From positions 40,922 through 104,921 of the forward strand of contig JAIELQ010000007.1 in assembly GCA_019752815.1 (NCBI GenBank): 64,000 nucleotides of DNA. Reading direction: 5' to 3'. Shown here piece after piece: positions 1 to 64,000 of this stretch. Numbering within the stretch: position 1 is the first letter of the stretch; each line of letters starts with the position of its first letter. Under the pieces are notes generated by a model that saw only the letters and a list, made by a program, of their open reading frames with translations, did no database searches and was not told the origin of the DNA. The DNA comes from Patescibacteria group bacterium (lineage in GTDB: Bacteria > Patescibacteriota > Minisyncoccia > Phycocordibacterales > UBA918). A program made the translations under genes and the position numbers.

Positions 1-1
1 T

Positions 2-1747
2 ACGACACTGTCTGTTGATGAGCGTATTGAAGATTTGCTTGCGCAAATGACCATGGCAGAAAAGATTGGGCAGATGGCGCTGGTGGAGAAAAATAGTCTG
101 TCTGATGTGGGCGATATTGCAACCTATGGACTAGGAGCAGTGTTAAGTGGTGCGGGAGCAAAGCCAGAAGATAATACGGTTGAAGGTTGGAGTGAGATGA
201 TTGCCGGGTTCCAAACCGAAGCAAAAAAATCACGATTGCAAATCCCTTTGCTCTATGGGGTAGATGCCGTTCATGGTCATGCCATGATTCCAAATGCCAC
301 TGTGTTCCCGCACCAGATTGGTCTCGGGGCAACGGGGGATGCGGATTTGGTGCAGGCGATAGGTGAAGCAACTGCCAAAGATTTGGTGACGTCGGGAGTG
401 AATTGGAACTATGCTCCCAATCTCGATTTGCCCATCGATATTCGCTGGGGGCGAATGTATGAAGCGTTTTCTGATGACCCTTTACTGACTGCTCGGTTAG
501 GAGCGGCGTACGTTCGCGGATTGCAGGCGACATCAACTACAGGAAAAATTCCAGTACTGGCAACCTTGAAACATTTCACCGGCGTTGGTTCGATGCAATG
601 GAATAGTTCTCTCAATAAAAATTATAAACTGGATCAGGGGGTCACCGAAGCCGACGCAAAATTACTCCAGTCAACTTATTTACCGCCGTTTAAAGCGGCG
701 ATTGATGCAGGTGCTCTGTCTGTGATGATTGGGTTACATATGTGGGGTGACGGTAAAATGATCGCCAACAAAGATATCATCACCGGAGAATTAAAAAATA
801 ATTTAGGCTTTACCGGATTTGTTGTATCAGACTGGTACGGACTGTATGAAAATGCAGGCAACAAATTTATGGCTACTGTCCGGGGTATCAATGCTGGGGT
901 TGATATGGTGATGTTACCGTTTGATTATCGAACCTTTATTCGCCATATGACCTGGGCTAATCGATTGGGGTTGATTTCGGATAGTCGCATTGATGATGCG
1001 ACAAGACGAATCTTGCGCGCTAAGTTCACGCTCGGATTATTTGATGGTGATATGACGGTGTCACCGGTATTAGCGCAACATCGAGAATTGTCACGCCAAG
1101 CCGTAGCACAGTCTCTCGTATTGCTTAAGAACGATGTAAAGGTGTTGCCACTACAGCCAACCGTTTCGCATATACGCGTGGCTGGAAGTGCTGCTGACAA
1201 TATTGGGTTGCAGTCGGGAGCCTGGACTGTAGAGTGGCAGGGGGTTGATGGTAACTGGCTCCCGGGTGCCACCTCGATTCTGGACGGTATTAAAAAACAG
1301 GTATCACTAAACACAAATGTTGAATACAGTCTTACGGGAGAGTTTATAACGGCGGTTAAAAAAGTACCCCTGGGGATTGCGGTTGTGGGTGAAACACCAT
1401 ATGCCGAAGGTTGGGGTGATAGAGAGTATCCGATTTTATCAAATGAGGATTTAACAGCGATAAAAAATCTACAAGCGTCCTGTGATAACGTCGTGGTAGT
1501 GATTGTGTCTGGGCGCCCACTATTAATTGCCAATGAAGTAGGCAGTTGGGATACGTTGGTCGCTGCGTGGCTACCTGGAACTGAAGGCATTGGTGTGGCT
1601 GATGTATTGTTCGGAAAGAAACAATTTATGGGCACATTGCCAGTACCGTGGCCAGCTTCCTCCGAGCAATTACCTATGACTCATACCGGAGAAACGGCTG
1701 ATGGTACGCCCGTGCTGTTTCCTCGATACACGGGGCTCGCATATTAA
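2..1747 (+). CDS. Glycoside hydrolase family 3 beta-glucosidase (BglX-like), 5'-partial; reading frame is open to the window start
   Basis: The frame is open from nt 2 (TTLSVDERIEDLLAQMTMAEKIGQM...). GH3 hallmarks are present: KHF.G, the GFVVSDW catalytic Asp region, and a C-terminal beta-sandwich domain. About 570 aa are visible. Confidence 0.85.
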   Translation, partial: TTLSVDERIEDLLAQMTMAEKIGQMALVEKNSLSDVGDIATYGLGAVLSGAGAKPEDNTVEGWSEMIAGFQTEAKKSRLQIPLLYGVDAVHGHAMIPNATVFPHQIGLGATGDADLVQAIGEATAKDLVTSGVNWNYAPNLDLPIDIRWGRMYEAFSDDPLLTARLGAAYVRGLQATSTTGKIPVLATLKHFTGVGSMQWNSSLNKNYKLDQGVTEADAKLLQSTYLPPFKAAIDAGALSVMIGLHMWGDGKMIANKDIITGELKNNLGFTGFVVSDWYGLYENAGNKFMATVRGINAGVDMVMLPFDYRTFIRHMTWANRLGLISDSRIDDATRRILRAKFTLGLFDGDMTVSPVLAQHRELSRQAVAQSLVLLKNDVKVLPLQPTVSHIRVAGSAADNIGLQSGAWTVEWQGVDGNWLPGATSILDGIKKQVSLNTNVEYSLTGEFITAVKKVPLGIAVVGETPYAEGWGDREYPILSNEDLTAIKNLQASCDNVVVVIVSGRPLLIANEVGSWDTLVAAWLPGTEGIGVADVLFGKKQFMGTLPVPWPASSEQLPMTHTGETADGTPVLFPRYTGLAY

Positions 1748-1751
1748 TGTT

Positions 1752-3005
1752 ATGCCTAAACTAACAAAGTCCACATCAATATGGGACGTAACCGTCATTG
1801 GTGGCGGTCCGGCGGGAATGATGGCTGCCATTGAAGCCGGAGCACGTGGCAAGCGGGTTCTATTGATTGAGAAAAATGCTGGGTTAGGTAAGAAGCTGTT
1901 GATTACCGGTGGTGGTCGGTGTAATGTCACCAATAATAAACCAGTGGTGCGGGAGATGTTGAGTCAGTATAAAGAGGCCGGTAAATTTTTGTTCTCAACG
2001 TTTATGCAGTACGGAGTCAAAGAGACAATTGATTTTTTTGCACGTTATAATTTACCGTTTATCGAAGAAAATGAAGGACGTTTGTTTCCGAACACACAAA
2101 AAGCTGAATCAGTTTTTAATGTACTACAGCAAGCTTTGCAAGAGCATGCAGTTACGATTCAGACAGGTAAGAAAGTGGCAGTAATTAAAAAAGCAGGCAC
2201 CCAGTTTAGTGTGGAGTTGTCAGATGGTGAACAAGTACTAACTCAGGCTGTGGTGGTAGCAACCGGCGGCACCGCGAGGCCTGAAACTGGATCAACTGGT
2301 GAGGGATTTCAGTGGTTGGCAGAATTGGGTCACACCATACACGCGGGCAGTACCTCACTAGTTCCGATAACGGTTGCAGAAGACTGGGTAGCAGTGCTCG
2401 GTGGTGTCAGTCTGCCTGAGGCAACACTCAGTATCTACTGTAATGGTACTAAACGACATAAAGCCACTGGGAAATTACTGTTCACACATATTGGTTTGTC
2501 TGGTCCCTTGATTTTAAATCAAAGTAAATTGATTGGTGATTTGTTGGTAGAGGGAGATGTGGTAATAAAAATAGATATCACACCAACGATTGATGCCAGT
2601 GTTATCCAGGCGGAATTACTCGCACTGTTTACCGCTACACCAAATAAAAAACTTAAAAATGTGCTGGGTGAAATAATTAAACCAGCACTCGTGACACCGC
2701 TCTTGCAGTCGCTTATGCTCGATGGAGATGTTCCAGTACACAGCATTACTGCAGCCAATCGTAAACGAATTGGAGTCGTGCTTAAGGCACTGCCTCTCTC
2801 TGTTACGGGTTTGCTTGGTCCTGATAAAGCGGTTGCTACCGCCGGTGGTGTAGATTTGACTGAGGTTGATTTTAAAACGATGGAGTCCAAAATTATACCA
2901 GGGTTGTATATCATTGGAGATGTTCTTGATATCAATCGACCATCAGGGGGATATAGTCTCCAATTAACTTGGTCCACCGGTGCTGTTGCTGGTAGACATG
3001 TCTAA
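1752..3005 (+). CDS. HI0933/BaiN-family FAD/NAD(P)-binding flavoprotein (aminoacetone oxidase-like)
   Basis: N-terminal Rossmann motif DVTVIGGGPAGMMAAIEAGARGKRVLLIEKN followed by GGGRCNVTN, which is typical of the HI0933 family. The ATG at 1752 sits 4 nt after the GH3 stop. Confidence 0.8.
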   Translation: MPKLTKSTSIWDVTVIGGGPAGMMAAIEAGARGKRVLLIEKNAGLGKKLLITGGGRCNVTNNKPVVREMLSQYKEAGKFLFSTFMQYGVKETIDFFARYNLPFIEENEGRLFPNTQKAESVFNVLQQALQEHAVTIQTGKKVAVIKKAGTQFSVELSDGEQVLTQAVVVATGGTARPETGSTGEGFQWLAELGHTIHAGSTSLVPITVAEDWVAVLGGVSLPEATLSIYCNGTKRHKATGKLLFTHIGLSGPLILNQSKLIGDLLVEGDVVIKIDITPTIDASVIQAELLALFTATPNKKLKNVLGEIIKPALVTPLLQSLMLDGDVPVHSITAANRKRIGVVLKALPLSVTGLLGPDKAVATAGGVDLTEVDFKTMESKIIPGLYIIGDVLDINRPSGGYSLQLTWSTGAVAGRHV

Positions 3006-3035
3006 AAAATAGAGGTGACATCTAAAACTGGTAAG

Positions 3036-3140
3036 CTTCGTTGTTGTCTTTCAAAAAATAAATTTCAACGTACAATAAGTACGTCTCAAATTATTTTTCT
3101 CAGTCGCCTAGAATCTTACTCAGTTTTAAACGTCAAACTA
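3036..3140 (+). repeat. Family-B intergenic MITE/REP-like element (copy 1), with the cgtac-N-gtacg core hairpin
   Basis: About 75% identical to the elements at 14753-14866, 22709-22820 and 47328-47442. Shares cgttgttg...caacgtacaataagtacgtctc...gtcgcctagaatcttactc. Confidence 0.6.
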
Positions 3141-3151
3141 ACATTCAAACC

Positions 3152-3385
3152 ATGACAGAACAACCAAAAAATCCCCTACACGGAATAACTCTTAAAATGA
3201 TTTTGGAGACTCTCATTTCCGAGTATGGATTTCCAACATTAGGTACTAAAATCAACATCAAATGTTTTCAAGAAAAACCAAGTCTTAATTCGAGTCTAGT
3301 CTTTTTGCGCAAAACACCATGGGCACGGGCGAAGGTAGAAAAGCTTTATTTACAGACAGTTAAACGGAAAAAGACTGGTCAGTAG
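3152..3385 (+). CDS. VF530/DUF2132-family small protein
   Basis: 77 aa. The motifs PLHGITLKMILETL...KINIKCF...PSLNSSLVFLRKTPWARAKVE match the conserved DUF2132 pattern. Confidence 0.6.
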   Translation: MTEQPKNPLHGITLKMILETLISEYGFPTLGTKINIKCFQEKPSLNSSLVFLRKTPWARAKVEKLYLQTVKRKKTGQ

Positions 3386-3433
3386 TGTATTGTTTTCAAT
3401 AATACTACCTATTTCGTTGTATACTATAGACAT

Positions 3434-3700
3434 ATGAAATTAATCATCATTATCCAAACGCTGATTATTATTGCCGGTGCGTATTACGTATATTTACTGA
3501 GCAATCCAAAAGAAGTCATTGTTGAACCTGTGCCTGAAGCGAGTGTGCCGGTGATTGAATCTGATTCTGTTCGTGAAGGCTACACTCCACCAACCGTAAA
3601 CCCGCCCGCTGATCCCGCTACCCTCAATAGTGAAGTGACAGGGCATAGTGACGTAGGAATGGAGTACCCAATTCCTGACGAAGAAATCCAGGTTCGGTAA
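3434..3700 (+). CDS. Small N-terminally membrane-anchored hypothetical protein
   Basis: 88 aa with a hydrophobic N-terminus and a Pro/acidic tail. Followed immediately by a terminator. Confidence 0.4.
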   Translation: MKLIIIIQTLIIIAGAYYVYLLSNPKEVIVEPVPEASVPVIESDSVREGYTPPTVNPPADPATLNSEVTGHSDVGMEYPIPDEEIQVR

Positions 3701-3716
3701 TCATCCAAGTTACAAA

Positions 3717-3755
3717 CTAAAAGCACGAGACATTGTCTCGTGCTTTTAGTTTTTA
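3717..3755 (+). terminator. Rho-independent terminator
   Basis: Perfect inverted repeat aaaagcacgagaca/tgtctcgtgctttt followed by a T-run. Confidence 0.7.
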
Positions 3756-3790
3756 GTAAACGCAATGATTCTTCTAGTAAGAATTGATTA

Positions 3791-3890
3791 AAATAGAGTC
3801 AGTCCTAGGCGCACAAGGAATTTAGGTCGAGGCGTACATCTGTACGATGAGGCATAAATTTCCGCAGTGCAACAACGGAATGAACTATTT
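3791..3890 (-). repeat. Family-B MITE/REP-like element (copy 2, inverted relative to copy 1)
   Basis: The reverse complement reads ttccgttgttgcactgcggaaattt...catcgtacagatgtacgcctc...ccttgtgcgcctaggactgactc, which is collinear with the 14753-14866 copy. Confidence 0.6.
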
Positions 3891-4628
3891 TTATCGATTC
3901 GTGTAGTCTTTTTCTACGTATATAGAAACTGTCCTGCGCTTTCGGGCCTTGCCTTTCAGTACATGTTTATGTGACTTGTAAATTTTATGGACGATAAATT
4001 TTTCTGATAAAAATTCAGTGAGCGCTTCAAGTGAGTAGACGTACTCATCTACACCAATGACGGGGTGGACGTACGAACCAGTTTCCTTGCCGGGGAAGTC
4101 ACGTAATAGTCGGCGGGTATGTAAATCTTCATCTGCCAAAAAAGTCTTCATGAATAAAAATCCACCTGGAACGAGCACGCGATAAATTTCATCACGGAGG
4201 GTCTGTCGTTCCTTTTGATTTAAAAAGTGTGACGTCATCATGTCGAGCACTAATGTTTGTGAGTTGTCAGGTACATCAAGAGGTCCCGCAATACTGCGCG
4301 CGGTGTAATCTATTGCGTAGTCGGCTGAAGCTGCTTTGGCTTGGTCAATCGCAGAAACAGAAATATCATAGCCAATACCCTTCATGCCAAATTCTCGGGC
4401 GAGGAAAATTATGTTACGTCCATTGCCACACCCTACATCGAGGACAGAGGCGGTTTGCGCTAATATATCACCACGTTTTTGACGAATAATGTAGCGAGTG
4501 AATTTCTCCAAGTCTTCACTATGGTCTGACGATAGTTTTAAGTGGCTAGCTTCTTTATACTCCTTATCCCAAAAGGTAGTACCATGTGTCTTCTTTTTCT
4601 GTTTGCGTATAAAGGGTCGTTTTGCCAT
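3891..4628 (-). CDS. Class I SAM-dependent methyltransferase
   Basis: VLDVGCGNGRNIIFLA is SAM-binding motif I; LVPGGFLF is the post-II region. The likely start is MAKRPFIRKQ at 4628. Confidence 0.8.
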   Translation of the reverse strand: MAKRPFIRKQKKKTHGTTFWDKEYKEASHLKLSSDHSEDLEKFTRYIIRQKRGDILAQTASVLDVGCGNGRNIIFLAREFGMKGIGYDISVSAIDQAKAASADYAIDYTARSIAGPLDVPDNSQTLVLDMMTSHFLNQKERQTLRDEIYRVLVPGGFLFMKTFLADEDLHTRRLLRDFPGKETGSYVHPVIGVDEYVYSLEALTEFLSEKFIVHKIYKSHKHVLKGKARKRRTVSIYVEKDYTNR

Positions 4629-4725
4629 CGGGATTTTATGAAATCTTATTACATCATAAAAAGTTGTAACTTGCAAGGTTAATAGCATTAGAATACGCTA
4701 TTTAATTTGCTATACTAGGCGGTAT

Positions 4726-5451
4726 ATGAAAAATCCTTGGGTAATAATCGGAGTTTTGATGGTGGTGCTTATTGGTGGTTCAGTCTGGTACTCAAATAGT
4801 GTCTCTGCAACCTACAATGAAGGGGTCGAAGTCAAAGCACATATTAAAGGTGGTGAAAACGCCGCTGTGACGTTGGTTGAATACAGTGACTTTCAATGTC
4901 CTGCTTGTGGAGCATTTCAGCCCGTTCTGAATGAGGTGTTGGCACAATACGGAGACAAAATTAAATTTGAATACAAACACTACCCGCTCGTGCAAATTCA
5001 CCCGTTTGCCGAACCAGCCGCGCGCGCCGCAGAAGCGGCTGCCCAGCAAGGTAAATTCTTTGAATTTGCTGATATGTTGTTCGAGAAACAAGCTGAGTGG
5101 AGTAAGGGTAGTAACCCTACCGGTTTCTTTACCCGATATGCGACTGAACTCGGTCTTGATATGGAGTTATTCGCCAAGCACCAGAAATCGAGCCTATTAA
5201 GTGATAACGTGCGTGCCCATATGGCGGAAGCGCGTGGTTTAGGACTAACCGGCACACCGTCGTTTTATCTCAATGGTGTAAAAATGGAAAATTCCACCTT
5301 TGAAGACTTTAAAGCGCAAATTGAAGCAGCGGTGAATCCGCAAGTAGATTTCAATCTTCCAAGTGAAGAACTACGAATGATTCCAGTAGAAGGGGAAGCG
5401 AGTACTACCGCAGAAGCGACTGCCACTCCCGCAGTACAGTTTGGGATTTAA
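4726..5451 (+). CDS. DsbA-family thiol:disulfide oxidoreductase, membrane-anchored
   Basis: N-terminal TM segment, a CPAC active site (EYSDFQCPACGAF), and a thioredoxin-like fold with an Ala-rich C-tail. Confidence 0.8.
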   Translation: MKNPWVIIGVLMVVLIGGSVWYSNSVSATYNEGVEVKAHIKGGENAAVTLVEYSDFQCPACGAFQPVLNEVLAQYGDKIKFEYKHYPLVQIHPFAEPAARAAEAAAQQGKFFEFADMLFEKQAEWSKGSNPTGFFTRYATELGLDMELFAKHQKSSLLSDNVRAHMAEARGLGLTGTPSFYLNGVKMENSTFEDFKAQIEAAVNPQVDFNLPSEELRMIPVEGEASTTAEATATPAVQFGI

Positions 5452-5453
5452 GT

Positions 5454-6176
5454 ATGGAGCGAGCGCCTCAAGAGTTTGATACTGAAGCGTTTGATGAATA
5501 TATCTACCCACAGTTTTCACGAGCTAAGGTCTCAGTGTTGAGTGACGTGAAGCCCGATAAAAAATGTTTAACAGAAGTGAAGACAGATTTTATCGCGGGG
5601 AAAATTGAAGAACCAGTTTTGACGTACGAAAAAAATAAAGACACTTGGTACGACGAGCCAGAAATTATCCTGTTAGATTTAAAGAACGAACTTATAGTGC
5701 GTGGAGATATTCCTGAATTTATTCGAGAGCAATATATTTGGGCAATTAATGAGAAGATTGCAAAAATCCGTATGCTGCGCGAGACTCAGGCAGTTACAAA
5801 AGGCGGTGATGTGGAATATCACATGAAGCGCTTTCAACGGTATGCTGACTTTATGTACGGTCAACCAGACCCAAAAATTTTTAATGGGGTAATGCAGCGG
5901 ATTGAACATGAGATTACTGTCACCAAAAATCAAGAAAACGAATCTTCGGAAATTGCTGCAGCAAGAAAAAAACTTTTAGAAATTATTGAGAGTTACAAAG
6001 CTGATAATCCGTACCTAGATTCGCTACAAAATATTAATATTGAGGGTCCCAAAACTGACGAGGAAATTGTAACTGATGCGGAAGTCTTAAAAAAATATTC
6101 GAAGAGGCTCTCATTTCGTACGGCTTGGATGATTGGAAAGTGGTTATTGACAAAAGTGGAACGAGGACAGCCATAG
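5454..6176 (+). CDS. DUF1704 / QEGLA-motif family protein, N-terminal portion of a gene split by an apparent frameshift
   Basis: Frame 0 ends shortly after an A7 run at 6089-6095. The -1 frame continues with ...EEALISYGLDDWKVV, which is characteristic of DUF1704. Confidence 0.55.
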   Translation: MERAPQEFDTEAFDEYIYPQFSRAKVSVLSDVKPDKKCLTEVKTDFIAGKIEEPVLTYEKNKDTWYDEPEIILLDLKNELIVRGDIPEFIREQYIWAINEKIAKIRMLRETQAVTKGGDVEYHMKRFQRYADFMYGQPDPKIFNGVMQRIEHEITVTKNQENESSEIAAARKKLLEIIESYKADNPYLDSLQNINIEGPKTDEEIVTDAEVLKKYSKRLSFRTAWMIGKWLLTKVERGQP

Positions 6177-6811
6177 CCGTTTCCGGAGATGGGAAAAAAG
6201 TCTTATTGCCAACATCTGAAAAGCTAGCGCTTCGAAGTAAGAAGCGACAATTGTCAATGTCTATGATCAAAGGTCTTATTGCTCATGAAATTGGTACGCA
6301 TGGACTCCGAAAAAAGAACGGCCAACAGTCCAAAGTACTACTCTTGAGCTCAGGATTAGATAGATATGAACAAGGCGAGGAAGGTCTCGCTACATTTAGG
6401 GAACAAGCTGAAACACCGACAGCAGATTATGCTGGTTTAGAGGCATACTTTGCTATTGGAATAGCAAAAGGCATGGATGGTGGGTCAAAGCGTAATTTTG
6501 CGCAAGTATTTGAAATTTTAACAAATTATTATCTTATCTCAGAGAACACTGATACTGCTCGTGCTAAAGAATTAGCTTGGAGTCGTTGCGAGCGTATTTT
6601 TCGGGGCACAACTGGAACTGTGCCGGGAGTAGTTTTCTCAAAAGACCTCATGTATCGTGAGGGTAATATATCTCACTGGAAAGCAGTAGCTAATGGTGCG
6701 TTAGATGGCCTTGATTTAGATTCTGGAAAATTTGACCCAACTAATCCACGGCATGTTAATTTTCTCAATAATCTTAAGGAATTGAATCAGAAAGTGGATC
6801 AGCTGCAATAA
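6125..6811 (+). CDS. DUF1704 / QEGLA-motif family protein, C-terminal portion (HEIGTH metal-binding motif, EEGLA motif)
   Basis: LIAHEIGTHGLR is an HExxxH motif, and YEQGEEGLATFREQAE matches the TIGR02421-type QEGLA motif. This part continues the upstream ORF in another frame. Confidence 0.55.
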   Translation: MDDWKVVIDKSGTRTAIAVSGDGKKVLLPTSEKLALRSKKRQLSMSMIKGLIAHEIGTHGLRKKNGQQSKVLLLSSGLDRYEQGEEGLATFREQAETPTADYAGLEAYFAIGIAKGMDGGSKRNFAQVFEILTNYYLISENTDTARAKELAWSRCERIFRGTTGTVPGVVFSKDLMYREGNISHWKAVANGALDGLDLDSGKFDPTNPRHVNFLNNLKELNQKVDQLQ

Positions 6812-6867
6812 ATACACTTTGTGGAAGGTTTTTTACAAAAGTATTTGATTGTTATTCGTATAAGATT

Positions 6868-7734
6868 TTATGAGACTTCAATTATTTTAGCTATTGTAGA
6901 AAATACAAAGTCTTTACCATAAATAGATTCGAATCCGTTTATCTGAGGAGATTTATTGACTTCGAGTACAATAGGTCCGTTTTCGGTATGAATAAAATCT
7001 ACACCGCCAAAATCTATGCCGGTTGCTTTGCAGGCAGCAATGGCAATTGCGGCCTCACTTTCGGTTAGTGTGTACGGTTCAACCAGGGCGCCTTTAGCTA
7101 CGTTGTTGTGAAAGGCTCCGTTTTGGGCAATGCGTTTGATAGTGCCCAGAATTTTTCCGTTAAAGACCAAGGTGCGGGTGTCAAAGGTATTAGGGATGAC
7201 ACGTTGGATTAGACATAGTCTGTGAGTCGGTTTTTCAGAAATGAGGTCGTCAAGTTCTGTGCGGTTTTGTACCAGCACCACATTCCTGCCTTGGCTACCA
7301 TCAGTTTTAAACACACAGGGGAAAAATAGTTTCGATCGTAGGTATTCTTCATTGCTTACAAAAGAGTCTTCCTGAAAAATAACTGTTTCGGGAATTTTTA
7401 TGTTTGCACGTGCTAGAGCAGCCATTTGGGTAATTTTTTCTTCAGCATGCACAAATTTTTGGTTCACCGGATCGTTCATTTTGACTCCCAGTGAGTCCAA
7501 GTGTTCAAAAAGAATTCCGCAGAAATGTTGATCATGTGCCCGCAGTCGAGTAAATAAATAATCAATATTAAAATCGCAGACTTCGTTTTTATGGACAAAG
7601 GTAATTAATCCGGTGTCATCAATATGCAGCAGCATATTTTTTGAACGATAGAATACAAGTGAGGAAGTATCTACTCCCAGAGCAAAGGCGGCTCGAGTTT
7701 TACTACCGGCGTTTAATAAGGCAATTTTTTGCAT
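6868..7734 (-). CDS. RimK-like ATP-grasp ligase (alpha-L-glutamate ligase-related)
   Basis: ATP-grasp motifs are present (FPCVFKTDGSQGRNVVLV, GGVDFIHTENGPIVLEVNKSPQ). It is convergent with and adjacent to the DUF1704 gene. Confidence 0.75.
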   Translation of the reverse strand: MQKIALLNAGSKTRAAFALGVDTSSLVFYRSKNMLLHIDDTGLITFVHKNEVCDFNIDYLFTRLRAHDQHFCGILFEHLDSLGVKMNDPVNQKFVHAEEKITQMAALARANIKIPETVIFQEDSFVSNEEYLRSKLFFPCVFKTDGSQGRNVVLVQNRTELDDLISEKPTHRLCLIQRVIPNTFDTRTLVFNGKILGTIKRIAQNGAFHNNVAKGALVEPYTLTESEAAIAIAACKATGIDFGGVDFIHTENGPIVLEVNKSPQINGFESIYGKDFVFSTIAKIIEVS

Positions 7735-7839
7735 AGGATTAACAGTCTAGCATGCCTCAGTAAAAAAGATAGACGGGTGATTGTATCTGTGCTATAATCA
7801 TGGCATCTAACATTCTCCTTGTTGCCAGCAACAATATTT

Positions 7840-9114
7840 CCTATGTCTAAAAAAGCAGAAAAAAACATTATTGCTTTTGTGGCTAATTTGCCGCAATCGT
7901 CTGTTGAGAGTATTCATGCGTATGGGAAAAAGACCGGTCAAAAGTTCCGTATTATGTTGATTTTAGATAAGAAGCATACTGAACTCAAGAGAGAGCCACA
8001 ATGTGATATTTTGCTCAAAATTGATTTTTCTAAGTCAGAAAAAATTACAGAAGCCCTGTTACCATATGAGAACCAGTTACTTGCGATTACCTGTCGGAGT
8101 GAAGCTAATATTGCTCGGTTTGCCAAAATTATCCCCTGTGTTCCGTATTTACGAACTCCAACAAGTGAATCATTGTCGTGGGCCACTGATAAGTATGAAA
8201 TGCGGAAACGCTTTAAGCTGTATGACCCAAAGATCACTCCCAAGTTTACGCTTGTAAAAGATACCTCTGTCGCTGAATCAAAACGACTAATTGAAAAAAT
8301 TGGTTTTCCTATGATTATTAAACCGGCCAACTTGGCGGCGAGTTTGTTTGTGACTATTTGTTATCACGAAGATGAGCTTAAAACTGCTCTCGCTACCTGT
8401 TTCCGCAAAATCCGTAAAGCGTACGAAAACGATAAACGGTTAGAGGAACCAAAAGTTATTGCTGAAGAGTACATGGAAGGTGACATCTATTCCATTGATA
8501 GTTACGTAAATTCGCGTGGTACGGTCTATCACTTGCCGATGGTCCGGGTGAAAACTGGTAAAGACATTGGTCACCATGACTTTTATGGGTATACCCAGAT
8601 GACACCAACAATTCTCAAACGCGACACTATTAAGCGTGCTGAAGCAGTAGCTGAGACTGCTATTCATGCGCTCGGGTTACGCAGCTCAACTGCTCATACA
8701 GAACTGATGAAAATTGACGGAGAGTTTAAGGTCATTGAACTGGGACCTCGTATGGGCGGGGCGCGGGATAAGCTCTATAACCTCAGCTGTAACATTGACC
8801 ACCCTCTGAACGATGTTCTCATTCGTATTCCAAAAAAACCAAAAATTCCAAAAAAATGTAATGGTAATGCCGTCTACATGAAATGGTTCTTACCTAAAGA
8901 AGGCATCATCACGTCGCTCGCTGGTATCAAGAAAATTGAACAATTGGAATCATTTTACAAAATTGAAGTGAATAAAAAAATCGGTGATCGGGCTACATTT
9001 GCCCGTAGTGGAGGACGATCAGTCTTTAATTTGTATCTCTATAATGCCGATCGGGCAAAATTGTTGGCAGATATTCGGCGGGTGGAGCAATTGGTGAAGA
9101 TTAAGCTACGGTAA
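7840..9114 (+). CDS. ATP-grasp domain ligase (L-amino-acid/carboxylate-amine ligase-like) with an N-terminal accessory domain
   Basis: FPMIIKPANLAAS, EEYMEGDIYSIDSY and HTELMKIDGEFKVIELGPRMGG match ATP-grasp B/C-loop patterns. A TATAAT -10 box lies at 7791-7796. The ATG at 7840 is preferred over the TTG at 7819. Confidence 0.6.
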   Translation, partial: PMSKKAEKNIIAFVANLPQSSVESIHAYGKKTGQKFRIMLILDKKHTELKREPQCDILLKIDFSKSEKITEALLPYENQLLAITCRSEANIARFAKIIPCVPYLRTPTSESLSWATDKYEMRKRFKLYDPKITPKFTLVKDTSVAESKRLIEKIGFPMIIKPANLAASLFVTICYHEDELKTALATCFRKIRKAYENDKRLEEPKVIAEEYMEGDIYSIDSYVNSRGTVYHLPMVRVKTGKDIGHHDFYGYTQMTPTILKRDTIKRAEAVAETAIHALGLRSSTAHTELMKIDGEFKVIELGPRMGGARDKLYNLSCNIDHPLNDVLIRIPKKPKIPKKCNGNAVYMKWFLPKEGIITSLAGIKKIEQLESFYKIEVNKKIGDRATFARSGGRSVFNLYLYNADRAKLLADIRRVEQLVKIKLR

Positions 9115-9120
9115 GGGGAT

Positions 9121-9150
9121 ACACAAGCGAGCGTAGCTCGCTTGTGTTTG
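9121..9150 (+). terminator. Rho-independent terminator
   Basis: acacaagcgagc-gta-gctcgcttgtgt followed by ttgg. Confidence 0.6.
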
Positions 9151-9163
9151 GTATGATGAATGT

Positions 9164-9943
9164 ATGATACGGACCCGAAACTTTTTTCTCTTTGTGTTGC
9201 TAGTGGCGTTTTTAATTGGGGGTATTTTGTTGACGCTTTGGTTTAGTGCATCAACGGTCCAGCAGGAGCAGTATGCAGACATGATATTTGGTGGTGACAA
9301 CACCGCTACTATGACTGCCGAGGTGGTGACTCCAGAAGATACTCGACAAAGTCGTTTAGCCAGTTTGCGTGCCAAGCTTGCTAAATACACTGATGTAGCG
9401 ATGGCACCAAGTGTCGAGGAGGTGTCTGTTGAAACTACTAACAGTGAGAATGCGACGACAACAGATGAAGCTCCAGGCAAAGCAACAGCAGATGTATGTG
9501 CAAATTATGGTGCGACTGCTGTCCCAGCCCTCAATGGACAGTTAACGTACGGGGAAAGCGGGGGGCAGCGAACGTTTGGTACAGTGGGCACGACTGAACC
9601 GACTGGCTCATCAACCGTCCCGGCAACTACGGTAGCTACAGTGTTTGTATTGCCACTGCGGACCACTGCCTTGCCGTCACCGTCATGTATTGCGAGTGAC
9701 ATAGTGGCGGTTACACCAACGGGCTCACCAATCAGAAATACTGATTATGCAAAATATCGAGGCGTGGGCGAAGCAACCTTAATTGGATATACGATTGATG
9801 GTTTCGAACTATATGGAGCGAGTAGTAACCTGCAAACTGATGCCTGTGGTGGAACAACTGTTTCGGGAGTCTATCGCTACTATCTCTCAAGCGAACGAGA
9901 CACCGTTCTCAATTGTTTTGCAGCGATACCCGTAGCCTTGTAA
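9164..9943 (+). CDS. Hypothetical membrane-anchored secreted protein (Thr/Gly-rich)
   Basis: N-terminal TM helix. No recognisable catalytic motif. Confidence 0.4.
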   Translation: MIRTRNFFLFVLLVAFLIGGILLTLWFSASTVQQEQYADMIFGGDNTATMTAEVVTPEDTRQSRLASLRAKLAKYTDVAMAPSVEEVSVETTNSENATTTDEAPGKATADVCANYGATAVPALNGQLTYGESGGQRTFGTVGTTEPTGSSTVPATTVATVFVLPLRTTALPSPSCIASDIVAVTPTGSPIRNTDYAKYRGVGEATLIGYTIDGFELYGASSNLQTDACGGTTVSGVYRYYLSSERDTVLNCFAAIPVAL

Positions 9944-9962
9944 CGATTGCCAAGTCACTACC

Positions 9963-10694
9963 ATGCGTACCCTCATCTTTGATATCGAAACAGTAGGGGA
10001 AGTATGGGAAGATTTTGATGAGGTAACACAACGTGTGTTAACCAGATGGATTGATCGTTCAGTAAAAAATAATGAGGAACGTGATTTGCAACTCAAGGAT
10101 TTGCGTGAGGGCTTAGGTTTCTCACCATTGACTGGTCACATAGTTGCAATTGGGGTTTATGATTTAGAGAGATCGCAAGGTGCGGTGTATTACGTTGGTA
10201 ACGGTAATGAAGTCGACGATGAGGTGGGAGATTTTATCTACAAGAAGCGAACCGAAGCAGAAATGCTGCAAGAGTTCTGGGACGGTGCACGTGAATACGA
10301 CACATTTGTCACATTTAATGGTCGATCGTTTGATATCCCGTTTATTAACCACCGCAGTGTAGTCCATCGGATTACACCCAGTCGGGAACTAATGAAATAT
10401 CGGTACCTTTCTCAACAATCGGCACCATATCATATTGATTTACAAGATGAGCTCACCTGGTATGGGGCGATGATCAAGCGCCCAAGCCTGCATTTATTTT
10501 GCCGTGCCTATGGTATCACGAGTCCTAAAGGTGACGGTATTAGTGGTGATGATGTTGCAGGATTGTTTGCTCAAAAAAAGTTCCGCGAGATTGCGCAGTA
10601 TAATACCCGTGATGTAGTTGCGACTAAGGAGTTGTATGAGTTATGGTTCAAAAATTTAGCTCCCACGAGTTTTCTTAATATGCTTGATTTTTAA
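9963..10694 (+). CDS. RNase H-like 3'-5' exonuclease domain protein (YprB/PolB-exo-like)
   Basis: MRTLIFDIETVGE is exo motif I with DxE. FNGRSFDIPF is motif II, and there is a C-terminal Y...D region. Confidence 0.6.
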   Translation: MRTLIFDIETVGEVWEDFDEVTQRVLTRWIDRSVKNNEERDLQLKDLREGLGFSPLTGHIVAIGVYDLERSQGAVYYVGNGNEVDDEVGDFIYKKRTEAEMLQEFWDGAREYDTFVTFNGRSFDIPFINHRSVVHRITPSRELMKYRYLSQQSAPYHIDLQDELTWYGAMIKRPSLHLFCRAYGITSPKGDGISGDDVAGLFAQKKFREIAQYNTRDVVATKELYELWFKNLAPTSFLNMLDF

Positions 10695-10740
10695 CAAAAA
10701 ATGTAGTTCAATCAACACAGAAACATTGTGGGAGATTTCA

Positions 10741-11145
10741 ATGGGAGTTTGGTGGCAAGATGTCAGTGTGCGTGTGCCTAAGCAGGTCGTTCGGTTTGAG
10801 GGCGATACATCAGCGATTTCAAAACGATTGCCTGTATTCTGGCGGTTTGGTCAAGATTGGCATTGTCTGAGTGTGTCTGGTGATTACGAGTCTGGCTACC
10901 GTCTCTATTTTTCAACTGGTCATCATCAGATGTCGCACAGGGCACTCATCAGAGCCAGGTTTGTGATGGTTCGAGAAGGTAGAGAGCCTGTTGTATTTTG
11001 GGCGGAAGATGAGTACGGTAAGCAGCTTGAGTTGCTCAAAACTGGACGCATGGTTCCAGCTCATTGGCACAGACCTGACCGTTCAAGTCCAGATGCAACT
11101 CGCATGTCTCTGCTCAAAGAAATGGGTGACATTACTTGGGTCTGA
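10741..11145 (+). CDS. Hypothetical protein
   Basis: ORF with an ATG start (MGVWWQDV...). No family recognised. Confidence 0.35.
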   Translation: MGVWWQDVSVRVPKQVVRFEGDTSAISKRLPVFWRFGQDWHCLSVSGDYESGYRLYFSTGHHQMSHRALIRARFVMVREGREPVVFWAEDEYGKQLELLKTGRMVPAHWHRPDRSSPDATRMSLLKEMGDITWV

Positions 11146-11155
11146 GTTATTAAGT

Positions 11156-11185
11156 AAAGGCGCGCCCACAAGCGCGCCTTTTGTT
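11156..11185 (+). terminator. Rho-independent terminator
   Basis: aggcgcgc-ccacaa-gcgcgcct followed by tttt. Confidence 0.65.
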
Positions 11186-11196
11186 ATACTTTCAAT

Positions 11197-11757
11197 ATGA
11201 AAATACTCGCCATAGCCGACCGACCGCCGAAAAAAGCAATTAGTGAAATCGTTTTGGAAGAAAAGATTGACCTCATTATTACCTTGGGAGACCTTGAGTA
11301 TACTGAAATTGCTGAATTAGAGTATATAAAAGATATTCCTAAAATTGGCGTATACGGTAACCACAGCACGCCCGGTTATATGGAGCTATTAGGTATCACT
11401 AATCTTCATCTGGCAACAACTGAAATCAATAGAGTTACTTTTGGTGGTTTTGAGGGTTCACATAAGTACAAAAAAGATGAATTTGCAAAAATGTATACCC
11501 AAGATGAGGCGTTAGGGCTCATGAGTGAATTTCCCTACGTTGATGTATTTATTGCTCACTCACCGCCAGCGGGAATCAATGATGAAGATGATCCGGCGCA
11601 TCAGGGATTGTTGGCATTACGGCAGTATCTAGATAGGAATAAACCCAGATATTTTTTACATGGACACACCTACCCAACTCAAGCAAACATTGTTACTGAA
11701 TACAATGGCACTCAAATAATATACGTGACCGCAGATCAAGTAATGACTTTAATCTAA
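11197..11757 (+). CDS. Calcineurin-like metallophosphoesterase (YfcE-like)
   Basis: MKILAIAD, LIITLGDLEY, GNHS and LHGHTY are the classic phosphoesterase metal-ligand motifs. Confidence 0.7.
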   Translation: MKILAIADRPPKKAISEIVLEEKIDLIITLGDLEYTEIAELEYIKDIPKIGVYGNHSTPGYMELLGITNLHLATTEINRVTFGGFEGSHKYKKDEFAKMYTQDEALGLMSEFPYVDVFIAHSPPAGINDEDDPAHQGLLALRQYLDRNKPRYFLHGHTYPTQANIVTEYNGTQIIYVTADQVMTLI

Positions 11758-11811
11758 AATATTTAAATCGGTTATAGCTTCAAGTGCATTACGTCTGATA
11801 CAATTATAAAT

Positions 11812-12444
11812 ATGAAATCAATCCTGGCGTTATTGGCAGATTTTGCAAATGGAATTTTTGCGGTATTGATTGCCTGTGCAGTCTACGACATATCACCTCA
11901 ATGGTGGTATTTTTTAATCGGGTTGCCACTGGCGATGTTGCCAGACATTGATGCGATTCCAGAGTTGTTAAAACGGGGGAGAGTTAGTAGTGATGCAAGC
12001 TATACACGTGATCATAGAACATTTTTACATTACCCAATTATCTCTGTCGTTATCTTCACACCGGTATTTTTATATGGTGGTTTTTGGGGTTTGGTGGTGG
12101 TACTGGCTGTGTTGCTCCATCTACTCAACGATTTGTACGGGACAGGCTGGGGGTTGCAGCTTCTATGGCCGCTATCTACCCGACACTACAAATTTTTTGG
12201 TCGTCGGGCCAATCGATTGCGGTCAATGTTGGCTGACGGTGGGTATTTGCAGGAGCTTCCTATAGAAGAAACAAAATTACGTTTTATGGTGTCATGGTCA
12301 AAAGCCGAATTGGCAGATTATATTACCCGATTTGGGGTGGATAATTGGATTATTCATTGGTATTTGCGACCTAATTGGGTGTCTGTGGTAGAGTATTCAT
12401 TATTCCTGATAGCCACAACGCTGATGATTGTAAGTCTTGTTTAA
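11812..12444 (+). CDS. Membrane-bound metal-dependent hydrolase (DUF457/YdjM-like)
   Basis: Polytopic protein with HRTFLHYP and LLHLLNDLYGTGWGLQLLWPLS, as in the DUF457 family. Confidence 0.5.
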   Translation: MKSILALLADFANGIFAVLIACAVYDISPQWWYFLIGLPLAMLPDIDAIPELLKRGRVSSDASYTRDHRTFLHYPIISVVIFTPVFLYGGFWGLVVVLAVLLHLLNDLYGTGWGLQLLWPLSTRHYKFFGRRANRLRSMLADGGYLQELPIEETKLRFMVSWSKAELADYITRFGVDNWIIHWYLRPNWVSVVEYSLFLIATTLMIVSLV

Positions 12445-12446
12445 CT

Positions 12447-12578
12447 ATGAAAAAAACATTTCCCGAAGGATTTTATTGGGGTGAGAAAGTGCATAGGTAC
12501 TTTCGCAAGACCTTGCCTAGTATTTTTGTAAAAAATACTGACAAGGTGTACAGCTTCTGTAAGAAGGGCCACTTTTAA
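12447..12578 (+). pseudogene. Duplicated 5' end of the GH1 gene. The first 12 codons (MKKTFPEGFYWG) are fused to element-derived sequence, giving a 43-aa ORF.
   Basis: The 35-nt string atgaaaaaaacatttcccgaaggattttaYtgggg occurs at both 12447 and 12582. The family-A repeat sits between the two copies. Confidence 0.5.
12481..12570 (+). repeat. Family-A structured intergenic repeat (copy A1)
   Basis: gtgagaaagt-hairpin-ctttcgcaaga-hairpin(tttttgtaaaaaa)-tgtacagcttctgtaagaag. Collinear with the copies at 49763-49844 and 52072-52157. Confidence 0.65.
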
Positions 12579-12581
12579 CAT

Positions 12582-13808
12582 ATGAAAAAAACATTTCCCG
12601 AAGGATTTTACTGGGGATCGGCTACGGCAAGTTACCAAGTCGAAGGAGGTATTGAAAACACTGATTGGGCCCAAGCTGCCCGTGAAGGTCGCGTGCCAGA
12701 ATGTGGCGTTGCCTGTGAACACTTCACCCGTTATGAAGCCGATTTTGATTTAGCCAAGGAATTGGGACACACTGCCCATCGGTTGTCGGTTGAGTGGGCG
12801 CGCATTGAACCAGTGCCGGGTGAATTTGATTCGCAAGCAATTGCACACTATAGGCGGGTACTCGAGGCGCTACATGCTCGTAAACTAAAACCCTATGTAA
12901 CAATTTGGCATTTCACCCAGCCGTTATGGTTTAGTGAGAAAGGTGGTTTTGAACAAAAAAATGCCCCGCAAATTTTTGCTCGGTACAGTGCGCATGTGGT
13001 ACGAGAATTGGGGGATTTATGTGACCATTTTTCGACCATGAACGAACCAAATGTGTTTGCAAGTAATGGCTGGCTCCGCGGTTCATGGCCACCATTTAAA
13101 CGGTTTGCGATTACCGACATGGTGTCGATTACTAATTCCGGCAAGATGCTTGATTCCAAGGCTAGTAAAGGATTTAAACCACTTTTTTTGTACTTCCGGG
13201 TGATGAAGAATTTAGCTCTGGCGCACAATGCGGCCTACCACGCAATTAAAAAAGTGTCTCCACAGACAGAAGTTAGTTTTGTGCATCATGTGATTGTATT
13301 TGATGCGAATTGGAATCCTTTTAATAAAATAAAAGCTTGGATTGCAAATTATATGTGGACGTATAAGTTTTTGAATCGCACAAAAAACTGCTGTGACTCC
13401 TTGGGACTTAACTACTATTTTTATACCCAATTTGGCGACAAGCGGGTGTGGCGCAAGACGGACATGGATTGGAACTTTGCGCCAGAAAAAATTGAGGTGG
13501 CGCTGTTGATGTTGGCCAAAACAAAGCTACCGTTGTTTGTCAGCGAAGGGGGTGTAGCTGATGCGGTCGATAGTATGCGGGCTGAGTATATCAAGCTTCA
13601 AGTTCTCGGTACCTGGCGCGCCATCCAACAAGGAGCTGATGTGCGGGGACATATGTACTGGTCCTTGTTGGATAACTACGAATGGGCGTTGGGGTTTGGG
13701 ATGCGCTTTGGATTGATTGCGGTTGATTATGAAAATCAAGTACGGACACCACGACCGTCTGCTTACGTGTATAAACAAATTTGTGAAAGCAATGCTGTAG
13801 TAGAATAA
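12582..13808 (+). CDS. Glycoside hydrolase family 1 beta-glucosidase
   Basis: FPEGFYWGSATASYQVEGG is the GH1 N-terminal signature. TMNEPN carries the acid/base Glu and FVSEGG the nucleophile Glu. Confidence 0.9.
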   Translation: MKKTFPEGFYWGSATASYQVEGGIENTDWAQAAREGRVPECGVACEHFTRYEADFDLAKELGHTAHRLSVEWARIEPVPGEFDSQAIAHYRRVLEALHARKLKPYVTIWHFTQPLWFSEKGGFEQKNAPQIFARYSAHVVRELGDLCDHFSTMNEPNVFASNGWLRGSWPPFKRFAITDMVSITNSGKMLDSKASKGFKPLFLYFRVMKNLALAHNAAYHAIKKVSPQTEVSFVHHVIVFDANWNPFNKIKAWIANYMWTYKFLNRTKNCCDSLGLNYYFYTQFGDKRVWRKTDMDWNFAPEKIEVALLMLAKTKLPLFVSEGGVADAVDSMRAEYIKLQVLGTWRAIQQGADVRGHMYWSLLDNYEWALGFGMRFGLIAVDYENQVRTPRPSAYVYKQICESNAVVE

Positions 13809-13815
13809 GGGTGTA

Positions 13816-14748
13816 ATGGCGTGGATACTACTGGCGACCCTGGGACAGTTCCTCAATGCTCTGGTGGCGTTTTTGGATAAGTACATAGTTTCTGACGAAG
13901 CGGCCCTGCCGAAGCCGTTTGTGTACGCATTTTATTCGTGCATATTAACCGGCGGTTGGGCAATTATCTATTTCCTCGGTTTTATTCCTGGATTGAGTGA
14001 AATTGGTTTTCCCCATTTTGAAAATGTACAGGCGCCGACTATTCAAGTAGTGGCGATGTCGTTTTTTGCGGCGTATACGTTTTTTATGGCGCTGGTGTCA
14101 ATGTATTCGGCACTGCGTAACGCCGAAGCGGTAAATGTAATGCCAGTAATTGGTGCGGTATCAGCTATTTCATCGTTTGGACTGGTGTATCTATTCCTTG
14201 ATGTAGCATTCTCACCAAATTTTATGTGGGGGGTAGTGGTACTGTCGCTGGGGACGCTTTTGGTAGCACAAACTATTCCAAAAATGGAAGATGTCATCCA
14301 TGTATTTCATAGTGGTATTTTCTTTGCGCTGCACTTTATTACGATGAAGGGGTTGTTCCTTGAGACCAACTTTGATGATGGATTCTTTTGGTCACGTATT
14401 TGTTTTGTATTGTTTGCGCTTTCATTGCTCTTGGTGCCAACCTATTATAAAAAAATTCGGGAACAAACGGGAGCTACTACTAAAAAAACTGGAGTTCTCG
14501 TTATTGCTACTAAAATCTTAGCTGGGGTAGCAGCGTTTATGTTACTCAAAGCGACCGATATGGGAGATGTGGCAGTTGTGCAGGCACTTGATGGCGTAAA
14601 GTTTGTGTTTATTCTTTTGATTACAATCATTTTTGCTTCGCTATTGCCTGACACGGTGGCCGTCCACGAACCAAAACCACGTGAGGTGATGCGACGGGTA
14701 TTGTATGTGATGGTGATTGCAGTAGGATATTTCATTCTCTTCACCTGA
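13816..14748 (+). CDS. Polytopic membrane protein, possibly a DMT/EamA-like transporter
   Basis: About 10 predicted TM segments. Starts 8 nt after the GH1 stop, so it is likely cotranscribed. Confidence 0.4.
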   Translation: MAWILLATLGQFLNALVAFLDKYIVSDEAALPKPFVYAFYSCILTGGWAIIYFLGFIPGLSEIGFPHFENVQAPTIQVVAMSFFAAYTFFMALVSMYSALRNAEAVNVMPVIGAVSAISSFGLVYLFLDVAFSPNFMWGVVVLSLGTLLVAQTIPKMEDVIHVFHSGIFFALHFITMKGLFLETNFDDGFFWSRICFVLFALSLLLVPTYYKKIREQTGATTKKTGVLVIATKILAGVAAFMLLKATDMGDVAVVQALDGVKFVFILLITIIFASLLPDTVAVHEPKPREVMRRVLYVMVIAVGYFILFT

Positions 14749-14752
14749 TAAG

Positions 14753-14866
14753 GCCTGAAAACGGCGTATTTCGTTGTTGCACTGCGTAAAATTTTGTTCA
14801 CCGTACGAAAAGTACGGCTCACGAAAATTTTACTTGTGCGCCTAGAACTACACTCGTTTTAAGGAC
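14753..14866 (+). repeat. Family-B MITE/REP-like element (copy 3)
   Basis: ctgaaaacggcg...cgttgttgcactgcgtaaaatttt...ccgtacgaaaagtacgg...aaaattttacttgtgcgcctagaactacactcgttttaagg. Both the terminal and the internal inverted repeats are present. Confidence 0.65.
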
Positions 14867-14927
14867 TTATCCAAAATTTAAAAAATACTATAAACCAGCC
14901 TGATATAATAATTATTAATAAAGATAT

Positions 14928-15959
14928 ATGAAATTAGCTCACGGGATGAAATGGCTTAAACGAATTTTAATAACACTTCTGGTGCTAACGGCTGTTGTTG
15001 CTGGGCTGTTGCTTTGGCTCGCGCAAAAATCGATACCAGAAACTATTACGTATGGGATGTCGTTTAACACTATGTATGCTCGTGAGTTGGGTCTTGACTG
15101 GCAGGAGACATACGATGCTATTTTAGACGAGTTAGGAGTGCGGCATTTGCGGTTAGCGGCTCACTGGCCAATGATCGAACCCGTACCCGGTACCTATAAT
15201 TTTGAGGAGCTTGATTACCAGATTGAAAAAGCTGAGGCGGTAGGAGCGACCGTGATTTTAGCAGTGGGACGACGATTGCCCCGTTGGCCGGAATGTCATG
15301 TGCCTGAATGGGCGCGTGACCAGTCATGGGAAGCTCAAAAAGCAGAGCTGGTAGATTATATTACGGCGGTGGTCACACGGTATAAGGATAGTCCAGCCGT
15401 CACAGTTTGGCAGGTTGAAAATGAGCCATATCTTAGTTTATTTGCTTTTGAACACTGTGGTCCGCTCGATGAAGAATTTTTGAAGCAAGAAATTGCTTTG
15501 GTAAAATCTCTTGATGGCACGCGGCCAATATTGGTAACTGATAGTGGGAATTTAGGAACGTGGAAAGGTGCATATAGAAATGGTGATATGTTTGGCACGA
15601 GTGTGTACGTGCATTTTTGGAATCCGGAACTGGGGCAATTTCGTACATTTCTACCGCCCTGGTTCTATCGGGTAAAAGAAAATGTGGTAGCACTATTCTA
15701 TGGCGAAAAACCGACGTACCTGATTGAACTCTCTGCTGAGCCCTGGCTTGTGGCACCAGTCGTAGAGGTTGATCTTGCGACCCAATTTACCCGGATGGAT
15801 ATTGATAAATTTAATGATATCTTAGCGTACGCTAAAGCTACACGGTACGACAAACAGTATTTATGGGGCGCAGAATGGTGGTATTGGCTTTTACTACAAA
15901 ACGAGCCTGCCATGTGGGAACGGGGTAAAGAGTTGTATGCAAACGGTGTAGTTGAATAA
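14928..15959 (+). CDS. Clan GH-A (GH5-like) glycoside hydrolase, membrane-anchored
   Basis: N-terminal TM segment; HLRLAAHWPMIEPVPGTYNF; WQVENEP carries the NEP acid/base Glu. TIM-barrel cellulase-like pattern. Confidence 0.6.
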   Translation: MKLAHGMKWLKRILITLLVLTAVVAGLLLWLAQKSIPETITYGMSFNTMYARELGLDWQETYDAILDELGVRHLRLAAHWPMIEPVPGTYNFEELDYQIEKAEAVGATVILAVGRRLPRWPECHVPEWARDQSWEAQKAELVDYITAVVTRYKDSPAVTVWQVENEPYLSLFAFEHCGPLDEEFLKQEIALVKSLDGTRPILVTDSGNLGTWKGAYRNGDMFGTSVYVHFWNPELGQFRTFLPPWFYRVKENVVALFYGEKPTYLIELSAEPWLVAPVVEVDLATQFTRMDIDKFNDILAYAKATRYDKQYLWGAEWWYWLLLQNEPAMWERGKELYANGVVE

Positions 15960-15964
15960 CGTGT

Positions 15965-16291
15965 ATGATTAAAAAAATAAACGACAACAAAACGCAGATT
16001 TTGCAATCAAGTAAACGGTTGACAGAAACTGCACTCAATACGGTTGACGGTGTAGTTACCAAAGCCACTACCGAAGTAGATACGTACATTAGCCCCATTC
16101 GGAGTTCTGTACTGCGTCGGTTCCCAGTTTTATTTTCCCTCCTGACAACACTCGGTGTAGCAACGACGTTCCTGGGCTTTGAAAAAATAGTTTCAACTAT
16201 TCCAGTACTTGATAAAAATCCAGTTATTATGTTGATACTTGGGATTATCATATTGGCGGCAACTGGTACACTGTATAAGAAATTATCGTAA
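15965..16291 (+). CDS. Hypothetical small membrane protein
   Basis: 108-aa ORF with a C-terminal hydrophobic segment. Confidence 0.35.
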   Translation: MIKKINDNKTQILQSSKRLTETALNTVDGVVTKATTEVDTYISPIRSSVLRRFPVLFSLLTTLGVATTFLGFEKIVSTIPVLDKNPVIMLILGIIILAATGTLYKKLS

Positions 16292-16604
16292 CGTATGAGT
16301 TTTTGGCATTTTGTATTTTCTTTTTTATATGTCCGTAATTGGCATACGGGTGAAAAAGAGCTCTCTCGCCCACGGGTGGCACTGTTTGCTGCCGGTGTTT
16401 TTTTGGTGCTGTTGTCGCTTTCACTCATTAGTTTTTTACAAACTCCGACAGTGTATGTGCCCTAGCTAATGTGTAGTATGTCAAAGATTTTTCTAGGGCT
16501 TCTTATCGTTGCGGTATGTACGGTGATCGTAGTCTTTACTTTGGTGCAGTTATCGATAAATTAATGTTGAGTTTTAGGAAAAAATAAGCAATACTAGGTA
16601 TATC

Positions 16605-17705
16605 ATGAAATATTTCTTGCTTGTTGCGTTGCTGGTTTTAATGCCGCTTGAGGGGTTGCTCGCAAATACGGTAGTACGTTCAGGCGAAACGGTCACGTTG
16701 ACTGCCAATCAATCAATTGATGGTAGTTTCTATGTGGTCGGAGGAACAGTGGCTCTATCGGGCAAAGTAGCTGGAGATACAACTATTATCGGCGGTAATG
16801 TTACGGTCGGGGGAGAATTAACTGAAGATCTGGCAATTTTAGCCGGGACGGTTAGTTTGCAGTCTCCAGTGACAGAAGATGTGCGCATTGTGGCTGGGCA
16901 AGTAACTATAACCGAAGATGTGGGCGGTAACTTGGTGGTGGTAGCAGGGAAATTAACTATTTCATCTGAAGCAAAAATTACCGGTGATGTTCTGTTTTAT
17001 GGTGGAGAGCTGGTGGTGGAGGGATCAATTGGTGGCAAGCTCTTGGGTGGTGCGGAAAATGTGCGGGTTGATACCGATGTGTTGGGTGGAATTGACATGA
17101 AGGCACGACAGTTAACATTGGGTGAGCAAGCTAATATAACTGGGAACGTTGAATATACCAGTGATGCTGATTTGGTGCGGGCGCCCGGAGCAGTAGTGAC
17201 GGGAGATGTGGTTAAAAATGCGCTGGTAACTGATGATGTGCAGGAAACCAATACTCGTTCTATTGCCATTATGTTTTTGGTGTCGTTATTTGCTACCCTC
17301 AGTTTGTACCTACTATTTAGACGACGGGTAGAATCGTTTGCTCAGTCCGTGCGCGCGGGGCTTTTGGTAAAAACGGTTGTTGGGTTTGTAACCGTATTCA
17401 TGGCTCCCTTATTAATTATAATTTTGATTGTCAGTATTCTGGGGTCATTAGTAGGATTAATTGCGTTATCCTTGTTTGCTCTACTACTCGCACTGAGTGT
17501 GCCACTTGTGGCGGTGACAGCCGGATCTCTTTTGGCTTCAATGATTGACGCAAAAAGTAAAATTACGGTACCGTACATTTTGCTTGGAGCGGTAGCGGTT
17601 CATATTAGTCTCCTCGTGCCGATATTTGGTGCAGTAGTAGTGATGTTCTTGTTCTTGGCAACAATCGGTTCACTCGTTGATCAGATCTATAAACGCGCAC
17701 GATAA
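16605..17705 (+). CDS. Secreted beta-helical repeat protein (bactofilin/DUF4097-like repeats) with a C-terminal multi-TM region
   Basis: Signal peptide; tandem G(D/N)V.V.G repeats (GGNVTVGGELTEDLAILAGTVSL...); four C-terminal TM helices. Confidence 0.5.
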   Translation: MKYFLLVALLVLMPLEGLLANTVVRSGETVTLTANQSIDGSFYVVGGTVALSGKVAGDTTIIGGNVTVGGELTEDLAILAGTVSLQSPVTEDVRIVAGQVTITEDVGGNLVVVAGKLTISSEAKITGDVLFYGGELVVEGSIGGKLLGGAENVRVDTDVLGGIDMKARQLTLGEQANITGNVEYTSDADLVRAPGAVVTGDVVKNALVTDDVQETNTRSIAIMFLVSLFATLSLYLLFRRRVESFAQSVRAGLLVKTVVGFVTVFMAPLLIIILIVSILGSLVGLIALSLFALLLALSVPLVAVTAGSLLASMIDAKSKITVPYILLGAVAVHISLLVPIFGAVVVMFLFLATIGSLVDQIYKRAR

Positions 17706-17721
17706 TAGTCATAGTGCCTTG

Positions 17722-17747
17722 AAAATAGCCCTTCACGGGCTTTTTTT
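17722..17747 (+). terminator. Rho-independent terminator
   Basis: agccc-ttca-cgggct followed by ttttttt. Confidence 0.65.
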
Positions 17748-17782
17748 CATGCGGTCCTAAAAATGCTATACTGAGGGTACAT

Positions 17783-18727
17783 ATGTGGAATAATTTCTGT
17801 GCGGTTGTCCTCGACTTGTTTTGGTTTGCACTTGGTGTCCGTCATAAACAAGAGATTTTTGTGTATGGAAATGCGGGGGAACAAGGTCTGTTTTCTCAGT
17901 ATAAACTCGCCGCTAACAATAGAGTAGAGCTGACGGCACCGGACAGCCCTATGTTCCTTGCCGCACCAACTACTCCACCCTTACTACCAATCAAAACAAT
18001 AGAATCAACTCATGCACAAACAACAGTGTCACACACAAAAGAAACAGAAGCCGTTGTTTCTGATTCAGCAATTCTGCACGCGCCGGTCGTGATGTATGTC
18101 TGCACTCACTCAGGGACGCCGTGTGTGCATGCACCGCAAATGGATTTTGATTCTGTAATTGAAATTCTGCCGTACGGTACTGCGGTGACGGTAATTGGGT
18201 ATCAAGGTCGCTTTGCCAGTGTGAATCGTTCTAACATTACAGGCTGGATAGACAAAGACGCCCTCACACCTCAGAAAAATACTGTATGGCCTTCATTTGT
18301 GTCTGGGGTGACGTATGGTGTCGATGCGCCAGAGACCATAATGACGCGTACGATTATTTCAGATATGTTTGGCGCTCATGAGCTTGGGCTACCGCTTCAA
18401 GCGGGTGAGTACATCACCGTGCGTTTAAAATCAGAACACCGCAGTATTTCCTGGAGTCGTAAACGGCCGCGTACAGCTGGTTCATGGGCGACGCTTTTGC
18501 GTGGGACTCTAGGTATCCATATTGGTGTAACGCCAAAGACAGATACAATTATGGAATGGCAAACCGAAGGAGGTGAAGGAAGACTGGGGTATGTCGAAGC
18601 GGTTGCTCCGGATCTCACGATTACCATCAGTGCTGTGGGGGTTGAAGAAGCAGGACGGTATACCGTAAAAACAATGACAGAGGAAATTTGGCGCGAATTA
18701 CGACCGGTTTTTATTGAGGTGGCGTAA
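17783..18727 (+). CDS. Hypothetical protein with an SH3b-like domain
   Basis: YGTAVTVIGYQGRFASVNRSNITGWIDKDAL resembles a bacterial SH3 domain. The start codon is uncertain. Confidence 0.4.
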   Translation: MWNNFCAVVLDLFWFALGVRHKQEIFVYGNAGEQGLFSQYKLAANNRVELTAPDSPMFLAAPTTPPLLPIKTIESTHAQTTVSHTKETEAVVSDSAILHAPVVMYVCTHSGTPCVHAPQMDFDSVIEILPYGTAVTVIGYQGRFASVNRSNITGWIDKDALTPQKNTVWPSFVSGVTYGVDAPETIMTRTIISDMFGAHELGLPLQAGEYITVRLKSEHRSISWSRKRPRTAGSWATLLRGTLGIHIGVTPKTDTIMEWQTEGGEGRLGYVEAVAPDLTITISAVGVEEAGRYTVKTMTEEIWRELRPVFIEVA

Positions 18728-18767
18728 CATTCTAGTAGATTTTTTTGTAACACGATATACTAGATAC

Positions 18768-19457
18768 ATGCAACAATCAGTAGCTTTCTTTGATATCGAC
18801 GGCACCATTTTCCGGTCTAGTTTATTGATTGAGCTGGTAGAAGCATTGATTAAAGATGGTGTTTTCCCGGCTGAAGTTACCGATATGTATCGAACTGAAT
18901 ACACCGCCTGGCGTAATCGAGAGGGGACATACGATGAGTATATCGGCGCCATTATTGATGCCTACTTATCTCATATTAAAGGAGTTCACTATGGAGTCTT
19001 TGCGGATGTAGGCAGGCGAGTGGTATCTCTTCACCGTAAACGGGTTTATCGGTATACTCGTGATTTGGTTGCCGAGCTAAAGAGCAAGGGCTACTACGTT
19101 ATTGCTATTTCTCAATCACCCAAAACTGTTCTGGACGCGTTTTGTAAGGAGTATGGGTTTGATAAGGTATACGGGCGAATCTATGAAATCGGGCCGCAAG
19201 ATCAGTTTACGGGAAATGTTACCGACGAACACTTGATTGAAAATAAAGCCAACATCGTAAAACGAGTATTTGAACATCATCCAGAGTTAACGCGGACAGG
19301 CTCAATTGCAGTGGGTGACACAGATGGCGATATTCCGTTGCTTGAATCAGTAGAAACTGCCATTTGTTTTAATCCTAATGAAACACTGTATAAGTATGCC
19401 AAGCGGATGGGATGGAAGATTGTAGTGGAACGAAAAGACGTTATTTATCACTTGTAA
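18768..19457 (+). CDS. HAD-superfamily hydrolase (subfamily IB, phosphoserine-phosphatase-like)
   Basis: FFDIDGTIF is motif I (DxDGT), and GDTDGDIPLL is motif IV. Confidence 0.75.
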   Translation: MQQSVAFFDIDGTIFRSSLLIELVEALIKDGVFPAEVTDMYRTEYTAWRNREGTYDEYIGAIIDAYLSHIKGVHYGVFADVGRRVVSLHRKRVYRYTRDLVAELKSKGYYVIAISQSPKTVLDAFCKEYGFDKVYGRIYEIGPQDQFTGNVTDEHLIENKANIVKRVFEHHPELTRTGSIAVGDTDGDIPLLESVETAICFNPNETLYKYAKRMGWKIVVERKDVIYHL

Positions 19458-19468
19458 ACTAAACAATT

Positions 19469-19693
19469 ATGACCACAAAACGAGTGTATCGAGATCAAGA
19501 AACTGCTGTAGTTGCTGGTGTATTATCAGGCCTCGCGCAATATTTTAAACAAGACCCGGTTGTATTCAGACTCGTGGCAATCATTCTCCTTATTCTTACT
19601 GGAGTGTTCCCGGGAGTGTTATTTTACATCGTTGCGTGGCTGATTGTTCCGCGTAAACCAAAAATGGAAGCCGACTACACTATTGTTGAGTAA
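19469..19693 (+). CDS. PspC-domain membrane protein
   Basis: RVYRDQETAVVAGVLSGLAQYF followed by a TM helix matches the PspC N-terminal domain consensus. Confidence 0.75.
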   Translation: MTTKRVYRDQETAVVAGVLSGLAQYFKQDPVVFRLVAIILLILTGVFPGVLFYIVAWLIVPRKPKMEADYTIVE

Positions 19694-19705
19694 TTAATCG
19701 GGATG

Positions 19706-19756
19706 TAACCAATCTGACCTTTCAGCTAACTGAAAGGTCAGATTGGTTAGTGTATT
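19706..19756 (+). terminator. Rho-independent terminator (20-bp perfect stem)
   Basis: taaccaatctgacctttcag-ctaa-ctgaaaggtcagattggtta. Confidence 0.7.
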
Positions 19757-19762
19757 TAGAAA

Positions 19763-20584
19763 ATGAATCTGAAACAAAAAGCGTTTGTAACAACAATCAA
19801 AAAATTTTACACGACCAACGGTCGGCATGATTTACCGTGGCGACACACTCATGACCCGTACCGTATTTTGGTCTCAGAAATTATGTTGCAACAAACACAG
19901 GTGGCACGTGTCATTACTAAATATGATGAATTCTTGAACCGGTTCCCAACGGTACAATCGCTCGCTACAGCCCCGCTTGGTGCCGTTTTAACGCTCTGGC
20001 AGGGTCTTGGGTACAATAGGAGAGCCAAGATGCTCCACGAATGTGCCAAGACGATTGTAAATGAGTATAACGGGGTGTGGCCAAGAGACATCGCCACCTT
20101 GCGATCTCTCCCGGGAATTGGTCCGTACACCGCTGGTGCTGTAGCAGCGTTTGCGTTTAATGTGTCGTCAACCATTATTGAAACTAATATCCGCACGGTG
20201 TATCTTCATCATTTTTTTCCGCAGGGAACTGATGTGCCTGATGCAGCGTTACTGCCAATTATTACCGCGACCCTCGATAACACTGACCCGCGGTCCTGGT
20301 ACTACGCCTTGATGGATTATGGCAGTCACCTTAAACAAACAATTGGTAACAAAAACACCCAGAGCAAACACTACTCCAAACAATCAAAATTTTTTGGTAG
20401 TGATCGCCAAATTCGCGGCGCAATCATTCGCGCTTTGAGTTCAAAAAACACGAGCATAACATTTTCAAATATCTTAAAAGAAATTTCTTCTGCTGATCAG
20501 GAGCGTCTGAGAGTGCAACTTACTAAATTGATATCCGAAAAGATGGTAGAAAAAGTTGGTGCTCGATACCAGCTTCCGCAATAA
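19763..20584 (+). CDS. HhH-GPD DNA glycosylase of the MutY/Nth family (short MutY-like, no Fe-S cysteines visible)
   Basis: LWQGLGYNRRAKMLHECAKTI; helix-hairpin-helix LPGIGPYTAGAVAAFAF. There is no C-x6-C-x2-C-x5-C cluster and no NUDIX domain. Confidence 0.7.
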   Translation: MNLKQKAFVTTIKKFYTTNGRHDLPWRHTHDPYRILVSEIMLQQTQVARVITKYDEFLNRFPTVQSLATAPLGAVLTLWQGLGYNRRAKMLHECAKTIVNEYNGVWPRDIATLRSLPGIGPYTAGAVAAFAFNVSSTIIETNIRTVYLHHFFPQGTDVPDAALLPIITATLDNTDPRSWYYALMDYGSHLKQTIGNKNTQSKHYSKQSKFFGSDRQIRGAIIRALSSKNTSITFSNILKEISSADQERLRVQLTKLISEKMVEKVGARYQLPQ

Positions 20585-20585
20585 A

Positions 20586-20612
20586 AACCAGGGGTACCCT
20601 GGGTAACTTTTT
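20586..20612. terminator. Bidirectional terminator hairpin between convergent genes
   Basis: ccaggg-gtac-cctggg followed by taacttttt. Confidence 0.5.
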
Positions 20613-20645
20613 ATATCTTTAATCTTCTCTTTTCTATATTCAATA

Positions 20646-21845
20646 TTATCTGGTGTCCTCAATCCCTAAGGCTAAGAAAATACCAATGACCATCACAAAT
20701 CCGAGCACAATAAACGCGAGGTGAAACGGCATAATAGCAAGGCAAATGCTCCCCAAGAGCGAGCCAGCCAAAACCGCCAGCGGTCTCGTGAGTCTGAAAA
20801 CACTCATCAAATTTGCATCCTGCCCGTCAACTTTTTTAAAGAAATAACTTTCGGTGGTGACTTCAGTTAGGCTGGCGCCGATACGACTGATAAACGCGAG
20901 TATCATCCAAGGGAGTATGCTGGTAGCTGTCATAAATGAAATGCTGGAAACAGTCAGTGCTAAAATCAAGAATCCGATCGCCATCATTTCTTTTTCACCA
21001 AAATAATCATCCGCTAAAATACCTATCGGGTATTCAAATAGCACGTAGGCCAGCAACCCCGAAGCAATAATGGCGCCGATTGATGACCAGGGTAAGTTAA
21101 GTACGCTCGCCAGATAGAGAGGAATATAGACAACGGTCCAGGTAAAAAATACTTGCACTAAAAAGTGAGCAGATAGTACCAGCTTGAGTGCCTTGCTCTC
21201 CCAGCACTGTTTTAAAAGCGGGCGAAACTGTACGCGGTGGTAGAGCGGATCCACAAAGCCCCTAAATGCCAATATGACAATCAAGCTAAACACCACCCCA
21301 ACACCAATCGCAATAAAATACAGTTGCGCTAAATTATCACCGTCACCGACTAAATAGCTAATGGTGAGTGGGGCACAGAGCGCAGCCAGACTCATGAGTG
21401 ACAACGTCATCCCCCTAACATGCCCCGTTGCTCCTTCGTTTTTACCAATCAACGTTTCCGAGAAAATATCCATCGACAGGTACATCAGAGGGTTAATGAT
21501 AAGAAACAGTATGAGTCCAATCACTACTGATGGTGAAGATAGGGCTACTCCCATCATAGCCAGTGTTCCAATGGAAATAACCATAAGTCCTAATGTCACC
21601 AGTACATTACCAAACCGTTGTAATACTGAAGGCAGGAGGATAAATAGGAGCAATGATCCAATGGAACCGATCGAATACAGTAGTCCAATATGCTTGAGGT
21701 CTATAAAATTTCCGAGGTAGGTAGGGCTAGTGTACGACACAAGTAGTGTGTGAAAGTTAAAAACAACCGCCAGGAGATAGACAAACCAGAATTTAATTTT
21801 GTGTTTCGGAACAGAGTTTGGTTCGGGTCGCCGGTAAAAGTACAT
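20646..21845 (-). CDS. MFS transporter
   Basis: 12 TM-type hydrophobic segments. The likely start is MYFYRRPEP. Confidence 0.7.
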   Translation of the reverse strand: MYFYRRPEPNSVPKHKIKFWFVYLLAVVFNFHTLLVSYTSPTYLGNFIDLKHIGLLYSIGSIGSLLLFILLPSVLQRFGNVLVTLGLMVISIGTLAMMGVALSSPSVVIGLILFLIINPLMYLSMDIFSETLIGKNEGATGHVRGMTLSLMSLAALCAPLTISYLVGDGDNLAQLYFIAIGVGVVFSLIVILAFRGFVDPLYHRVQFRPLLKQCWESKALKLVLSAHFLVQVFFTWTVVYIPLYLASVLNLPWSSIGAIIASGLLAYVLFEYPIGILADDYFGEKEMMAIGFLILALTVSSISFMTATSILPWMILAFISRIGASLTEVTTESYFFKKVDGQDANLMSVFRLTRPLAVLAGSLLGSICLAIMPFHLAFIVLGFVMVIGIFLALGIEDTR

Positions 21846-21934
21846 ATTGTATAAGTGTACTAGAGGGTGGGGTAATATTGAATCTGGATTAGTGAATAGA
21901 GAAAATGATGATTCGTATGTGATAAAATTCAACT

Positions 21935-22201
21935 ATGGGTATTCTCTCCCGCTATAAAAAAGTATTAATTGACACTGAACTTCAGTATAAGAGTATCGGC
22001 TCGATAGCTTGTCCGTACTTCAAGAAAGCGGTTGTTTTTAATTCTGACGGATTCCACCATCTGCGGTATAAGGTTGCAGGGAGTGAGAGGGAAAAATCAG
22101 CACAGCTATATAAGTTTAGTTTACTTGTAAGTGCGATAGAAATTATAGGTGCTTCAGGCATGCTCCAGCAATACAGAAAACAGTGGGGCAGTCGGTCGTA
22201 A
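21935..22201 (+). CDS. Hypothetical protein (may be fused with the next ORF)
   Basis: 88-aa ORF. It overlaps the following ORF in another frame. Confidence 0.3.
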   Translation: MGILSRYKKVLIDTELQYKSIGSIACPYFKKAVVFNSDGFHHLRYKVAGSEREKSAQLYKFSLLVSAIEIIGASGMLQQYRKQWGSRS

Positions 22202-22226
22202 AAAGAATACTGATGGATCACGCGTT

Positions 22227-22412
22227 ATGAAAGAAATGGAGCACTTTGCTTTTGAGGGGATATTAGGCAAAGGTTCGTCAATGATGAGAATTAAGGCTAT
22301 TGTGCGCAAAGTCGGCAATGGTGAACCGCATTTTTGGAGTGTGATGTCTGATGCTGATCTGAAAAGAAAATCATCATATAAATTAGCCTCTGATGATGTG
22401 CTAGATCAGTAG
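22227..22412 (+). CDS. Hypothetical small protein
   Basis: ATG-initiated 61-aa ORF followed by a strong terminator. Confidence 0.25.
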   Translation: MKEMEHFAFEGILGKGSSMMRIKAIVRKVGNGEPHFWSVMSDADLKRKSSYKLASDDVLDQ

Positions 22413-22419
22413 GTACAAA

Positions 22420-22448
22420 AATACCCCTCGCAAGAGGGGTGTTTTTGT
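22420..22448 (+). terminator. Rho-independent terminator
   Basis: acccctc-gcaa-gaggggt followed by gtttttgt. Confidence 0.7.
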
Positions 22449-22641
22449 ATGCCTGCCTTCAGCTTACAGAATATGTTGGCTGAACGGGGCTTTCGCCCAC
22501 AGGCACTAAAATATATTACTTTAATACCGCAAAAGATCAAGCTCGTATTTAGCTTTAAATTCTTTGCTTTCTAAATAAAAATAACACCTGTAACGTCGAT
22601 ATTTTTGATATTTCTATATTAAGAGTTGTATCTAACGGTTT

Positions 22642-22681
22642 AAACAAAACACCGCAAACGAAGTTTGCGGTGTTTTGTTTT
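22642..22681. terminator. Bidirectional terminator hairpin, downstream of rnj on the - strand
   Basis: aaacaaaacaccgcaaac-gaag-tttgcggtgttttgttt, with A/T runs on both sides. Confidence 0.65.
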
Positions 22682-22708
22682 CTTTAACTTTAAAAAGTGA
22701 TCGATGGA

Positions 22709-22820
22709 CTTTCAGAAATGAGTGCAGTGCTAGGAGTGCAAGAAAATTTTATGGAGACGTACTGCTTGTACGGCGGAATAAAATTTTCGCAGCAACGACA
22801 ACGCAATGTGCCGTTTCTGG
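22709..22820 (-). repeat. Family-B MITE/REP-like element (copy 4, inverted)
   Basis: Nearly identical to the reverse complement of the 47328-47442 copy: ttcagaaatgagtgcagtgctaggagtgcaag...gacgtactgcttgtacggcgg...cgcagcaacgacaacgcaatgtgccgtttctgg. Confidence 0.7.
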
Positions 22821-22829
22821 AAGTTCACG

Positions 22830-24881
22830 TTAGATACCAATCAAAACCGGAATAACCATCGGTGATTTTTGAGTTCGTTGCATCAAGAAACTCTGGACGG
22901 TCTCAGTCAATTCATCTTTAACGTAATCCAAATCAATCGGATTCATCCGTTCAGTGTGCTTTTCGATAGTCTTTTTAATCAAGACTCGCGCTTCAGACAA
23001 TAGTTGTTGGTTTTCACGGAGGTAGACGAAACCACGAGAGATAATGTCTGGTGATTTGCGGAGTTTACCGGTTTTGCCGTTTACGGTCGCGATAATCACA
23101 AACATACCGTCTTCGGCGAGGGACATACGGTCACGCAACACTACTTCTTGACGCGTACCAACGGTGAATCCATCAACCAGTACTTGCTCGTTAGGAATCT
23201 TTACCTTGTGACGAATGAGCTCAGTACCGTTCTTAATATCAATAATGGTTCCATTGTCAGGGACCACGATATTTTCGCGGGGGAAGCCATTTTCAGCGGC
23301 TACAAACATGTGTGTCTTTAAGTGGTAGTGGTGTCCGTGTACCGGAATAAGGAAACGTGGCTTAACCGCTTTGTTTACCCAAATCAATTCACCCGAGTTA
23401 CCGTGACCAGAGGCGTGCACGTGTGAACCTTGGAAGTTCATCACCCGTACGTTTTGACGGTAAATATTGTCTTTTAGTTTCTGCACGGCGATTTCGTTAC
23501 CGGGAATAACTGATGAAGACAATACAATGGTGTCACGTTCAGTCAGCACAATTTGTTTATGTTTACCGGTCGCCATTCGCATAAGGGCGGCAAACTCTTC
23601 ACCCTGGGCACCGGTTGAGAGTACGACAATTTTATCAGCCGGGTAATTAGGAATGTCGTTTGCTGAAATAAAGGTATCTGGTTTTACTTCAATCAATTTT
23701 GCGGTAATGGCGATATCAATATTAGTTTTGATACTGCGCCCTTCCATGACCACTTTTTTGCCCATGGTTTCACAACTTTGAATCACTGATACCAATCGGT
23801 CAAACTGTGACGCGAACGTACCAATAATCAATCGTCCACGAGTAGTGCGAATGATTTCATCCAGGGTCTTGTATACCTTGGCCTCAGCGACTGAATAGCC
23901 GGCGCGGTCGGCGTTGGTGGAGTCACACAACAGAGCAATGTTGTTGTGGGTACCAACTTCTTCCCAGACTTCTTTTTCTTCGATAACGATATTGTTATTG
24001 TCGTCAGTGACAACCTTGATGTCGCCCGTAATAACAATGTCACCGTGTTTGGTTTCAACAGCGAGACCCATCGCATCAGGAATCGAGTGCGTAACCGGGA
24101 AGGTGCGAATGCGCAATTTACCCACGGTAAAGGCCTCGCCTTCTTTGACGATATGCATGTCAATTGGTGCAATGTGTGGAAATTCTTCCTGACGTTTGAG
24201 GATCATCAGTGACGTGAGATACTGTGTGTACATTGGTGGGTTACCAATACGCTCGTAGAGGAAGGGAATACCACCGATGTGGTCGAGGTGACCATGGGTA
24301 ATAACCATCGCGCGAATTTTGTCTTTTCGTTCCTCAAGATACTGTGTGTTTGGGAGAATGTATTGAATTCCAGGGGCGTTACTTTCTTCAGATACGAACC
24401 CAAAGCCGGCATCAATCACGATGATGTCGTCTTTAGTCTCAATAATGTTCATGTTGCGTCCAATTTCTTCTACACCGGATACGGTAATGATGCGGACAGT
24501 GTCTTCGTCAGTAATTTCAGGAAGAATCGGATTCTTTTCGTCTGTGACCGTCATACGGTGAGTCAGCGCCGGACTGGTCATTGGACGGCGGTTGTTGCCA
24601 CCACTACGTCGTTTGTTATTGCGGCCTGACTTTTTAGCGCCAGCTGTGCCCGTATGGTTACTGCGTCCACCACTGTGTGGTCGGGAGCCAGTATGTGCTC
24701 CAGCCGGGCGCGGGTGAGTAGCTGTTGCTGGTTGTGCACCGGTCGCACCGGTAGCGACTGCTGGCCGCGGGCCACGATTTTGAGACCGGTTGAAATAGCG
24801 GCGGGCGGGGCGGGCTCCTCCCGTAGTACCTGGGGTACTTGGGCGTGGGGTTGGGTTGTTGTTTGATTGTTCGTTGTTCAT
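22830..24881 (-). CDS. rnj: Ribonuclease J (metallo-beta-lactamase/beta-CASP) with a ~130-aa R/G/P-rich low-complexity N-terminal extension
   Basis: ITHGHLDHIGG is the HxHxDH motif; beta-CASP motifs; C-terminal domain. The N-terminus (NNEQSNNNPTPRPSTPGTTGGARPARR...) is low-complexity and basic. Confidence 0.9.
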   Translation of the reverse strand: MNNEQSNNNPTPRPSTPGTTGGARPARRYFNRSQNRGPRPAVATGATGAQPATATHPRPAGAHTGSRPHSGGRSNHTGTAGAKKSGRNNKRRSGGNNRRPMTSPALTHRMTVTDEKNPILPEITDEDTVRIITVSGVEEIGRNMNIIETKDDIIVIDAGFGFVSEESNAPGIQYILPNTQYLEERKDKIRAMVITHGHLDHIGGIPFLYERIGNPPMYTQYLTSLMILKRQEEFPHIAPIDMHIVKEGEAFTVGKLRIRTFPVTHSIPDAMGLAVETKHGDIVITGDIKVVTDDNNNIVIEEKEVWEEVGTHNNIALLCDSTNADRAGYSVAEAKVYKTLDEIIRTTRGRLIIGTFASQFDRLVSVIQSCETMGKKVVMEGRSIKTNIDIAITAKLIEVKPDTFISANDIPNYPADKIVVLSTGAQGEEFAALMRMATGKHKQIVLTERDTIVLSSSVIPGNEIAVQKLKDNIYRQNVRVMNFQGSHVHASGHGNSGELIWVNKAVKPRFLIPVHGHHYHLKTHMFVAAENGFPRENIVVPDNGTIIDIKNGTELIRHKVKIPNEQVLVDGFTVGTRQEVVLRDRMSLAEDGMFVIIATVNGKTGKLRKSPDIISRGFVYLRENQQLLSEARVLIKKTIEKHTERMNPIDLDYVKDELTETVQSFLMQRTQKSPMVIPVLIGI

Positions 24882-24902
24882 AAATGTTTTGTTAATTATT
24901 CA

Positions 24903-26640
24903 TTATTTAAAAATTGGCCAAATTGTGTCCGTTTCGGTATTCCACTCATTTGCATTCATGAACCTATCGTGCGGTCTGCTCAATCGTTTCATTGGCGGAA
25001 TATTGATATCGCGATCAAGGACGTAGGTAAGATTAGGTACATAGAGGAAGGCGGCCGGTGTTTCGCGCGCAATGATCTGGAGTGCTCCTAGGGTAGCAGT
25101 GTTTTGGGCTTCGGTACTGGTAGCTACACGTGCTCGTTCGAGCAATCGGTCTACTTCAATGTTGGCGTATTGTGAAATATTCAAGCCTGGGTCTTCGCGT
25201 TGTGAGGAGTGCCAAAATGGATAGAGATCCACTGCTCGGTTCATATCAAGTCCAAATAACAGACTTTCAAAATCTCGGGGGCGAATAACTGCTTGTAAGA
25301 GGTCACTTTGTTCGAATTCTTCGATCTGTACGGTCACACCAAGGTCACGCCACGCGCGGGCAATTACTTCGGTGGTGGCTTCAAACGCTGGGGTATTGGC
25401 GGTTTTAAGCGTGAGCGTCAAGGGTACCACCTCACCATCAATTCGTTTTTCCCAGGCCCCAGTGTTGTTTTTGACCCAACCGGCGCGCGATAAGATTGAT
25501 TCGGCGCGACTTTGCGGGGTACTGGTGCCACTTGGTTCAACGGTTTGGCTCGGTGATTGGAGTGCGGGGTGATTTGGTGGTACGGGGTTATTGGTGGGGA
25601 TACCAAATCCTGACAAGGCAGTATCTACCAAAACATCGCGATCAATAGCGGTGGTGAGAGCTAAACGAACCGCCGTGTCTCGCAACGCGGGAGAACGATT
25701 TTGGTTAAAAAATACAGCAAAAACTCGTGGTAGTGGCTCGGTCACTACCTGGTAGTCACTTGAATCGACAATTGTAGCCACAAAGGCGCTTGGTAATTGT
25801 GCTGAACTGGTGATTTCTTTGGCGTCAAACGCTTGCTGCAACTCATCTTCATTTTGATAAAAATGGACACGTATCTCACTTAAAATCACCGATTCGTTGT
25901 CGGTAAATTTTTTGAGTTCATAGACCGAAATCAAACCGGCTTCATCACGAGTTATGTCATCAATTTGGAACGGACCAGAACCAATTGGTTCGGTATTGAA
26001 CATACTAAACGGCACTTGTTCAACCGGTATAGTGCTCCAAATGTGTTTCGGTAAAATACCAAGGGTAAAGTTTTCAATAAACGGGGTGTAGGCCTGGTTG
26101 AGTAAAATGTTTAACTCGTACTCACCAATTTCTTCGACAGTCACATCAGACCAGTTACCACGGAGCGGACTCTTTAAGTCAGCATTTTGAATTAACCCAA
26201 TCGTGAATGCTACATCACGAGCAGTGAGTGGGGTTCCGTCATGGAAACGTATATTGTTACGAATGATCACGTTGTACGTTTTGCCGTCATCAGAAACGGT
26301 GATGCTTTCCGCCATGTCAGGCACGAGGTTGCCTTCGGGGTCAATTCTCATCAAGCCACTGTACAGCAGTGCCGTCATATCAAGGTCAGCGCGCGTGACC
26401 GCAAGTGCTGGGTTCACAAAGCGGGGAATTCCAATGACTCCTTCGGAGATTGTGCCACCAGCGACCGGAGCTTCCTGGCTAATGGCCGTACTGTACAAAA
26501 TAGCCGCCGAGACCAATGATCCAATAAAGGTAAAGAATAGAATTCGAAGAATAAGCCGATCACTCGGTCGGGTGTTCTCAATCGTGCCGATAAGATGGCC
26601 AAATAGACTTATTTTTGGGTGCGGAAAACGCAATTTCATA
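24903..26640 (-). CDS. ABC transporter substrate-binding protein, family 5 (OppA/DppA-like), membrane-anchored
   Basis: SBP_bac_5-like pattern (GGTISEGVIGIPRFVNPA...YNVIIRNNIRFHDGTPLTARDVAFTI) with an N-terminal TM segment. The likely start is MKLRFPH. Confidence 0.8.
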
Positions 26641-26735
26641 CTCAATAGATACTCAAAGCAAAAAGCAGACTCGGGCGACTTACCAATAGGTACTTTGTGT
26701 AGTGGCACGTATTATACCGTGCTCATCTTCGTTTA

Positions 26736-26975
26736 TTAGACGAGGATGTTTAAAAGTGCAGATAGGACAAAGAGAATCGCAATACCAACAGAAAACTTGA
26801 ACAAGAAAAGCTCGGCGCCACGGCGCTTGTGAAAAGCAGAACTGAAGTTGTCACCTCCAAAGGCTCCACCTAAACTCGATCCTCGTTGTTGCAGTAATAT
26901 AGCGGCAATCAGTAGGACAGAGAGAATTATCTGTACGAATGGGAGTGCCGGTTGCACTGTTTGTATGATTTCCAT
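26736..26975 (-). CDS. secG: Preprotein translocase subunit SecG
   Basis: 79 aa; LLQQRGSSLGGAFGG...FHKRRGAELFLFKFSV matches the SecG consensus, with two TM helices. Confidence 0.7.
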   Translation of the reverse strand: MEIIQTVQPALPFVQIILSVLLIAAILLQQRGSSLGGAFGGDNFSSAFHKRRGAELFLFKFSVGIAILFVLSALLNILV

Positions 26976-27115
26976 GTGAGAACTATCATAGCATAAATAT
27001 GTTTAGAGTAAATAGGGGAGTCGGTAAATAGTAGCAACTGAGCTGATTTGATTTTATAAGGAATTATTGTACTATTTTAATTAGGTGCAATGAGGTAATC
27101 AAAAAGGAGTTCATA

Positions 27116-27724
27116 ATGAATGCGCAAAACGCTGACGTCGTTTTGAGTCAGTCCAAGTATCCGCACTCGGCCCAAGTAGCCTTTGTGGAGTCTGTGCTTG
27201 GCAGTAGTCATATTTCCCCCTTCGAAGTGAGCGCTCATTTCGGGTGGAGCTACACGCAACAGCAAATAGACGACCTGTATGCAGTGCTGAATAAGGATGA
27301 AACTCCGTTTTGGCTTTCGGCCAATCAGTGTGTCCTTATCCCGCTGCCACCAACACCCATGGATATTCGTGAAGTATTACATCTTGCTAGTCCGGCATCA
27401 GGCTCTAAGCCACTAGATTTTGCAGAACCCGTCGCTCCCATTTACGGTGGGTGGTTGGTCATTCGGTACGGAGATGTTGCGTCAGTCAGCGAAATGTCTC
27501 GGTCTGCTGAGCGGATGCTAAATATAGCTGAAGTTGTCTACGGTGTTACCTTGTATCATAAGTTACGAGGCGTCAATCTACTGGAAGCCAGTTATGCTCT
27601 GACGGCAACTCGACTTGGTGACGGGAAATGGGCTCATGTCGCGTATCCCGGAGCGGAACACTTTGTTGTCAAAGGAATCTGGGCGAATGATCGTTGGGAG
27701 TATATAAGCGGTCTCACGCTCTAA
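27116..27724 (+). CDS. Hypothetical protein
   Basis: 202-aa ORF; no family recognised. Confidence 0.35.
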   Translation: MNAQNADVVLSQSKYPHSAQVAFVESVLGSSHISPFEVSAHFGWSYTQQQIDDLYAVLNKDETPFWLSANQCVLIPLPPTPMDIREVLHLASPASGSKPLDFAEPVAPIYGGWLVIRYGDVASVSEMSRSAERMLNIAEVVYGVTLYHKLRGVNLLEASYALTATRLGDGKWAHVAYPGAEHFVVKGIWANDRWEYISGLTL

Positions 27725-27749
27725 TGTAACCAGTTGATCAAAAACAGCA

Positions 27750-27782
27750 AACCCTGCCACCCCACGTGTGGCAGGGATTTTA
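27750..27782 (+). terminator. Rho-independent terminator
   Basis: ccctgccac-cccacg-tgtggcaggg followed by atttt. Confidence 0.7.
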
Positions 27783-27858
27783 CATCTAGACAAAATCAAA
27801 ATCCCATCGTATAGCCTTGCAATTTTGAATAATAGGTATACTATTCATATTAAGAAGC

Positions 27859-29544
27859 TTGGGTGGGAGGAGTTTTATTACTTTTAGTCACATTATTATG
27901 TATATATCAGAAGTTCAAAGTTCAAAAACTGTCAAATTAGTGACACTTTTGACTCTTTTTGCCGTTATTATTAGCTTGTTACCTGTTTCAGCATTTGCGC
28001 AGGTGACTGAACCTGTTACCGATACAGAAGTAACTGTCGACGGAGAGAGTACATCAACTACTCCGGCAGAGCCTGTTGAACCAGTGTCATTAGTGCTCGA
28101 CCCTGAAGAAGTAGTATCTGAACCAGAAGCGACAGTAGTTGTCGAAGAAGAACCTGTTCTGAGTGCTCGGATCGCAGAGTCTATTGCTGTTGCTGATAAT
28201 GGTGAAGATCGGCCTATGAAATGTCTGGACGCTAATCTTCTAACTAATGGTTCATTTGAAGAACCAACAGTTGAGGGAGAATGGACGATCTTTGGAAGCG
28301 TCCTCGGATGGTTGTCTTCTGCTAGTGAGTTAGAAATTTGGAAGAATTTTAATGGAAATGGTGTTGATTCAGCTGCTGATGGTCAGCAAAATGCTGAATT
28401 AGATGGAAATGCACCCACAACTATTTCACAAACTTTGTCAGTAGTTCCGGGTAGTAAATACCAAGTATCTTTTGCTTTCTCACCTCGAGTCGGTCGAGAT
28501 ATGGCTGATAATGCAGTAAAAGTTAAATGGGATGGTGCAACACAAGGAACAGTGTCAGCAGATGGTTCTAGTAATAGTGGAAACGTTTGGACAAATCACT
28601 ACTTTACCGTAACTGCTGATGATGCTTCTGCGGTCGTTGAGCTTGAAGATATCGGTTCAGCGACTTCATACGGAACACTTATTGATGACGTGGAGGTATG
28701 TCTTGTAGAGCGCGCAGTGGTTGAAAAAGTAGAGGAAACAATCATTGTTACTGAAAATACAACTAATTTTGAAAACACAAACGGCTGGATGTTCAATCGC
28801 GACCTTACAACCGCTACTCCGTTTGAATTTAACACAAACGAAGCAGTGATTGGTGCTGGTGCCCTTAATGTTCTTCCAATCGGTGCTAATGCAGCTGATA
28901 AGTTTATTGCTGAATATTTCGTACTCGATAAAATCGATAACGTTATTTCATTCTCATACGACTTTAAAATTGGTGCCAGTGGTGATGATACAGATGAAGA
29001 ACAGTTCTACATGAATGTGTACGCTAACTTCGGTGAATCTAGTGCAACTAAATTCTATGACTGTCGTTACAATGTGGTGCCTACTGTTGGATCAATTGCT
29101 GGATTTACAACCGTAACGTTTGACCCAACTCAAGCATATCCAGTTACTACCCGTGGTGGTGCCAGTGCCTCCCCGTACCCTTGTCCAGCTGTGCCTGCTG
29201 ACATGAATGACCTCAGTCCGAATTCAACTTTCCGTGCTTTTGCAATTAACCTAGGAGACACATCTGCATCAGATGTTGGACTAGATGGATACTTCGATAA
29301 CGTGGTACTTGATACACCAACAAAAATCACTACCTTTGATTTCGAACCTAAGAAAATCTCTGGGAATAACCTCATTAGTGGCTGTAAATTCAACGACGCT
29401 AACGCTAACGGACTTAAAGATGAAGGTGAAGTAAATCTTTCAGGATGGGAAATTGTTCTTACTCAAGAAGACTCAGACCCACAGTACGCTGTTACTGATA
29501 AAAACGGATGTTACTCATTTGAGGTTGGATATGGTTCATACTAA
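27859..29544 (+). CDS. Secreted surface protein, N-terminal part: signal peptide, CBM4/9-like (NGSFEEP...W) beta-sandwich domain, Cna-B/SdrD-B-like domain. Ends at an in-frame TAA.
   Basis: Signal peptide, NGSFEEPTVEGEWTIFGSVLGW...AELDGN, then GCKFNDANANGLKDEGEV...CYSFEVGYGSY*. The same frame continues open into 29677..30573. Confidence 0.6.
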   Translation: MGGRSFITFSHIIMYISEVQSSKTVKLVTLLTLFAVIISLLPVSAFAQVTEPVTDTEVTVDGESTSTTPAEPVEPVSLVLDPEEVVSEPEATVVVEEEPVLSARIAESIAVADNGEDRPMKCLDANLLTNGSFEEPTVEGEWTIFGSVLGWLSSASELEIWKNFNGNGVDSAADGQQNAELDGNAPTTISQTLSVVPGSKYQVSFAFSPRVGRDMADNAVKVKWDGATQGTVSADGSSNSGNVWTNHYFTVTADDASAVVELEDIGSATSYGTLIDDVEVCLVERAVVEKVEETIIVTENTTNFENTNGWMFNRDLTTATPFEFNTNEAVIGAGALNVLPIGANAADKFIAEYFVLDKIDNVISFSYDFKIGASGDDTDEEQFYMNVYANFGESSATKFYDCRYNVVPTVGSIAGFTTVTFDPTQAYPVTTRGGASASPYPCPAVPADMNDLSPNSTFRAFAINLGDTSASDVGLDGYFDNVVLDTPTKITTFDFEPKKISGNNLISGCKFNDANANGLKDEGEVNLSGWEIVLTQEDSDPQYAVTDKNGCYSFEVGYGSY

Positions 29545-29676
29545 GTTGCTGAGACTCAACAAAAAGGTTGGGAGCAAACAGCTACCATTGGAGATGGCGC
29601 TGACGGAAACATTTGTTACATCAATTTCTACACTGAAATTGCCGCACGAAGTGCGGTTGTAGCTGAAGGTGAATCA

Positions 29677-30573
29677 ATGTACAGCGATACTGCTACGTGT
29701 GACTTTGGTAATCACGAAGTTGAAATTAACGAATGTACCTACTCAGAAAATCTCCTCGCTAATGGTAGTTTTGAAACACCATTAGTTGATCCAGAAAGTG
29801 ATGGTTGGGACATCTTTGATTCAGTAGTAGGCGGGTTGGCTTGGGTAGTTACTTGGATTAATCCAGCAGCCGAAGCTCCAGCAGTACCAAAACTAGAATT
29901 ACAAGATGGACGTCCAGCCAGTGATGGTAATCAATACGCTGAACTAGACTCAAACTATACTCAGCCAGGTGCCCCACAAATTCTTGGAGACGCACGCGTT
30001 AAAATCGCGCAAACAGTACCAACAGTAATTGGTGAAGAATATACCTTTACATTCGACCTGTCAGCTATTCCTGGTCGTCGTGGTGGTCCGGGTAATAACA
30101 AGGTAGACGTTATCATTGGTGGAGTAGTAATTGATACCAAAACTGCTGATGGACGACTTGCAACAACTACTAACTGGTCAACCTACTCATACACATTTAC
30201 TGCAACAACCTCAGCTACTGAAGTTGCTCTGGCAGATGCAGGACGATCAAATACATTCGGTACGTTTGTAGATAATGTATCTCTTGCAGGTTGTGTGCCA
30301 CAAAATGATGGTGGAGATGATGAGGGAGATGGTGGAGGAGATAATGAAACACCAACACGCCGTGGTGGTGGAGGTGGAACTCGTATTGACCGAACACCAG
30401 CTGGTGAGGTGTTGGGTGCACAAGCCACCGCTCCAACTGGAATGGTGCTTGGAGAAGCCACCTCAACCCTTCCAGTGGGCGCTCCTAATACTGGAGCCGG
30501 AGGGACTGCACAAGTCACTATTCAACTACCATCTGTAGTTGCAGTGTTGCCAAAAACACAAAAGATAAAATAA
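29677..30573 (+). CDS. Secreted surface protein, C-terminal part: second CBM4/9-like domain, Gly/Asp-rich linker, and a C-terminal sortase sorting signal (APNTG + hydrophobic + KTQKIK)
   Basis: NGSFETPLVDPESDGWDIF...AELDSN, then ...LPVGAPNTGAGGTAQVTIQLPSVVAVLPKTQKIK*. In the same frame as the upstream ORF. Confidence 0.55.
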   Translation: MYSDTATCDFGNHEVEINECTYSENLLANGSFETPLVDPESDGWDIFDSVVGGLAWVVTWINPAAEAPAVPKLELQDGRPASDGNQYAELDSNYTQPGAPQILGDARVKIAQTVPTVIGEEYTFTFDLSAIPGRRGGPGNNKVDVIIGGVVIDTKTADGRLATTTNWSTYSYTFTATTSATEVALADAGRSNTFGTFVDNVSLAGCVPQNDGGDDEGDGGGDNETPTRRGGGGGTRIDRTPAGEVLGAQATAPTGMVLGEATSTLPVGAPNTGAGGTAQVTIQLPSVVAVLPKTQKIK

Positions 30574-30575
30574 GT

Positions 30576-31211
30576 ATGTTTACTGGTTTCCAAAAAACCA
30601 GAGCATATAGCAAACGTCATTACGTTCTCGTAATGGCGTTTGCCATTGTGCTTGTTGTTGTGTGGGTTGCAGTACCCTATATCGATCGGTATGTAAATGA
30701 TGTAAATCAAGAGGTGGCAACTGAAACTATTGAGCCGGTGGTCCATAATGGTGAATTTGCCCGTTCCGCTCCTGTACGATTAGTAATTCCGTCACTTGGT
30801 ATGGATACAACGTTTGTCCAACCGCTAGGATTATTACCTGATCAAACAATTGGAGTGCCAAATAGTTATACCGAAGTCGGTTGGTACAGTGGGGGGGTGA
30901 GTCCAGGTGAGGTAGGCCCGTCGGTAATATTAGGACACGTTGATTCAGTTGACGGTCCAGCAATTTTTTATTCGTTAGGTCAGATGGAAGTGGGGGATGA
31001 AATTGAGGTAACTCGTGCTGATGGAACCATCGCAAAATTTGCCGTTACCAGAATGGAGCGTCACCCACAGTCAGATTTTCCAACCATGGATGTCTATGGA
31101 CCTACTGATACAGCCGCCTTACGCCTCGTTACCTGTTCTGGAAGTTTTGATAAAGGTGCACAACGGTATAGTCATAATTTGATTGTTTTTGCCGAGCTAA
31201 TAAAGAGTTAA
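30576..31211 (+). CDS. Sortase (class E/F-like transpeptidase)
   Basis: N-terminal TM segment, VILGHVDS (active-site His region), LRLVTCSG (TLxTC catalytic Cys) and a C-terminal Arg. The ATG lies 2 nt after the substrate gene stop. Confidence 0.75.
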   Translation: MFTGFQKTRAYSKRHYVLVMAFAIVLVVVWVAVPYIDRYVNDVNQEVATETIEPVVHNGEFARSAPVRLVIPSLGMDTTFVQPLGLLPDQTIGVPNSYTEVGWYSGGVSPGEVGPSVILGHVDSVDGPAIFYSLGQMEVGDEIEVTRADGTIAKFAVTRMERHPQSDFPTMDVYGPTDTAALRLVTCSGSFDKGAQRYSHNLIVFAELIKS

Positions 31212-31214
31212 TAC

Positions 31215-32618
31215 ATGCCCTCTTTATTAGTTTCACAACGCCAATTTTGGGAGAGTAATTTCATTTATTACACTTCAATTGTAGTCCCGGTATCATTTAA
31301 CCTGCTAGTATTTTACTTTTTGTTTTACGAAGTAGAGGGTAATCAAATTAATAGTTCGGCTGAGCTCGCTTTGTTTATTGCCAAGCTCTTTTGGCTGACG
31401 GGAGCCGTAGTTGCAGTAAGTAATATTATTGGGTTGGTGGTATTTGGAAACCCTCGTCACAATAACAATCAAGCAGTCGAGTCATTTGTTAGTAGTGGCT
31501 GGCCAAAGGCACGTCTTATTGTTGTATATGTGTCACGTGGTGATAATGCGCAGGCACTGGCTCGATCAATAGCTTCAACAGAGATACTTCTTCAAAAAAT
31601 GAATGTGCATCACCGTATTGATGTAGTAACTGACATGCCGGTAGCCGAGTTTATTTCTGGACCAGATTCTGCTGTTCGGTTCCATCTTGTGCCGGAGGGG
31701 TATGTCACACTTAATCAAGCTAAATGGAAGGCTCGGGCTCTCCATTATGTTGTAGAGCAGCATCAGCAAGATGATGATTTGTTTGATACCGATCACACAT
31801 GGGTACTACATCTCGATGAAGAGTCACAAATGACTGAAAGTGTTGTTGCTGGTATTGGTGAATTTATCAGTAATCCTGAAAATCAGAATAAAATTGGGCA
31901 GGGAGAAATTAAGTATAATGCGCACCAATATGGGTCGCACCTTTTGATTACGTGGGCGGATTCAATTCGTAGTGGGGATGATCTAGGGCGATTTAGATTC
32001 CAGTACAGTCTCTTTCGTCGTCCATTATTTGGAATGCATGGTTCGTTTATTCTCGCCCCGTTACGGATTGAGCAGCAATTTGGTTTTGATTTAGGTGGGA
32101 AAGGAAGCGTAACGGAAGACGCCTATTTTGCTCTCAAGTGTGCTGAACAAGGGGTGAAATTTGGCTGGGTAAATGGCTACATTCGTGAACAGTCACCCTA
32201 TACTATTCTGGCGTTACTTAAACAACGTCGAAGATGGTTCTCGGGTTTATTAATGTTGTCTTTTGACCGTACCATCGCTTTTAAGACTCGTTTACCATTG
32301 CTTCTCAATACAGTATTATGGTCAGTAGCTTGGATTGGACCATCAGTTACGCTCATAACTTTGTTTTTTGGTGGATATTTTCCTGTTCTGTTACTTTTAT
32401 TTGCAGGATTATTGCAAGGGTTTTATACGGCTACGTATATGGTTGGAGCAGCGCGCAATCTTGCTGATTCAGATGTTACAATGTCGTTTTCTCGCCAAGC
32501 GGTCATTTATCTAGGTTCTCTCGTCAGTGTTCAGGTTGTAAATGTTATTGAAGGATGCGCTGTATTATACGCACTCATCAGTCCGGTTAAAACATTCGAT
32601 GTAGTTAATAAAAATTAA
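31215..32618 (+). CDS. Processive family-2 glycosyltransferase (cellulose/chitin/hyaluronan synthase-like), integral membrane
   Basis: D...D, TEDAYFA (TED motif) and KQRRRWFSG (QxxRW motif), flanked by TM helices. Confidence 0.7.
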   Translation: MPSLLVSQRQFWESNFIYYTSIVVPVSFNLLVFYFLFYEVEGNQINSSAELALFIAKLFWLTGAVVAVSNIIGLVVFGNPRHNNNQAVESFVSSGWPKARLIVVYVSRGDNAQALARSIASTEILLQKMNVHHRIDVVTDMPVAEFISGPDSAVRFHLVPEGYVTLNQAKWKARALHYVVEQHQQDDDLFDTDHTWVLHLDEESQMTESVVAGIGEFISNPENQNKIGQGEIKYNAHQYGSHLLITWADSIRSGDDLGRFRFQYSLFRRPLFGMHGSFILAPLRIEQQFGFDLGGKGSVTEDAYFALKCAEQGVKFGWVNGYIREQSPYTILALLKQRRRWFSGLLMLSFDRTIAFKTRLPLLLNTVLWSVAWIGPSVTLITLFFGGYFPVLLLLFAGLLQGFYTATYMVGAARNLADSDVTMSFSRQAVIYLGSLVSVQVVNVIEGCAVLYALISPVKTFDVVNKN

Positions 32619-32641
32619 CTTGGTTTAAATGAAGATACTAG

Positions 32642-33832
32642 TTAGAACCATTGATTGCCACCAAGATGCCATACAGATACCGAAGTTATTCCTAAACTGG
32701 CCACCAAGTCTCTTTTTTGTTTTAGACTTTGTGCATCTTGATAGAAATAAACAGTCGTCCCACTTCTCCAAGTCATTTCTCCCGAACGTACATCACGTAC
32801 GGCGGTAGGATATCCTACTTTTTTTCTAATTTGTTCATGGGTGAGGATGGTCATTCGGTATGAGCCAACAGTTCCTTGGTATCCGTAAGACGGTAAACCA
32901 ATGGTTAATTTTTCTTTTGGATATTTAGTACTTGTCCAATTCACAACATTCCTAATCCAATCTAACGGAGCTACAGGCGATCCGGCTCCATAGTCATATT
33001 GGTAGTCATACGCCATAATTACCATATGATCAACTGGTAGGTTAACGAAATCATTATATCGCCATAAAAACCATTTTTCTTCAGTGGCGTTTGATACGGC
33101 TGGGCCGTCTAACATTAATTTTTTGCCTTGAGCATGAAGAGCATCGCCCAATGTTTGTACAAACATTTTGTAATTGGTGTAGGCTACTGGTGTCCAGCTA
33201 CTGAAATCCTCGAAATCTAGCTCGATACCGGTAATACCGTTGTTTACCGTAAAATCTACCAGAGTCTTTATTTCTGAGCTAGAAGCATTAAGAGCAGTTG
33301 CAAAAAATGTCTCCATGTCATTCACGCTCGCTGACGAAACAGTTGCATATTGTTCAGTTGAGTATTGTTTGAGCCGTGCGATAGTGGTGGGTGAATAGCC
33401 GTTACAACGGGTGTTTGTTGAGTCAAGTAATGTCAGGAAGCCACCGCTAATAGTAAAGAATTCAGCTTTTAGAGTATGAATTTTACGTCCATCCGCCATT
33501 TCCGTATTGGCTCCACAGGCAGGATTGCCTGGATATATCCAGGCCATAGTGCGAACTTCGTTTATTTGAGCAGCCGACGCTTGGGGGATAAATTGTGCCA
33601 GGGGACTTGTTGTAGCAGCTTGTTGTTGGTTCTTTTTGTTTCGAATCACAGCCGCTTCTTGTTCACCAATTGTTTCAGACGTGGTAGTCTCGTTTTGGAC
33701 TAATGTAATTGGAAGATCACTCTCCAGAGTAGAAACGATAGCTATTTTTGTATGAGTCACTGAGAGTATAGTCATGATAAGGAGTGCGAACGCACCAGTA
33801 GCTAATCCAGCTAATAAAATTTTTGTATGCAT
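32642..33832 (-). CDS. GH18-family glycoside hydrolase (chitinase / SleL-YaaH-like), membrane-anchored
   Basis: GITGIELDFEDF is a variant of the DxxDxDxE motif with the catalytic Glu retained. MAYDYQYD is the MxYD motif. N-terminal TM segment; likely start MHTKILL. Confidence 0.6.
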   Translation of the reverse strand: MHTKILLAGLATGAFALLIMTILSVTHTKIAIVSTLESDLPITLVQNETTTSETIGEQEAAVIRNKKNQQQAATTSPLAQFIPQASAAQINEVRTMAWIYPGNPACGANTEMADGRKIHTLKAEFFTISGGFLTLLDSTNTRCNGYSPTTIARLKQYSTEQYATVSSASVNDMETFFATALNASSSEIKTLVDFTVNNGITGIELDFEDFSSWTPVAYTNYKMFVQTLGDALHAQGKKLMLDGPAVSNATEEKWFLWRYNDFVNLPVDHMVIMAYDYQYDYGAGSPVAPLDWIRNVVNWTSTKYPKEKLTIGLPSYGYQGTVGSYRMTILTHEQIRKKVGYPTAVRDVRSGEMTWRSGTTVYFYQDAQSLKQKRDLVASLGITSVSVWHLGGNQWF

Positions 33833-33854
33833 ACCCTCACTATACACTTTTTTA

Positions 33855-35228
33855 CTACTTTTGTTCAATAAATACCCCTTTGCGCTCCCATTTTTGCCAG
33901 ACGAGCTCTTGTTTTCTGATGTATCCCCATAATGCTTTAAATAAAGCATTAGTTTCAACAAATGTACTCACATAGAACAATAACCAACCAATCGGAGCTA
34001 GGAGTAAGAAGGGAAGAGTTGCTTCTCGGTGTTTATCAAATGCAACCTGAACCAAGAACATTGAACTTACAACCACGATGCCGGAAATAAATGAGGTGAA
34101 GTCACCAGTCATAAATGAGAAGATATAAAGGAATGTCAGGAACAAAATCTCTAATGACAGTTGAAGTTCTCCAATAATAGCTAACGGTAATATAAACCAC
34201 GAAAGTAATTTATTATGTTCTTTTTTAAAACTACAAAACATACCACGGTGTTCAGCAAAGGTTTCAAATCGGCCTCGTTTCCAGCGCAACCGTTGTTTCA
34301 TGAGGCCGCTCAGTGTAACAGCACCTTCTGTATAGACTAAAGCGTCAGGAGCATAGGCAATACGCATGCCGTGAGCCTGTATACGAACAGATAACTCAAT
34401 ATCCTCGGTGATGTTAGTGGTGCTATAAGGACCAATTTTATCAAAAATCTCACGCCGAAATGCTCCCGCTGCACCGCCAATGATGTAGATAGTATTTACC
34501 AATGATTCTGCTTTTTTAAAGTAAAAAGAAAATAAAAACTCTAAATACTGCACGACTCCAATTATAGTGTCGGTATTACCAATCCGAACGTTGCCAACGG
34601 CTGCCATAACGGTAGGATCTTGGAAATACTTAACAAAATTTCCAACAGTTTCTGGCGGGACGTAACAATCGGTATCAATTGATAGAATGATGTCCCCAGT
34701 AGCTAAATTGAGTCCATTATTTAACGCGTGACCTTTGCCCTGAGCTCCTTCATAGCTATAGATAACATCAATGGTCTGCTTAAGTGATCGGTCACGAGTT
34801 AGTTCATATCTTTCAATTAGGTCACGCACGTTCTTACCCGTATTATCTTTTGAGGCATTATCTATTACCAATATTTCCATATTAGTATAGGTGCTTTTTA
34901 ACAGGGCTTCGACAGTCGTGATGATGCCGTTTTCTTCATTCCAAGCCGGAACAATGACGCTCACACGAGGATTATAGAGGCTCCCTTGTCTGGCTTTTTT
35001 TAGTATACGATTACGATGAGCAACGCGGATTTCATTCCACGGACTTAACATCATGTATATAAAGTATTTAGTGAGAAGAATAGAGGCAAATATTATGATT
35101 ATTGACCGTAAAACGGCAAAATTTTCTGTTTCTTGGCGTTCAACTAAAAATACAGAACTTAAAATAGCCCCTAAAATTATATATAAAGCAGTGTAGACTA
35201 ATATTTTGTTGCTAGGAAAAAATTTCAT
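33855..35228 (-). CDS. Processive family-2 glycosyltransferase (PgaC/IcaA/NodC-like N-acetylglucosaminyltransferase)
   Basis: SVIVPAWNEE, DNASKD, SIDTDCY, GAAGAFRREIF, TEDIELSVR and KQRLRWKRG (QxxRW), with N- and C-terminal TM helices. Confidence 0.8.
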   Translation of the reverse strand: MKFFPSNKILVYTALYIILGAILSSVFLVERQETENFAVLRSIIIIFASILLTKYFIYMMLSPWNEIRVAHRNRILKKARQGSLYNPRVSVIVPAWNEENGIITTVEALLKSTYTNMEILVIDNASKDNTGKNVRDLIERYELTRDRSLKQTIDVIYSYEGAQGKGHALNNGLNLATGDIILSIDTDCYVPPETVGNFVKYFQDPTVMAAVGNVRIGNTDTIIGVVQYLEFLFSFYFKKAESLVNTIYIIGGAAGAFRREIFDKIGPYSTTNITEDIELSVRIQAHGMRIAYAPDALVYTEGAVTLSGLMKQRLRWKRGRFETFAEHRGMFCSFKKEHNKLLSWFILPLAIIGELQLSLEILFLTFLYIFSFMTGDFTSFISGIVVVSSMFLVQVAFDKHREATLPFLLLAPIGWLLFYVSTFVETNALFKALWGYIRKQELVWQKWERKGVFIEQK

Positions 35229-35416
35229 AGAGGGTCTTTAAATATGTGCATTGTGAATAGTTTGGCAAAACAGTTCGAAAGTATGATCAAGCATATAAAT
35301 AACGTCACAATATCGTATGTTCGAGCATCAAAAAAATTCCAGAGCGTAATGCCGATAGCAATTGTGAGGCCGCTCAGTAATAGATAGGCCGTTGTAGCGA
35401 TGACTTGATGTCTCAT
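35225..35416 (-). CDS. Small two-TM membrane protein, translationally coupled (ATGA overlap) to the GT2 synthase
   Basis: 63 aa, hydrophobic; its stop overlaps the GT2 start. Confidence 0.4.
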   Translation of the reverse strand: MRHQVIATTAYLLLSGLTIAIGITLWNFFDARTYDIVTLFICLIILSNCFAKLFTMHIFKDPL

Positions 35417-35537
35417 TGCCGGTACTATATCATAAAATAATTAAAAAGTCAACTATTCCTACCATGCTTTTAACGTGGTTTATATTAGCTGAGTGACTAT
35501 CTTTCACCTCTTGAGATGAATTTTAGGTAATGAAAAA

Positions 35538-35566
35538 GACGCCCAAAGTGCGGGCGCCAGGTTTTT
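35538..35566. terminator. Terminator-like hairpin
   Basis: gacgccc-aaagtg-cgggcgcc followed by aggttttt. On the minus strand it is followed by ttttt. Confidence 0.45.
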
Positions 35567-35575
35567 CTGAGGTTT

Positions 35576-35773
35576 TTACTCAGCGGCGAATCTGAGTTCG
35601 GCCGGTGGATTATCTTCGAGCGGTGGCAAGTAGTCCAGTCCCTCAGCTATACTCCAAGCCAAGGCTCGTTCCTGTCGGAACAGTTCTTCACTGGCAAAAA
35701 TTCGTTCTGTTCGGTCGTCTTCATCAGTACGGGGAGGTTCAATTTGATCTCCAAAATGCGGTTCATATCCCAT
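35576..35773 (-). CDS. Small acidic hypothetical protein
   Basis: 65-aa ORF. Confidence 0.3.
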   Translation of the reverse strand: MGYEPHFGDQIEPPRTDEDDRTERIFASEELFRQERALAWSIAEGLDYLPPLEDNPPAELRFAAE

Positions 35774-35971
35774 TGGTTCCTCGTTCGTTGATTATGGTTA
35801 AGGAGCTGGTGAACTGTCAGGCTCGCTTTATATCATACATTTTACTTAATAGCAATAGTGAGTTGTATTGTTATTTAAAAGTAGAGGTATATCATTTATA
35901 TAGTCCATGGTGGGCTGAGCTTCTGGTTTGTATTAATGGAGAGATACTTATTATCGTAAGTCGTAATTTTT

Positions 35972-37432
35972 ATGAATATATTTAGCGTAGAGGGAGGTTC
36001 AGTAGGGAGACTGGTGACAGGCTTGAGTTTATTAGCTTTGATTATGAGTGCTTTTCCGGTGTCTTTTGCTACGGCGGAAGGTGAAGAAGTTGCTCCAGTT
36101 ACTGATACGTCAGTCGTTAGTAGTTTGGTAGAAGAGACTGAGCCAGGAGATTTGTGTGACAACATGCTAGGTGTTCAATTGGAGGTGCCAACAGGTTGGA
36201 TGGCAGATGGAAGTTCATGTTATCTGGTTGAACCATCAGAGCCTACACTAGAAACAATCGAAGTTTGCAAATATACCTATGGGGAGGGGGAATCATATAT
36301 TCCTGTTGCCGGATGGATAATGTTTGTCACAAATATTGATCCAAATGAAATTATTGCTGCTGGTCCAGATGATGTGCCTGAGGGGTATATCTATGAAGTT
36401 GTCACTGATGATACAGGTTGTGTGACCCAGTCTGTTAATTCTGAAAATGGTCCGTGGTATGTATTTGAGGATATTGAAGACGGTTGGTACCAATCAGATG
36501 TTGATGTGGTAGGTGGTTACGCAACTGAAAGTGAGGGAGATAATTTCTGTGTCTTTTTTGATGATGAGATAATTTCTTCTGAATTGTCGCGCAGTGGTGA
36601 ATATAGTTATAGTTGTGATTTTTATAATGTGGATGATCGCGAAGAGGTAACTGGCTATAAGTGGAATGATGAAAACAACAATGGTGTTAAAGATGATTCA
36701 GAAGTAGGGGTTCAAGGTTGGACTATTACAGCTTCAGATAACACTAAAGCTGGATATTCTCCAGTTTCGGCAGTAACAGATGCCAATGGGTATTATTCAA
36801 TGATGCTTCCTAGTGATGGTAATTGGGTAATTACTGAAGAGTTGCGTTCTGGTTGGACACAAACTGCGGTATATGAAAACGGTTACAAACTAACAGAGGA
36901 AACGGAAGAGGGTGGCTCAATTGCAGAATGTTCACTTAATCTACGTTCAAAATACACAAAGGTTGCAGTTTTGGATGAAGTTACAGCGCCCGAACTCTAT
37001 AATCGTTGTGATTTCCTTAATTATCAAGAGCCGCGTCGTAGTGGTGGCAGCAGTTCGGGAACTCGCGTCAGAGAGCGTGCGACCCCACAGTCGTTAGTGC
37101 TAGGAGCAGCAACTGGCACACCAGCGTGTGGAATGTACCTCCAAGACTACATGCGTATGGGTAACGCTGCCTCTACAACCCAAGTAACAAAACTCCAAGT
37201 ATTCCTTAATGCAGTGGGCATTACTGCACCATTAACTGGAATCTTTGATGCCGGGACTGACGCAGCGGTACGAGCATTTCAAATGCAGTACAAACCAGAA
37301 GTTCTTACACCGTGGTATCTTGCCAAGTTAGTGCCACATGAGAATTCAACTGGTTGGGTGTACCAATTAACACGATGGAAAATCAATAACATTGTGTGCC
37401 CAGGCAGTGAAGCGTATCCGGTTCTAAACTAA
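35972..37432 (+). CDS. Secreted protein with a Cna-B/SdrD-B-like domain and a C-terminal peptidoglycan-binding (PGBD-like) domain
   Basis: Signal peptide; YKWNDENNNGVKDDSEVGVQGWTI...DANGYYSMMLP (SdrD B-like); TQVTKLQVFLNAVGI...DAAVRAFQMQY (PG_binding_1-like). Confidence 0.6.
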   Translation: MNIFSVEGGSVGRLVTGLSLLALIMSAFPVSFATAEGEEVAPVTDTSVVSSLVEETEPGDLCDNMLGVQLEVPTGWMADGSSCYLVEPSEPTLETIEVCKYTYGEGESYIPVAGWIMFVTNIDPNEIIAAGPDDVPEGYIYEVVTDDTGCVTQSVNSENGPWYVFEDIEDGWYQSDVDVVGGYATESEGDNFCVFFDDEIISSELSRSGEYSYSCDFYNVDDREEVTGYKWNDENNNGVKDDSEVGVQGWTITASDNTKAGYSPVSAVTDANGYYSMMLPSDGNWVITEELRSGWTQTAVYENGYKLTEETEEGGSIAECSLNLRSKYTKVAVLDEVTAPELYNRCDFLNYQEPRRSGGSSSGTRVRERATPQSLVLGAATGTPACGMYLQDYMRMGNAASTTQVTKLQVFLNAVGITAPLTGIFDAGTDAAVRAFQMQYKPEVLTPWYLAKLVPHENSTGWVYQLTRWKINNIVCPGSEAYPVLN

Positions 37433-37484
37433 CGTTTGGGATTGAAAAGGAAGATTGACGATAGAATATTGAACATACAACGTA

Positions 37485-37513
37485 GCAAAAAGCACCCTGC
37501 GGGTGCTTTTTGC
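37485..37513 (+). terminator. Terminator hairpin; left copy of a direct repeat flanking the rhuM/doc-like gene
   Basis: gcaaaaagcaccc-tgc-gggtgctttttgc. Confidence 0.65.
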
Positions 37514-37541
37514 TTGTATTAAATGATAGAATAATAAAACT

Positions 37542-38522
37542 ATGCCCAAAAAGGTTTTGGAAAAAAAGAATATACCAAGTAACGTTGTGGTCTACCAGAC
37601 AAAGTCGGGTGCTTTGGAGTTGCGTGGGGATTTTAAGCATGAGATGGTTTGGGCTACGCAAGCACAGATTGCAGATGTTTTTGAAATTGATCGTACAGTT
37701 GCAACAAAGCACATTAACAACACACTTAGGTCGAGTGAAGTTGATGAAAATAACAATGTGCAAAAAATGCACATTGCTAACTCAAAAAAACCAATCAGTT
37801 TGTACTCGTTGGATATTATTTTAGCTGTTGGGTACCGTACAAACTCAGCAAAAGCGATTGAATTTCGCCAATGGGCTACTAAAACACTCAGACAACACAT
37901 TGTGTCTGGCTACACTATCAATCGGGCTCGAATAGCTAAAAACTATGATGAATTCATGGCTACAGTGGCGAAACTGCAAGCAGTTCTGCCTAATAATGCT
38001 GAAATCGATTCTAAAACCACACTTGATTTGGTTAGATTGTTTGCGGATACGTGGTTCTCACTTGATGCGTATGATAAGGAGTCATTAGCACCTTCAAAAG
38101 TTAATAAAAAGAAATTAAAACTAACGGCCAAAGAGTTGCAAGATGGTATTGTGGTTCTCAAAACTGAGTTAATGAGAAAAGGCGAAGCAACCAATAACTT
38201 TGCTCAAGAGCGCAATCATGAGGCGTTGGAAGGAATAGTTGGTAACGTGATGCAAAGTTTTGGTGGAAACGAGCTGTATCCTAGTATTCAGTCAAAAGCA
38301 GCTCACTTACTCTACTTTATAATCAAAAATCACCCGTTTGTTGATGGTAACAAACGTTCCGGTGCGTATGCGTTTGTATGGTTCTTGCAGAAAACAAAAG
38401 TGCTTAACACTAACACTCTTACCCCAACCGCCCTTACTGCTCTCACTATTCTTATTGCAGAAAGTAATCCTGTTGATAAAGAGAAAATCATAGCCTTGGT
38501 CACTACTTTGATTTCAGGATAA
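37542..38522 (+). CDS. RhuM-family protein with a C-terminal Fic/Doc domain (Doc-type HPFxDGNKR motif)
   Basis: N-terminal KSGALELRGDFKHEMVWATQAQIADVFEIDRTVATKHI matches the Virulence_RhuM pattern. C-terminal NHPFVDGNKRSGAYAF is the Doc/Fic active-site motif. Confidence 0.75.
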   Translation: MPKKVLEKKNIPSNVVVYQTKSGALELRGDFKHEMVWATQAQIADVFEIDRTVATKHINNTLRSSEVDENNNVQKMHIANSKKPISLYSLDIILAVGYRTNSAKAIEFRQWATKTLRQHIVSGYTINRARIAKNYDEFMATVAKLQAVLPNNAEIDSKTTLDLVRLFADTWFSLDAYDKESLAPSKVNKKKLKLTAKELQDGIVVLKTELMRKGEATNNFAQERNHEALEGIVGNVMQSFGGNELYPSIQSKAAHLLYFIIKNHPFVDGNKRSGAYAFVWFLQKTKVLNTNTLTPTALTALTILIAESNPVDKEKIIALVTTLISG

Positions 38523-38524
38523 AT

Positions 38525-38560
38525 CACCCAAAAAGCACCCGCCAGGGTGCTTTTTGGGTG
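38525..38560 (+). terminator. Terminator hairpin (16-bp perfect stem); right copy of the direct repeat
   Basis: cacccaaaaagcaccc-gcca-gggtgctttttgggtg. Confidence 0.7.
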
Positions 38561-38617
38561 GTTGTCAGATCACAGAGCGAATAACAGAAGGGTTAATGGA
38601 CTACATTTGCTATACTA

Positions 38618-39847
38618 GTGGTACGTATGGATACACTTCATGACTTTTTGCATTCGTTGATTAATCATATTGTTCCGCATGAGGGGAATGATTACCGCCC
38701 GCATTTATTGCAACGGGGAGCGATGATATTGATGCTGATTTTGATTTTATTGTCATTTTTGGCGGCTAATTTCCAGGCGCTGTTGTGGCAATCGTCTGAT
38801 TGGTTGGTGGGAGCAGTGTTGCCGGCAGTCGTGGTTGATCTGACCAATACCGAGCGGGCAGATTTATCGTTGCCAAAATTAACCCGTAATCCGGTGCTCG
38901 ATGAGGCGGCCACGTTAAAGGCACAAGACATGGCCCGCAATAGCTATTTCTCACACGACAGTCCGACGGGAGTGACACCGTGGCACTGGTTTAAAGAAGC
39001 GGGATACACATTTGCCCATGCGGGTGAAAATTTGGCGGTGTATTTTAGTGATTCGAGTGAAGTGGTTGAAGCCTGGATGAATTCGCCAACCCACCGGGCC
39101 AATATTGTGGGGAGTCAGTATCGAGAAATTGGTGTAGGGGTAGCTCGTGGCACCTATGATGGGTTTGATACCGTGTTTGTGGTGCAAATGTTTGGTACGC
39201 CAGCCGCTATGCCAGTAGCTCGTGAGGTGGTAGCTGAAACTCCTCCTACCGTGATTACCGTTCCCGTTCCGCTCGCTATTGCGACTGAACAAACAAATTT
39301 GGCTACTGTAGAAACCGAAAGCTCTCCAACAGAGCCGTTAGTTGCCGGACAAACAAGTGATATACCAGAGCTAGATATGGTGGTTGTAAAAAACGTATCA
39401 GAAACTGAGACGGTGGCTGCTCAAACTGCCGCTGCAACTGAACCAATGGCAGTAGATGAATCAATTACCCAAATGAATACTGCTACTACGCCGGCGGCCT
39501 TTGCCGAAGAGGCCAAGACGGTGATGGGTGCGGCAGAAGCCATTAGTTTGTATTCAGGAATGGCTGCATCTTCGAGTAATCTCACTCCAGCGCCGTACAC
39601 CACTGTTGATTTAGAAGCTGAAGCCGCTCCAAAGGTAGCGGTCCTCGCCACCGAACCAAGTAAGCTGCTGCAGCTCATTTATCTAGTGCTGGGAGGGATC
39701 ACAGCGTTTGTACTACTGTTGTCCGTGATGCTCGAGTGGCGACATCATCGACCGATCCAGACTGCCTACGGTATTGTATTGCTTATGATTATGGCCGGAT
39801 TGTTCTATGTGCACACCACAATTGTGGCCGGTGCGATTATTCAGTAG
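38618..39847 (+). CDS. CAP/SCP/PR-1-domain protein (YkwD-like), TM-anchored, with an Ala/Thr-rich linker and a C-terminal TM segment
   Basis: LKAQDMARNSYFSHDSPTG...HAGENLAV...EAWMNSPTHRANI matches CAP-domain motifs. Confidence 0.7.
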   Translation: MVRMDTLHDFLHSLINHIVPHEGNDYRPHLLQRGAMILMLILILLSFLAANFQALLWQSSDWLVGAVLPAVVVDLTNTERADLSLPKLTRNPVLDEAATLKAQDMARNSYFSHDSPTGVTPWHWFKEAGYTFAHAGENLAVYFSDSSEVVEAWMNSPTHRANIVGSQYREIGVGVARGTYDGFDTVFVVQMFGTPAAMPVAREVVAETPPTVITVPVPLAIATEQTNLATVETESSPTEPLVAGQTSDIPELDMVVVKNVSETETVAAQTAAATEPMAVDESITQMNTATTPAAFAEEAKTVMGAAEAISLYSGMAASSSNLTPAPYTTVDLEAEAAPKVAVLATEPSKLLQLIYLVLGGITAFVLLLSVMLEWRHHRPIQTAYGIVLLMIMAGLFYVHTTIVAGAIIQ

Positions 39848-39853
39848 TTGAGT

Positions 39854-40294
39854 ATGGCACAAACAAGTATTACGACAATTTATAAAAGTGACACCAGTAA
39901 CACGGGAGCGACCCTCACTCCTTTGTATACCTCTGCGCCAGCAGCGGGCTTTCCGGCACCGGGGGATGATATGGTAGAAAAGTCACTGAATGTTCATGAG
40001 TATCTGGTAAAACATCCGGTATCGACGTTTTTTGTCCGGGTGGAAGGAGATTCGATGGAAGGGGCGGGGATTTTCTCGGGTGATATTTTAGTGGTTGATA
40101 GAAGTGTGGAGGCAAAAGCCGGTCGCATCGTGGTAGCTGCCGTTGGCGGTGGGTTGGTGGTTAAACGCCTCGCCCTGCTCGCGGGGAATATGGTTCTCAT
40201 GTCTGAAAATGAAGCCTATGCACCAATAACAGTGACAGGGGATGAGGAGTGTTTTGTGTGGGGTGTAGTAACCGGCAGCGTCCGCCACTTCTAG
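39854..40294 (+). CDS. umuD: UmuD-like S24 self-cleaving peptidase (LexA C-terminal-domain homologue without an HTH)
   Basis: PAAG|FPAP is an Ala-Gly cleavage-site motif. VRVEGDSMEGAGI carries the Ser nucleophile and LVVKRL the Lys. The protein is 147 aa with no DNA-binding domain. Confidence 0.7.
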   Translation: MAQTSITTIYKSDTSNTGATLTPLYTSAPAAGFPAPGDDMVEKSLNVHEYLVKHPVSTFFVRVEGDSMEGAGIFSGDILVVDRSVEAKAGRIVVAAVGGGLVVKRLALLAGNMVLMSENEAYAPITVTGDEECFVWGVVTGSVRHF

Positions 40295-40477
40295 GAGAAT
40301 CCGAAAAACTACCTCATCTACTGCGTTGCCTGCGTCGGAAAATTTCTCACCGTATATTGAATACGGCTCGCAATTTTTCTCCTTGTCGCCTTGTATCTAA
40401 GGCAGTTTATCGAATTCTCTAATCCAATCACTCTGTTTTTGAAGTTTTCCACCTCCTTACGGATTCTAATTAAAAAA

Positions 40478-40506
40478 ACAGGCGCCCAAGTTATTGGACG
40501 CCTTTT
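40478..40506 (-). terminator. Weak terminator hairpin downstream of the small minus-strand gene
   Basis: aggcg-N14-cgcct followed by a T-run on the minus strand. Confidence 0.35.
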
Positions 40507-40509
40507 CGT

Positions 40510-40704
40510 TTATTCGCCGTCGCCGGTCGCCGGTCGACCAAAATCTTTTGTGTCAATCTGGTCTGGATTGTACGTAATGACTGCATCTGCAGTATTTGCA
40601 ACTGGAGCTGGGTTGAAGATTGGGTCATACGGCTTTGTGGCCGGCTGACGTTCATAAGCGGGCATATTGTGTTCGAGAACACGGTCTACCGGGTCACGGG
40701 CCAT
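40510..40704 (-). CDS. Small hypothetical protein (64 aa) with a strong RBS
   Basis: AGGAGG lies 7 nt upstream of the ATG (MARDPVDRVLEHNMPAYERQ...). It sits inside the 625-bp spacer between the umuD-like gene and the GH18 gene. Confidence 0.4.
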   Translation of the reverse strand: MARDPVDRVLEHNMPAYERQPATKPYDPIFNPAPVANTADAVITYNPDQIDTKDFGRPATGDGE

Positions 40705-40920
40705 GGTGTTTCCTCCTTCTGACTGTCCCACGATTGTAACTACATCAGTCAATAAAAAGTAACCGCCCGACACATGAGACGGTAGAGGGGTGGTCCCTAT
40801 AGTCAAGGATTTATTTTTTGGTGATTGGCGATATTTCCCGTATGATGAGTAGAGTAATCATGACAGAGTATCCGCAGATTATATAGGTAAGAAAAGGCCG
40901 TTTAAGTCGTCTTAAAAATT

Positions 40921-42162
40921 ATGACAACCACTACAATAATCTATCCAAAAACGCTTATTAATTCATGTGTTACGAGCATCATTCTGGCGAGTCTGTTATT
41001 GTCAGCCTACCCAGCTTCTGCTGCGACCAGTAGATCATCGTCAAATGATGATTTTAAGGGTGAAGTGGCGGGTTGGATTCCGTGGTGGCAAGATACCGCG
41101 GGTCTCAAAAGCGCTACTAAAAACATTAAAAAAATTGATACCGTCTACCCGTTTGCCTTTGAAGTGGATGCTTACGGAAATATTACGGACAAAGCTGGCT
41201 TAAACGAAAAACAATGGCGTGATTTTATCAAGCTAGCCAAGAAAAATAAGGTTGAAATCATTCCGTCCGTGGCTTGGTTTGATGGTGATCAAATTGGCGC
41301 GATGTTGAGTGACCGCAACCGTCGCGAGGTGCATATAAATCAAATCGTAAATATCGTTAAAAAAGGGAAGTATGATGGCATTAATATCGACTACGAGGGA
41401 AAGAACGCTGAAAATATTAATGATTTCTCGAGATTCCTCGAAGAATTAAATAAAGCGCTCGGTAGTAAACTCCTCACCTGTGCGATTGAAGCCCGAACTC
41501 CAGCTGTAGATCTATACAAGGTAGTGCCTAATCCCCTCACGTACGCCAACGACTACAAAGAAATCGCGAAACATTGTGACCGGATTGAACTGATGACGTA
41601 CGACCAGCAACGGGCGGACCTGACCCTAAACGCCAAACGAGCCGGTTTGCCGTATACACCAGTAGCTGACAAAGAATGGGTAGAGAAGGTAATTAAGCTA
41701 GCCTTGGAAGATTTTCCTGAAGATAAAGTAATGGTCGGAGTAGCCACCTACGGACGCGCCTGGGACGTTACCGTGGCTCCTGGATGGTATCGTGACTATG
41801 TGCGTGTTGCTACCCTAAACGAACCACGTATTCTTGAGTTATCAAAAGAAATCTACAAAACACCAATTGGGTACAGTACGGGTGGCGAAGCGGTGATGAG
41901 TTACTTCCCTGAAGATTCACCATACAAAGTTCTCACCGCCCTCCCAGTCCCTAACGGAACGCCAAAGGGATATGAAAATGCCGCCCGCGCTCTGTTGTTT
42001 GCTGATTTAGCCAAGACCGAGGTAAAAGTACGATTTATTACGTACAACGATGCCGTTTCAGCCAAAGACAAGTTGGAACTGATTGAGAAATATGATTTGC
42101 GCGGTGTAGCCTTCTTCAAAATTGATGGTGAAGAAGATCCAGATATTTGGAAGTTGTTTTAA
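40921..42162 (+). CDS. GH18-family glycoside hydrolase (SleL/YdhD-chitinase-like), secreted
   Basis: Signal peptide; [11 protein letters not shown] is a DGxNxDxE variant of the GH18 catalytic motif. Overall GH18 TIM-barrel pattern. Confidence 0.7.
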
Positions 42163-42181
42163 GAAGTTAATCAACATATCA

Positions 42182-42217
42182 AAAAAGCCTTAAGGATTTA
42201 ATCCTTAAGGCTTTTTG
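42182..42217 (+). terminator. Rho-independent terminator
   Basis: aaaaaagccttaaggattt-aatccttaaggcttttt, a perfect 14-bp stem. Confidence 0.7.
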
Positions 42218-42258
42218 TCACCATTGGATATACTCAATGCTATAATTGAAATATTATT

Positions 42259-42984
42259 ATGACACATGAGGATATTTCCACGGAGGCATATGAATGGGTT
42301 AAGGATAATCCAGCAGTCCTGATTGAGGCTATTGCTGGTAGGTATAAAGATTTAGAAGAGGGTCGTGTAGCAGTTTTTATGGCTGGTGCACCAGGCGCTG
42401 GAAAGACCGAATTTTCACGATGTCTTATTCGAGACACGTTCGGTCCAGACACAACACTAATCGTAAGAATTGACCCGGATGAAATTAGGATGCTAATCCC
42501 TACATATATAAAAGGTAAAGCAGAGTTGTTTAATCGAGCAACTACAAAAGGGGTTGAGATACTAGTTGATCATTGCTATGACAGAAATTTAGATAAAAGT
42601 TTCTTGTTGGATGGCACATTAAGTAACTGTGAAGTTGCAAGAAGAAATATCGAAAGAGCTTTAGATCGGGGTAGAAAAGTACTAATCTATTTTGTGTATA
42701 AAGATCCGGTAGTTGCGTGGGATTTTACTCAAAAGAGAGAGAAAATCGAAGGACGTAATATTCCTAAAGAGAGTTTTATTAATCAGTATTTCGGTTCAAT
42801 TGAGACTATTAATCAATTAAAAAAAGAATATGGAAACAGAATACAAATCGATTTAGTGCAGCTTGCTGTGCCAAATTTACAAAAGCCTCTTATTACTGAC
42901 TATAAATTTGAGTTCAATATTAGCAGTGTTGACGGGTATTTAAATACAAGGTATTCTAAAGATACATTAAGTGAACTGCTATGA
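42259..42984 (+). CDS. Zeta-toxin family P-loop kinase (PezT/zeta-like)
   Basis: VFMAGAPGAGKTEF is the Walker A motif. IVRIDPDEIRMLIPTY matches the zeta/PezT GGQSGAGKT...IDGDSFRSQHPHY pattern. Confidence 0.65.
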   Translation: MTHEDISTEAYEWVKDNPAVLIEAIAGRYKDLEEGRVAVFMAGAPGAGKTEFSRCLIRDTFGPDTTLIVRIDPDEIRMLIPTYIKGKAELFNRATTKGVEILVDHCYDRNLDKSFLLDGTLSNCEVARRNIERALDRGRKVLIYFVYKDPVVAWDFTQKREKIEGRNIPKESFINQYFGSIETINQLKKEYGNRIQIDLVQLAVPNLQKPLITDYKFEFNISSVDGYLNTRYSKDTLSELL

Positions 42985-43175
42985 AGTATATCCTTAAATT
43001 TCTTGGAAGAGAGGGAAAAAAACGTTCGGGTATTAAAAGCCCCGTCTACGTCTTTTTTGCAGAAGCGGACGCAACTGTAAAAACAAAAGCCTATAGAAAA
43101 GCACTTCGAAGTGCTTCAGAAGATCAAATGTCTATTTTATCAAAGTATGATAAAGAGTTTGCACAGATGAATTAA
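42981..43175 (+). CDS. Small basic hypothetical protein, translationally coupled (ATGA) to the zeta-like gene
   Basis: 64 aa. The start overlaps the upstream stop, and a terminator follows. Confidence 0.35.
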   Translation: MKYILKFLGREGKKRSGIKSPVYVFFAEADATVKTKAYRKALRSASEDQMSILSKYDKEFAQMN

Positions 43176-43198
43176 AAATCCCTTGAAAGGGATTTTTT
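43174..43198 (+). terminator. Rho-independent terminator
   Basis: aaaaatccc-ttgaaa-gggattttt. Confidence 0.7.
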
Positions 43199-43261
43199 AC
43201 TACGATGCCTTTTGTGGCCGAATAGGGATGACTGCACAATTGTGTATTGTATACTGATTCT

Positions 43262-44515
43262 ATGAACTACATTGGGGTGATTGATTGTAATAATTTTTTT
43301 GTGTCGTGTGAGCGGCTATTTCGGCCGGATTTGGTGGGGAAACCGGTGGTCGTTTTGTCATCAAATGATGGGTGTGTGGTAGCGCGCTCGCAAGAAGTAA
43401 AGGACATGGGGGTCCCGATGGGGGTACCTATCTTTCAGATAAAAGACATGATAAAGGACAAAGGAATTATAACGTTTTCTTCACACTTTGCGCTGTATCG
43501 CGATATTTCCAGTCGGGTTTTTACCGTGGTTAAAACACTTCTGCCCACGCGCGAGATATACTCAATTGATGAAGCGTTCTTTACTATAAGCGCACATTCT
43601 AAAGCGGAGTTAGAGGCGACGTTACGCGCCATGAAAATTGAGATTGAACGGCAGGTGGGTATCCCGGTATCCTTGGCGGTGGCGGCTACCAAAACTCAGG
43701 CTAAATATGCCAATCGGCTGGCGAAGAAATCAGGTGGTGTGACTGTCCTTGATCCGGCAGATTGGGAGGCGCTTACGCCCATGATACCGCTACAGAATAT
43801 TTGGGGAGTGGGCGGGAAGTTGGAGATGCGGTATAAAAACGCCGGACTAGTAACCGTAGCTGATTTGATTGCGTGTCCCAAATCGCGGATTGCCAGTATG
43901 TTTGGGATTGTGGGGGTGCGGCTGCAAGCTGAACTCGCCGGTATGCCGATGTATGCCGTATCGGAAGTGCATGCGCCGCAAAAAAGTATTATGAGTTCTC
44001 GGTCATTTGAAAAGAATGTGACCGAGATAGCGGTGGTAAAAGATGCGGTAGCGTACCACCTGCGCCAAGTGGTAGCCGAGCTACGTCATTTACGTCTCAA
44101 AACCAAGAATCTATCAATATTTTTAGGTACCAGTCGCCACGGTGATTATCTGCTACGTGGCGGTTCACTCGGGGTCGAAAACATGACGCCAACGGATGAC
44201 ATAGTTTTTTTACTGAAGCAGGCGTTTGCCCTGGTTGACAGGCTGTATGATGCGGAAGTGCCGTACAAAAAGGCCGGGGTCTACATCAGTGGTTTTAGTC
44301 CCAAAACGGTCATCCAGCAGTCGTTATTTACTGATACTGACGAAGTAACCTATAGCCCGATCAATGACCTTCTTGATGGTTTTAATGCGCGCTACGGGGC
44401 TGATATGGTAACGATCGGCACGCATACCAAAGAACGGAAATGGCAATCAAAATCAGAACAAAAATCTCCGGCCTATACGACGCGCTGGAGTGATCTCGCG
44501 GTGGTAAAGACATAA
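43262..44515 (+). CDS. umuC: Y-family DNA polymerase (UmuC/DinB-like translesion polymerase)
   Basis: GVIDCNNFFVSCERL matches the Y-family motif I (DxxxFFxxxE). SNDGCVVARS; GIGPV-like HhH region; little-finger domain. Confidence 0.8.
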   Translation: MNYIGVIDCNNFFVSCERLFRPDLVGKPVVVLSSNDGCVVARSQEVKDMGVPMGVPIFQIKDMIKDKGIITFSSHFALYRDISSRVFTVVKTLLPTREIYSIDEAFFTISAHSKAELEATLRAMKIEIERQVGIPVSLAVAATKTQAKYANRLAKKSGGVTVLDPADWEALTPMIPLQNIWGVGGKLEMRYKNAGLVTVADLIACPKSRIASMFGIVGVRLQAELAGMPMYAVSEVHAPQKSIMSSRSFEKNVTEIAVVKDAVAYHLRQVVAELRHLRLKTKNLSIFLGTSRHGDYLLRGGSLGVENMTPTDDIVFLLKQAFALVDRLYDAEVPYKKAGVYISGFSPKTVIQQSLFTDTDEVTYSPINDLLDGFNARYGADMVTIGTHTKERKWQSKSEQKSPAYTTRWSDLAVVKT

Positions 44516-44831
44516 CGAAATGTAGTAATCGACACGTGTACTTGATGTCTTGAAGTAGAAAAATGTTCAATGTCGAAACTAAAACTATATAAATAACCAT
44601 TTGCTATCGGTACTCACCTCAGGACAAAAAGGTTATACACACGGGGTACAGAGACAGGTATCAAGAACATTTATATACTGTTGGTAGATCGATTGCATTA
44701 GGTGCGTACGTACAGGCTGAATTTTTTTCACTAAGTACATACAAGCCGCTCCACAAACATGCAGTCGAGAAGTGTTCATTGCAACGCAAGTTGTGACTAC
44801 ACAAAGTTATTTAATAAAATAAAAAATAAAT

Positions 44832-45965
44832 ATGTTCAAACATTCAACTATTACTGTTGAATCTTTGCACCGAGTGGTCGCGATGCTCGTTGCAACAGCT
44901 GTATTGGCTATGTCGGTTGGGTTCTTCAATAATGCCCAAGCTGCTAACCTTGCAGTGATCAGCAACACTTTATCAGACTCAGATCGAAGTGCGCTCTCGA
45001 ATCATACGATTCAGTTCACGATTCCTACCAGTTCACCTGGTGTACTTGCTACACAAACAATCGTTGTGACATTCCCTACTGGATTCAACATGGGATCAGT
45101 TGCGTTCGGAGACATTGACTTCGCAATTAACGGCGTTGAACAAACTCTTGCAGCAACACAATCAGGTGCTACTTGGGGAGCTACCGTGTCAGGTCAAAAC
45201 CTCACACTTACCTCAGGTACTGGAGTTGTAACTGCTGGACAAGTAGTTCGGATTCGAGTTGGAACAAATGCGGTAACGGGAGGAACTGGTACAAACCGAG
45301 TCACCAATCCTGGTACAACAGACTCATATGAGTTTATAGTTACCGCGGGGGCTGCTGACTCAGGTCGCACTAGAGTCGCAATTCTCGATAACGTAGATGT
45401 TACTGCAATTGTAAATACATCATTCACATTTACTGTTGCCGGACTCGCTACATCAACTGCTGTAAACGGAACTTCAACTACAGGTTCAACTACAGCGACA
45501 GCTATTCCATTCGGAGTACTTACTGCCGGACAAATTAAAACAATGGCACAACGACTTAATGTCACTACAAACGCCCGAAACGGATTCGTAGTAACCGTTG
45601 AGCAAGATCAAAACTTGCAATCATCAACTGGTGCCGACATTGATGGATTTATTGACGGAGCCTACACAAATACTCCAACTTCATGGGTAGCTCCAACTAA
45701 CAACATTGGAAATGAAAACACCTGGGGTCACTGGGGTCTCACGTCTGATGACTCAGACCTAAACTCCAACGAGTTCGGTACAGCACTCTTCGTAGCTGCA
45801 AGTACCACACCACGCCAGATTTTCGCTCACAACGGACCGGCCGATGGTATCGCCAACGATATCGGTTCAACAACTGTAGGGTATCAAATCCAAATCAGTC
45901 CACTCCAGGAAGCGGGAGATGACTACAATACTGTACTTACCTACATCGCAACCCCTACATTTTAG
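44832..45965 (+). CDS. Secreted Thr/Gly-rich surface protein; N-terminal domain paralogous to the dockerin protein at 50042; possible WxL-like C-terminus
   Basis: Signal peptide; ISNTLSDSDRSALSNHTIQFTIP aligns with ISNSGPEQPSNHTLSFTLT of the 50042 protein. The C-terminus carries WGHWGLT and LTYIATP. Confidence 0.45.
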   Translation: MFKHSTITVESLHRVVAMLVATAVLAMSVGFFNNAQAANLAVISNTLSDSDRSALSNHTIQFTIPTSSPGVLATQTIVVTFPTGFNMGSVAFGDIDFAINGVEQTLAATQSGATWGATVSGQNLTLTSGTGVVTAGQVVRIRVGTNAVTGGTGTNRVTNPGTTDSYEFIVTAGAADSGRTRVAILDNVDVTAIVNTSFTFTVAGLATSTAVNGTSTTGSTTATAIPFGVLTAGQIKTMAQRLNVTTNARNGFVVTVEQDQNLQSSTGADIDGFIDGAYTNTPTSWVAPTNNIGNENTWGHWGLTSDDSDLNSNEFGTALFVAASTTPRQIFAHNGPADGIANDIGSTTVGYQIQISPLQEAGDDYNTVLTYIATPTF

Positions 45966-46120
45966 TTCCAAAATTCATTCATTAGCTTCGTTGCCCTCAG
46001 CATTTTAAATCCTCATCGTACAAGAAGTACGACTCGGATCTAAAAGCTTCAGTGCCTCGCTTCTAAATAAATTTGTGAAACTAAAATACTATTCTTAAAA
46101 CGTATCATTAGAGTAGTTGG

Positions 46121-46174
46121 CACGCACAAAACAACAAAACCTCCTCTATGGAGGTTTTGTTGTTTTGTGCGTGA
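46121..46174. terminator. Very long (25-bp stem) perfect hairpin, probable bidirectional terminator
   Basis: gcacgcacaaaacaacaaaacctcc-tcta-ggaggttttgttgttttgtgcgtg. Confidence 0.6.
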
Positions 46175-46256
46175 GGTGATGTTTCTGTTTATAAAATTAC
46201 GAAGGCCGATGATTTTAAATGCTATGATAGATTCATTAATCTTTAAGTTTGTTTGC

Positions 46257-47315
46257 ATGATTCGCACCCTTTTTACTGCTCTGTTGTTTGCTTTTGTTTT
46301 GTTGCCGTCCCTTTCATTTGCGCAAAGTGATGCTGGGATTGGTCTTAAGCCAGCGAACATTGCTGAAAATATGGAGCCGGGTGAAGTGCGTCAATTTACG
46401 GTGCTTGTAGAAAACGTCAGTGGTCAGGATCAAAATTATTATATCTTCAAGCGAGATATTTCTGGAGTGCGAGACGGAGGGGTGCCAATTTTTGCTGATA
46501 ATAATTTGGATACCGGTGGATTTGCGTTAAGTGATTGGATACAACTTGAATCAGACAGACTCGAAGTAAAAGCTGGTGAGGAACGTGCCATGTCATTTAT
46601 TATGTCAGTGCCGCAAGATGCATCACCGTGTGATCACTTTGGCGGGATTTTTGTCTCGGCTGAACCCCCAGAATTAGAAGCGAGTGGTGCTGCTATCGGC
46701 TACCAAGTTGCCAACATTGTTAGTATTAGAGTAGCGGGTGAGTGTATTGAAAAAGCCCAGATTAGACAATTCTCAACCGACAATTATTTCTACGGTTCTT
46801 CAAATGTAGATTTTAATCTTAAGTTTGAAAATAGTGGTAACACACTCTTGCGACCAACTGGTCCCCTGACCATCACCAACATGTTTGGAAAACAGGTTGC
46901 CAATTTGACCTTTAACGAAGAGCAGGCAGGAGTATTTCCAGGTGTGACACGTGAGTTCTTGTTTAGTTGGACGAGTGACCAAACCGGCTTTGGACGGTAT
47001 GAAGCGATGGTGAGCCCGAGTTATGGAGAGGAAGGTTTCAAGCAAACCGCCTTTAGTACCGCAACGTTCTGGATCCTGCCGATGAATATTATTCTGCCGG
47101 CCGCAGGAGTGTTAGCCGCACTGCTTTTGATTGCCTATATCAGTATTCGTGTGTATGTGAAGCGACAGCTGGCGTACTACGGAGCAACCTCAGGAACTCG
47201 AAAACTAGTTCGTCGACACACCAACAATAGTTCAACACCGCTCTTGTTAATTCTAGTAGTGATGGTGTCGGTGACGGCTTTGTTCCTGCTCATCCTCCTA
47301 GCCCTATTCGCCTAG
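46257..47315 (+). CDS. DUF916/DUF3324-like (CscA-like) cell-surface protein with a C-terminal TM anchor
   Basis: Signal peptide MIRTLFTALLFAFVLLPSLSFAQS; two beta-sandwich-like domains (GIGLKPANIAENMEPGEVRQFTVLVENVSGQDQNYYIF...); C-terminal TM segment followed by a basic stretch. Confidence 0.45.
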   Translation: MIRTLFTALLFAFVLLPSLSFAQSDAGIGLKPANIAENMEPGEVRQFTVLVENVSGQDQNYYIFKRDISGVRDGGVPIFADNNLDTGGFALSDWIQLESDRLEVKAGEERAMSFIMSVPQDASPCDHFGGIFVSAEPPELEASGAAIGYQVANIVSIRVAGECIEKAQIRQFSTDNYFYGSSNVDFNLKFENSGNTLLRPTGPLTITNMFGKQVANLTFNEEQAGVFPGVTREFLFSWTSDQTGFGRYEAMVSPSYGEEGFKQTAFSTATFWILPMNIILPAAGVLAALLLIAYISIRVYVKRQLAYYGATSGTRKLVRRHTNNSSTPLLLILVVMVSVTALFLLILLALFA

Positions 47316-47327
47316 ACCTCCAGAAAT

Positions 47328-47442
47328 GGCACATTGCGTTGTCGCTGCCGCGGTACTTTTTCTTCCGCCGTACAGCGGTACGTCTACAGGAAAAGTCCTT
47401 GCGACTCCTAGCACTGCACTCATTTCTGAAGGTCTAGTTTGG
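47328..47442 (+). repeat. Family-B MITE/REP-like element (copy 5) with terminal inverted repeats cagaaatg/catttctg
   Basis: ccagaaatggcacattgcgttgtcgctgc...ccgtacagcggtacg...cttgcgactcctagcactgcactcatttctgaagg. Confidence 0.7.
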
Positions 47443-47491
47443 GTGAATTAACCTGAGTAAGTTACTTATGAAAGATGTATAATACATATAT

Positions 47492-47917
47492 ATGATGGAA
47501 TTTACTTTGTATCACAAATTGTTGCGCGTAAGTTCGGTAGTGTTGGCCGTGGCTCTGTTATTTCAGGCCGGGCTCGTTTCTACTACTACGGCTATCATGG
47601 CTTCGCAGACCCAGTCGTACCTCGCTAATGCTGTTGGAGTATTTGTAGGTGTCGAACCAACAGAATTAAATACTATTACTGCGGGACTCACCGAGCAAAA
47701 GTTGGCGCTTGATGCACGAGAGAATGAATTACGTCAGCGGGAAATTGCCGTTGGGATTGACCAAGGTGGAGCCACGCGTGATATGACAACCTTTGTCATG
47801 GGGCTGGTGTTATTCATTGTGGTATTACTTCTTGTTCTCAATTACTCCCTTGATTATTTGCGGTATCGTGAAATGAAAATGAGGCAGGTTGCGGGTCAGA
47901 CAATGGTGCGAGGATAG
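47492..47917 (+). CDS. Small membrane protein with a coiled-coil segment
   Basis: 141 aa; N-terminal and C-terminal TM helices. Confidence 0.4.
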   Translation: MMEFTLYHKLLRVSSVVLAVALLFQAGLVSTTTAIMASQTQSYLANAVGVFVGVEPTELNTITAGLTEQKLALDARENELRQREIAVGIDQGGATRDMTTFVMGLVLFIVVLLLVLNYSLDYLRYREMKMRQVAGQTMVRG

Positions 47918-47982
47918 GCTGGTTTTAATGGCGGGAAAGTGGTTAGTTATGTGCGGATATGGTACCGTACGGCTGTATTAAT

Positions 47983-49509
47983 ATGGATAAGCAAAAAACT
48001 CTACAAAATATTCTAGTGCCTGCCACTCCGGCAGCATTTTTGTGGTTTATTACTAAACCATACATGTGGGGAGCCGCATTTACGGTACTTTTTACTATTG
48101 GATCTGCCGCAATGTCACAATCGCTAACACTATTTTTTAAATGGATTGTGGAAGCAATTGAAGCGCAAGATGTGAATTCTGCGTTGTGGTACGGTCTTAT
48201 GTTTCCAGTAGCGGTTTTTTTAGCACAAGTTTTAATGCGTCTGAGTAGTGTTATAGCGGCAATATATTGGTTTCCTTCCTCACGAAAATTTGCTAATGAC
48301 ACGTTGGTAAGCTATACCTTAAACCATAGTCATACGTACTTCTCAAACCGATTTAGTGGTTCATTGTTAACAAAGGTGAACAATGTTATCGGAGCGGTTG
48401 AGAGTTTGCTACACGATATTGTTTGGTCATATTTAAGTCTGGCTGTTTCACTCCTGCTGTCGTTTTATTTTATATGGACAGTTGACGTCATTGCAGCAAG
48501 TATTTTTGTTGTACTTATATTGTTCATAGTATTGGTAAATAAGATAATGTTACCAAAAAAGCGAATGTTATCTCGACAAACTGCTGCTGCCGGAAGTAAA
48601 ATGCGCGGGGCAATAGTGGATGTATTCGGAAATATGTCAGCTGTTAGACAATATTCTGCTCAAAGTGAAGAACGCAGTCAGTTGGCAAAGCTCAGTAACG
48701 ATTGGACAGTCCTTCAAAGAAAGAACTGGCTCTATACAGACCTTACCCAAGCTATCAATGCTGTTATTCTTTTTATCTGTGCAGGTACGATGTTTTACTG
48801 GTTGGTTTTGCGTTGGGAAGGAAATGAAATTACCTCCGCAGAATTCATTTTTGTACTTGCAATTATTGCTCAATTAACCGGGAATTTAATTTTTATTGGG
48901 AGAATGATGGTAAATGCTGCTCGTGTGGCTGGTGAAATGGAAGAGGGGTTAAAGGAACTTATTGTTCCGTATGAAATTACTGATTCAGAAGCAGCGTCAA
49001 AACTTATTGTGCAAAATGGCAGAATAAACGTACGCGACGTTTCGTTTGAGTATGAAAATAATAAAGTATTTACTGATTTTAATCTCAACATTGAATCAGG
49101 GCAACGGGTGGGTCTGGTCGGCGCTTCGGGGGCGGGGAAGTCGACATTTGTGTCGCTCTTATTACGGCAACATGATGTAACGACGGGGGCCATTATGATT
49201 GATGGGCAAAATATTGCTGAAGTGACCCAGGACTCGTTACGCAATGCCATTGCAGTCGTGCCGCAAGAGCCAGCGTTATTCCACCGTTCAATTCGAGAAA
49301 ATATAGCCTACGGGAAACCAGACGCTACTCAAGAAGAGATAGAAGCGGTGGCGCGTAAGGCCCAGGCACATGATTTTATTGTCACGTTACCTCAAGGGTA
49401 CGATACGTTGGTGGGTGAGCGGGGAGTAAAGTTATCAGGTGGTCAAAAAACAACGAGTAGCAATTGCGCGAGCAATGCTAAAAGATGCTCCGATTCTGGT
49501 ATTGGATGA
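47983..49509 (+). CDS. ABC exporter (MsbA-like fused permease-ATPase), N-terminal 5/6 of a gene split by a frameshift
   Basis: Six-TM permease domain followed by an NBD: Walker [13 protein letters not shown] and signature LSGGQK. The frame then breaks in an A6 run at 49445-49450. Confidence 0.8.
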
Positions 49510-49756
49510 AGCTACTTCAGCGCTTGATAGTGAAAGTGAGGTTGAAATCCAAAAGGCGCTTCATATATTAATGAATGGCAAAACGGTAATTGCAGTAGCT
49601 CATCGCCTGTCGACATTGCGGGAGATGGATCGAATTATTGTGTTGGAAAATGGGAAAATTATCGAAGACGGCACCCACGAGACCTTAAAAGATGCTGGTG
49701 GTACGTATTCCAAGCTATGGAGTCATCAGGCAGGCGGGTTTATCAATGAAAAATGA
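49439..49756 (+). CDS. ABC exporter, C-terminal NBD fragment (Walker B / D-loop / H-loop)
   Basis: [26 protein letters not shown], then AHRLST. This continues the LSGGQK of the upstream ORF in another frame. Confidence 0.75.
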
Positions 49757-49762
49757 GCTACA

Positions 49763-49844
49763 GAGTGAGAAAGTCTGCGAGACTTTCGTAAGAGGTTGCC
49801 AGCTTTTTTTGTAAAAAACGATAACCTGAACCGTTTCTGTAAGA
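49763..49844 (+). repeat. Family-A structured intergenic repeat (copy A2)
   Basis: gtgagaaagtctgcgagactttcgtaagaggttgccagctttttttgtaaaaaacgataacc...gtttctgtaagaag. Confidence 0.7.
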
Positions 49845-49903
49845 AGTAGCGACAATGGCGAATTTTGTTCCGAGTTTACCCCTTCATAGGGTAAACTCCT
49901 GGA
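49845..49903 (+). repeat. M2 hairpin module (copy a), followed by a degenerate partial copy at about 49953-49974
   Basis: tagcgacaatggcgaattttgttccgagtttaccccttcatagggtaaactcctggaac. Confidence 0.7.
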
Positions 49904-50041
49904 ACTTGTACTTGTGCTGATTTTATACCACTTCACCATCTAACTGAACTATTAACGACAATGGTGAATTATGTTCCAAAACTGCATATATATGTACACA
50001 AGAATGAAAAATTGAGGTCAGTACACGGTACAATATAGGTA

Positions 50042-51955
50042 ATGAGCGCTTTTCCGTATGCGTGGTTTCTCAGAGCCAGTCTAGTGTTGGTTGTTATTTT
50101 TTGTGCGATTATGGTAGTGCCTGATTTGTCGTGGGCCCGCAATATCCAGGAGTACAAAAACACGATTTCTAATTCAGGTCCGGAGCAGCCGAGTAACCAC
50201 ACGTTATCGTTTACGTTAACTACAGCAGTTAGCCCTGGTGCCTATATGGAATTCATTCCGCCTGCCGGATTTGAAACATTAAATTCACCTAATTTTAGCG
50301 AACGGAATGTTGAGTTGATTATAAACGGTGTGTCTCGTTCGGCTGGTGCAGTTCAAACTGCTACGGACGATATGGTAGAAATTTTCCCTGGTGCACCAGG
50401 GATGGTACGGTACACATTAAACACCAGTACCGGTATTTCATCGGGGTCTTCAATACAGTTTAAAGTTGGAAATCATACAACTGATGCGGTACCACTCGTG
50501 TTCACGTTTTCGCCAGGTTTTGGAACTTCATCATCCCCGCTTGATATTAAGCCTATAAAAAATAGTGCAGATACTGGTACACATTCAGTTGATTTTAAAA
50601 TCTATGATGGAGGAGTGGTGGCTGATGCTGGTTTTGTAATTGCGATTGTTGATGGCGTGGGTGTGGGGCCGGCAGATACCACTGAGGAAGTACCGCCACA
50701 ACGTTTTAATGGAGCACCGGCAAATTTTGTTGGTGGTACGACCCAGTCAGTTGAAGTTTCTTTAGAGACCGATGAGTTTGCTGTTTGTAAATTTTCTTCT
50801 TCAACCGGTGTTGACTACAGCGCGATGACGAGTACGTTTACCAATACCGGTACGATTTTCCATACGCGAATTGTTCCAGTTAATCCACAAACTACCTACA
50901 GCTTTAATGTGCGCTGTATTGACGATGAAGGAAACTTTAACATTGACGATTATCTTATTGAATTTTTGGTTGGTGCTATTCCAACCGGTACACCAACAAC
51001 GACTGGTTCCACTACCGCTGCCGGATCGGGTTCGGGTACTGGTACCGGCGGTTCTGGTTCAGGGTCGGGTTCTGGTAATACTACAAGTGGATCAAACGGT
51101 TCAGGTGGAACACCAGGTAGTCAAACTGGTAGTGGCGGTACGGGCGGCGGTGGCGGTGGCGGTTCTGGTGGCGGTTCGGGCGGCGGTGGCGGCGGTGGTT
51201 TTGAAAGTACCGATGGCCCGTACCGGAGTGGAGATGGACAGGTAACTATTACCGGATTTACAGCACCCCGCAGTGCAGTAGCTTTTTTGGTTGACGGAAA
51301 AATTGCTAAAACCGCTACTGCTGGTGGTAACGGTGAATATACGGTTGTGCTTGATTTAATAGCGCGCGGTGCGTACACGTTCGGGGTGTATTCAACTGAT
51401 GCTGCCCGAGTTAAAACATCTACGTTTAGTACTTCGTTTACGGTTACCGGTGCTCGGGCATCAAACCTCTCGAACATTATGATACCGCCTTCAATTCTTG
51501 TTAGTCCCGATCCGGCGACACCTGGTTCTCCGATTACTATTTCTGGGTACACACTCCCTAATGCTACGGTCACTCTTGAAAACGAAAAAGACGGTAGTGC
51601 TGCGTCACGAAAAGTATTTACCGGGACCTCTAATGCTAGTGGTGCTTATAGTATTTCTGTTGACAGTAATGGTTTTACAAATGGCACTTACAAGGTACGC
51701 GCAAAAGCTGTGCAGGCGTCGGGGCTACAGACAAACTTTTCCAACTACACACTGTATGGTGTAGGCGAAGCTGCTAACCGAGCATTAAACACTGATCTTA
51801 ATCGAGATGGAAAAGTGAACCTTGTCGACTTTTCGATTTTGCTTTTCTGGTGGGGAACAGCTGGCGGAGATTCAAACCCTCCAGCAGATATTAACAGTGA
51901 TACGAGAGTTAACTTGACGGACTTTTCTATCCTGCTCTTTAACTGGACCGGATAA
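50042..51955 (+). CDS. Secreted multidomain protein with a Gly/Ser/Thr-rich linker, Ig-like repeats and a C-terminal type-I dockerin repeat pair
   Basis: Signal peptide/TM segment. The N-terminal domain is shared with the 44832 protein. The (GSGT)n linker is low-complexity. DLNRDGKVNLVDFSILLF and DINSDTRVNLTDFSILLF are dockerin DxNxDGxVNxxD Ca-binding repeats. Confidence 0.7.
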   Translation: MSAFPYAWFLRASLVLVVIFCAIMVVPDLSWARNIQEYKNTISNSGPEQPSNHTLSFTLTTAVSPGAYMEFIPPAGFETLNSPNFSERNVELIINGVSRSAGAVQTATDDMVEIFPGAPGMVRYTLNTSTGISSGSSIQFKVGNHTTDAVPLVFTFSPGFGTSSSPLDIKPIKNSADTGTHSVDFKIYDGGVVADAGFVIAIVDGVGVGPADTTEEVPPQRFNGAPANFVGGTTQSVEVSLETDEFAVCKFSSSTGVDYSAMTSTFTNTGTIFHTRIVPVNPQTTYSFNVRCIDDEGNFNIDDYLIEFLVGAIPTGTPTTTGSTTAAGSGSGTGTGGSGSGSGSGNTTSGSNGSGGTPGSQTGSGGTGGGGGGGSGGGSGGGGGGGFESTDGPYRSGDGQVTITGFTAPRSAVAFLVDGKIAKTATAGGNGEYTVVLDLIARGAYTFGVYSTDAARVKTSTFSTSFTVTGARASNLSNIMIPPSILVSPDPATPGSPITISGYTLPNATVTLENEKDGSAASRKVFTGTSNASGAYSISVDSNGFTNGTYKVRAKAVQASGLQTNFSNYTLYGVGEAANRALNTDLNRDGKVNLVDFSILLFWWGTAGGDSNPPADINSDTRVNLTDFSILLFNWTG

Positions 51956-51973
51956 AAAATGAGCCACAGAGCG

Positions 51974-52023
51974 TAGCGACAATGGCGAATTTTGTTCCGA
52001 GTTTGCTCCTTTCCTAGAGCAAA
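51974..52023 (+). repeat. M2 hairpin module (copy b) with compensatory stem changes relative to copy a
   Basis: tagcgacaatggcgaattttgttccgagtttgctcctttcctagagcaaactcctggaac. The stem acccc/ggggt of copy a is replaced by gctc/gagc here. Confidence 0.7.
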
Positions 52024-52071
52024 CTCCTGGAACCTGTACTCGTTGAGATGATATCTATTGATGTTTGAATT

Positions 52072-52157
52072 TTTCCTTGACCTTCTTACAGAAGCTGTGC
52101 ACTCATTGGATATTTTTACAAAATCTCTCAATGAGTCTTGCGAAGTGACATCGAGTC
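52072..52157 (-). repeat. Family-A structured intergenic repeat (copy A3, inverted)
   Basis: The reverse complement reads gtgagaagtgactcgatgtcacttcgcaagactcattgagagattttgtaaaaatatccaatgagtgcacagcttctgtaagaagg. Confidence 0.7.
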
Positions 52158-52324
52158 ACTTCTCACCTCGAATAGCACTCGTTTTAGAAACAATTACTAA
52201 CAAATTTAAACTGAGCTAAATATTTAAAACTAAAGAAGCGAAAAGATAAATTTTGTTTAGTTAAGTCTAAAGTTGTGGGTAACAGCAAGGTCATACATAT
52301 ATATGTACTATAATAATTAAAAGT

Positions 52325-52789
52325 ATGTCATTTTTACAACGTCTCAAAGGTCGTGGCGTTAAGTCAGACGAGGCACTACAATCGAGTGAAGAAGAAACGG
52401 CAGTTGATAAAGTTGCCCAGCTCGATGTTGATGTGTTCCAAACTGAACGCACGATTATTATATACGCACAAGCGGCTGGAGCCGATATGAATGACGTGCA
52501 CGTGTCTATTGAGGGCGATGCTGACATTGTGTTAATCGAAGGGCGTCGCATCCGTCCAGAGTTCATTGTCTTCCCGAAGAGTAAACCGCATGGTGCCTAT
52601 TTTACAGAGGAATGTATCTGGGGAGATTTTTATCGTCGCATTATTTTGCCGGAGAGTGTGGAAATTGAAAAAGCTGAAGCTAAAATTAAAAATGGAGTAT
52701 TGATTTTGATTTTACCGTTACTCAAACCAGAAGAGAAAGAAAAAGTTAAATTAAAAATAACTCCCGATCGTAAGCGATCACGATTGTAG
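52325..52789 (+). CDS. Hsp20/alpha-crystallin family small heat-shock protein
   Basis: VDVFQTERTIIIYAQAAG...FYRRIILPESVEIEKAEAKIKNGVLILILP matches the ACD-domain pattern. Confidence 0.8.
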   Translation: MSFLQRLKGRGVKSDEALQSSEEETAVDKVAQLDVDVFQTERTIIIYAQAAGADMNDVHVSIEGDADIVLIEGRRIRPEFIVFPKSKPHGAYFTEECIWGDFYRRIILPESVEIEKAEAKIKNGVLILILPLLKPEEKEKVKLKITPDRKRSRL

Positions 52790-52799
52790 ATGTATCGGT

Positions 52800-54374
52800 A
52801 TGCAGCAAAATCAAATTCGTAAAAATGTTCCTATGTTCTCAATCTCATACAAAGTAATAACAAAATTCCTATTCGCACTTGTGTTTGGTTTTTTTGCGTT
52901 TGCCACACCCTCATTTGCCGCCGATCTTTTGATGTCACCGGCGACTGGTAATTTTTCAGTTGGTCAAACATTTACCGTTAATGTACTCGTGTCACCAGCC
53001 GGTTCAAGTGTAAATGCTGTGGAGGCAGGACTAAAGTTTAACCCTGCAGTTTTGTCGGTAGTGAGTTTTAGCAAGGCCTCAACATTTTCTTTGTGGACGA
53101 CCGAACCAACATTTTCTAATACCGCCGGAACATTTACGTTTGGTGGTGGTAGTCCGGCTCCATTTACTGCTCAGTCAAATATTTTAACGATTACGTTTCG
53201 AACGATTGCTGCCGGGTCAGGATCTCTCACCGTTGCGAACGCTTCTATCTTGGCTGCAGACGGGCGCGGAACAGACGTATATAAAAATGGTTCACCGGGA
53301 ACATATACTGTAGCTGCCGGCACAGTTCCTCCACCACCAACCCCGACACCAACCCCGACACCAACTCCTACTCCGGCCACCCCAACCCCAGCTGCTGATG
53401 AAGACGATGAAGAAGCTATTGTGTTCGGAGATCCACCACGTGCTCCAGAAGTAGGTTCACCATCGTTCTTGGATCCAGAGTTGTGGTATAAAAATACCGA
53501 AGGAGCATTCTCCTGGACACTACCATTTGACGTAAACGTAGTGGCAGTCGAACTTTCAACGAGTTCAGAAAACCAGCCTGACCTTAACAAAGATGCGGTC
53601 TACGATCCACCAATAGATGAGTTCAAAGTAAGTAGAGAGAATCTGATTGATGGTATACAGTACTTGAGTATTAAGTACAAAAATCAGGTAGGTTGGGGAG
53701 CAGTATTAAACCGAAAGATTCAAATCGATACCACTGCACCGGAAGCTTTCGTGATTGATGTTCGCGCTGCTAACTCTACTACTGGCTTCCCGCAATTAAA
53801 CTTCGAAGCCAAAGATGCTACGTCTGGTATTGATTACTATGAAATGACAATTGCCGATAAAGAACCATTCAAAGTTACCCCAGATGAAGCAAAGATTGGA
53901 TACCTACTTAAAGAACTTGAAGATGGAACCTATACCATTAAAGTAGTTGCCTACGACAAAGCTGGTAATTCACGTGAAAGTACCGTAGCAGTACTTATTA
54001 CCGCCGGGTGGATCAAGCCAGCAGAAGTGATTGAAGAAAAGACCCTGTTTGACTTCCTCACAGCAACAAACCTATTTATTCTGTTCCTCCTCACTGTTAT
54101 CGGAATGATGCTTGGATATCTCTGGTACGATCGCAAACAAAATAAAATTAAAGAAGAGAAATTGCGTCGAGAAACAAGAGAGATTCAAGATCAAATGGAA
54201 AAAATCTTCTCTGCCTTGCGCGATGAAATCTATGATCAGATCAACTTGATAACGAAGAGGCCACGTCTATCGCAGAAAGAAAAAGAGGCAGTGGAGGGAC
54301 TCAACCAAGCACTCGAAGTATCAGAGACCTTGATTGAAAAAGAAATCAATGATGTAAAAACAATTTTGAAGTAA
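52800..54374 (+). CDS. Membrane-anchored cohesin-like domain protein: cohesin-like beta-sandwich, PT linker, second beta-sandwich, TM helix, cytoplasmic coiled-coil tail
   Basis: Signal peptide; SPATGNFSVGQTFTVNVLVSPAGSSVNAVEAGLKFNPAVLSVVSF...GSGSLTVANASI (cohesin-like); (PT)n linker; TM LFILFLLTVIGMMLGYLWY; KEEKLRRE coiled coil. Confidence 0.55.
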   Translation: MQQNQIRKNVPMFSISYKVITKFLFALVFGFFAFATPSFAADLLMSPATGNFSVGQTFTVNVLVSPAGSSVNAVEAGLKFNPAVLSVVSFSKASTFSLWTTEPTFSNTAGTFTFGGGSPAPFTAQSNILTITFRTIAAGSGSLTVANASILAADGRGTDVYKNGSPGTYTVAAGTVPPPPTPTPTPTPTPTPATPTPAADEDDEEAIVFGDPPRAPEVGSPSFLDPELWYKNTEGAFSWTLPFDVNVVAVELSTSSENQPDLNKDAVYDPPIDEFKVSRENLIDGIQYLSIKYKNQVGWGAVLNRKIQIDTTAPEAFVIDVRAANSTTGFPQLNFEAKDATSGIDYYEMTIADKEPFKVTPDEAKIGYLLKELEDGTYTIKVVAYDKAGNSRESTVAVLITAGWIKPAEVIEEKTLFDFLTATNLFILFLLTVIGMMLGYLWYDRKQNKIKEEKLRRETREIQDQMEKIFSALRDEIYDQINLITKRPRLSQKEKEAVEGLNQALEVSETLIEKEINDVKTILK

Positions 54375-54406
54375 ATTTGCTCATCAATCCCCAGAGTTTG
54401 ATGATA

Positions 54407-54440
54407 TAACGCCCAGGCTTAACTGCCTGGGCGTTATACT
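54407..54440 (+). terminator. Rho-independent terminator
   Basis: tataacgcccagg-cttaact-gcctgggcgttata. Confidence 0.7.
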
Positions 54441-54482
54441 ATAATGAGCCCCGTTTTCTATGTGCGTGGGTTTTAAAAAGTC

Positions 54483-57400
54483 GTGATACGTCCGTTTAAG
54501 TTACTAAAGAAATCGACCTTTGGAGCACTACTAACAATTACTGTTATTAGTGGTTTTGTCGTGTACGGAGCTTATATTGATCGGACAGTGTACACCACCG
54601 AACAACTAGTCATTATCCCTGGTAAAGTAACGTCAGATTCGTGGCTTGGTTTGGAATCAGTGTTAGTGCAAGATATTTCTGAATACTCTCTCTATCAAGA
54701 CTTTACACAAAAAAATTCAGCCTATATTTCAGAACTAGGATTGTTTTCAGCACAAGAGAGTGAGGATGCTCCAACACCGGATGAGCCAAATGAAGTGTCT
54801 ATTGATGGCGACTCTGCTTCAAGCAGTGACGAAGTTCCAAGTACTGACAGTGAGTCAGGTGGTTCAGAGAATGGTGACAATGAGTCGTCTGAGACTGATG
54901 CACCTACTGCTGAAACATCACAACCAGAACCAGAGTCTGAACCTGAACCACAACCAGAACCATCTTCTGAATCTGAGTCAGTATCATCAATTACAAATCC
55001 AGGAGATCCAGTATGGGGTGTATTTACGAAAACCAATAACCGCTTTTTGTTGGCGCAGGCGATTGTGACTGAAGAAGCTTCTGAACCTGAACCTGCTTCT
55101 TCACCAGAACCTGAACCAGCGGTCGTGACTACAGAAGAGTCAGGTACCGAAGAGACTGCTGTAGTGGACAATGTGCCAGTAGCTGAAGAGACTCTTGAAA
55201 CTGCTGTCACTGAAGAATCAGTGGAGACTACACCGGAAGGTAGTGGGGCAACTAATGAAGGTGAAGAAGCAGAAATTCCTGTCAGCGAATCAATTGAGGG
55301 TCAATCTGAGGCAGAGCCTGCAACAGAAGAAGATACAAGTAACGATTACGTGATGGCACCGTGCGATCCTGCAAGTGGATGTGCAACCCATAGTATGTTG
55401 TTCTCTGATTTCTTGATGCCGGATTTTGACGGTGGTACTGTTCTAGATTCAATTCAACTGCGGTTATCACTGGCCGCACAAACAAAACAAAATCGTGGAG
55501 AAGGGCCACAACGTTTTTTGGTTGAGTACACATACGACACTAGTACAACGTCTACCGACTGGATTACTGCTTCTGTACTAGATATTGATGATGAAATCAG
55601 TAACAGTATTAACGGCGGATATTACCTGCTCTCATTACAGCCGCCAAAAACTGCAGGTGAGATTGCTAACTTACAAATTAAAGTTTCCTATCAAGGGAAT
55701 GTGAGCGATTTGGAAACAGCCTACGTTGAAGGCATGTGGCTCGAAGTTACTTCAGGTAAGTTTTTTGAAGAGGGAGCTGGTGAAGCGTATAGTGATGAAG
55801 TAACCTACGGTCGTGATTTGTTGGCGCCAGAGCTTAACACATTAAACAACGCTGATCTCGATCCAACATTGGGGACGTTGCCACAATTTACACTCTCCTA
55901 TGATCCGCAACAAGGATTCTTTAACCGTATTTTTAGAACACTATTTTCAGAGAACACATTTGTTGTCGAGCGTATCAATTTAACAGATAGTAATGGTGAT
56001 GCTATTGAAGTGCCATTTGGAATTGAGTATCACGACAATGAAACATGGACTATGAAGGCGCAACAAATGCCTCATAAATTACGACCGGGTAAATACCTAG
56101 TGACTGTTGATATTCTAGAAAATGAAGAACGATATACTGATACGTTTGAATTTTACTGGGGGGTATTGGCAGTCAATACCAAGAAAAGTATGTATTTCCC
56201 CAATGAGGAAGTCCAACTCAATCTCGCAGCCTTAACTGACAAGGGCGATACTATTTGTAACGCTAATTTGGAACTTAAGATTATCGATCCCAAAGGAACT
56301 ATTACTGAAGTACCTGTCAATCAGTCAGGTGCATGTGGGCCAAATAACGTCACCGATATCCCAGACTACATTGCTGAATTCTCCAATACTGGAGAATGGG
56401 GTGCATACACTATTCAATTGCAGCATAAAAATGCCTCAGGAGAAGTTGTGCATAAAATTTCTGATAGTTTTGAAGTTCGTGATTACATTCCATATGATAT
56501 TGAGCGCACTGCACCAACACGTATTTATCCACCTGCCCCCTACGATGTAACGCTAAAAGTAAAAGCATATCGTGATTTTACGGGTGATGTTACCGAGCGT
56601 GTCCCGCGTGGGTTTGTAATTGAAGGTCTTGAAGGAGCTTTGGTCAGTACCTTGCCGGAGTACACATTAATTACCTGGCCGGATGTGACAATGATGGAAG
56701 GTGATGAGCGAACCTTCTCATATAATTTTGATGCCCCTGACATCAGTCCGTACATGTATCTCCTGGGGCCACTTGATATGGATGGGTTTAGTGAATTGCG
56801 TCAATGGCAGGTGGCTTCTGATGCGTTAAATAACATCGGCTGGTTTACCGGTACACGCACGGTAGCTAGTTCCAGTTTAAATACCGCTCCGAGCCCAATG
56901 CAGTGGTCAACCAGTTCAATTGATAATTATTACTACACTCACTCTACCTCTTCTGATTCGCAACGAGTGACTTTACGACAAAGTGGTGATTATTTAGTGT
57001 CAGTTAACCTCCCGCAACAGCGAGCCGATATTAATGTTAGTCGCACTCGGGCTGCTATTGAAGTTCGAAAAAACGGTGTTGCCGTTCCGGAAGGTTTAGG
57101 TCGCAGTGGTTACATTACGGGAGGTAACGGCGCAGTGCACTCGGAGTCATCCTCCAACGTTTCGTTTTTGATGACGGGAGTTACCGCTAACGATTATATT
57201 GAGATATTTGTTGAGAATCTCACTACAATTGATGCGGGGGATGTGATTAATGTCAGTGGATTAGCTTCAATGTATATTGAGTATTTGCGACCTACGGAAA
57301 CAGTGTTTGCCGCTACCACTACCAGAACAACAAACTCTACAAATTTTAACCAAGTTACCGCTTTTCCTCTTGAGTGGATTGAAACACGTCAAGATGCTGG

Positions 57401-60400
57401 ATTCTCTCACTCAAATACCATAACACCACAAAATATCACCCTGACTGCAACAGGTACGTACATGGTTCATGTAAACCTGCCGTTACAACATACAAATGCC
57501 CAACAAAACATTGCCGGGCGCATCTTGCTTGATGGTGCAGTTGTAAGTGGCGGTCATTTTGGTCAGGGATTTTCGGACGGGAATGCAAACGAAAGTGATG
57601 GGGACTCCAGTATTCATTTCTCGGGTGTTATCATCGCTACGTCAACTAATCAAGTCCTTACAGTAACAGCTGCGCGCGAGGGTAATACTGGAACAACAAC
57701 TGTGCCTGCAGGGTTTACTGGTTCGATAGTTATTCAAAAATTACCAACCTCAGGTGTTATTGCGTTGCGGGGACGGGATTTGGTAGGTGGTACAAACTGG
57801 AACTCAGCTGTTGCTTCATCAACCAGGTTCAATACACAATTAGCATACGACAATAGTGTTTTTACTCATTCAACAACTACTAATAATCACCAGATTACTG
57901 TTAACCAGAGTGGAGATTATATTTTGAATTTCACTGACGCTGTTACCTCAGCGACACAATTCGTAAACAATAGAATTACTGTCTCAGTAGGAAGTACAAC
58001 TGTTACCGGTGCACAATCCAAATCAAACTTCTTGCGTAACTTAAATGCTGCCAATGAAGCGTCCACCAACCTGGTTTTCCTCCTGGAGAATGTGACAGCT
58101 GGTCAAATAATTACGGTAAATTCACAACAAGAAGGAGCTGCCGGCACTATCAGTACAACGACTGATGCCACGTTATTGTTGTGGAAAAAAGCAGATTTAA
58201 ACTTCCGGGCAATAGCACCAACAATGTTTGCAACTCCGTTTGATAATGCGCGCTTTGCATCCACTACTCCTTGGTTTGATTTTCAAAGTAACGATCCTGA
58301 TGGTTCGTCTGATATAGAATATGAATTTTCGATTTCAACATCGTCTGATTTTGCAACTGCGACTATTCGAGTTTCGGGTACTGATGCCGGCTTCTCAAAT
58401 ACAGCCTCAACTTCGGATACGTCACCATTTGTAGAGGCTAATCGCGTACGGTTCCAACTTCAGCCTGCAGATACACTGACTGACCTTACAACGTATTACT
58501 GGCGTGTTCGAGCACGAGATGTGAGTGGTTCTGGTGAGTTTGGGGACTATTCTACAACCCAAAGTTTCTCTATTAATACCGGAGATACGGTACCGAATTG
58601 GTATCAAACGCTTTCAGGTCAATTCCAAACCAACTCGTTGTTTGGCGCTATTTCAAATGATCTGGAAAATAACGTTAGAGTAAACTCAACAGTTAGTTCA
58701 GAAATAATGGTGGCGTACGGCGATAGTACTAGTGCAACACCAAAGTACCGATTGTGGGGTGGTACGAGTTGGGGGATTGAACAGTCTGCGATCAGTGTTT
58801 CGGGTACGATTAACTGGGTACGGTTGGCTTCTGGTGTGAAGCGAGATGAATATATGCTCGTAACGCTAGATCAAAGTAATGACACCTTTGCGCAGGTATA
58901 CAATGCCACGTCTTCAACGTGGGGCAGCAGAACATTGCTCGCTGACAACGTGGCTGATGTAACTCGTCGCGGTATTGCTGTTGGGTATGAGAGTGTCTCG
59001 GGAGACGCAATGGTTGTATCTTGTGATAACACAAAAAATCCGGTATATCGTATTTGGAATGGTAGTACTTGGTCTGCAACTACCAGTATTACAACGGTCG
59101 TCACTGGAGTGTGTAACTTCCTTGAGTTAGCTTCTGACCCAGCATCAGATGAGATGATTTTGGTGGTGCGCGATAGTGGAGCAGCGATTGGAAACAACTA
59201 CGAAGCGTTGGTCTGGGACGGAAACGCGTGGGGTAATAGTCGTGTGTTTGGTTCGGTTCAGGCTGGGCAACTGTTGCGGGCTGGTATCGGTCTAAAATAT
59301 GAGTCGTCTGGTGACCAGGCGATGGTGGCGGTTACTAACGGTGGTAATAACAACTTTATTTATACAACCTGGACTGGTACTGGATGGACCAGTAATGCCA
59401 CTCAGCCACTCTTTAACGATTTCGAGTTCGGTACTCTGGTGTCTGATCCAAACTCGGACAAATTGACCCTTTGTTACATTAATGATAGTGCGCGTGTAGG
59501 TGCGGTACGGTGGGACGGTGGAGTTTGGTCGACATTTGTTGATTTATCAAACACCGGTAACTCTCAAGCGGGACGACCGATTGATTGTGAGTTTGAAACA
59601 ACTGCTGGCCGTTCAGGAAATATTTTAGCTACCTATTCGGATACTACCAATTTGCGCTACCAAGTATATGCAACCTCATCCTGGGGTGGGCAGCAAACAG
59701 TCACCGGAGTAGGTTCTGGGGCCGGGTTATTCTGGGTGCAAACCGAGCGGGCAGGGGATGGGACAATTGTAGCGCTCTCTCATGACGATGCGGTTGCCGG
59801 TGACGAGCTTGAGTCATCGTATTGGAACGGTACAAGTTGGTCTACCAAACAAGTAATTGCGCCTAATCCATCTTCAATTATCGGTGCTCCGTATGAGACT
59901 TTTGAAATGGCGGCCAAACGGTATCAATTTACTCAAGGAATTGTTACAACACAACCAATAACATTTACAAGTGTTTCAGGTCAGCCAACGTGGGGTGATT
60001 TGACGTTTAGTTCAACTGAACCATTCGGGACTGATGTGACAGTGCGCTTAAAATACACGAGCACGACAACATGTGATACCTATATCCCTAATGGTGTTTT
60101 GGCGGGTAATGGCACTGGTTTTGATACTGCGTCGCTACCGGTAAACTTAACTGCTCTTTCAACTACAACCTATAGTCAAATTTGTCTTGAGGCCACTTTG
60201 ACAACTTTTGGTTCGGCGAGTGCGTCTCTCGACGACTGGTCATTGTCATGGGTACGTAAACCAAAACTTACTCAAAATGCATTTCGCTGGTATGGTAACG
60301 GTAGTTTCCTGACTCCAACCGACCCGTGGCCACTTGGGGTACTTGATGTGCTCGAAAACACCGCACTTACCGCCAATGAGTCGGTAAATCTCAATGATGT

Positions 60401-63400
60401 TATTCGACTGCGAATGTCCCTTCAGTCTGCTAACGTGGCGTTACCAACATCAACTGCAGCCTTTAAATTACAGTATGCTGCTGGGTTGTCTTGTAATCTC
60501 CTGAGTGGGTGGCAGGATGTAGCGAGTACTAGTAGTAGTACAGCAGCATGGAGAGGGTTTGCTAACTCCATTGTTGGCAGTGATTGGCTATCAGCCTCGT
60601 GGGTCAGGCGAACTAAAATAACTGTCGATAGAACCTTGGTCAGTGCGCCCGTGACTGATTTCCCAGTGTACGTGAACTTAGCGAATCTTCCGACCAGCTT
60701 TTTCAATAACGTAAAGGCGGATGGAGGTGATATACGAATCACGGGAAGCGATGGTTTGACTGAACTACCATTTGAACTCGTATCAATTAACACTACTACC
60801 CGGGTGGGCGAGCTTCACTTTAAGGCCAACCTGGCTACGACAACCAACAGTGAGTTCTATATTTATTATGGCAATCCTAGTGCGAGCGGGTATGCGGTGA
60901 CCGCACCGTTTGGTCGCAATAACGTATGGACTAATGGGTATGAAGCGGTATATCACTTGGATTCAAATCCGGCGAGCAACATGATTGACAGTACCGCTAA
61001 TGGTCGAACGTTAACAACTAACGGTGGTATGACAGCTACCAATAGTACCAGTAGTGTCATGGGTAACGGTGTGAACTTTGATGGTGTAAATGACCGTCTT
61101 ACGAATGCCGGTTGGTCTTGGACAGCTACACCGGTTACCGTCACAGCTTGGAATAATGTTGCTACAGCCGAAGTGCAAAGCTCAAACCTGTTTGGGTTTA
61201 CGGCTGTTGGTAATGAACGGTTAGCGACCCATGCGCCATGGAGCGATAACACTATCTATTGGGATTATGGTACCTGTTGTGCCGCACCAGGTCGGTTACT
61301 CACCAACTACACTGCCTACCGCAATAAATGGACACACATCGGTTTAGTGTCACAAGGTACACCGGGATCCTTCATGGGTATCTACCTTGATGGTACAGCG
61401 ATTGCAACCAGTAGTACTTCGGACGATCCAAATGTTACTTTGACTGGCTTCTCGCTCGGTAGTGATAATCCAAGTGGTGGTAATCATCACCGAGGTCGAA
61501 TTGACGAGTATCGAATTGCGTCTGTTGCCCGTACCGGAGGTTGGATTGCAACTGAACGAAATAATCAATCTAATCCGACAGGATTTTATGCTCTCTCCGC
61601 TGAAGAGCTCATTGGAGATGGTCGGACTATACCAAGTACGGTACTTGCTAGTTCAACGTTCCCAGAAACATATGAGGAACAAAATCCAACCCAAAATAAT
61701 CGTTTCGGATTACAAGTCGGACAAAATGCCGAATGGGATTTTGTATTACAAAATAACGCAGCTACAGCTGACACCAACTACTGTTTCCGAATGGTAAATG
61801 CTGATGGCTCGGTCCTCAATAGTTACGCAAATTATCCGAGGTTAATTACCAATGCGCCCCCGCTTGCTCCGGTGTTGACTGCGCCATTTGATAATCGCAT
61901 GTTGGCTTCCACCTCTCCTTCATTTGAATTTGCAGCTGTCGATCAAGCTGACGACGTGGTGTCATATGAAATCATGGTTGATAACGACGTAGATTTTACA
62001 TCGCCTACTTTTACACGAGAATCAAACGCCAACTTCTCGTTGTTCACTAACCTCGCTGCGCCATCGGAACGTGGTCAATATACATCAGGGCAAACGATTC
62101 AGTTCATTCCAAACGTAGCTCTTTCAAACGGAGTGACGTATTGGTGGCGAGTACGGGCAAAAGATGATACTGGCTCAGGTGCATTTGGTAATTGGTCTGA
62201 ACCAAAAAGCTTTACTATAAATACGGCTACCGTACTCACTACGTGGCATCAAACAACGGGAGATCAGTTTAGTACTAACAGTCTAACTGATGCGATTACC
62301 AGTACGTCTACCAATGATGTAGGAATAAACATCGGATTTACCGTGGCTACCACCACCTCGACAGCGGTTGATTATGATGAGCGTGAAATTGGTAATGCCT
62401 GGGGAAGTGTTACCTTTACCCAAAATGTTACTTCAGGTTCAATTCGACACTTCGTTGAGTACGAGGTTACTACTAATGCCTTTGAACTTGTACCGGACTC
62501 AGTGTTACCTGGTAACAGTGCTGGTTTTACGACGTCACCAATTAACTTAGCGTCGCTTGATACTACCGTGTATAACGTCTTGCGTGTTACTTCGGTTTTG
62601 TCTGGTTCGCCGACGTTACCTCGACTCCAGGATATGACAATTGTGTGGAGTCAAAAAATTGAACCGCCAACACTTGTGTCCTTGTTTGATAATGCTAAAT
62701 CGAACTCGACTCTCCCGGCCTTAACCTTTACGACAGCTGACCCGCAGCTTGATGATTTGCAATACGAAGTACAGCTCTCGACTGCGTACAATTTTGCAGC
62801 CTCCTCTACCTTTTTGTCTGGTGTTGATGCTGGATTTTCTAATGTCACTACTCCGGCCGATACGTCTCCGTACAATTCAGGTAATACAATTCGTTACCAG
62901 ACACAAACGGCGCTCACTAATAATCTCACCTACTGGTGGCGTGCTCGTGCTCGTGACCCTGGCGGTAGTAATAGTTGGTCAAATTATTCAGAACCCAAAA
63001 GCTTTACTATCGATACGGGGGTAAATACTTCAGTTTGGTTCCAAACAATTGGTGAGCAGTTTGCAACTAACGAGAACGTTAACATAGAAACAAATGCTGG
63101 CGGTGCTCAGGTGGCCACGGTGGTAAATGGGGTAATGGCAGCGTATGGTGAGGGAACAGGGCAGGCGCCACAGTACAGATTGTGGAATGGAACAGCCTGG
63201 AGTACCCCGGCGTCAGCCGATACGGTGGGAGCACAGATTAGATGGACCAGATTAAAGGCTGCTCCAACACGACCAGAGTACGCACTTGCTACGCAAGGTA
63301 CTGATCTTGATGTAAATATCCAAATTTACGATTCGGTGACTGAGTCATGGAGTAACATGTTTAAAATTCATGATAACGCCACCAACGTAGTCTATCGAAC

Positions 63401-64000
63401 ATATGATATTGGATACGAAACCGTCTCTGGTAGATTGATGGCCATTGCCTGTGTCGGCAATAACGCTGTGTATAGTTTATGGGATGGTGGTAGTTGGTCT
63501 GCAACAACCAGTATTGCATTAGCTAACGGTAGTGCTTGCCAGTGGGTTACCATGGCTTCAGATCCGGTATCGAATGAAATTATTGCGGTATTTCGTCACA
63601 ATAACGGAACTACCCCTGATTATGAAGCTCTGGTATGGAACGGTAGTAGTTGGGGTAACTCCAATAGATTTGGTGACGTTAACACCGTAGGAAATGAAGC
63701 GATGGCGCTACAGTATGAAGAGTCTGGCAATCAGGCAGTATTAGTGGTGCCCAATGGAGGCGTAGCTAATCAGTTATGGAAGAGTTGGAACGGATCGACG
63801 TGGTCAGCTACAGGGACACTGGCACTGGGGATTAACATGACATGGGGTTCAATCAAGCGTGATGTGGGTAGCGATCGAATGATGCTCTGTTATACAGATG
63901 CTGAGGGTACGCTTGGTGACTTGGGGGTTGTGCCATGGACTGGTTCGGCCTGGGGAACATTTACAGAAATGACACAAAGTGGCGGTGCTAATAACGGTGG
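54483..64000 (+). CDS. Giant surface protein (>3170 aa, 3'-partial). N-terminal TM anchor, acidic Pro/Glu/Ser-rich linker, two duplicated FN3-like + seven-bladed (W-x-G-x-x-W-S) beta-propeller modules, DUF2341 domain, LamG/concanavalin-like domain, and a third FN3-like module.
   Basis: Uninterrupted frame from the GTG at 54483 to the window end (translated manually, no stop). VSAPVTDFPVYVNL...GGDIRITGSDG...YYGNPSA is the DUF2341 pattern. GNGVNFDGVNDRL...GRIDEYRIASVARTGGW is LamG-like. Repeated YRLWxGxxWS blades. Confidence 0.8.
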   Translation, partial: MIRPFKLLKKSTFGALLTITVISGFVVYGAYIDRTVYTTEQLVIIPGKVTSDSWLGLESVLVQDISEYSLYQDFTQKNSAYISELGLFSAQESEDAPTPDEPNEVSIDGDSASSSDEVPSTDSESGGSENGDNESSETDAPTAETSQPEPESEPEPQPEPSSESESVSSITNPGDPVWGVFTKTNNRFLLAQAIVTEEASEPEPASSPEPEPAVVTTEESGTEETAVVDNVPVAEETLETAVTEESVETTPEGSGATNEGEEAEIPVSESIEGQSEAEPATEEDTSNDYVMAPCDPASGCATHSMLFSDFLMPDFDGGTVLDSIQLRLSLAAQTKQNRGEGPQRFLVEYTYDTSTTSTDWITASVLDIDDEISNSINGGYYLLSLQPPKTAGEIANLQIKVSYQGNVSDLETAYVEGMWLEVTSGKFFEEGAGEAYSDEVTYGRDLLAPELNTLNNADLDPTLGTLPQFTLSYDPQQGFFNRIFRTLFSENTFVVERINLTDSNGDAIEVPFGIEYHDNETWTMKAQQMPHKLRPGKYLVTVDILENEERYTDTFEFYWGVLAVNTKKSMYFPNEEVQLNLAALTDKGDTICNANLELKIIDPKGTITEVPVNQSGACGPNNVTDIPDYIAEFSNTGEWGAYTIQLQHKNASGEVVHKISDSFEVRDYIPYDIERTAPTRIYPPAPYDVTLKVKAYRDFTGDVTERVPRGFVIEGLEGALVSTLPEYTLITWPDVTMMEGDERTFSYNFDAPDISPYMYLLGPLDMDGFSELRQWQVASDALNNIGWFTGTRTVASSSLNTAPSPMQWSTSSIDNYYYTHSTSSDSQRVTLRQSGDYLVSVNLPQQRADINVSRTRAAIEVRKNGVAVPEGLGRSGYITGGNGAVHSESSSNVSFLMTGVTANDYIEIFVENLTTIDAGDVINVSGLASMYIEYLRPTETVFAATTTRTTNSTNFNQVTAFPLEWIETRQDAGFSHSNTITPQNITLTATGTYMVHVNLPLQHTNAQQNIAGRILLDGAVVSGGHFGQGFSDGNANESDGDSSIHFSGVIIATSTNQVLTVTAAREGNTGTTTVPAGFTGSIVIQKLPTSGVIALRGRDLVGGTNWNSAVASSTRFNTQLAYDNSVFTHSTTTNNHQITVNQSGDYILNFTDAVTSATQFVNNRITVSVGSTTVTGAQSKSNFLRNLNAANEASTNLVFLLENVTAGQIITVNSQQEGAAGTISTTTDATLLLWKKADLNFRAIAPTMFATPFDNARFASTTPWFDFQSNDPDGSSDIEYEFSISTSSDFATATIRVSGTDAGFSNTASTSDTSPFVEANRVRFQLQPADTLTDLTTYYWRVRARDVSGSGEFGDYSTTQSFSINTGDTVPNWYQTLSGQFQTNSLFGAISNDLENNVRVNSTVSSEIMVAYGDSTSATPKYRLWGGTSWGIEQSAISVSGTINWVRLASGVKRDEYMLVTLDQSNDTFAQVYNATSSTWGSRTLLADNVADVTRRGIAVGYESVSGDAMVVSCDNTKNPVYRIWNGSTWSATTSITTVVTGVCNFLELASDPASDEMILVVRDSGAAIGNNYEALVWDGNAWGNSRVFGSVQAGQLLRAGIGLKYESSGDQAMVAVTNGGNNNFIYTTWTGTGWTSNATQPLFNDFEFGTLVSDPNSDKLTLCYINDSARVGAVRWDGGVWSTFVDLSNTGNSQAGRPIDCEFETTAGRSGNILATYSDTTNLRYQVYATSSWGGQQTVTGVGSGAGLFWVQTERAGDGTIVALSHDDAVAGDELESSYWNGTSWSTKQVIAPNPSSIIGAPYETFEMAAKRYQFTQGIVTTQPITFTSVSGQPTWGDLTFSSTEPFGTDVTVRLKYTSTTTCDTYIPNGVLAGNGTGFDTASLPVNLTALSTTTYSQICLEATLTTFGSASASLDDWSLSWVRKPKLTQNAFRWYGNGSFLTPTDPWPLGVLDVLENTALTANESVNLNDVIRLRMSLQSANVALPTSTAAFKLQYAAGLSCNLLSGWQDVASTSSSTAAWRGFANSIVGSDWLSASWVRRTKITVDRTLVSAPVTDFPVYVNLANLPTSFFNNVKADGGDIRITGSDGLTELPFELVSINTTTRVGELHFKANLATTTNSEFYIYYGNPSASGYAVTAPFGRNNVWTNGYEAVYHLDSNPASNMIDSTANGRTLTTNGGMTATNSTSSVMGNGVNFDGVNDRLTNAGWSWTATPVTVTAWNNVATAEVQSSNLFGFTAVGNERLATHAPWSDNTIYWDYGTCCAAPGRLLTNYTAYRNKWTHIGLVSQGTPGSFMGIYLDGTAIATSSTSDDPNVTLTGFSLGSDNPSGGNHHRGRIDEYRIASVARTGGWIATERNNQSNPTGFYALSAEELIGDGRTIPSTVLASSTFPETYEEQNPTQNNRFGLQVGQNAEWDFVLQNNAATADTNYCFRMVNADGSVLNSYANYPRLITNAPPLAPVLTAPFDNRMLASTSPSFEFAAVDQADDVVSYEIMVDNDVDFTSPTFTRESNANFSLFTNLAAPSERGQYTSGQTIQFIPNVALSNGVTYWWRVRAKDDTGSGAFGNWSEPKSFTINTATVLTTWHQTTGDQFSTNSLTDAITSTSTNDVGINIGFTVATTTSTAVDYDEREIGNAWGSVTFTQNVTSGSIRHFVEYEVTTNAFELVPDSVLPGNSAGFTTSPINLASLDTTVYNVLRVTSVLSGSPTLPRLQDMTIVWSQKIEPPTLVSLFDNAKSNSTLPALTFTTADPQLDDLQYEVQLSTAYNFAASSTFLSGVDAGFSNVTTPADTSPYNSGNTIRYQTQTALTNNLTYWWRARARDPGGSNSWSNYSEPKSFTIDTGVNTSVWFQTIGEQFATNENVNIETNAGGAQVATVVNGVMAAYGEGTGQAPQYRLWNGTAWSTPASADTVGAQIRWTRLKAAPTRPEYALATQGTDLDVNIQIYDSVTESWSNMFKIHDNATNVVYRTYDIGYETVSGRLMAIACVGNNAVYSLWDGGSWSATTSIALANGSACQWVTMASDPVSNEIIAVFRHNNGTTPDYEALVWNGSSWGNSNRFGDVNTVGNEAMALQYEESGNQAVLVVPNGGVANQLWKSWNGSTWSATGTLALGINMTWGSIKRDVGSDRMMLCYTDAEGTLGDLGVVPWTGSAWGTFTEMTQSGGANNG

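Follow-up and report, generated by a model that had tools for sequence, protein, structure and literature searches.

A RhuM-Doc gene bracketed by two near-identical terminator-like hairpins in a variable chromosomal slot of Patescibacteria

Introduction

A gene that stands between two copies of the same hairpin raises a simple question: do the hairpins belong to the way in which the gene was acquired, or are they two ordinary terminators that look alike? The gene considered here encodes a protein with an N-terminal RhuM-type domain and a C-terminal Doc-type Fic domain (called here RhuM-Doc), and lies in a 64-kb stretch of DNA that was analysed as a whole (the window). The window is ordinary Patescibacteria chromosome encoding glycoside hydrolases, RNase J, a sortase, large surface proteins, ABC transporters and UmuD/UmuC, and neither a tyrosine recombinase nor any other integrase, transposase or phage gene was found among its ORFs of at least 120 aa.

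RhuM-DOC fusions have been noted earlier as likely toxins in R-M/PrrC neighbourhoods (PMC3710099). BifA of Streptococcus equi subsp. zooepidemicus, composed of RhuM plus Fic, was studied as a streptococcal virulence factor (PMC6529018), and for one doc/rhuM gene, in vitro binding to its LexA box has been reported (PMC3998124). The host group, Patescibacteria, possesses competence and recombination genes, and natural competence has been reported for it (PMC12455944). Interest attaches to the locus more than to the gene itself: it offers a clean comparison of filled and empty states in bacteria with tiny genomes and few recognisable mobile elements, with a doubled terminator marking the limits of the accessory gene to the base pair.

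Results

A stand-alone gene of a very large family

RhuM-Doc is the only ORF between the two hairpins, and gaps of 109 and 104 nt separate it from the neighbouring genes (Table 1).

Table 1. Positions of the features of the RhuM-Doc locus within the window
Feature	Position	Strand	Description
Surface-protein gene, upstream conserved flank	35972..37432	+	486 aa, secreted/surface; SdrD_B and C-terminal PG_binding_1 (Pfam)
Left hairpin	37484..37514		AGCAAAAAGCACCC TGC GGGTGCTTTTTGCT; 14-bp stem, loop TGC
Extended -10-like element	37524..37532	+	TGATAGAAT; 9 nt 5' of the RhuM-Doc ATG
RhuM-Doc gene	37542..38522	+	326 aa; N-terminal RhuM-type domain, helical linker, C-terminal Doc-type Fic domain
Right hairpin	38525..38560		CACCCAAAAAGCACCC GCCA GGGTGCTTTTTGGGTG; 16-bp stem, loop GCCA; terminator-like cassette end
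Right conserved flank motifs	38577..38616	+	GCGAATAAC at 38577-38585; TTTGCTATACT at 38606-38616, extended -10-like box; 5' of the CAP start
CAP-domain protein gene, first gene of the conserved right flank	38627..39847	+	Pfam CAP match; start taken as MDTLHD
UmuD-like Peptidase_S24 gene, conserved right flank	39848..40294	+	Pfam match; syntenic in all relatives
Zeta-toxin insertion	42259..42984		Two unrelated terminators on its sides

The RhuM N-terminus and the Doc-type Fic motif named in the original prediction were both recovered with Pfam profiles. Virulence_RhuM (PF13310) matched residues 71-134 with 61.5 bits (cutoff 33.7); since this match spans only positions 7-70 of the 252 positions of the profile, just the N-terminal RhuM module is present. 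Fic/DOC (PF02661) matched residues 206-282 with 48.5 bits (cutoff 24). The Doc subtype of Fic carries the motif HxFx(D/N)(A/G)NKR, in which K replaces the second G of the canonical Fic motif. Residues 264-272 of the protein read HPFVDGNKR and agree with it at every position, and across 33 homologues H264, P265, F266, D268, G269, N270, K271 and R272 are invariant, V267 being the only residue of the motif that varies. The protein falls outside DOC_P1 (TIGR01550), as its score of 33.1 bits is under the NCBIfam cutoff of 38.65. The sole sequence match in the PDB was the death-on-curing protein 9vzc. An AlphaFold model of moderate quality (mean pLDDT 64) gave P1 Doc (3k33_A) as best fold match, with a target-normalised TM-score of 0.72, and, for its N-terminal part, matches to MarR-type winged-helix proteins that are too weak to rely on.

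The protein thus resembles P1 Doc, the toxin of Phd-Doc, in its motif, its Fic/DOC match and its fold, but differs from it by a RhuM-type N-terminal region of about 200 additional residues. It also differs from the Phd-Doc type II toxin-antitoxin system, which is recognised by an adjacent small antitoxin gene. No Phd-like or other antitoxin was found among the small and overlapping ORFs, where the sole Pfam match had E = 0.05, below the family cutoff, and the homologous loci likewise show a lone RhuM-Doc gene. The earlier statement that no cognate antitoxin ORF is evident therefore holds, although "toxin lacking antitoxin" is better expressed as membership of RhuM/Fic/DOC, a very large family of single genes. 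The two-domain architecture is common to more than 7,300 homologues, and at least 578 RhuM-Doc loci were confirmed in species-representative genomes. The matches listed are mostly from Patescibacteria, with others from Gammaproteobacteria, Bdellovibrionales, Nitrospirales, Actinomycetota and one archaeon. The PADLOC profile PDC-S23 matched over the full length (E = 1.6e-99; residues 13-325 on positions 5-324 of 327). Judged by these profiles, RhuM-Doc is an ordinary member of this huge known family and of the phage-defence candidate PDC-S23, a name for which a literature search found no paper. It is alike in architecture and length to the proteins that NCBI calls "virulence protein RhuM/Fic/DOC family protein", to PDC-S23 and to BifA; only the context differs, the window gene standing alone, with neither a pathogenicity island nor an R-M/PrrC operon around it. 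An origin in phages is unlikely, as viral contigs contain almost no close full-length homologues: a scan of these returned one weak full-length relative (33% identity), the remaining matches covering the Doc region only.

By analogy with P1 Doc, the C-terminal domain would be expected to phosphorylate a translation factor such as EF-Tu and thereby arrest growth, its activity perhaps being restrained within the same polypeptide and not by a separate antitoxin. RhuM-Doc would then act on its own in the response to stress or in defence against phages. From the position of the extended -10-like box so close to the ATG, the gene is predicted to be transcribed from a promoter of its own, probably into a leaderless or near-leaderless mRNA. 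No Shine-Dalgarno sequence is visible upstream of this ATG. Boxes resembling TGnTATAAT also precede the gene in L112 (relatives are designated here by locus number) and the CAP gene in all relatives.

Two hairpins found only at this slot in the loci compared

The two repeats, gcaaaaagcaccctgcgggtgctttttgc at 37485-37513 and ccaaaaagcacccgccagggtgctttttgg at 38528-38557, are the cores of slightly longer perfect palindromes (Table 1). That the gene is bracketed by near-identical hairpins was borne out, CAAAAAGCACCC and GGGTGCTTTTTG (12 + 12 arm bases) being common to both without mismatch; the loops differ, and so do the outer extensions of the two palindromes. The pattern AAAAAGCACCC-N3-6-GGGTGCTTTTT occurs exactly twice in the window compared to an expectation of 0 from 100 shuffles, and a looser pattern returned the same two sites. 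The repeats had been described as direct repeats of about 29 nt that form terminator hairpins. The repeats and their terminator-like folds stand, but "direct" is not established, since with perfectly palindromic arms the copies are direct and inverted repeats at the same time and their relative orientation is marked by the loops alone. The left loop, TGC, fits TGGC (the reverse complement of GCCA) slightly better than GCCA.

Predicted RNA folds are stable, with -23.8 kcal/mol (z -6.0) for the left and -34.1 kcal/mol (z -8.8) for the right hairpin. Each consists of a GC-containing stem-loop followed by a T-run (T5 tails), as in intrinsic terminators, and the right hairpin was the top match of the terminator scan. 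On these predictions, both probably work as intrinsic terminators in either direction and shield the gene from its neighbours. Rfam gave nothing at the gathering threshold in the window.

The original prediction had recognised that a hairpin used as a generic terminator throughout the genome would make the bracketing coincidental. The motif is absent from the rest of the window, and in about 1.3 Mb from 112 related and unrelated loci it is confined to the slot described below. When 70 perfect A-tract/T-tract hairpins from 99 loci (1.36 Mb) were compared, a 6-nt stem core was shared in 3 of 51 within-locus pairs, against a random-pair rate of 0.009. All three pairs, in the window, L072 and L092, bracket a single gene. 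L072 is a RhuM-Doc locus of a distant lineage with a perfect doubling of 34 nt.

Filled and empty slots in related genomes

Relatives were found through homologues of RhuM-Doc and of the CAP protein and through the C-terminus of the surface protein (...WKINNIVCPGSEAYPVLN*). This C-terminus lies 5' of the slot in L003, L091, L092 and L107, and remnants of it in L085, L112 and L001. On the other side, both right-flank motifs precede CAP in L003, L085, L107, L047 and L001 and are partial in L091; upstream of CAP, L092 has the TTTGCTATAAT box only. The NCBI protein P0121, 100% identical to the window CAP protein, has 406 aa.

The content between these flanks varies. RhuM-Doc, 81-90% aa identical to that of the window, occupies the slot in L107, L112, L003, L001 and L047, accompanied by NYN in L001. 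L091 (GCA_020049755.1; neighbouring proteins 83-87% identical) has no RhuM-Doc and is empty, with one hairpin, AAAAAAGCTCC AGTG GGAGCTTTTTT, and then CAP. In L085 (about 90% aa identical), one hairpin is followed by a minus-strand gene of 125 aa without known function. In L092/L093, the slot contains a hairpin, an unrelated 333-aa secreted protein, a second hairpin copy and then AbiEii/DUF6922. The 333-aa gene is bracketed by AAAAAGCTCCC GTCA GGGAGCTTTTT and CAAAAGCTCCC GCAA GGGAGCTTTTG, and its product belongs to no Pfam family and is unrelated to RhuM-Doc (BLASTP E = 2.2). Finally, in the four more distant outgroups (L098-L101), the surface-protein gene is followed by one terminator and then, as far as the contig reaches, by CAP, S24, GH18 and umuC, without RhuM-Doc. 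The conserved 65-nt element of L091 and L001 had no match in Rfam.

The slot, from the terminator of the surface-protein gene to the CAP-umuD promoter, is a variable hotspot. A hairpin orthologous to the left copy is present at the same place in L107, L003, L112, L092, L085 and L091, and the left hairpin of the window is thus the resident terminator-like hairpin of the upstream surface-protein gene. An empty site with a single hairpin, which the original prediction expected of related genomes if the gene had been inserted, exists in L091 and in L098-L101. Together with the other cargo between two hairpin copies in L092, these sites support the proposed acquisition as a cassette and, more precisely, the reading of RhuM-Doc as an insertion relative to an ancestral empty slot with one terminator.

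The insertion is not recent, since the gene occupies the same slot in relatives whose coding DNA is only about 80% identical. RhuM-Doc is present in the window, L107, L001, L003, L047 and L112 and absent from the similarly distant L085 and L091, a pattern compatible with repeated loss and repeated gain alike. An attempt to separate gain from loss by sequence identity failed, as coding-DNA identities among the window, L107, L085 and L091 all lie at about 80-84%. Outside the slot, L110, which overlaps L092 and probably comes from the same genome, carries RhuM-Doc at another site some 9 kb upstream, and this site has a 40-nt duplication of its own.

The stems of the two hairpins vary together within genomes: the left and right stems are GCACCC/GCACCC in the window, GCTCCC/GCTCCC in L092 and GCTCCC/GCTCTC in L112, where the right one is decayed. 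Among the RhuM-Doc relatives, the right hairpin is perfect in the window only; it has a GCCC stem in L107 and is degenerate in L003, L047 and L112. This decay suggests that the window pair was probably homogenised or regenerated fairly recently. From these comparisons we conclude that the right hairpin is a paralogue of the resident terminator and not an independent or genome-wide element.

Flanking repeats across the family

Repeats around RhuM-Doc genes were sought at 77 homologous loci as the longest word common to both 200-nt flanks, with a threshold of at least 14 nt. Such a word was found at 12 of 77 RhuM-Doc genes and at 28 of 1007 other ORFs of the same loci (odds ratio 6.5, p = 8e-6); with wider flanks, the counts were 14 of 76 and 27 of 767. 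Flanking direct repeats are therefore about six times commoner at RhuM-Doc than at neighbouring ORFs, and no tandem copies of the RhuM-Doc gene were seen in the homologous loci. The repeats measure 28 to about 275 nt, with 80-100% identity, and differ between loci: the 40-nt duplication of L109 is the 3' end of the upstream gene, the 56-nt duplication of L047 is the CAP promoter and 5' end, and the 173-nt duplication of L026 includes the 5' end of a P-loop gene.

Some loci contain whole arrays of repeats in the same orientation, spaced by 0.5-2.6 kb, with 7 copies in L010, 6 in L065 and 4 each in L059 and L070; a small array is also present in L025. The repeats of L065 carry CCTAAC...GTTAGG boxes that resemble integron attC sites. 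No integrase was found at the arrays of L010, L065, L059 and L070, where the bordering ORFs are housekeeping or unknown (YceG, SHMT, methyltransferase).

Discussion

We consider it rather probable that a variable slot here contains a compact cassette of one gene, from about 37513 to 38560, in which the RhuM-Doc ORF is preceded by an extended -10-like promoter and followed by a terminator hairpin, that the right hairpin is a paralogue of the resident terminator, and that gain and loss occur by recombination after DNA uptake. Starting from an empty slot with one terminator, the right hairpin could have arisen by duplication of the target at insertion or, while cassettes were being exchanged, through recombination or gene conversion at the hairpin. 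Against this reading as a whole speak the loops, which differ (TGC and GCCA), and the decayed or different right hairpins of the other RhuM-Doc relatives; simple target duplication in particular agrees poorly with the mixed stem types of L003. For gain, loss and swapping of cassettes, the most likely route would be recombination, homologous or over short homologies, after uptake, which is plausible in this group given the competence and recombination genes reported for it (PMC12455944).

Among known systems, the slot resembles the minimal mobile elements of Neisseria, as defined in PMC3787668, and hotspot-type variable or defence regions. It shares with them different whole-gene cargo between the same conserved flanks, without a mobility gene: RhuM-Doc, the 333-aa protein with AbiEii/DUF6922, the 125-aa ORF, NYN, or nothing. 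The likeness rests on gene content, exchange through the flanking genes being an assumption, and the window cargo is in addition bracketed by a doubled terminator hairpin of 28-36 nt, which lies outside that definition.

A dedicated system acting in trans could instead use the hairpins for recombination, in the manner of integron-like attC sites, Xer/dif-like modules or IS200/IS605-type ends, with the RhuM-Doc cassette as one mobile unit. Two different cargo genes bracketed by the same hairpin at one slot would fit such a system. So would the geometry of the hairpins, arms of 9-11 nt around a short centre, which resembles a recombinase core site, and the occurrence of RhuM-Doc elsewhere in same-orientation repeat arrays, with attC-like boxes in L065. 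The resemblance to integron cassettes and CALINs is that of one ORF followed by an imperfect-palindrome element, and of homologues lying in arrays of such units. However, attC sites are about 57-141 nt long, carry R''/R' boxes (RYYYAAC...GTTRRRY) and are found with an integrase nearby or in an attC array. The window hairpins are perfect palindromes of 29-36 nt without these boxes or extrahelical bases, there are two copies only, IntI was found neither in the window nor next to the arrays examined, and the cassette, unlike those of integrons, has its own promoter-like element; the integron reading was rejected on these grounds. A literature search on integron, attC and Patescibacteria together found nothing relevant. 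Nor does the unit behave as an insertion sequence or transposon, which would have a transposase gene, terminal repeats and a short target duplication of fixed length, as no transposase is encoded between the hairpins and the flank duplications of homologues vary in length. Moreover, the differing central loops would block exchange by a tyrosine recombinase, and close homologues duplicate arbitrary local sequence, gene ends or promoters, with no fixed site. A dedicated system thus seems unlikely.

That the cassette brought its own, unrelated terminator, which later gene conversion alone made nearly identical to the resident one, so that the repeats would say nothing about insertion, is in our judgement quite unlikely. 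The distribution of stem types lends it some weight. The right hairpin is of the GCAC type in the window, L003 and L047, whereas the resident left hairpin is of the GCTCC type in L003, L112, L092, L091 and L085; in L003, where a GCTCCC left hairpin faces a GCAC-type right remnant, a cassette with its own terminator and later conversion fits better than simple target duplication. The right copy of the window also looks young beside its decayed orthologues. Nevertheless, with 1 base pair in 11 differing between them, the two stem types are more alike than unrelated terminators should be at the random-pair rate given above, and this reading leaves aside the doubling around other cargo in L092 and the perfect doubling in the distant lineage of L072. 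That two ordinary intrinsic terminators merely share an A-tract, a GC-rich stem and a T-tract is very improbable: the genome has many perfect A-tract/T-tract bidirectional terminators, one of which, at 3714, also starts AAAAGCAC, and the pair was picked after a scan of the entire window, but the motif is unique to the slot, the core-sharing pairs all bracket a single gene, and the doublings in L092 and L072 are independent.

If we return to the preferred reading, that of a promoter-ORF-terminator cassette exchanged by recombination, the locus and the sixfold repeat excess across the family suggest that the turnover of single defence or toxin genes, by gain, loss or exchange, follows a recurrent route that may do without an integrase. 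Such a route, if true, would help to explain how accessory genes are renewed in streamlined, naturally competent bacteria. The gene family being already known, the doubled-terminator signature and the family-wide repeat excess make this a modestly novel form of hotspot and cassette biology. A wider generalisation is speculative, and we hold it to be doubtful: RhuM-Doc, and perhaps other single accessory genes of Patescibacteria, might move as such cassettes without a recombinase of their own, duplicating 28-175 nt of local target, often a terminator hairpin. Arrays like those of integrons would then grow by repeated use in the absence of an integron integrase, and terminator hairpins would serve as recombination substrates as well.

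The zeta-toxin insertion of the same window, which lies between two unrelated terminators, indicates that duplication of a hairpin is not a general rule. It should be noted that the GC content is lower in the two cargo genes (0.39 for RhuM-Doc and 0.36 for zeta) than in the flanks (0.49 for CAP and 0.51 for S24).

RhuM-Doc loci of two relatives

The coordinates of the features described here are collected in the table. In the Kaiserbacteria relative L047, the orthologue of RhuM-Doc (the 326-aa toxin/defence-candidate gene of the window) is broken into two frames near position 2170-2186 and is therefore probably a pseudogene. It is flanked by a 56-nt duplication comprising the CAP promoter and the first ~30 nt of the CAP ORF. 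In L112, another relative carrying RhuM-Doc in the same slot, most of the upstream surface-protein gene was displaced by an IS3-type transposase pair, and only a remnant of its 3' end (C-terminal codons) remains, followed by the hairpin and then by RhuM-Doc.

Features in the window and in other loci (L-numbers)
Feature	Locus	Positions	Remarks
Orthologous RhuM-Doc region	L047	1415-2600	Kaiserbacteria genome GFS_12189
IS3-type transposase pair	L112	760-1802	rve + HTH_Tnp_1
~65-nt conserved element	L091	505-570	
~65-nt conserved element	L001	2795-2860	
~65-nt conserved element	L010	12377-12400	minus strand; exact 24-nt core only
29-nt element array	L010	8337-15142	
29-nt element array	L041	1144-2887	
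29-nt element array	L059	2229-6042	
Six-copy repeat array	L065	8818-14121	gammaproteobacterial genome
Zeta-toxin gene	window	42259-42984	PF06414; GC 0.36
Hairpins either side of zeta-toxin gene	window	42182-42216; 43174-43197	
Big_6/dockerin gene	window	50042-51955	637 aa
Imperfect direct repeat around Big_6/dockerin gene	window	49746-49990; 51952-52054	
Weaker third copy of this repeat	window	49952-49990	
Single ORF	window	54477-63998	at least 3,174 codons; continues past window end

A second variable slot

The GH18-umuC junction is a second variable slot. These two genes, otherwise adjacent, are separated in the window by a zeta-toxin gene, whose two bordering terminators show no kinship to one another. 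The slot is occupied by zeta in L085 and by a DUF3800 gene in L091, and is empty in L092 and in the outgroups L099 and L101.

Repeated elements in other loci

A conserved element of ~65 nt (ccttctgttgcttcggtggcagaacgcgaaaccgcaacc.tgtgttgcggtttctgcatttcc), which looks structured, lies within the empty RhuM-Doc slot of L091. In L001 it stands between RhuM-Doc and the NYN gene that follows, and its core recurs as an exact 24-nt match within the cassette array of the distant genome L010. The element matched no Rfam family and does not occur in the window.

In L010, L041 and L059, small ORFs are set apart by copies (seven, three and four, respectively, those of L059 in reverse-complement form) of a 29-nt element, GCTCC-N11-GA(T/C)GTTCGAACC, and RhuM-Doc is found among the array units. 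The L010 array, the start of which adjoins a YceG gene, has no adjacent integrase. In L065, the RhuM-Doc homologue forms one unit of an array starting immediately after a serine hydroxymethyltransferase gene, and the CCTAAC...GTTAGG boxes of its repeats resemble integron attC sites. No integrase was seen among the tested ORFs of this 21-kb locus.

Other features of the window

The Big_6/dockerin gene is surrounded by an imperfect direct repeat of ~80-100 nt (blocks 95% and 77% identical) that contains the hairpin GAGTTTACCC...GGGTAAACTC and gave no match in Rfam; an HSP20 gene comes after the downstream copy. Almost no ORFs are listed past 55 kb because that part of the window is filled by a single giant ORF, presumably encoding a surface protein.

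Follow-up and report, generated by a model that had tools for sequence, protein, structure and literature searches.

The window, by which we mean the whole 64-kb stretch of DNA that was analysed, carries the following features around its umuD-like and umuC-like genes:

37542..38522, + strand: Fic/RhuM (Doc-like) gene (Pfam Virulence_RhuM and Fic), in a second variable slot 5' of the CAP gene
38522..38563, both strands: strong bidirectional terminator hairpin in the Fic/CAP interval (terminator scan; -34.1 kcal/mol, z -8.8)
38618..39847, + strand: CAP/YkwD-domain protein, membrane-anchored, part of the backbone (PF00188, 6e-20)
39848..40294, + strand: UmuD-like Peptidase_S24 protein (NF007621, 142 bits against a cutoff of 110)
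40480..40503, - strand: terminator of the minus-strand 64-aa ORF (terminator scan; -16.8 kcal/mol, z -4.7)
40510..40704, - strand: gene of a 64-aa small protein in the umuD/GH18 interval (GGAGGA ribosome-binding site)
40921..42162, + strand: GH18 hydrolase, predicted to be secreted (PF00704, 3e-28)
42182..42216, + strand: terminator hairpin of the GH18 gene, left edge of the variable slot (-21.2 kcal/mol, z -6.8)
42241..42246, + strand: putative cassette -10 box TATAAT, read from the sequence, 12 nt 5' of the kinase ATG (short leader)
42259..42984, + strand: zeta-toxin-like P-loop kinase, putative toxin (PF06414 Zeta_toxin, 1.5e-31)
42981..43175, + strand: 64-aa basic helical protein, putative antitoxin or partner (ATGA overlap with the kinase stop)
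43174..43197, + strand: cassette terminator, right edge of the insert (-10.4 kcal/mol, z -4.0)
43228..43255, + strand: predicted umuC promoter ATGACT-16-TATACT (promoter scan)
43262..44515, + strand: UmuC-like Y-family DNA polymerase (Pfam IMS, IMS_C and DUF4113)

Every gene that the initial annotation of this DNA had listed is present, the gene content having been checked with Pfam and NCBIfam, and its multiple terminators, divergent 64-aa ORF with a ribosome-binding site and contiguous CAP and UmuD genes were likewise borne out. The UmuD-like protein has the AG cleavage site at residues 32-33, followed by FPAP, and the Ser69 (GDSM)/Lys106 dyad, and it has no helix-turn-helix, as the initial annotation had stated. 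The best NCBIfam match of the polymerase is NF002955 (UmuC) with 281 bits, under the cutoff of 431. The -10 box of umuC ends 6 nt 5' of its ATG, therefore the transcript looks leaderless, and umuC appears to have its own near-leaderless promoter; TATACT or TATAAT was also found 5-10 nt 5' of the umuC ATG in L011, L013, L015, L016 and L017. The palindrome ACAATTGT at 43236 had been proposed as a umuC operator, which is not supported: it has six copies in the window and is not conserved 5' of umuC in L011, L013 or L014.

Comparison with relatives showed that what separates the umuD and umuC genes of this candidate-phyla-radiation bacterium is of three distinct ages. When the window proteins were compared with 93 loci by tblastn, the order CAP-UmuD-GH18-UmuC-377aa-382aa was kept in 11 Patescibacteria loci (L011-L018, L020, L021 and L025), down to 41% UmuC identity, and the CAP gene was immediately 5' of the UmuD gene in L011-L021 and L025. 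In about 65 loci, all of other lineages, umuD abuts umuC, so the separation is a derived state, in line with the initial annotation. GH18, which has a signal-peptide-like N-terminus and a DGINIDYE motif at residue 152, occupies the umuD-umuC position in the 11 relatives with 52-93% identity, and its GC content of 44.5% is host-like and its dS of 1.4 is like that of the flanks. GH18 is thus a long-established occupant of the umuD-umuC interval; the same spaced arrangement in relatives, which the initial annotation had named as evidence against an insertion, is what was found for this gene.

The minus-strand 64-aa gene is an insertion in the umuD-GH18 interval that is specific to this clade. Its homologues in L011-L014 are 41-61% identical and share the conserved ends M.RDPVDRVLEHNM and KDFGRPATGDG, while in more distant relatives the umuD-GH18 interval is only 50-200 nt; the protein matched no family in searches that included Pfam and PADLOC. 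The initial annotation called the umuD-GH18 spacer (626 bp) AT-rich, but its GC content (44.7%) is above that of the window on average (43.7%), and the AT-rich part is the kinase cassette. In the second slot 5' of CAP, the Fic/RhuM gene belongs to the PADLOC candidate defence family PDC-S23 (E 1.6e-99), and L013 carries AbiEii/DUF6922 and Fic remnants there.

The gap between GH18 and umuC is also a variable slot. It is empty in some relatives and measures 82-250 nt in L017, L025 and L014. L013 has two unrelated minus-strand genes there, and L011 has a DUF3800 gene with the small ORF; in L012 and L094, as in the window, the slot holds the kinase with the small ORF. The GH18 hairpin has perfect 17-bp arms, and homology to L011 ends at 42216, where this hairpin ends; the cassette terminator is kept in L011 and L012. 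The kinase and the small ORF are the youngest, foreign part of the umuD-umuC interval and were exchanged recently: the cassette has a GC content of 35.6%, whereas the flanks have 44-51%, and only 0.24% of equal-size windows of the 64 kb attain the cassette's value; the GC3 of the kinase is 27%. Compared with L012, the nearest relative, synonymous divergence (dS) is 0.22 for the kinase and 0.31 for the small ORF, whereas the flanking genes have 1.1-1.8, and a tract of 92-100% identity extends exactly from 42267 to 43166 with flanks at about 80%. A -10-like box 7-12 nt 5' of the ATG was the sole upstream feature common to cassettes in unrelated contexts, and no conserved operator was found 5' of the cassettes compared. 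The cassette in the slot would be self-contained, with -10 box, kinase, small ORF and terminator.

The initial annotation had read these genes as a single accessory island, in which GH18 and a zeta-like kinase acting jointly on the cell wall were inserted into a contiguous umuDC. The contiguous umuDC of most other lineages agrees with this, and GH18 and zeta toxins are both tied to GlcNAc chemistry (PMC3062530). But the 11 relatives have GH18 in the umuD-umuC interval whether or not the kinase is present, the kinase pair is not accompanied by GH18 in any other context examined, the two differ in GC content and dS as given above, and a strong terminator lies between them, which together make one joint island very improbable. 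The locus is better described as a backbone, conserved in Patescibacteria, of SdrD/PG-binding protein, CAP, UmuD, GH18, UmuC and the 377-aa and 382-aa surface proteins. The entry of GH18 between umuD and umuC would be an old event, and umuC would have gained its near-leaderless promoter; the minus-strand 64-aa gene and the kinase cassette would be two later additions, one in the umuD/GH18 interval and one in the GH18|umuC slot.

The kinase is zeta-like by Pfam match, predicted fold and catalytic residues, and the PF06414 search proposed earlier was positive. Its AF2 model has a pLDDT of 92.7, and the top PDB matches of this model in Foldseek are zeta (1gvn/3q8x) and PezT (2p5t). Among 98 homologues, K49, D74, T120, R160 and R166 are invariant; these are the Walker A Lys, the IDxD Asp that aligns with PezT D66, the Thr that aligns with zeta T118, and two Arg. 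The catalytic residues are kept, but the positions of zeta Arg120/Thr121 are Ser/Asn, and zeta Arg120 contacts the UDP phosphates. Because of this change it is not certain that the kinase acts on the canonical toxic substrate, and UDP-GlcNAc is not established as the substrate of the kinase, so the earlier statement that both modules target the cell wall is not supported. No epsilon- or PezA-like gene was found 5' of the kinase at the window locus, as the initial annotation had noticed, and PADLOC models gave no notable match to the kinase.

The small coupled protein has a net charge of about +7 and predicted helices at residues 21-62 (AF2), and it matched no known family or fold in Pfam, NCBIfam, PADLOC and the PDB. 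No fold likeness to epsilon or PezA and no recognisable DNA-binding domain were found in it; since the cassette also has no conserved operator, classical type II autoregulation is not evident. The small ORF is an obligate partner of the kinase. A homologous ORF of 44-74 aa lies directly 3' of the kinase in 143/143 copies with a complete 3' end, mostly with an overlap of 4 nt, and the protein is always free-standing (57-75 aa). The distance matrices of the two proteins are correlated (Mantel r 0.68, p 0.001), and the dN/dS of the small ORF is 0.04-0.08. Decay is asymmetric: five small ORFs adjoin a frameshifted or truncated kinase and none of the kinases lacks the small ORF. The loci had been gathered for their similarity to the kinase, which makes the number of orphan small ORFs a biased estimate. 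In L011 the small ORF is kept under purifying selection (dN/dS 0.057) with the kinase absent, and could have a function of its own.

That the small ORF regulates the downstream umuC, instead of being the partner of the kinase, is scarcely credible. It does lie immediately 5' of umuC in L011, where it persists without the kinase, as well as in L012 and the window, and in L040 the pair is immediately 5' of umuDC; but it follows the kinase at more than 140 loci with no umu genes nearby, a terminator separates it from umuC, and the protein has no DNA-binding fold.

The pair was found in unrelated neighbourhoods (L001, L002, L003, L005 and L007), on the Shewanella plasmid pSA70-4 adjoining integrase fragments, and on 56 IMG/VR contigs. 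One of these, the prophage-like L177, encodes tail and baseplate proteins, and the pair there adjoins a CI-like repressor. L001 is a TA/defence island with two copies of the pair, the second one decayed, together with Mrr-nSTAND3 and OLD/AAA_15. In Kaiserbacteria the pair lies within a glycan-synthesis cluster, between an epimerase and glycosyltransferases, a setting likewise compatible with a metabolic role. The cassette is one of a large family of two-gene modules moving among genomes, plasmids and prophages.

A non-toxic two-subunit enzyme for metabolite or nucleotide-sugar salvage in reduced genomes, with the small protein as activator, specificity subunit or phospho-acceptor, would explain the strong purifying selection on both genes, the very wide spread of the family in Patescibacteria, the Kaiserbacteria setting, the partial retention of the UDP-GlcNAc-binding residues of zeta and the small ORF retained in L011. 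We regard it as unlikely but worth serious attention, given the patchy occurrence in close relatives (neither L013 nor L014 has the pair, and L011 has another gene in place of the kinase), the foreign composition and recent exchange of the cassette, its plasmid and prophage-like carriers, the L001 island with its decayed second copy, and nearest solved folds that are toxins. A role mainly in anti-phage abortive infection, with the kinase held in check by the small protein until the latter is lost on infection, is a mechanistic sub-case of the toxin-antitoxin reading with another biological role. The defence-type cargo of the variable slots (Fic PDC-S23, AbiEii, DUF3800) and of L001, and the CI-like repressor on L177, are consistent with it, but neither protein was matched by any PADLOC model, and we think this role rather improbable.

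The best reading, which we hold to be probable, is a layered backbone with a mobile cassette that is a zeta-type toxin-antitoxin or defence module of reversed order; the kinase and the ~60-residue protein look like an undescribed pair of this kind. The kinase would act as a zeta-type phosphotransferase and be toxic because it phosphorylates a metabolite that the cell cannot do without, perhaps a nucleotide sugar (UDP-GlcNAc, for example) or another nucleotide-containing compound. The coupled helical protein would bind the kinase stoichiometrically and hold it inactive, and its loss or degradation, upon cassette loss or phage infection, would free the kinase. The toxin would come first and the antitoxin second, opposite to epsilon/zeta and PezAT.

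Compared with the umuDC (DNA polymerase V) operon, the locus has the same self-cleaving-type S24 UmuD-like protein and UmuC-like protein with DUF4113 on one strand. It differs in the umuD-umuC distance of 2,967 nt with four genes and three terminators between, in the predicted promoter of umuC, in the contiguity of umuD with the gene of a CAP-domain membrane protein, and in the absence of a LexA box, none of the tested canonical types being present in the whole window, in agreement with the initial annotation.

Like epsilon/zeta of pSM19035 and PezAT of S. pneumoniae, the cassette is a mobile, translationally coupled two-gene module with a PF06414 P-loop kinase, whose best structural matches and conserved catalytic residues are those of these toxins. 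Kinase identity is merely 17-22% (phmmer E 0.008 to PezT), however, the kinase gene comes first, the partner is unlike epsilon/PezA and lacks a helix-turn-helix, and with Ser/Asn in place of Arg120/Thr121 the substrate may not be UDP-GlcNAc. The order of AvrRxo1-ORF1/ORF2 (Arc1) of Xanthomonas, a zeta-fold kinase toxin followed by a small inhibitor gene, is the same as here, and the kinase model matches 4z8v and 4z8q. These matches are weaker (E ~4e-5), AvrRxo1 is a type III effector of larger size with NAD as its phosphorylation substrate, and the sequence of ORF2 shows no relation to that of the small ORF. A 2023 survey in FEMS Microbiol Rev (PMC10532202) lists 'orphan' PezT/zeta toxins, which are likewise zeta homologues without an upstream PezA/epsilon; it sought new antitoxins only among upstream genes, whereas the conserved partner described here lies downstream of the kinase.

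The window comes from a Patescibacteria (CPR) bacterium, and database entries for identical proteins carry the locus tag K2P47. The ORF listing and family scans recovered every gene that the initial annotation had named in this region, and the features are as follows.

38618-39847, CAP/YkwD-domain membrane protein (from ORF listing and family scans)
39848-40294, UmuD-like S24 peptidase (NF007621, 142 bits; cutoff 110)
40704..40510, minus strand, 64-aa ORF with a GGAGGA ribosome-binding site and its own terminator
40921-42162, GH18 protein (PF00704, 3e-28) with a signal-peptide-like N-terminus
42259-42984, plus strand, PF06414 kinase (E 1.5e-31; 110 bits, cutoff 22)
42981-43175, plus strand, basic 64-aa ORF overlapping the kinase stop by ATGA
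43262-44515, UmuC-like polymerase (IMS, IMS_C and DUF4113)

The UmuD-like protein carries the S24 peptidase domain, an AG-FPAP cleavage site (AG at residues 32-33) and the Ser/Lys dyad (Ser69 in GDSM, and Lys106), and it lacks a helix-turn-helix DNA-binding domain, all of which are features of UmuD. The top NCBIfam match of the polymerase was NF002955 (UmuC), at 281 bits and under the cutoff of 431. An interval of 2,967 nt that contains three terminators separates the two genes, so they are neither adjacent nor arranged for co-transcription, and the terminator hairpins of the region were confirmed to be strong. UmuC relatives were gathered by exact-protein look-up and by scanning a genome collection with a UmuC alignment; an alignment query was required, because a genome-contig scan with the single UmuC sequence returned no relative, and exact-sequence look-ups of the kinase and UmuC of the window matched no record. 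All window proteins were mapped by tblastn onto 93 loci. In about 65 of these umuD is immediately 5' of umuC, a group that takes in Bacteroidales, Proteobacteria and most Saccharibacteria, among others; the split in the window is therefore derived, as had been proposed. The order CAP-UmuD-GH18-UmuC-377-aa-382-aa was found in 11 loci of the window's own clade (L011-L018, L020, L021 and L025), across which UmuC identity is 41-90%, and L019 has CAP-UmuD-UmuC without GH18. The GH18 gene is an old, retained resident because it keeps the same position in the 11 clade loci, and both its GC content (44.5%, host-like) and its dS to L012 (1.4, flank-like) are those of its surroundings. The observation in the initial annotation is largely borne out, but its view that GH18 arrived in a single accessory island between umuD and umuC does not hold: other lineages do have contiguous umuDC, but GH18 does not belong to the insertion, and the region is layered, with GH18, the minus-strand gene and the kinase cassette each differing in distribution. 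The umuDC split is a lineage-specific rearrangement of ordinary genes.

The GH18 motif reads D-G-I-N-I-D-Y-E as compared to the DxxDxDxE consensus, with the catalytic Glu and its adjacent Asp kept and the middle Asp replaced by Asn. The 626-bp spacer between umuD and GH18 had been described as AT-rich, but at 44.7% its GC content is slightly above the 43.7% of the window as a whole. In more distant relatives the umuD-GH18 interval is only 50-200 nt. The minus-strand 64-aa gene in this interval was found solely in the window and L011-L014, with 41-61% identity, an invariant N-terminal RDPVDRVLEHNM, an invariant C-terminal KDFGRPATGDG and a variable, proline-rich middle; it matches no known family and, judging from this conservation, is a genuine conserved gene in the five related loci (40510-40704 in the window). 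The wider block (window 35972-47315, also L011-L021 and L025) consists of an SdrD/PG-binding protein, CAP, UmuD, GH18, UmuC, a secreted 377-aa protein and one of 382 aa that matches WxLIP_PGBD weakly, and it is conserved across Patescibacteria lineages at UmuC identity as low as 41%. From its composition, the two Pol V genes sit within a cell-envelope gene cluster. Further along the window, a single plus-strand ORF from 54477 to 64000 runs off the end and encodes a giant protein of more than 3,170 residues.

A TATACT/TATAAT box is present 5-10 nt 5' of the umuC ATG in L011, L013, L015, L016 and L017, the clade members with a readable start, and umuC appears, from this motif, to be its own near-leaderless transcription unit with a promoter conserved in the clade. 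Transcription of umuD and umuC would then long have been separate in this lineage. In the window such boxes lie only 5-12 nt 5' of the starts of umuC (43250-43264), the kinase (42241-42261) and CAP (~38609-38629), and none of these three starts has a Shine-Dalgarno sequence, in contrast to the perfect GGAGGA of the minus-strand small ORF, which suggests leaderless or very-short-leader mRNAs for the three genes. As the initial annotation had noted, no recognisable LexA box occurs: CTGT-N8-ACAG, GAAC-N4-GTTC, GTTC-N7-GTTC and related motifs were absent from the 64-kb window, although the phylum's own motif may differ. The palindrome ACAATTGT, put forward earlier as a candidate operator, lies at 39818 and 43236, about 30 nt 5' of the umuD and umuC starts, respectively. 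It was rejected in that role: the window contains it six times, the two copies before umuD and umuC are degenerate in L012 and missing from L011, L013 and L014, and its placement before the two genes is probably due to chance because the copies are not kept in relatives.

The kinase proved to be zeta-like by HMM match, fold and catalytic residues. Its AF2 model (pLDDT 92.7) shows a zeta-type P-loop kinase fold, and the top Foldseek matches were zeta 1gvn_D (E 3e-10, TM 0.66), 3q8x and PezT 2p5t, followed by gonococcal zeta, PFKFB kinase domains and AvrRxo1. The residues K49, D74, T120, R160 and R166 are invariant among 98 homologues; D74 aligns with PezT D66 (zeta D67), and T120, in a GT(L) motif, aligns with zeta T118. 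The catalytic set of the zeta/PezT family, namely the Walker A Lys, the Asp, Thr118 and the phosphoryl-transfer arginines, is therefore complete, with residue roles assigned after PMC3062530, and the modelled protein is best described as a zeta-type phosphotransferase. Mutschler et al. (2011, PMC3062530) reported that Arg120 of zeta contacts the UDP phosphates and that Thr121 is conserved and close to the bound substrate. Of the UDP-GlcNAc-binding positions of zeta (Arg120, Thr121, Glu100 and Thr128), our alignment covers these two; their equivalents are Ser122 and Asn123, and on the sequence UDP-GlcNAc is not established as the substrate; a different substrate is possible for this kinase branch because the UDP-contacting arginine is missing. 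The cell-wall target that GH18 and the kinase had been supposed to share is likewise an unproven link.

In the predicted model (pLDDT 78.7), the small protein encoded by the coupled ORF begins with a basic, disordered stretch and continues in four short helices; it has a core motif F(S/A)xFxxxASSxEKKxVY...AxxxQ. It belongs to no Pfam, NCBIfam or PADLOC family, has no credible fold match in the PDB and has no likeness to epsilon or PezA, whose C-terminal helical bundle it does not share. Metagenome and viral collections were scanned with the kinase alignment, and copies with a complete 3' end were assessed. A homologous ORF of 44-74 aa was directly downstream of every one of them (143/143), mostly at an offset of -4 nt (range -32 to +29), so the earlier suggestion of this ORF as the kinase partner holds. 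The distances of the two proteins co-vary (Mantel r 0.68, p 0.001), and 83 non-redundant kinase-small ORF pairs were assembled. A profile search with the small ORF over 1.84 billion representatives found it always free-standing and never fused to a kinase or to an HTH domain. The pairing rule is confined to this subfamily rather than the whole of PF06414, because a P. aeruginosa plasmid encodes a more distantly related zeta-domain protein of 269 aa that the small ORF does not accompany.

The pair is also mobile. Kinase relatives at 47-85% identity are found in unrelated settings (a TA/defence island, surface-protein clusters, beside RNase J, a glycan-synthesis cluster), the upstream gene differing in every one and a 60-65-aa ORF following each time. 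Kinase and small ORF were found together on the Shewanella plasmid pSA70-4, on an Enterococcus phage-like contig and on contig L177, whose gene content includes a CI-like repressor as well as tail and baseplate genes, and the small-ORF family extends over Patescibacteria, proteobacterial plasmids, prophages and the Enterococcus contig. Comparison of the contexts revealed neither an operator nor a palindrome conserved upstream of the cassette. The TA/defence island (L001 2494-8965) encodes Fic, ParE/RelB, Mrr-nSTAND3, OLD/AAA_15 and a Y1 transposase together with two copies of the cassette, one with a frameshifted kinase and an intact small ORF. In Kaiserbacteria (L007-L010, 8001-8903) the cassette, with 47% kinase identity and a 60-aa partner, has an NAD-dependent sugar epimerase on one side and several glycosyltransferases in a row on the other, and this gene context could hint at a nucleotide-sugar substrate. 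Directly upstream of umuD-umuC, a kinase-small ORF pair was also seen in a Saccharimonadales locus (L040 8734-11260), and less than 5 kb from a umuDC pair in the prophage-like L177 (5953-11979) and in L184; a specific linkage with umuDC was rejected, since three independent co-occurrences in ~230 loci are too few for an association.

In the window the cassette has a GC content of 35.6% (GC3 27%) as compared to 44-51% in its neighbours, and only 0.24% of equal-size windows across the 64 kb reach so low a value. Against L012, dS is 0.22 for the kinase and 0.31 for the small ORF, and 1.1-1.8 for the flanking genes; the tract of 92-100% identity spans 42267-43166, matching both coding sequences, with flanks at ~80%. 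These sequence measures mark the cassette as foreign and its exchange as recent. In L011 the small ORF has a flank-like dS of 1.08 and a dN/dS of 0.057, which means that the cassette already occupied this slot when the lineages of the window and L011 parted and that the small ORF has been continuously constrained. The gap between GH18 and umuC is itself variable: it measures 82-250 nt in L017, L025 and L014, holds two unrelated minus-strand genes in L013, a DUF3800 gene with the small ORF in L011 and, in L012/L094 as in the window, the kinase with the small ORF. Homology between L011 and the window ends at 42216, the end of the GH18 terminator, and restarts at 42980, exactly at the small-ORF start, so the kinase and its promoter have been cleanly swapped for DUF3800 with its own promoter and terminator. 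At this locus (L011 4068-4881) DUF3800 precisely substitutes for the kinase, and the intact small ORF is 89% identical to that of the window. The L013 insert is 2,145 nt long, with genes of 273 and 321 aa without family, and is bounded by 64-nt direct repeats (7836-7899 and 9981-10044) that take in the -10 box of umuC, its start codon and its first 14 codons, which suggests that a small integrative element uses the umuC 5' end for attachment. For the cassette itself, no direct repeats flank 42217-43197, the region has no integrase and the window no tRNA. The slot upstream of CAP holds a Fic/RhuM (Doc-like) gene in the window (37542-38522; PADLOC candidate defence family PDC-S23, E 1.6e-99) and an AbiEii/DUF6922 pair with decayed Fic fragments in L013. 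The two gaps are thus hotspots of TA/defence cargo turnover within a deeply conserved block.

Decay of the cassette runs in one direction. Five small ORFs lie beside a frameshifted or truncated kinase and one, in L011, has no kinase at all, while a kinase without the small ORF was not seen among the 143 copies whose 3' end is complete; because sampling was anchored on the kinase, the count of orphan small ORFs is too low. Such one-sided loss is the expectation for a toxin-antitoxin relationship and, with the 143/143 pairing, supports it indirectly; we consider it fairly probable that the cassette is a zeta-type toxin-antitoxin module in reversed gene order, possibly serving in abortive-infection defence. 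The small protein would inhibit the kinase through direct binding, and the kinase, once freed, would act as a poison on an essential metabolite that contains a nucleotide. As the main rival, the pair could form a benign two-subunit kinase, to which the glycan-cluster context in Kaiserbacteria and the retention of an orphan small ORF would be suited; this is unlikely, given that occupancy is patchy, that the composition is foreign and that a plasmid and a prophage-like contig carry the pair. Zeta toxins are among the few TA toxins that hit cell-wall precursors and are discussed as antibiotic leads. If the toxin-antitoxin reading is right, the target of this kinase branch may also differ from UDP-GlcNAc, and a large zeta branch with reversed order, a new partner and possibly another substrate would broaden the family.

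In the literature we found no paper on zeta toxins in Patescibacteria/CPR, apart from one unrelated mention. A zeta-fold toxin followed by its inhibitor is reportedly found in AvrRxo1-ORF1/ORF2, but AvrRxo1 is only a distant structural match to the window kinase. The closer comparison is with epsilon/zeta and PezAT, with which the kinase has the toxin fold in common and, by analogy, may have a like mode of working. The cassette departs from these known systems in two respects: their antitoxin is immediately upstream, whereas the window kinase is preceded by GH18 and its terminator, and their antitoxin is of the epsilon/PezA type, whereas the window small ORF is not. More tentatively, zeta-type kinases could have an antitoxin family that has so far escaped recognition, represented by the ~60-aa helical protein and encoded downstream of the toxin. 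'Orphan' zeta toxins were reported in the 2023 review of PezAT diversity, which sought new antitoxins only among upstream genes (PMC10532202). A downstream ~60-aa family, if real, would explain a share of these orphans, and their re-annotation would follow a simple rule, namely that a ~60-aa ORF should be looked for downstream of the toxin gene.

Follow-up and report, generated by a model that had tools for sequence, protein, structure and literature searches.

REP/BIME and REPIN elements, which are mobilised by RAYT in proteobacteria, are short extragenic palindromic modules dispersed among housekeeping genes; they have neither terminal inverted repeats nor target duplications and they occur as inverted doublets and mosaics. 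ERIC/IRU and Correia (NEMIS) elements and other MITE-like rods of ~100–150 nt are imperfect palindromes in transcribed spacers near gene ends. Rickettsia palindromic elements (RPEs) are selfish-looking palindromic modules of a reduced genome that enter genes and RNA genes; within intact proteins they are translated in frame. Integron attC sites, such as the Vibrio VCRs, are structured sites of ~60–140 nt located right after ORFs; their structure is conserved over their sequence, and the strand that folds, the bottom strand, is antisense to the ORF. The ends of IS200/IS605 elements and PATEs are defined by hairpins, lack inverted terminal repeats and target duplication, and are strand-specific. 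The elements described here share these traits in part, and differ from each of the systems in others.

We analysed a stretch of 64 kb (the window) along with loci of 8–14 kb each from other Patescibacteria genomes and metagenomes, which are labelled L002, L005, L015, L016, L038 and so forth; the sample consists of MAG and metagenome fragments. The window contains about nine rod-type elements and three A modules. They belong to a modular family made up of plain B rods (~125 nt), large units (~235 nt) and solo A modules, and the hosts of this family are Patescibacteria (Kaiserbacteria and relatives). As an intergenic element family of this phylum it is apparently previously undescribed, and searching the literature by topic and by sequence strings yielded no description of these elements. 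Rfam 15 gave no match in the whole window at the gathering threshold, and in E-value mode the region 47200–52400 and the large unit of L005 gave chance-level matches alone (E ≥ 2). No tRNA or tmRNA was found in the window. Group I or II introns and ribozymes were rejected as candidates, the elements being too small and having no Rfam signal. A study of introns in Patescibacteria reports that the phylum has no group II introns (PMC13011429), which speaks against an intron enzyme as a source of reverse transcription.

Two separate composite elements flank the dockerin/Big_6 protein gene (50042–51955, plus strand; Pfam domains Big_6 and Dockerin_1), and the start of each coincides with the stop codon of the gene lying on its left. 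The left element (49750–49912) consists of X and M2a with A2 inserted between them. Its X module (49750–49767, plus strand) is a composite-element tail that holds the TGA stop of the ABC gene (49754–49756). The three-hairpin module A2 (49762–49848, plus strand; covariance-model scores of 79.6 and 91.2 bits) is followed by M2a (49846–49912, plus strand), which has a conserved 5′ part, AGCGACAATGGCGAATTTTG, and then a 15-bp hairpin at 49867–49905. A partial M2 further downstream (49952–49977, plus strand) is the 5′ part alone, without the hairpin. The right element is a complete large unit (51956–52190, minus strand), and the stop codon of the dockerin gene marks its end. Read on that strand, it runs from a 5′ arm (52190–52167) through A3 (52169–52080), a linker (52079–52041) and the M2b hairpin module (52040–51973) to the X tail (51973–51956); on the plus strand M2b is read as 51973–52040, with its hairpin at 51994–52033. 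A3 (52080–52169, minus strand; 98.7 and 67.7 bits) has the place and orientation usual within large units. The same order of 5′ arm, A, linker, M2 hairpin and X tail defines the ~235-nt large unit at other loci, namely L016 (3711–3950), L015, L029 (7020–7247) and L005, and X and M2 form a single contiguous module in at least eight other loci. The ends of the large unit pair weakly, over about 8–10 nt (AAAAYGAG / CTCRTTTT).

All repeats claimed in an earlier, sequence-only reading of this DNA (three copies of A, two of M2 with a stub, and the string X) were found in the window, with their placement agreeing within ~10 nt. As that reading stated, the string AAAATGAGCYACAGAGYG lies 3′ of both stop codons, at 49750 and at 51956. 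A3 is a real element, although it had been set ~10 nt too far left relative to the covariance-model match at 52080–52169. The A hairpins had been quoted correctly, except that the supposedly invariant tttttgtaaaaa reads ttttgtaaaaa in A3. The M2 stem was broadly right, with that of M2a now corrected to ACCC/GGGT inside the 15-bp stem. The covariance model detects exactly three copies of A in the 64-kb window. Motif TTCTGTAAGAAG has three matches against 0.22 expected from shuffled sequence, and the M2 5′ motif has three against 0 expected.

The two A copies had also been taken for the MITE-like ends of a mobilised cassette, a 2.4-kb unit with the dockerin gene as its cargo. Indeed, A2 (plus) and A3 (minus) stand in inverted orientation on the two sides of a single gene, which X-M2 also flanks as direct repeats. 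However, the gene order ABC, dockerin, HSP20, cohesin is kept in five relatives at 73–87% protein identity, with borders free of A and M2. A check for presence or absence of the 2.4-kb unit, which had been proposed with the cassette, gave the same answer: in L038, L042/L043, L044 and L045 the gene stands between the same neighbours with no A or M2 at its borders. The protein, which is identical to NCBI K2P47_03055, is a member of a conserved family (about 637 aa) that is widespread in the clade; the homology search returned 701 homologues, and full-length orthologues are 56–87% identical. A2 and A3 are only 51% identical to one another and are parts of two different composite elements, and A3 is internal to a complete large unit that is also found without the dockerin gene in L016, L015 and L029. 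Classical MITE traits are missing from A, as terminal inverted repeats and a fixed-length target-site duplication are both absent; its ends, GTGAGAA... and ...CTGTAAGAAG, are near-direct and not inverted repeats. The cassette reading is already contradicted, and we consider it extremely improbable. Judged from these comparisons, the dockerin gene is an old conserved resident and not cargo, with the repeats having settled in the spacers on either side.

A is ~88 nt long and comprises three hairpins joined by the conserved single-stranded motifs GTGAGAA, CGCAAGA and TGnACAG, with a loop CTGTAAG. The covariance-model search suggested by the earlier reading was run and revealed further copies: 36 of A, spread over at least 12 assemblies, from genomes and metagenomes of other Patescibacteria. 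Across these copies 96.6% of the cells are paired, and 22 of 25 pairs have changed on both sides; two of the alignments had been fitted to the models, and this inflates the share of paired cells. The covariation score is 0.507, compared with at most 0.10 when the partners are slid, and was reached by none of 500 shuffles. For M2 the covariation was computed on a plain MAFFT alignment of 12 copies from other Patescibacteria genomes and metagenomes, in which 95.4% of the cells are paired and 8 of 15 pairs have changed on both sides. The compensatory changes noted earlier thus hold on many more copies: A is a real family in which two-sided substitutions preserve the hairpins, and the M2 hairpin is likewise kept by compensatory change.

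The architecture of A sets it apart from REP, which is a single hairpin of ~35 nt with a GTAG head, whereas A has three hairpins, conserved linkers and a conserved GTGAGAA head. With REP the elements have in common that they are extragenic palindromic modules spread among housekeeping genes, have neither terminal inverted repeats nor target duplications, include an inverted doublet (in L002) and form mosaics. No RAYT-like gene was seen in the 64-kb window or in the 8–14 kb loci, the hosts belong to another phylum, and the elements have no sequence similarity to REP.

The third A copy of the window, A1 (12478–12568, plus strand; covariance-model match), is a solo module in the leader of a GH1 gene. 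A copy of the first 12 GH1 codons (12446–12481, plus strand) lies upstream and ends exactly at A1, and its twin at 12581–12616 (repeat pair, 97%) is the start of the real GH1 gene. This duplicated GH1 start around A1 is present in L002 and L016 as well. A1 is 97.8% identical to the orthologous copy in L016, although the flanking genes of these genomes are 74.8% identical, and L002 carries a different A subtype at the A1 site. Large units at other loci of L015, L016 and L017 carry an A that is 91–93% identical to A3, and A and large-unit copies are 90–98% identical across genomes whose genes are about 75–82% identical. Selection would explain why A1 is so strongly conserved, and recent conversion would do so equally well. 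We rejected A as a coding sequence: A1 forms part of an in-frame 43-codon upstream ORF in three genomes, but other A copies hold stops and non-triplet indels.

The window also holds seven B rods, imperfect palindromes of about 125 nt each. Three plain rods on the minus strand lie at 3012–3136 (abutting the stop of gene 1701–3005; covariance model R3, 116.4 bits), at 14745–14870 (with two inverted A modules in its L002 orthologue) and at 47310–47436 (abutting the stop of gene 46167–47315). Two on the plus strand, at 3780–3904 (R3, 90.9 bits) and 22705–22830, abut the stops of minus-strand genes, 3891–4688 and the RNase J gene, respectively. Diverged rods are found on the minus strand at 40293–40418 (R3, 62.9 bits) and 45958–46085; the latter is an empty site, and its orthologue in L038 carries A at the apex. 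Compensatory change is seen in 31 of the 45 pairs of B. Its stem cells in 29 copies include 118 G.U (9.6%) versus 15 A.C (1.2%), and the RNAalifold energies are −49.6 kcal/mol (B-sense strand) and −30.1 kcal/mol (complement). By these alignments, B folds on one strand only and has RNA-like G.U pairs. The 3′ end of B falls within a few nucleotides of the stop codon of an opposite-strand gene in 23 of 25 elements; relative to the gene abutted in this way, the strand that folds is antisense (23/25 copies). No promoter was evident upstream of the B 5′ ends. Coding by B was rejected; an ATG occurs in some copies, and the frame is not conserved.

B resembles the ERIC/Correia type of rod in length, in its place in transcribed spacers near gene ends, in having several copies per 64 kb and in its nested insertions. 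It differs in its fixed orientation and its nucleotide-level proximity to stop codons, in an outer stem that covaries instead of being a conserved terminal repeat, in lacking a TA or other target duplication, and in its strand-specific, G.U-rich fold. Hairpins after genes, where the elements sit, could also be ordinary intrinsic terminators or arise by chance as palindromes of AT-rich spacers, and the terminator scan shows the minus-strand X tail to be a weak hairpin followed by a T-run. At these modules this weak site in X was the single hit, and no intrinsic terminator was found at A or M2 on the gene strand. The hairpins of A, M2 and B lack T-tracts, whereas real terminators are seen beside B as separate hairpins, upstream of the 5′ end in several copies. 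Moreover, the motifs occur far above shuffle expectation and copies of the family turn up in different assemblies with their non-stem motifs conserved. We therefore find it scarcely conceivable that the elements are terminators or chance palindromes.

The position of the rods directly after stop codons, with the folding strand antisense to the ORF, recalls attC, as does a structure more conserved than the sequence. Together with the lack of target duplications and terminal inverted repeats, and with the inverted doublets and insertion polymorphisms, it could mean that rods and modules are sites of single-stranded-DNA recombination or transposition (attC-, IS200/IS605- or REP/RAYT-like), with the folded strand as the substrate for a recombinase encoded elsewhere. 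The B stem base, CAGAAAYGAG ... CRTTTCTG, does not bear this out: the attC core motifs RYYYAAC ... GTTRRRY (R′/R″) are absent, so that an attC identity was rejected, and the positions corresponding to AAC/GTT covary (C-G to T-A). Conservation is reversed relative to attC, as the apex of B is conserved and its outer stem, down to the base, is variable. The flanking genes are conserved, syntenic housekeeping genes and not cassette arrays, and no integrase or Y1 transposase was found among the window ORFs or those adjoining elements. From IS200/IS605 the elements further differ in having no TnpA/TnpB nearby and no definable conserved short target, and in that A is not strand-biased. We regard such recombination sites as an unlikely explanation.

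Covariation is common to A, M2 and B, whereas an excess of G.U over A.C is seen in B (118 vs 15) and not in A (6 vs 9). The 859 stem cells of A include 824 Watson-Crick pairs, with G.U at 0.7%. Its orientation relative to flanking genes is sense in 9 cases and antisense in 13, and A is antisense in A2 of the window and in L002, L038, L032 and L041. With stems nearly without G.U and A present in either orientation, the RNA nature of the A structure is not shown. Of the earlier claim that these structures are a functional RNA and not neutral debris, the second part is borne out by the identity of A1 (97.8%) against that of the genes (74.8%). A and M2 may still be domains of a functional RNA, with the large unit a structured RNA of ~235 nt under RNA-level selection. 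The strong covariation, the conserved single-stranded joints and H3 loop, and the greater conservation of the elements relative to neighbouring genes speak for this, as does the orientation of A in at least eight independent large units, where it matches the RNA-folding strand of the rod. The 241-nt stretch at the right unit folds with z −4.2, but the other strand gives −3.8, and energies this nearly equal do not discriminate the strands. Given also the scarcity of G.U in A, no higher than A.C, its occurrence in both orientations to genes and rod, and the lack of a matching Rfam family, we consider a functional RNA possible but somewhat doubtful.

Filled and empty sites bear on how A may move or be exchanged. 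The insertion point of A2, between X and M2, is also used in L032 and L041, and the empty form, in which X runs straight into M2, is present at 51956–51990 and in L029, L005, L015 and L016. The dockerin-HSP20 spacer is occupied by a large unit in the window and by a plain B in L038, L042 and L044; in L045 it has neither. In L016 a whole large unit follows the YdjM stop codon, and it is missing there in the window and L002. Different A subtypes were seen at one and the same site across genomes. As several copies are orthologous, independent events are fewer than copies. Between filled and empty sites 1–4 nt are replaced, with no target duplication, and neither an excision footprint nor a clean target motif could be defined. 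The sole direct repeats at filled sites are gene-end duplications of 26–45 nt at four loci, involving the GH1 start, a tRNA 5′ part and a tRNA-Ser 3′ part. A itself lies in fragments of tRNA genes, one from a tRNA-Ser and one a tRNA 5′ fragment, and at the GH1 gene start; unlike in RPEs, the interrupted gene end is duplicated, with the intact gene beside it. Searching the 40 window ORFs turned up no transposase, integrase, HUH nuclease or reverse transcriptase; among 149 ORFs adjoining elements in other loci no mobility gene was found and no family recurred. No A copies were found in viral contigs and no promoter consensus inside A. The filled and empty sites, the almost pure Watson-Crick stems and the occurrence in both orientations make A look like a module that is mobile or exchangeable as DNA.

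Taken together, the comparisons show two composite elements beside a resident gene, and we think it fairly probable that A is exchanged at the DNA level and that the B rods are strand-specific and RNA-like. A would be a non-autonomous module that is inserted or exchanged as DNA without target-site duplication. It would go into sites rich in hairpins, namely the arms of tRNAs, the junction of X and M2, and B rods, in which two positions are preferred. The strict Watson-Crick pairing of its stems would reflect recognition of the hairpins as such, or a need to function on either strand, although such stems would also be expected for an RNA hairpin module working in both orientations. The rods that host A would differ in their one-strand fold, their RNA-like G.U pairs and their antisense position to the gene whose stop they abut. 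In our working model they form in any transcript that enters a gene from its 3′ end, for instance one that starts divergently at the next promoter or one that reads through out of a convergent gene, and there they would stop or process the incoming transcript. Going further, B rods and large units might be a new class of strand-specific RNA set almost to the nucleotide at the stops of housekeeping genes, acting in antisense as one-way barriers by termination or processing, and A a mobile three-hairpin colonizer of rods and other hairpins that leaves no short target duplication and can duplicate 26–45 nt of a gene end. We put this forward on sequence comparison, tentatively and with low confidence.

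Patescibacteria genomes are very small and are considered poor in repeats. A dense family common to several lineages would mean that the short spacers of these genomes undergo active remodelling. The natural filled and empty sites are suited to the study of hairpin-dependent transposition or conversion without target duplication, and the nesting of A (Watson-Crick, in either orientation) in B (G.U-rich, one-strand, antisense) offers a test case for DNA- versus RNA-level selection on structure. For annotation, the elements account for many "conserved structured" intergenic hits in these genomes, and also for short spurious ORFs and duplicated gene starts.

We read the sequence from 49300 to 52500 alongside a repeat scan of the window, and this bore out the layout that the sequence-only reading had proposed for 49757–52160, namely a dockerin gene flanked by copies of two structured repeats. 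The ABC-transporter gene ends at 49756, and a short string found after stop codons (X, here AAAATGAGCTACAGAGTG) starts at 49750. Between this string and the dockerin gene lie A2, a copy of a three-hairpin module of ∼88 nt (A; 49762–49848, plus strand), then M2a, a copy of a second hairpin module (M2; 49846–49912) with a long hairpin, and a 26-nt M2 stub at 49952. The gene itself (50042–51955) encodes Big_6 and Dockerin_1 domains. Past its stop codon X recurs as AAAATGAGCCACAGAGCG at 51956, and M2b (51973–52040) and A3 (52080–52169, minus strand) are next. The repeat scan placed the third A copy, A1, at 12478–12568. The string TTCTGTAAGAAG occurs three times in the window vs. 0.22 occurrences expected by chance, and the M2 5′ motif three times vs. 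none expected. The hairpins quoted earlier were correct apart from small points (A3 reads TTTTGTAAAAA), and the A3 coordinates given in that reading were ∼10 nt off.

Loci from other genomes and metagenomes, together with the window, hold a family of imperfect rods of ∼125 nt (B) with a variable outer stem and three conserved parts: a 5′ segment (AGAAAYGAGTGCAGTGCTAGG), an apical hairpin (GAGCCGTAC...GTACGGTGA) and a 3′ segment (CAACGACAACGCAATGTGCC). Seven plain B rods were found in the window. A large unit of ∼235 nt retains the B 5′ arm and differs in its interior, where A is followed by a linker, a hairpin module and a tail; on the minus strand of the window, the last two correspond to M2 and X. 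On this strand 51956–52190 comprises the 5′ arm TTTCTAAAACGAGTGCTATTCGAG, A3, linker, M2b and X, and its module order matches that of L016 (3711–3950), L015, L029 (7020–7247) and L005. Thus, this stretch is one complete large unit. The left element, 49750–49912, consists of X and M2a, and A2 sits exactly at their junction, in an orientation relative to M2 and X opposite to that of A in large units. L032 and L041 have an A at this insertion point in this orientation too, and the empty form, in which X is joined straight to M2, is seen in at least eight loci, the right side of the dockerin gene among them.

The compensatory changes claimed for these repeats were confirmed by covariation on A and M2 alignments. 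When 36 A copies were aligned to the three-hairpin model, standard pairs filled 96.6% of 859 cells, a percentage that is flattered by the model-fitted alignment. Both-sided changes were seen in 22 of the 25 pairs, and the covariation score was 0.507, vs. 0.10 at most when partners were slid by 1–3 columns; the observed values were reached by 0 of 500 shuffles. The effect is large despite the model fitting and is seen also on plain MAFFT alignments. For the M2 hairpin (12 copies, plain MAFFT alignment) 95.4% of positions were paired, with both-sided change in 8 of 15 pairs. The A stems fall into several sub-types, and the single-stranded joints (GTGAGAA, CGCAAGA, TGnACAG) and the loop of the third hairpin (CTGTAAG) are conserved in sequence. 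A looks like three units of G-Y-R-AGA plus a hairpin. Its ends, GTGAGAAG and GTAAGAAG, are near-direct repeats, and the tandem A copies in L034 overlap by AGAAG.

The A stems contain 824 Watson-Crick, 6 G.U and 9 A.C pairs, and the 22 copies found between co-directional ORFs divide into 9 in sense and 13 in antisense orientation. Such structure without strand asymmetry is expected of a DNA-level palindrome or of an either-orientation hairpin and does not demonstrate RNA. B behaves differently. In 29 copies its rods contain 118 G.U vs. 15 A.C pairs, and RNAalifold on plain MAFFT alignments gave −49.6 kcal/mol with 45 pairs for one strand, compared to −30.1 kcal/mol with 36 pairs for the complement. 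The folding strand is antisense to the neighboring gene, and in 23 of 25 B-type elements its 3′ end is no more than a few nucleotides from the stop codon of an opposite-strand gene, in tandem and convergent gene pairs alike; the sole exception is the orthologous pair L005/L011. The common string after both stop codons, remarked on in the sequence-only reading, is a local case of this rule. No promoter was seen upstream of the B 5′ ends, and several rods have a bidirectional terminator at their 5′ side. The rods would fold in any transcript about to enter the gene from its 3′ end, whether it diverges from the next promoter or reads through out of a convergent gene, and could stop or process such transcripts. 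This working model is supported by the minus-strand X tail, which forms a small hairpin followed by a U run and ends at the stop codon. The term "conserved RNA structure" is plausible for the host rods and unproven for A and M2.

A covariance-model search for more A copies, as the earlier reading had suggested, found exactly three in the window and 36 in all DNA collected. A pattern scan (TTTTGTAAAAA-N(6-24)-TTCTGTAAGAAG) of one genome per species yielded 22 loci, of which 12 hold true A copies. Their hosts are Patescibacteria MAGs labeled Kaiserbacteria, "Patescibacteria group" or Saccharibacteria, with one exception, a contig filed under a proteobacterial MAG (L007) that is probably mis-binned. 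A further 19 loci came from the metagenome scan, 12 of them with A copies, and viral contigs yielded none. Rfam has no family matching these repeats, and no description of them turned up in literature searches by topic and sequence string. Some loci show further features. At L007 3400–3620 a tRNA-Pro has an inverted 22-nt repeat on either side, a partial copy of its 5′ half before it and two A copies after it. At L030 276–573 three tandem A-like units lie 5′ of tRNA-Gln; their apical parts have diverged and their third-hairpin stems are compensated (CTCCTGTAAGGAG, ATTCTGTAAGAAT). At L006 2186–2285 the stored record has a run of N over the 5′ half of an A copy that follows a dockerin-type gene, and this copy was left out of the analysis for this reason.

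Several sites differ in content between relatives, which points to movement or exchange of the modules. In L038 a diverged B rod has A at its apex, and the orthologous window rod (45958–46085) is without A; the L002 orthologue of the window rod at 14745–14870 carries two inverted A copies, one per arm. A complete large unit sits directly past the YdjM stop codon in L016 and is absent from the window and L002. The A subtype at the A1 site is common to the window and L016 (97.8% identical, against 74.8% for the flanking genes), and L002 has a different subtype there (72%). Large-unit A copies at non-orthologous sites in different genomes are 90–94% identical. Orthologous B rods show both-sided differences at 7–17 of 45 pairs with pairing retained. 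We found neither short target duplications at filled sites nor terminal inverted repeats of A; transposase, integrase and reverse transcriptase genes were absent from the 40 window ORFs, and none recurred among 149 element-adjoining ORFs of other loci. The adjoining genes elsewhere are housekeeping genes, e.g., MreB, FtsA, SecDF and tRNA synthetases.

A duplicated gene end borders A in four independent loci: codons 1–12 of the GH1 gene (window 12446–12481 and 12581–12616, likewise in L002 and L016), a 26-nt piece from the 5′ part of a tRNA gene (L020), the start of a gene (L034), and the 3′ portion of tRNA-Ser, which has A in its variable arm and adjoins the intact tRNA (L031). In the first three, A has the orientation of the gene, and in the GH1 and L020 cases the duplicated fragment stops exactly at the A 5′ end. 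These duplications could stem from insertions with very long staggered cuts that are rare and survive only if the gene is restored, or from local duplication provoked by the hairpins. At GH1, the duplicated start and A1 make up a 43-codon upstream ORF (12447–12578) with its stop codon 3 nt ahead of the real ATG, an arrangement kept in frame in L002 and L016; this ORF may couple translation through the hairpins. In L020 (∼200–330, minus strand) the tRNA gene preceded by the 26-nt copy joined to A is broken past its anticodon loop by a long insert, and ARAGORN makes no call; such an insert agrees with a report of group I introns in tRNA genes of Patescibacteria (PMC13011429).

The dockerin unit had also been likened to a MITE-mobilised cassette, which is unsupported, as the gene is syntenic in relatives with no A, M2 or X upstream. 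L038, a 43.7-kb groundwater contig 77–82% identical to window 42947–55095, holds a dockerin orthologue with the same ABC and HSP20 neighbors. The protein has 701 homologues (E < 1e-20), many being full-length orthologues of ∼636 aa with 56–87% identity and one an identical NCBI entry on a 190-kb contig of "Patescibacteria group bacterium". The order ABC, dockerin, HSP20, cohesin-type protein is found in L042/L043, L044 and L045 (dockerin identities 87, 82, and 73%). The upstream spacer contains no A, M2 or X in any of these or in L038; in L045 it measures 81 nt, and in L044, L042 and L038 it is occupied by unrelated hairpins. In the downstream spacer, the place of the window's large unit is taken by a plain B rod in L038, L042 and L044, and L045 lacks both. 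A2 and A3 share only 51% identity. From synteny and the spacer comparison we therefore conclude that the dockerin gene is resident and that the variation lies in the content of its two spacers.

The surrounding genes have features of their own. A 12-nt tandem GGC/GGT repeat in the dockerin gene (51132–51203) encodes a Gly/Ser-rich linker. A cohesin-domain protein gene (52800–54374) lies two genes from the dockerin gene in an order conserved in five relatives, and the two products could form a cohesin-dockerin surface pair in a Patescibacteria genome. The ABC gene (47959–49756) is split by one additional A in the run GGTCAAAAAACAACGA (49439–49450), shifting the frame near residue 499 of the 600-aa orthologue that is intact in L044. 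Identity to that orthologue is only 46% over the N-terminal 500 aa and 95% over the last 100 aa; a pseudogene, a mosaic gene or a sequencing error may each account for this. The palindromic motif CATATATATG(TAC) at 49985–49999, 52293–52310 and 47470–47490, kept in L038, L042, L044 and L045, lies just 5′ of a −10-like box at three genes (those for dockerin and HSP20 and the one at 47492) and is probably a promoter or operator element that could be bidirectional. Other perfect-hairpin families, e.g., TAATCATACGATTAATCGTATGATTA and CAATGAAACCTTTCATTTGAATGGAAGGTTTCATTGAG, occupy the ABC-dockerin spacer in L038 (5120–5400), L042 (620–900) and L044 (2300–2480), and several hairpin families seem to turn over there.

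Taken together, the repeats and their compensatory changes are real. As far as can be told they form a modular Patescibacteria family without earlier description, alike in kind to REP/REPIN, ERIC/Correia and the Rickettsia palindromic elements while being a member of none of them.
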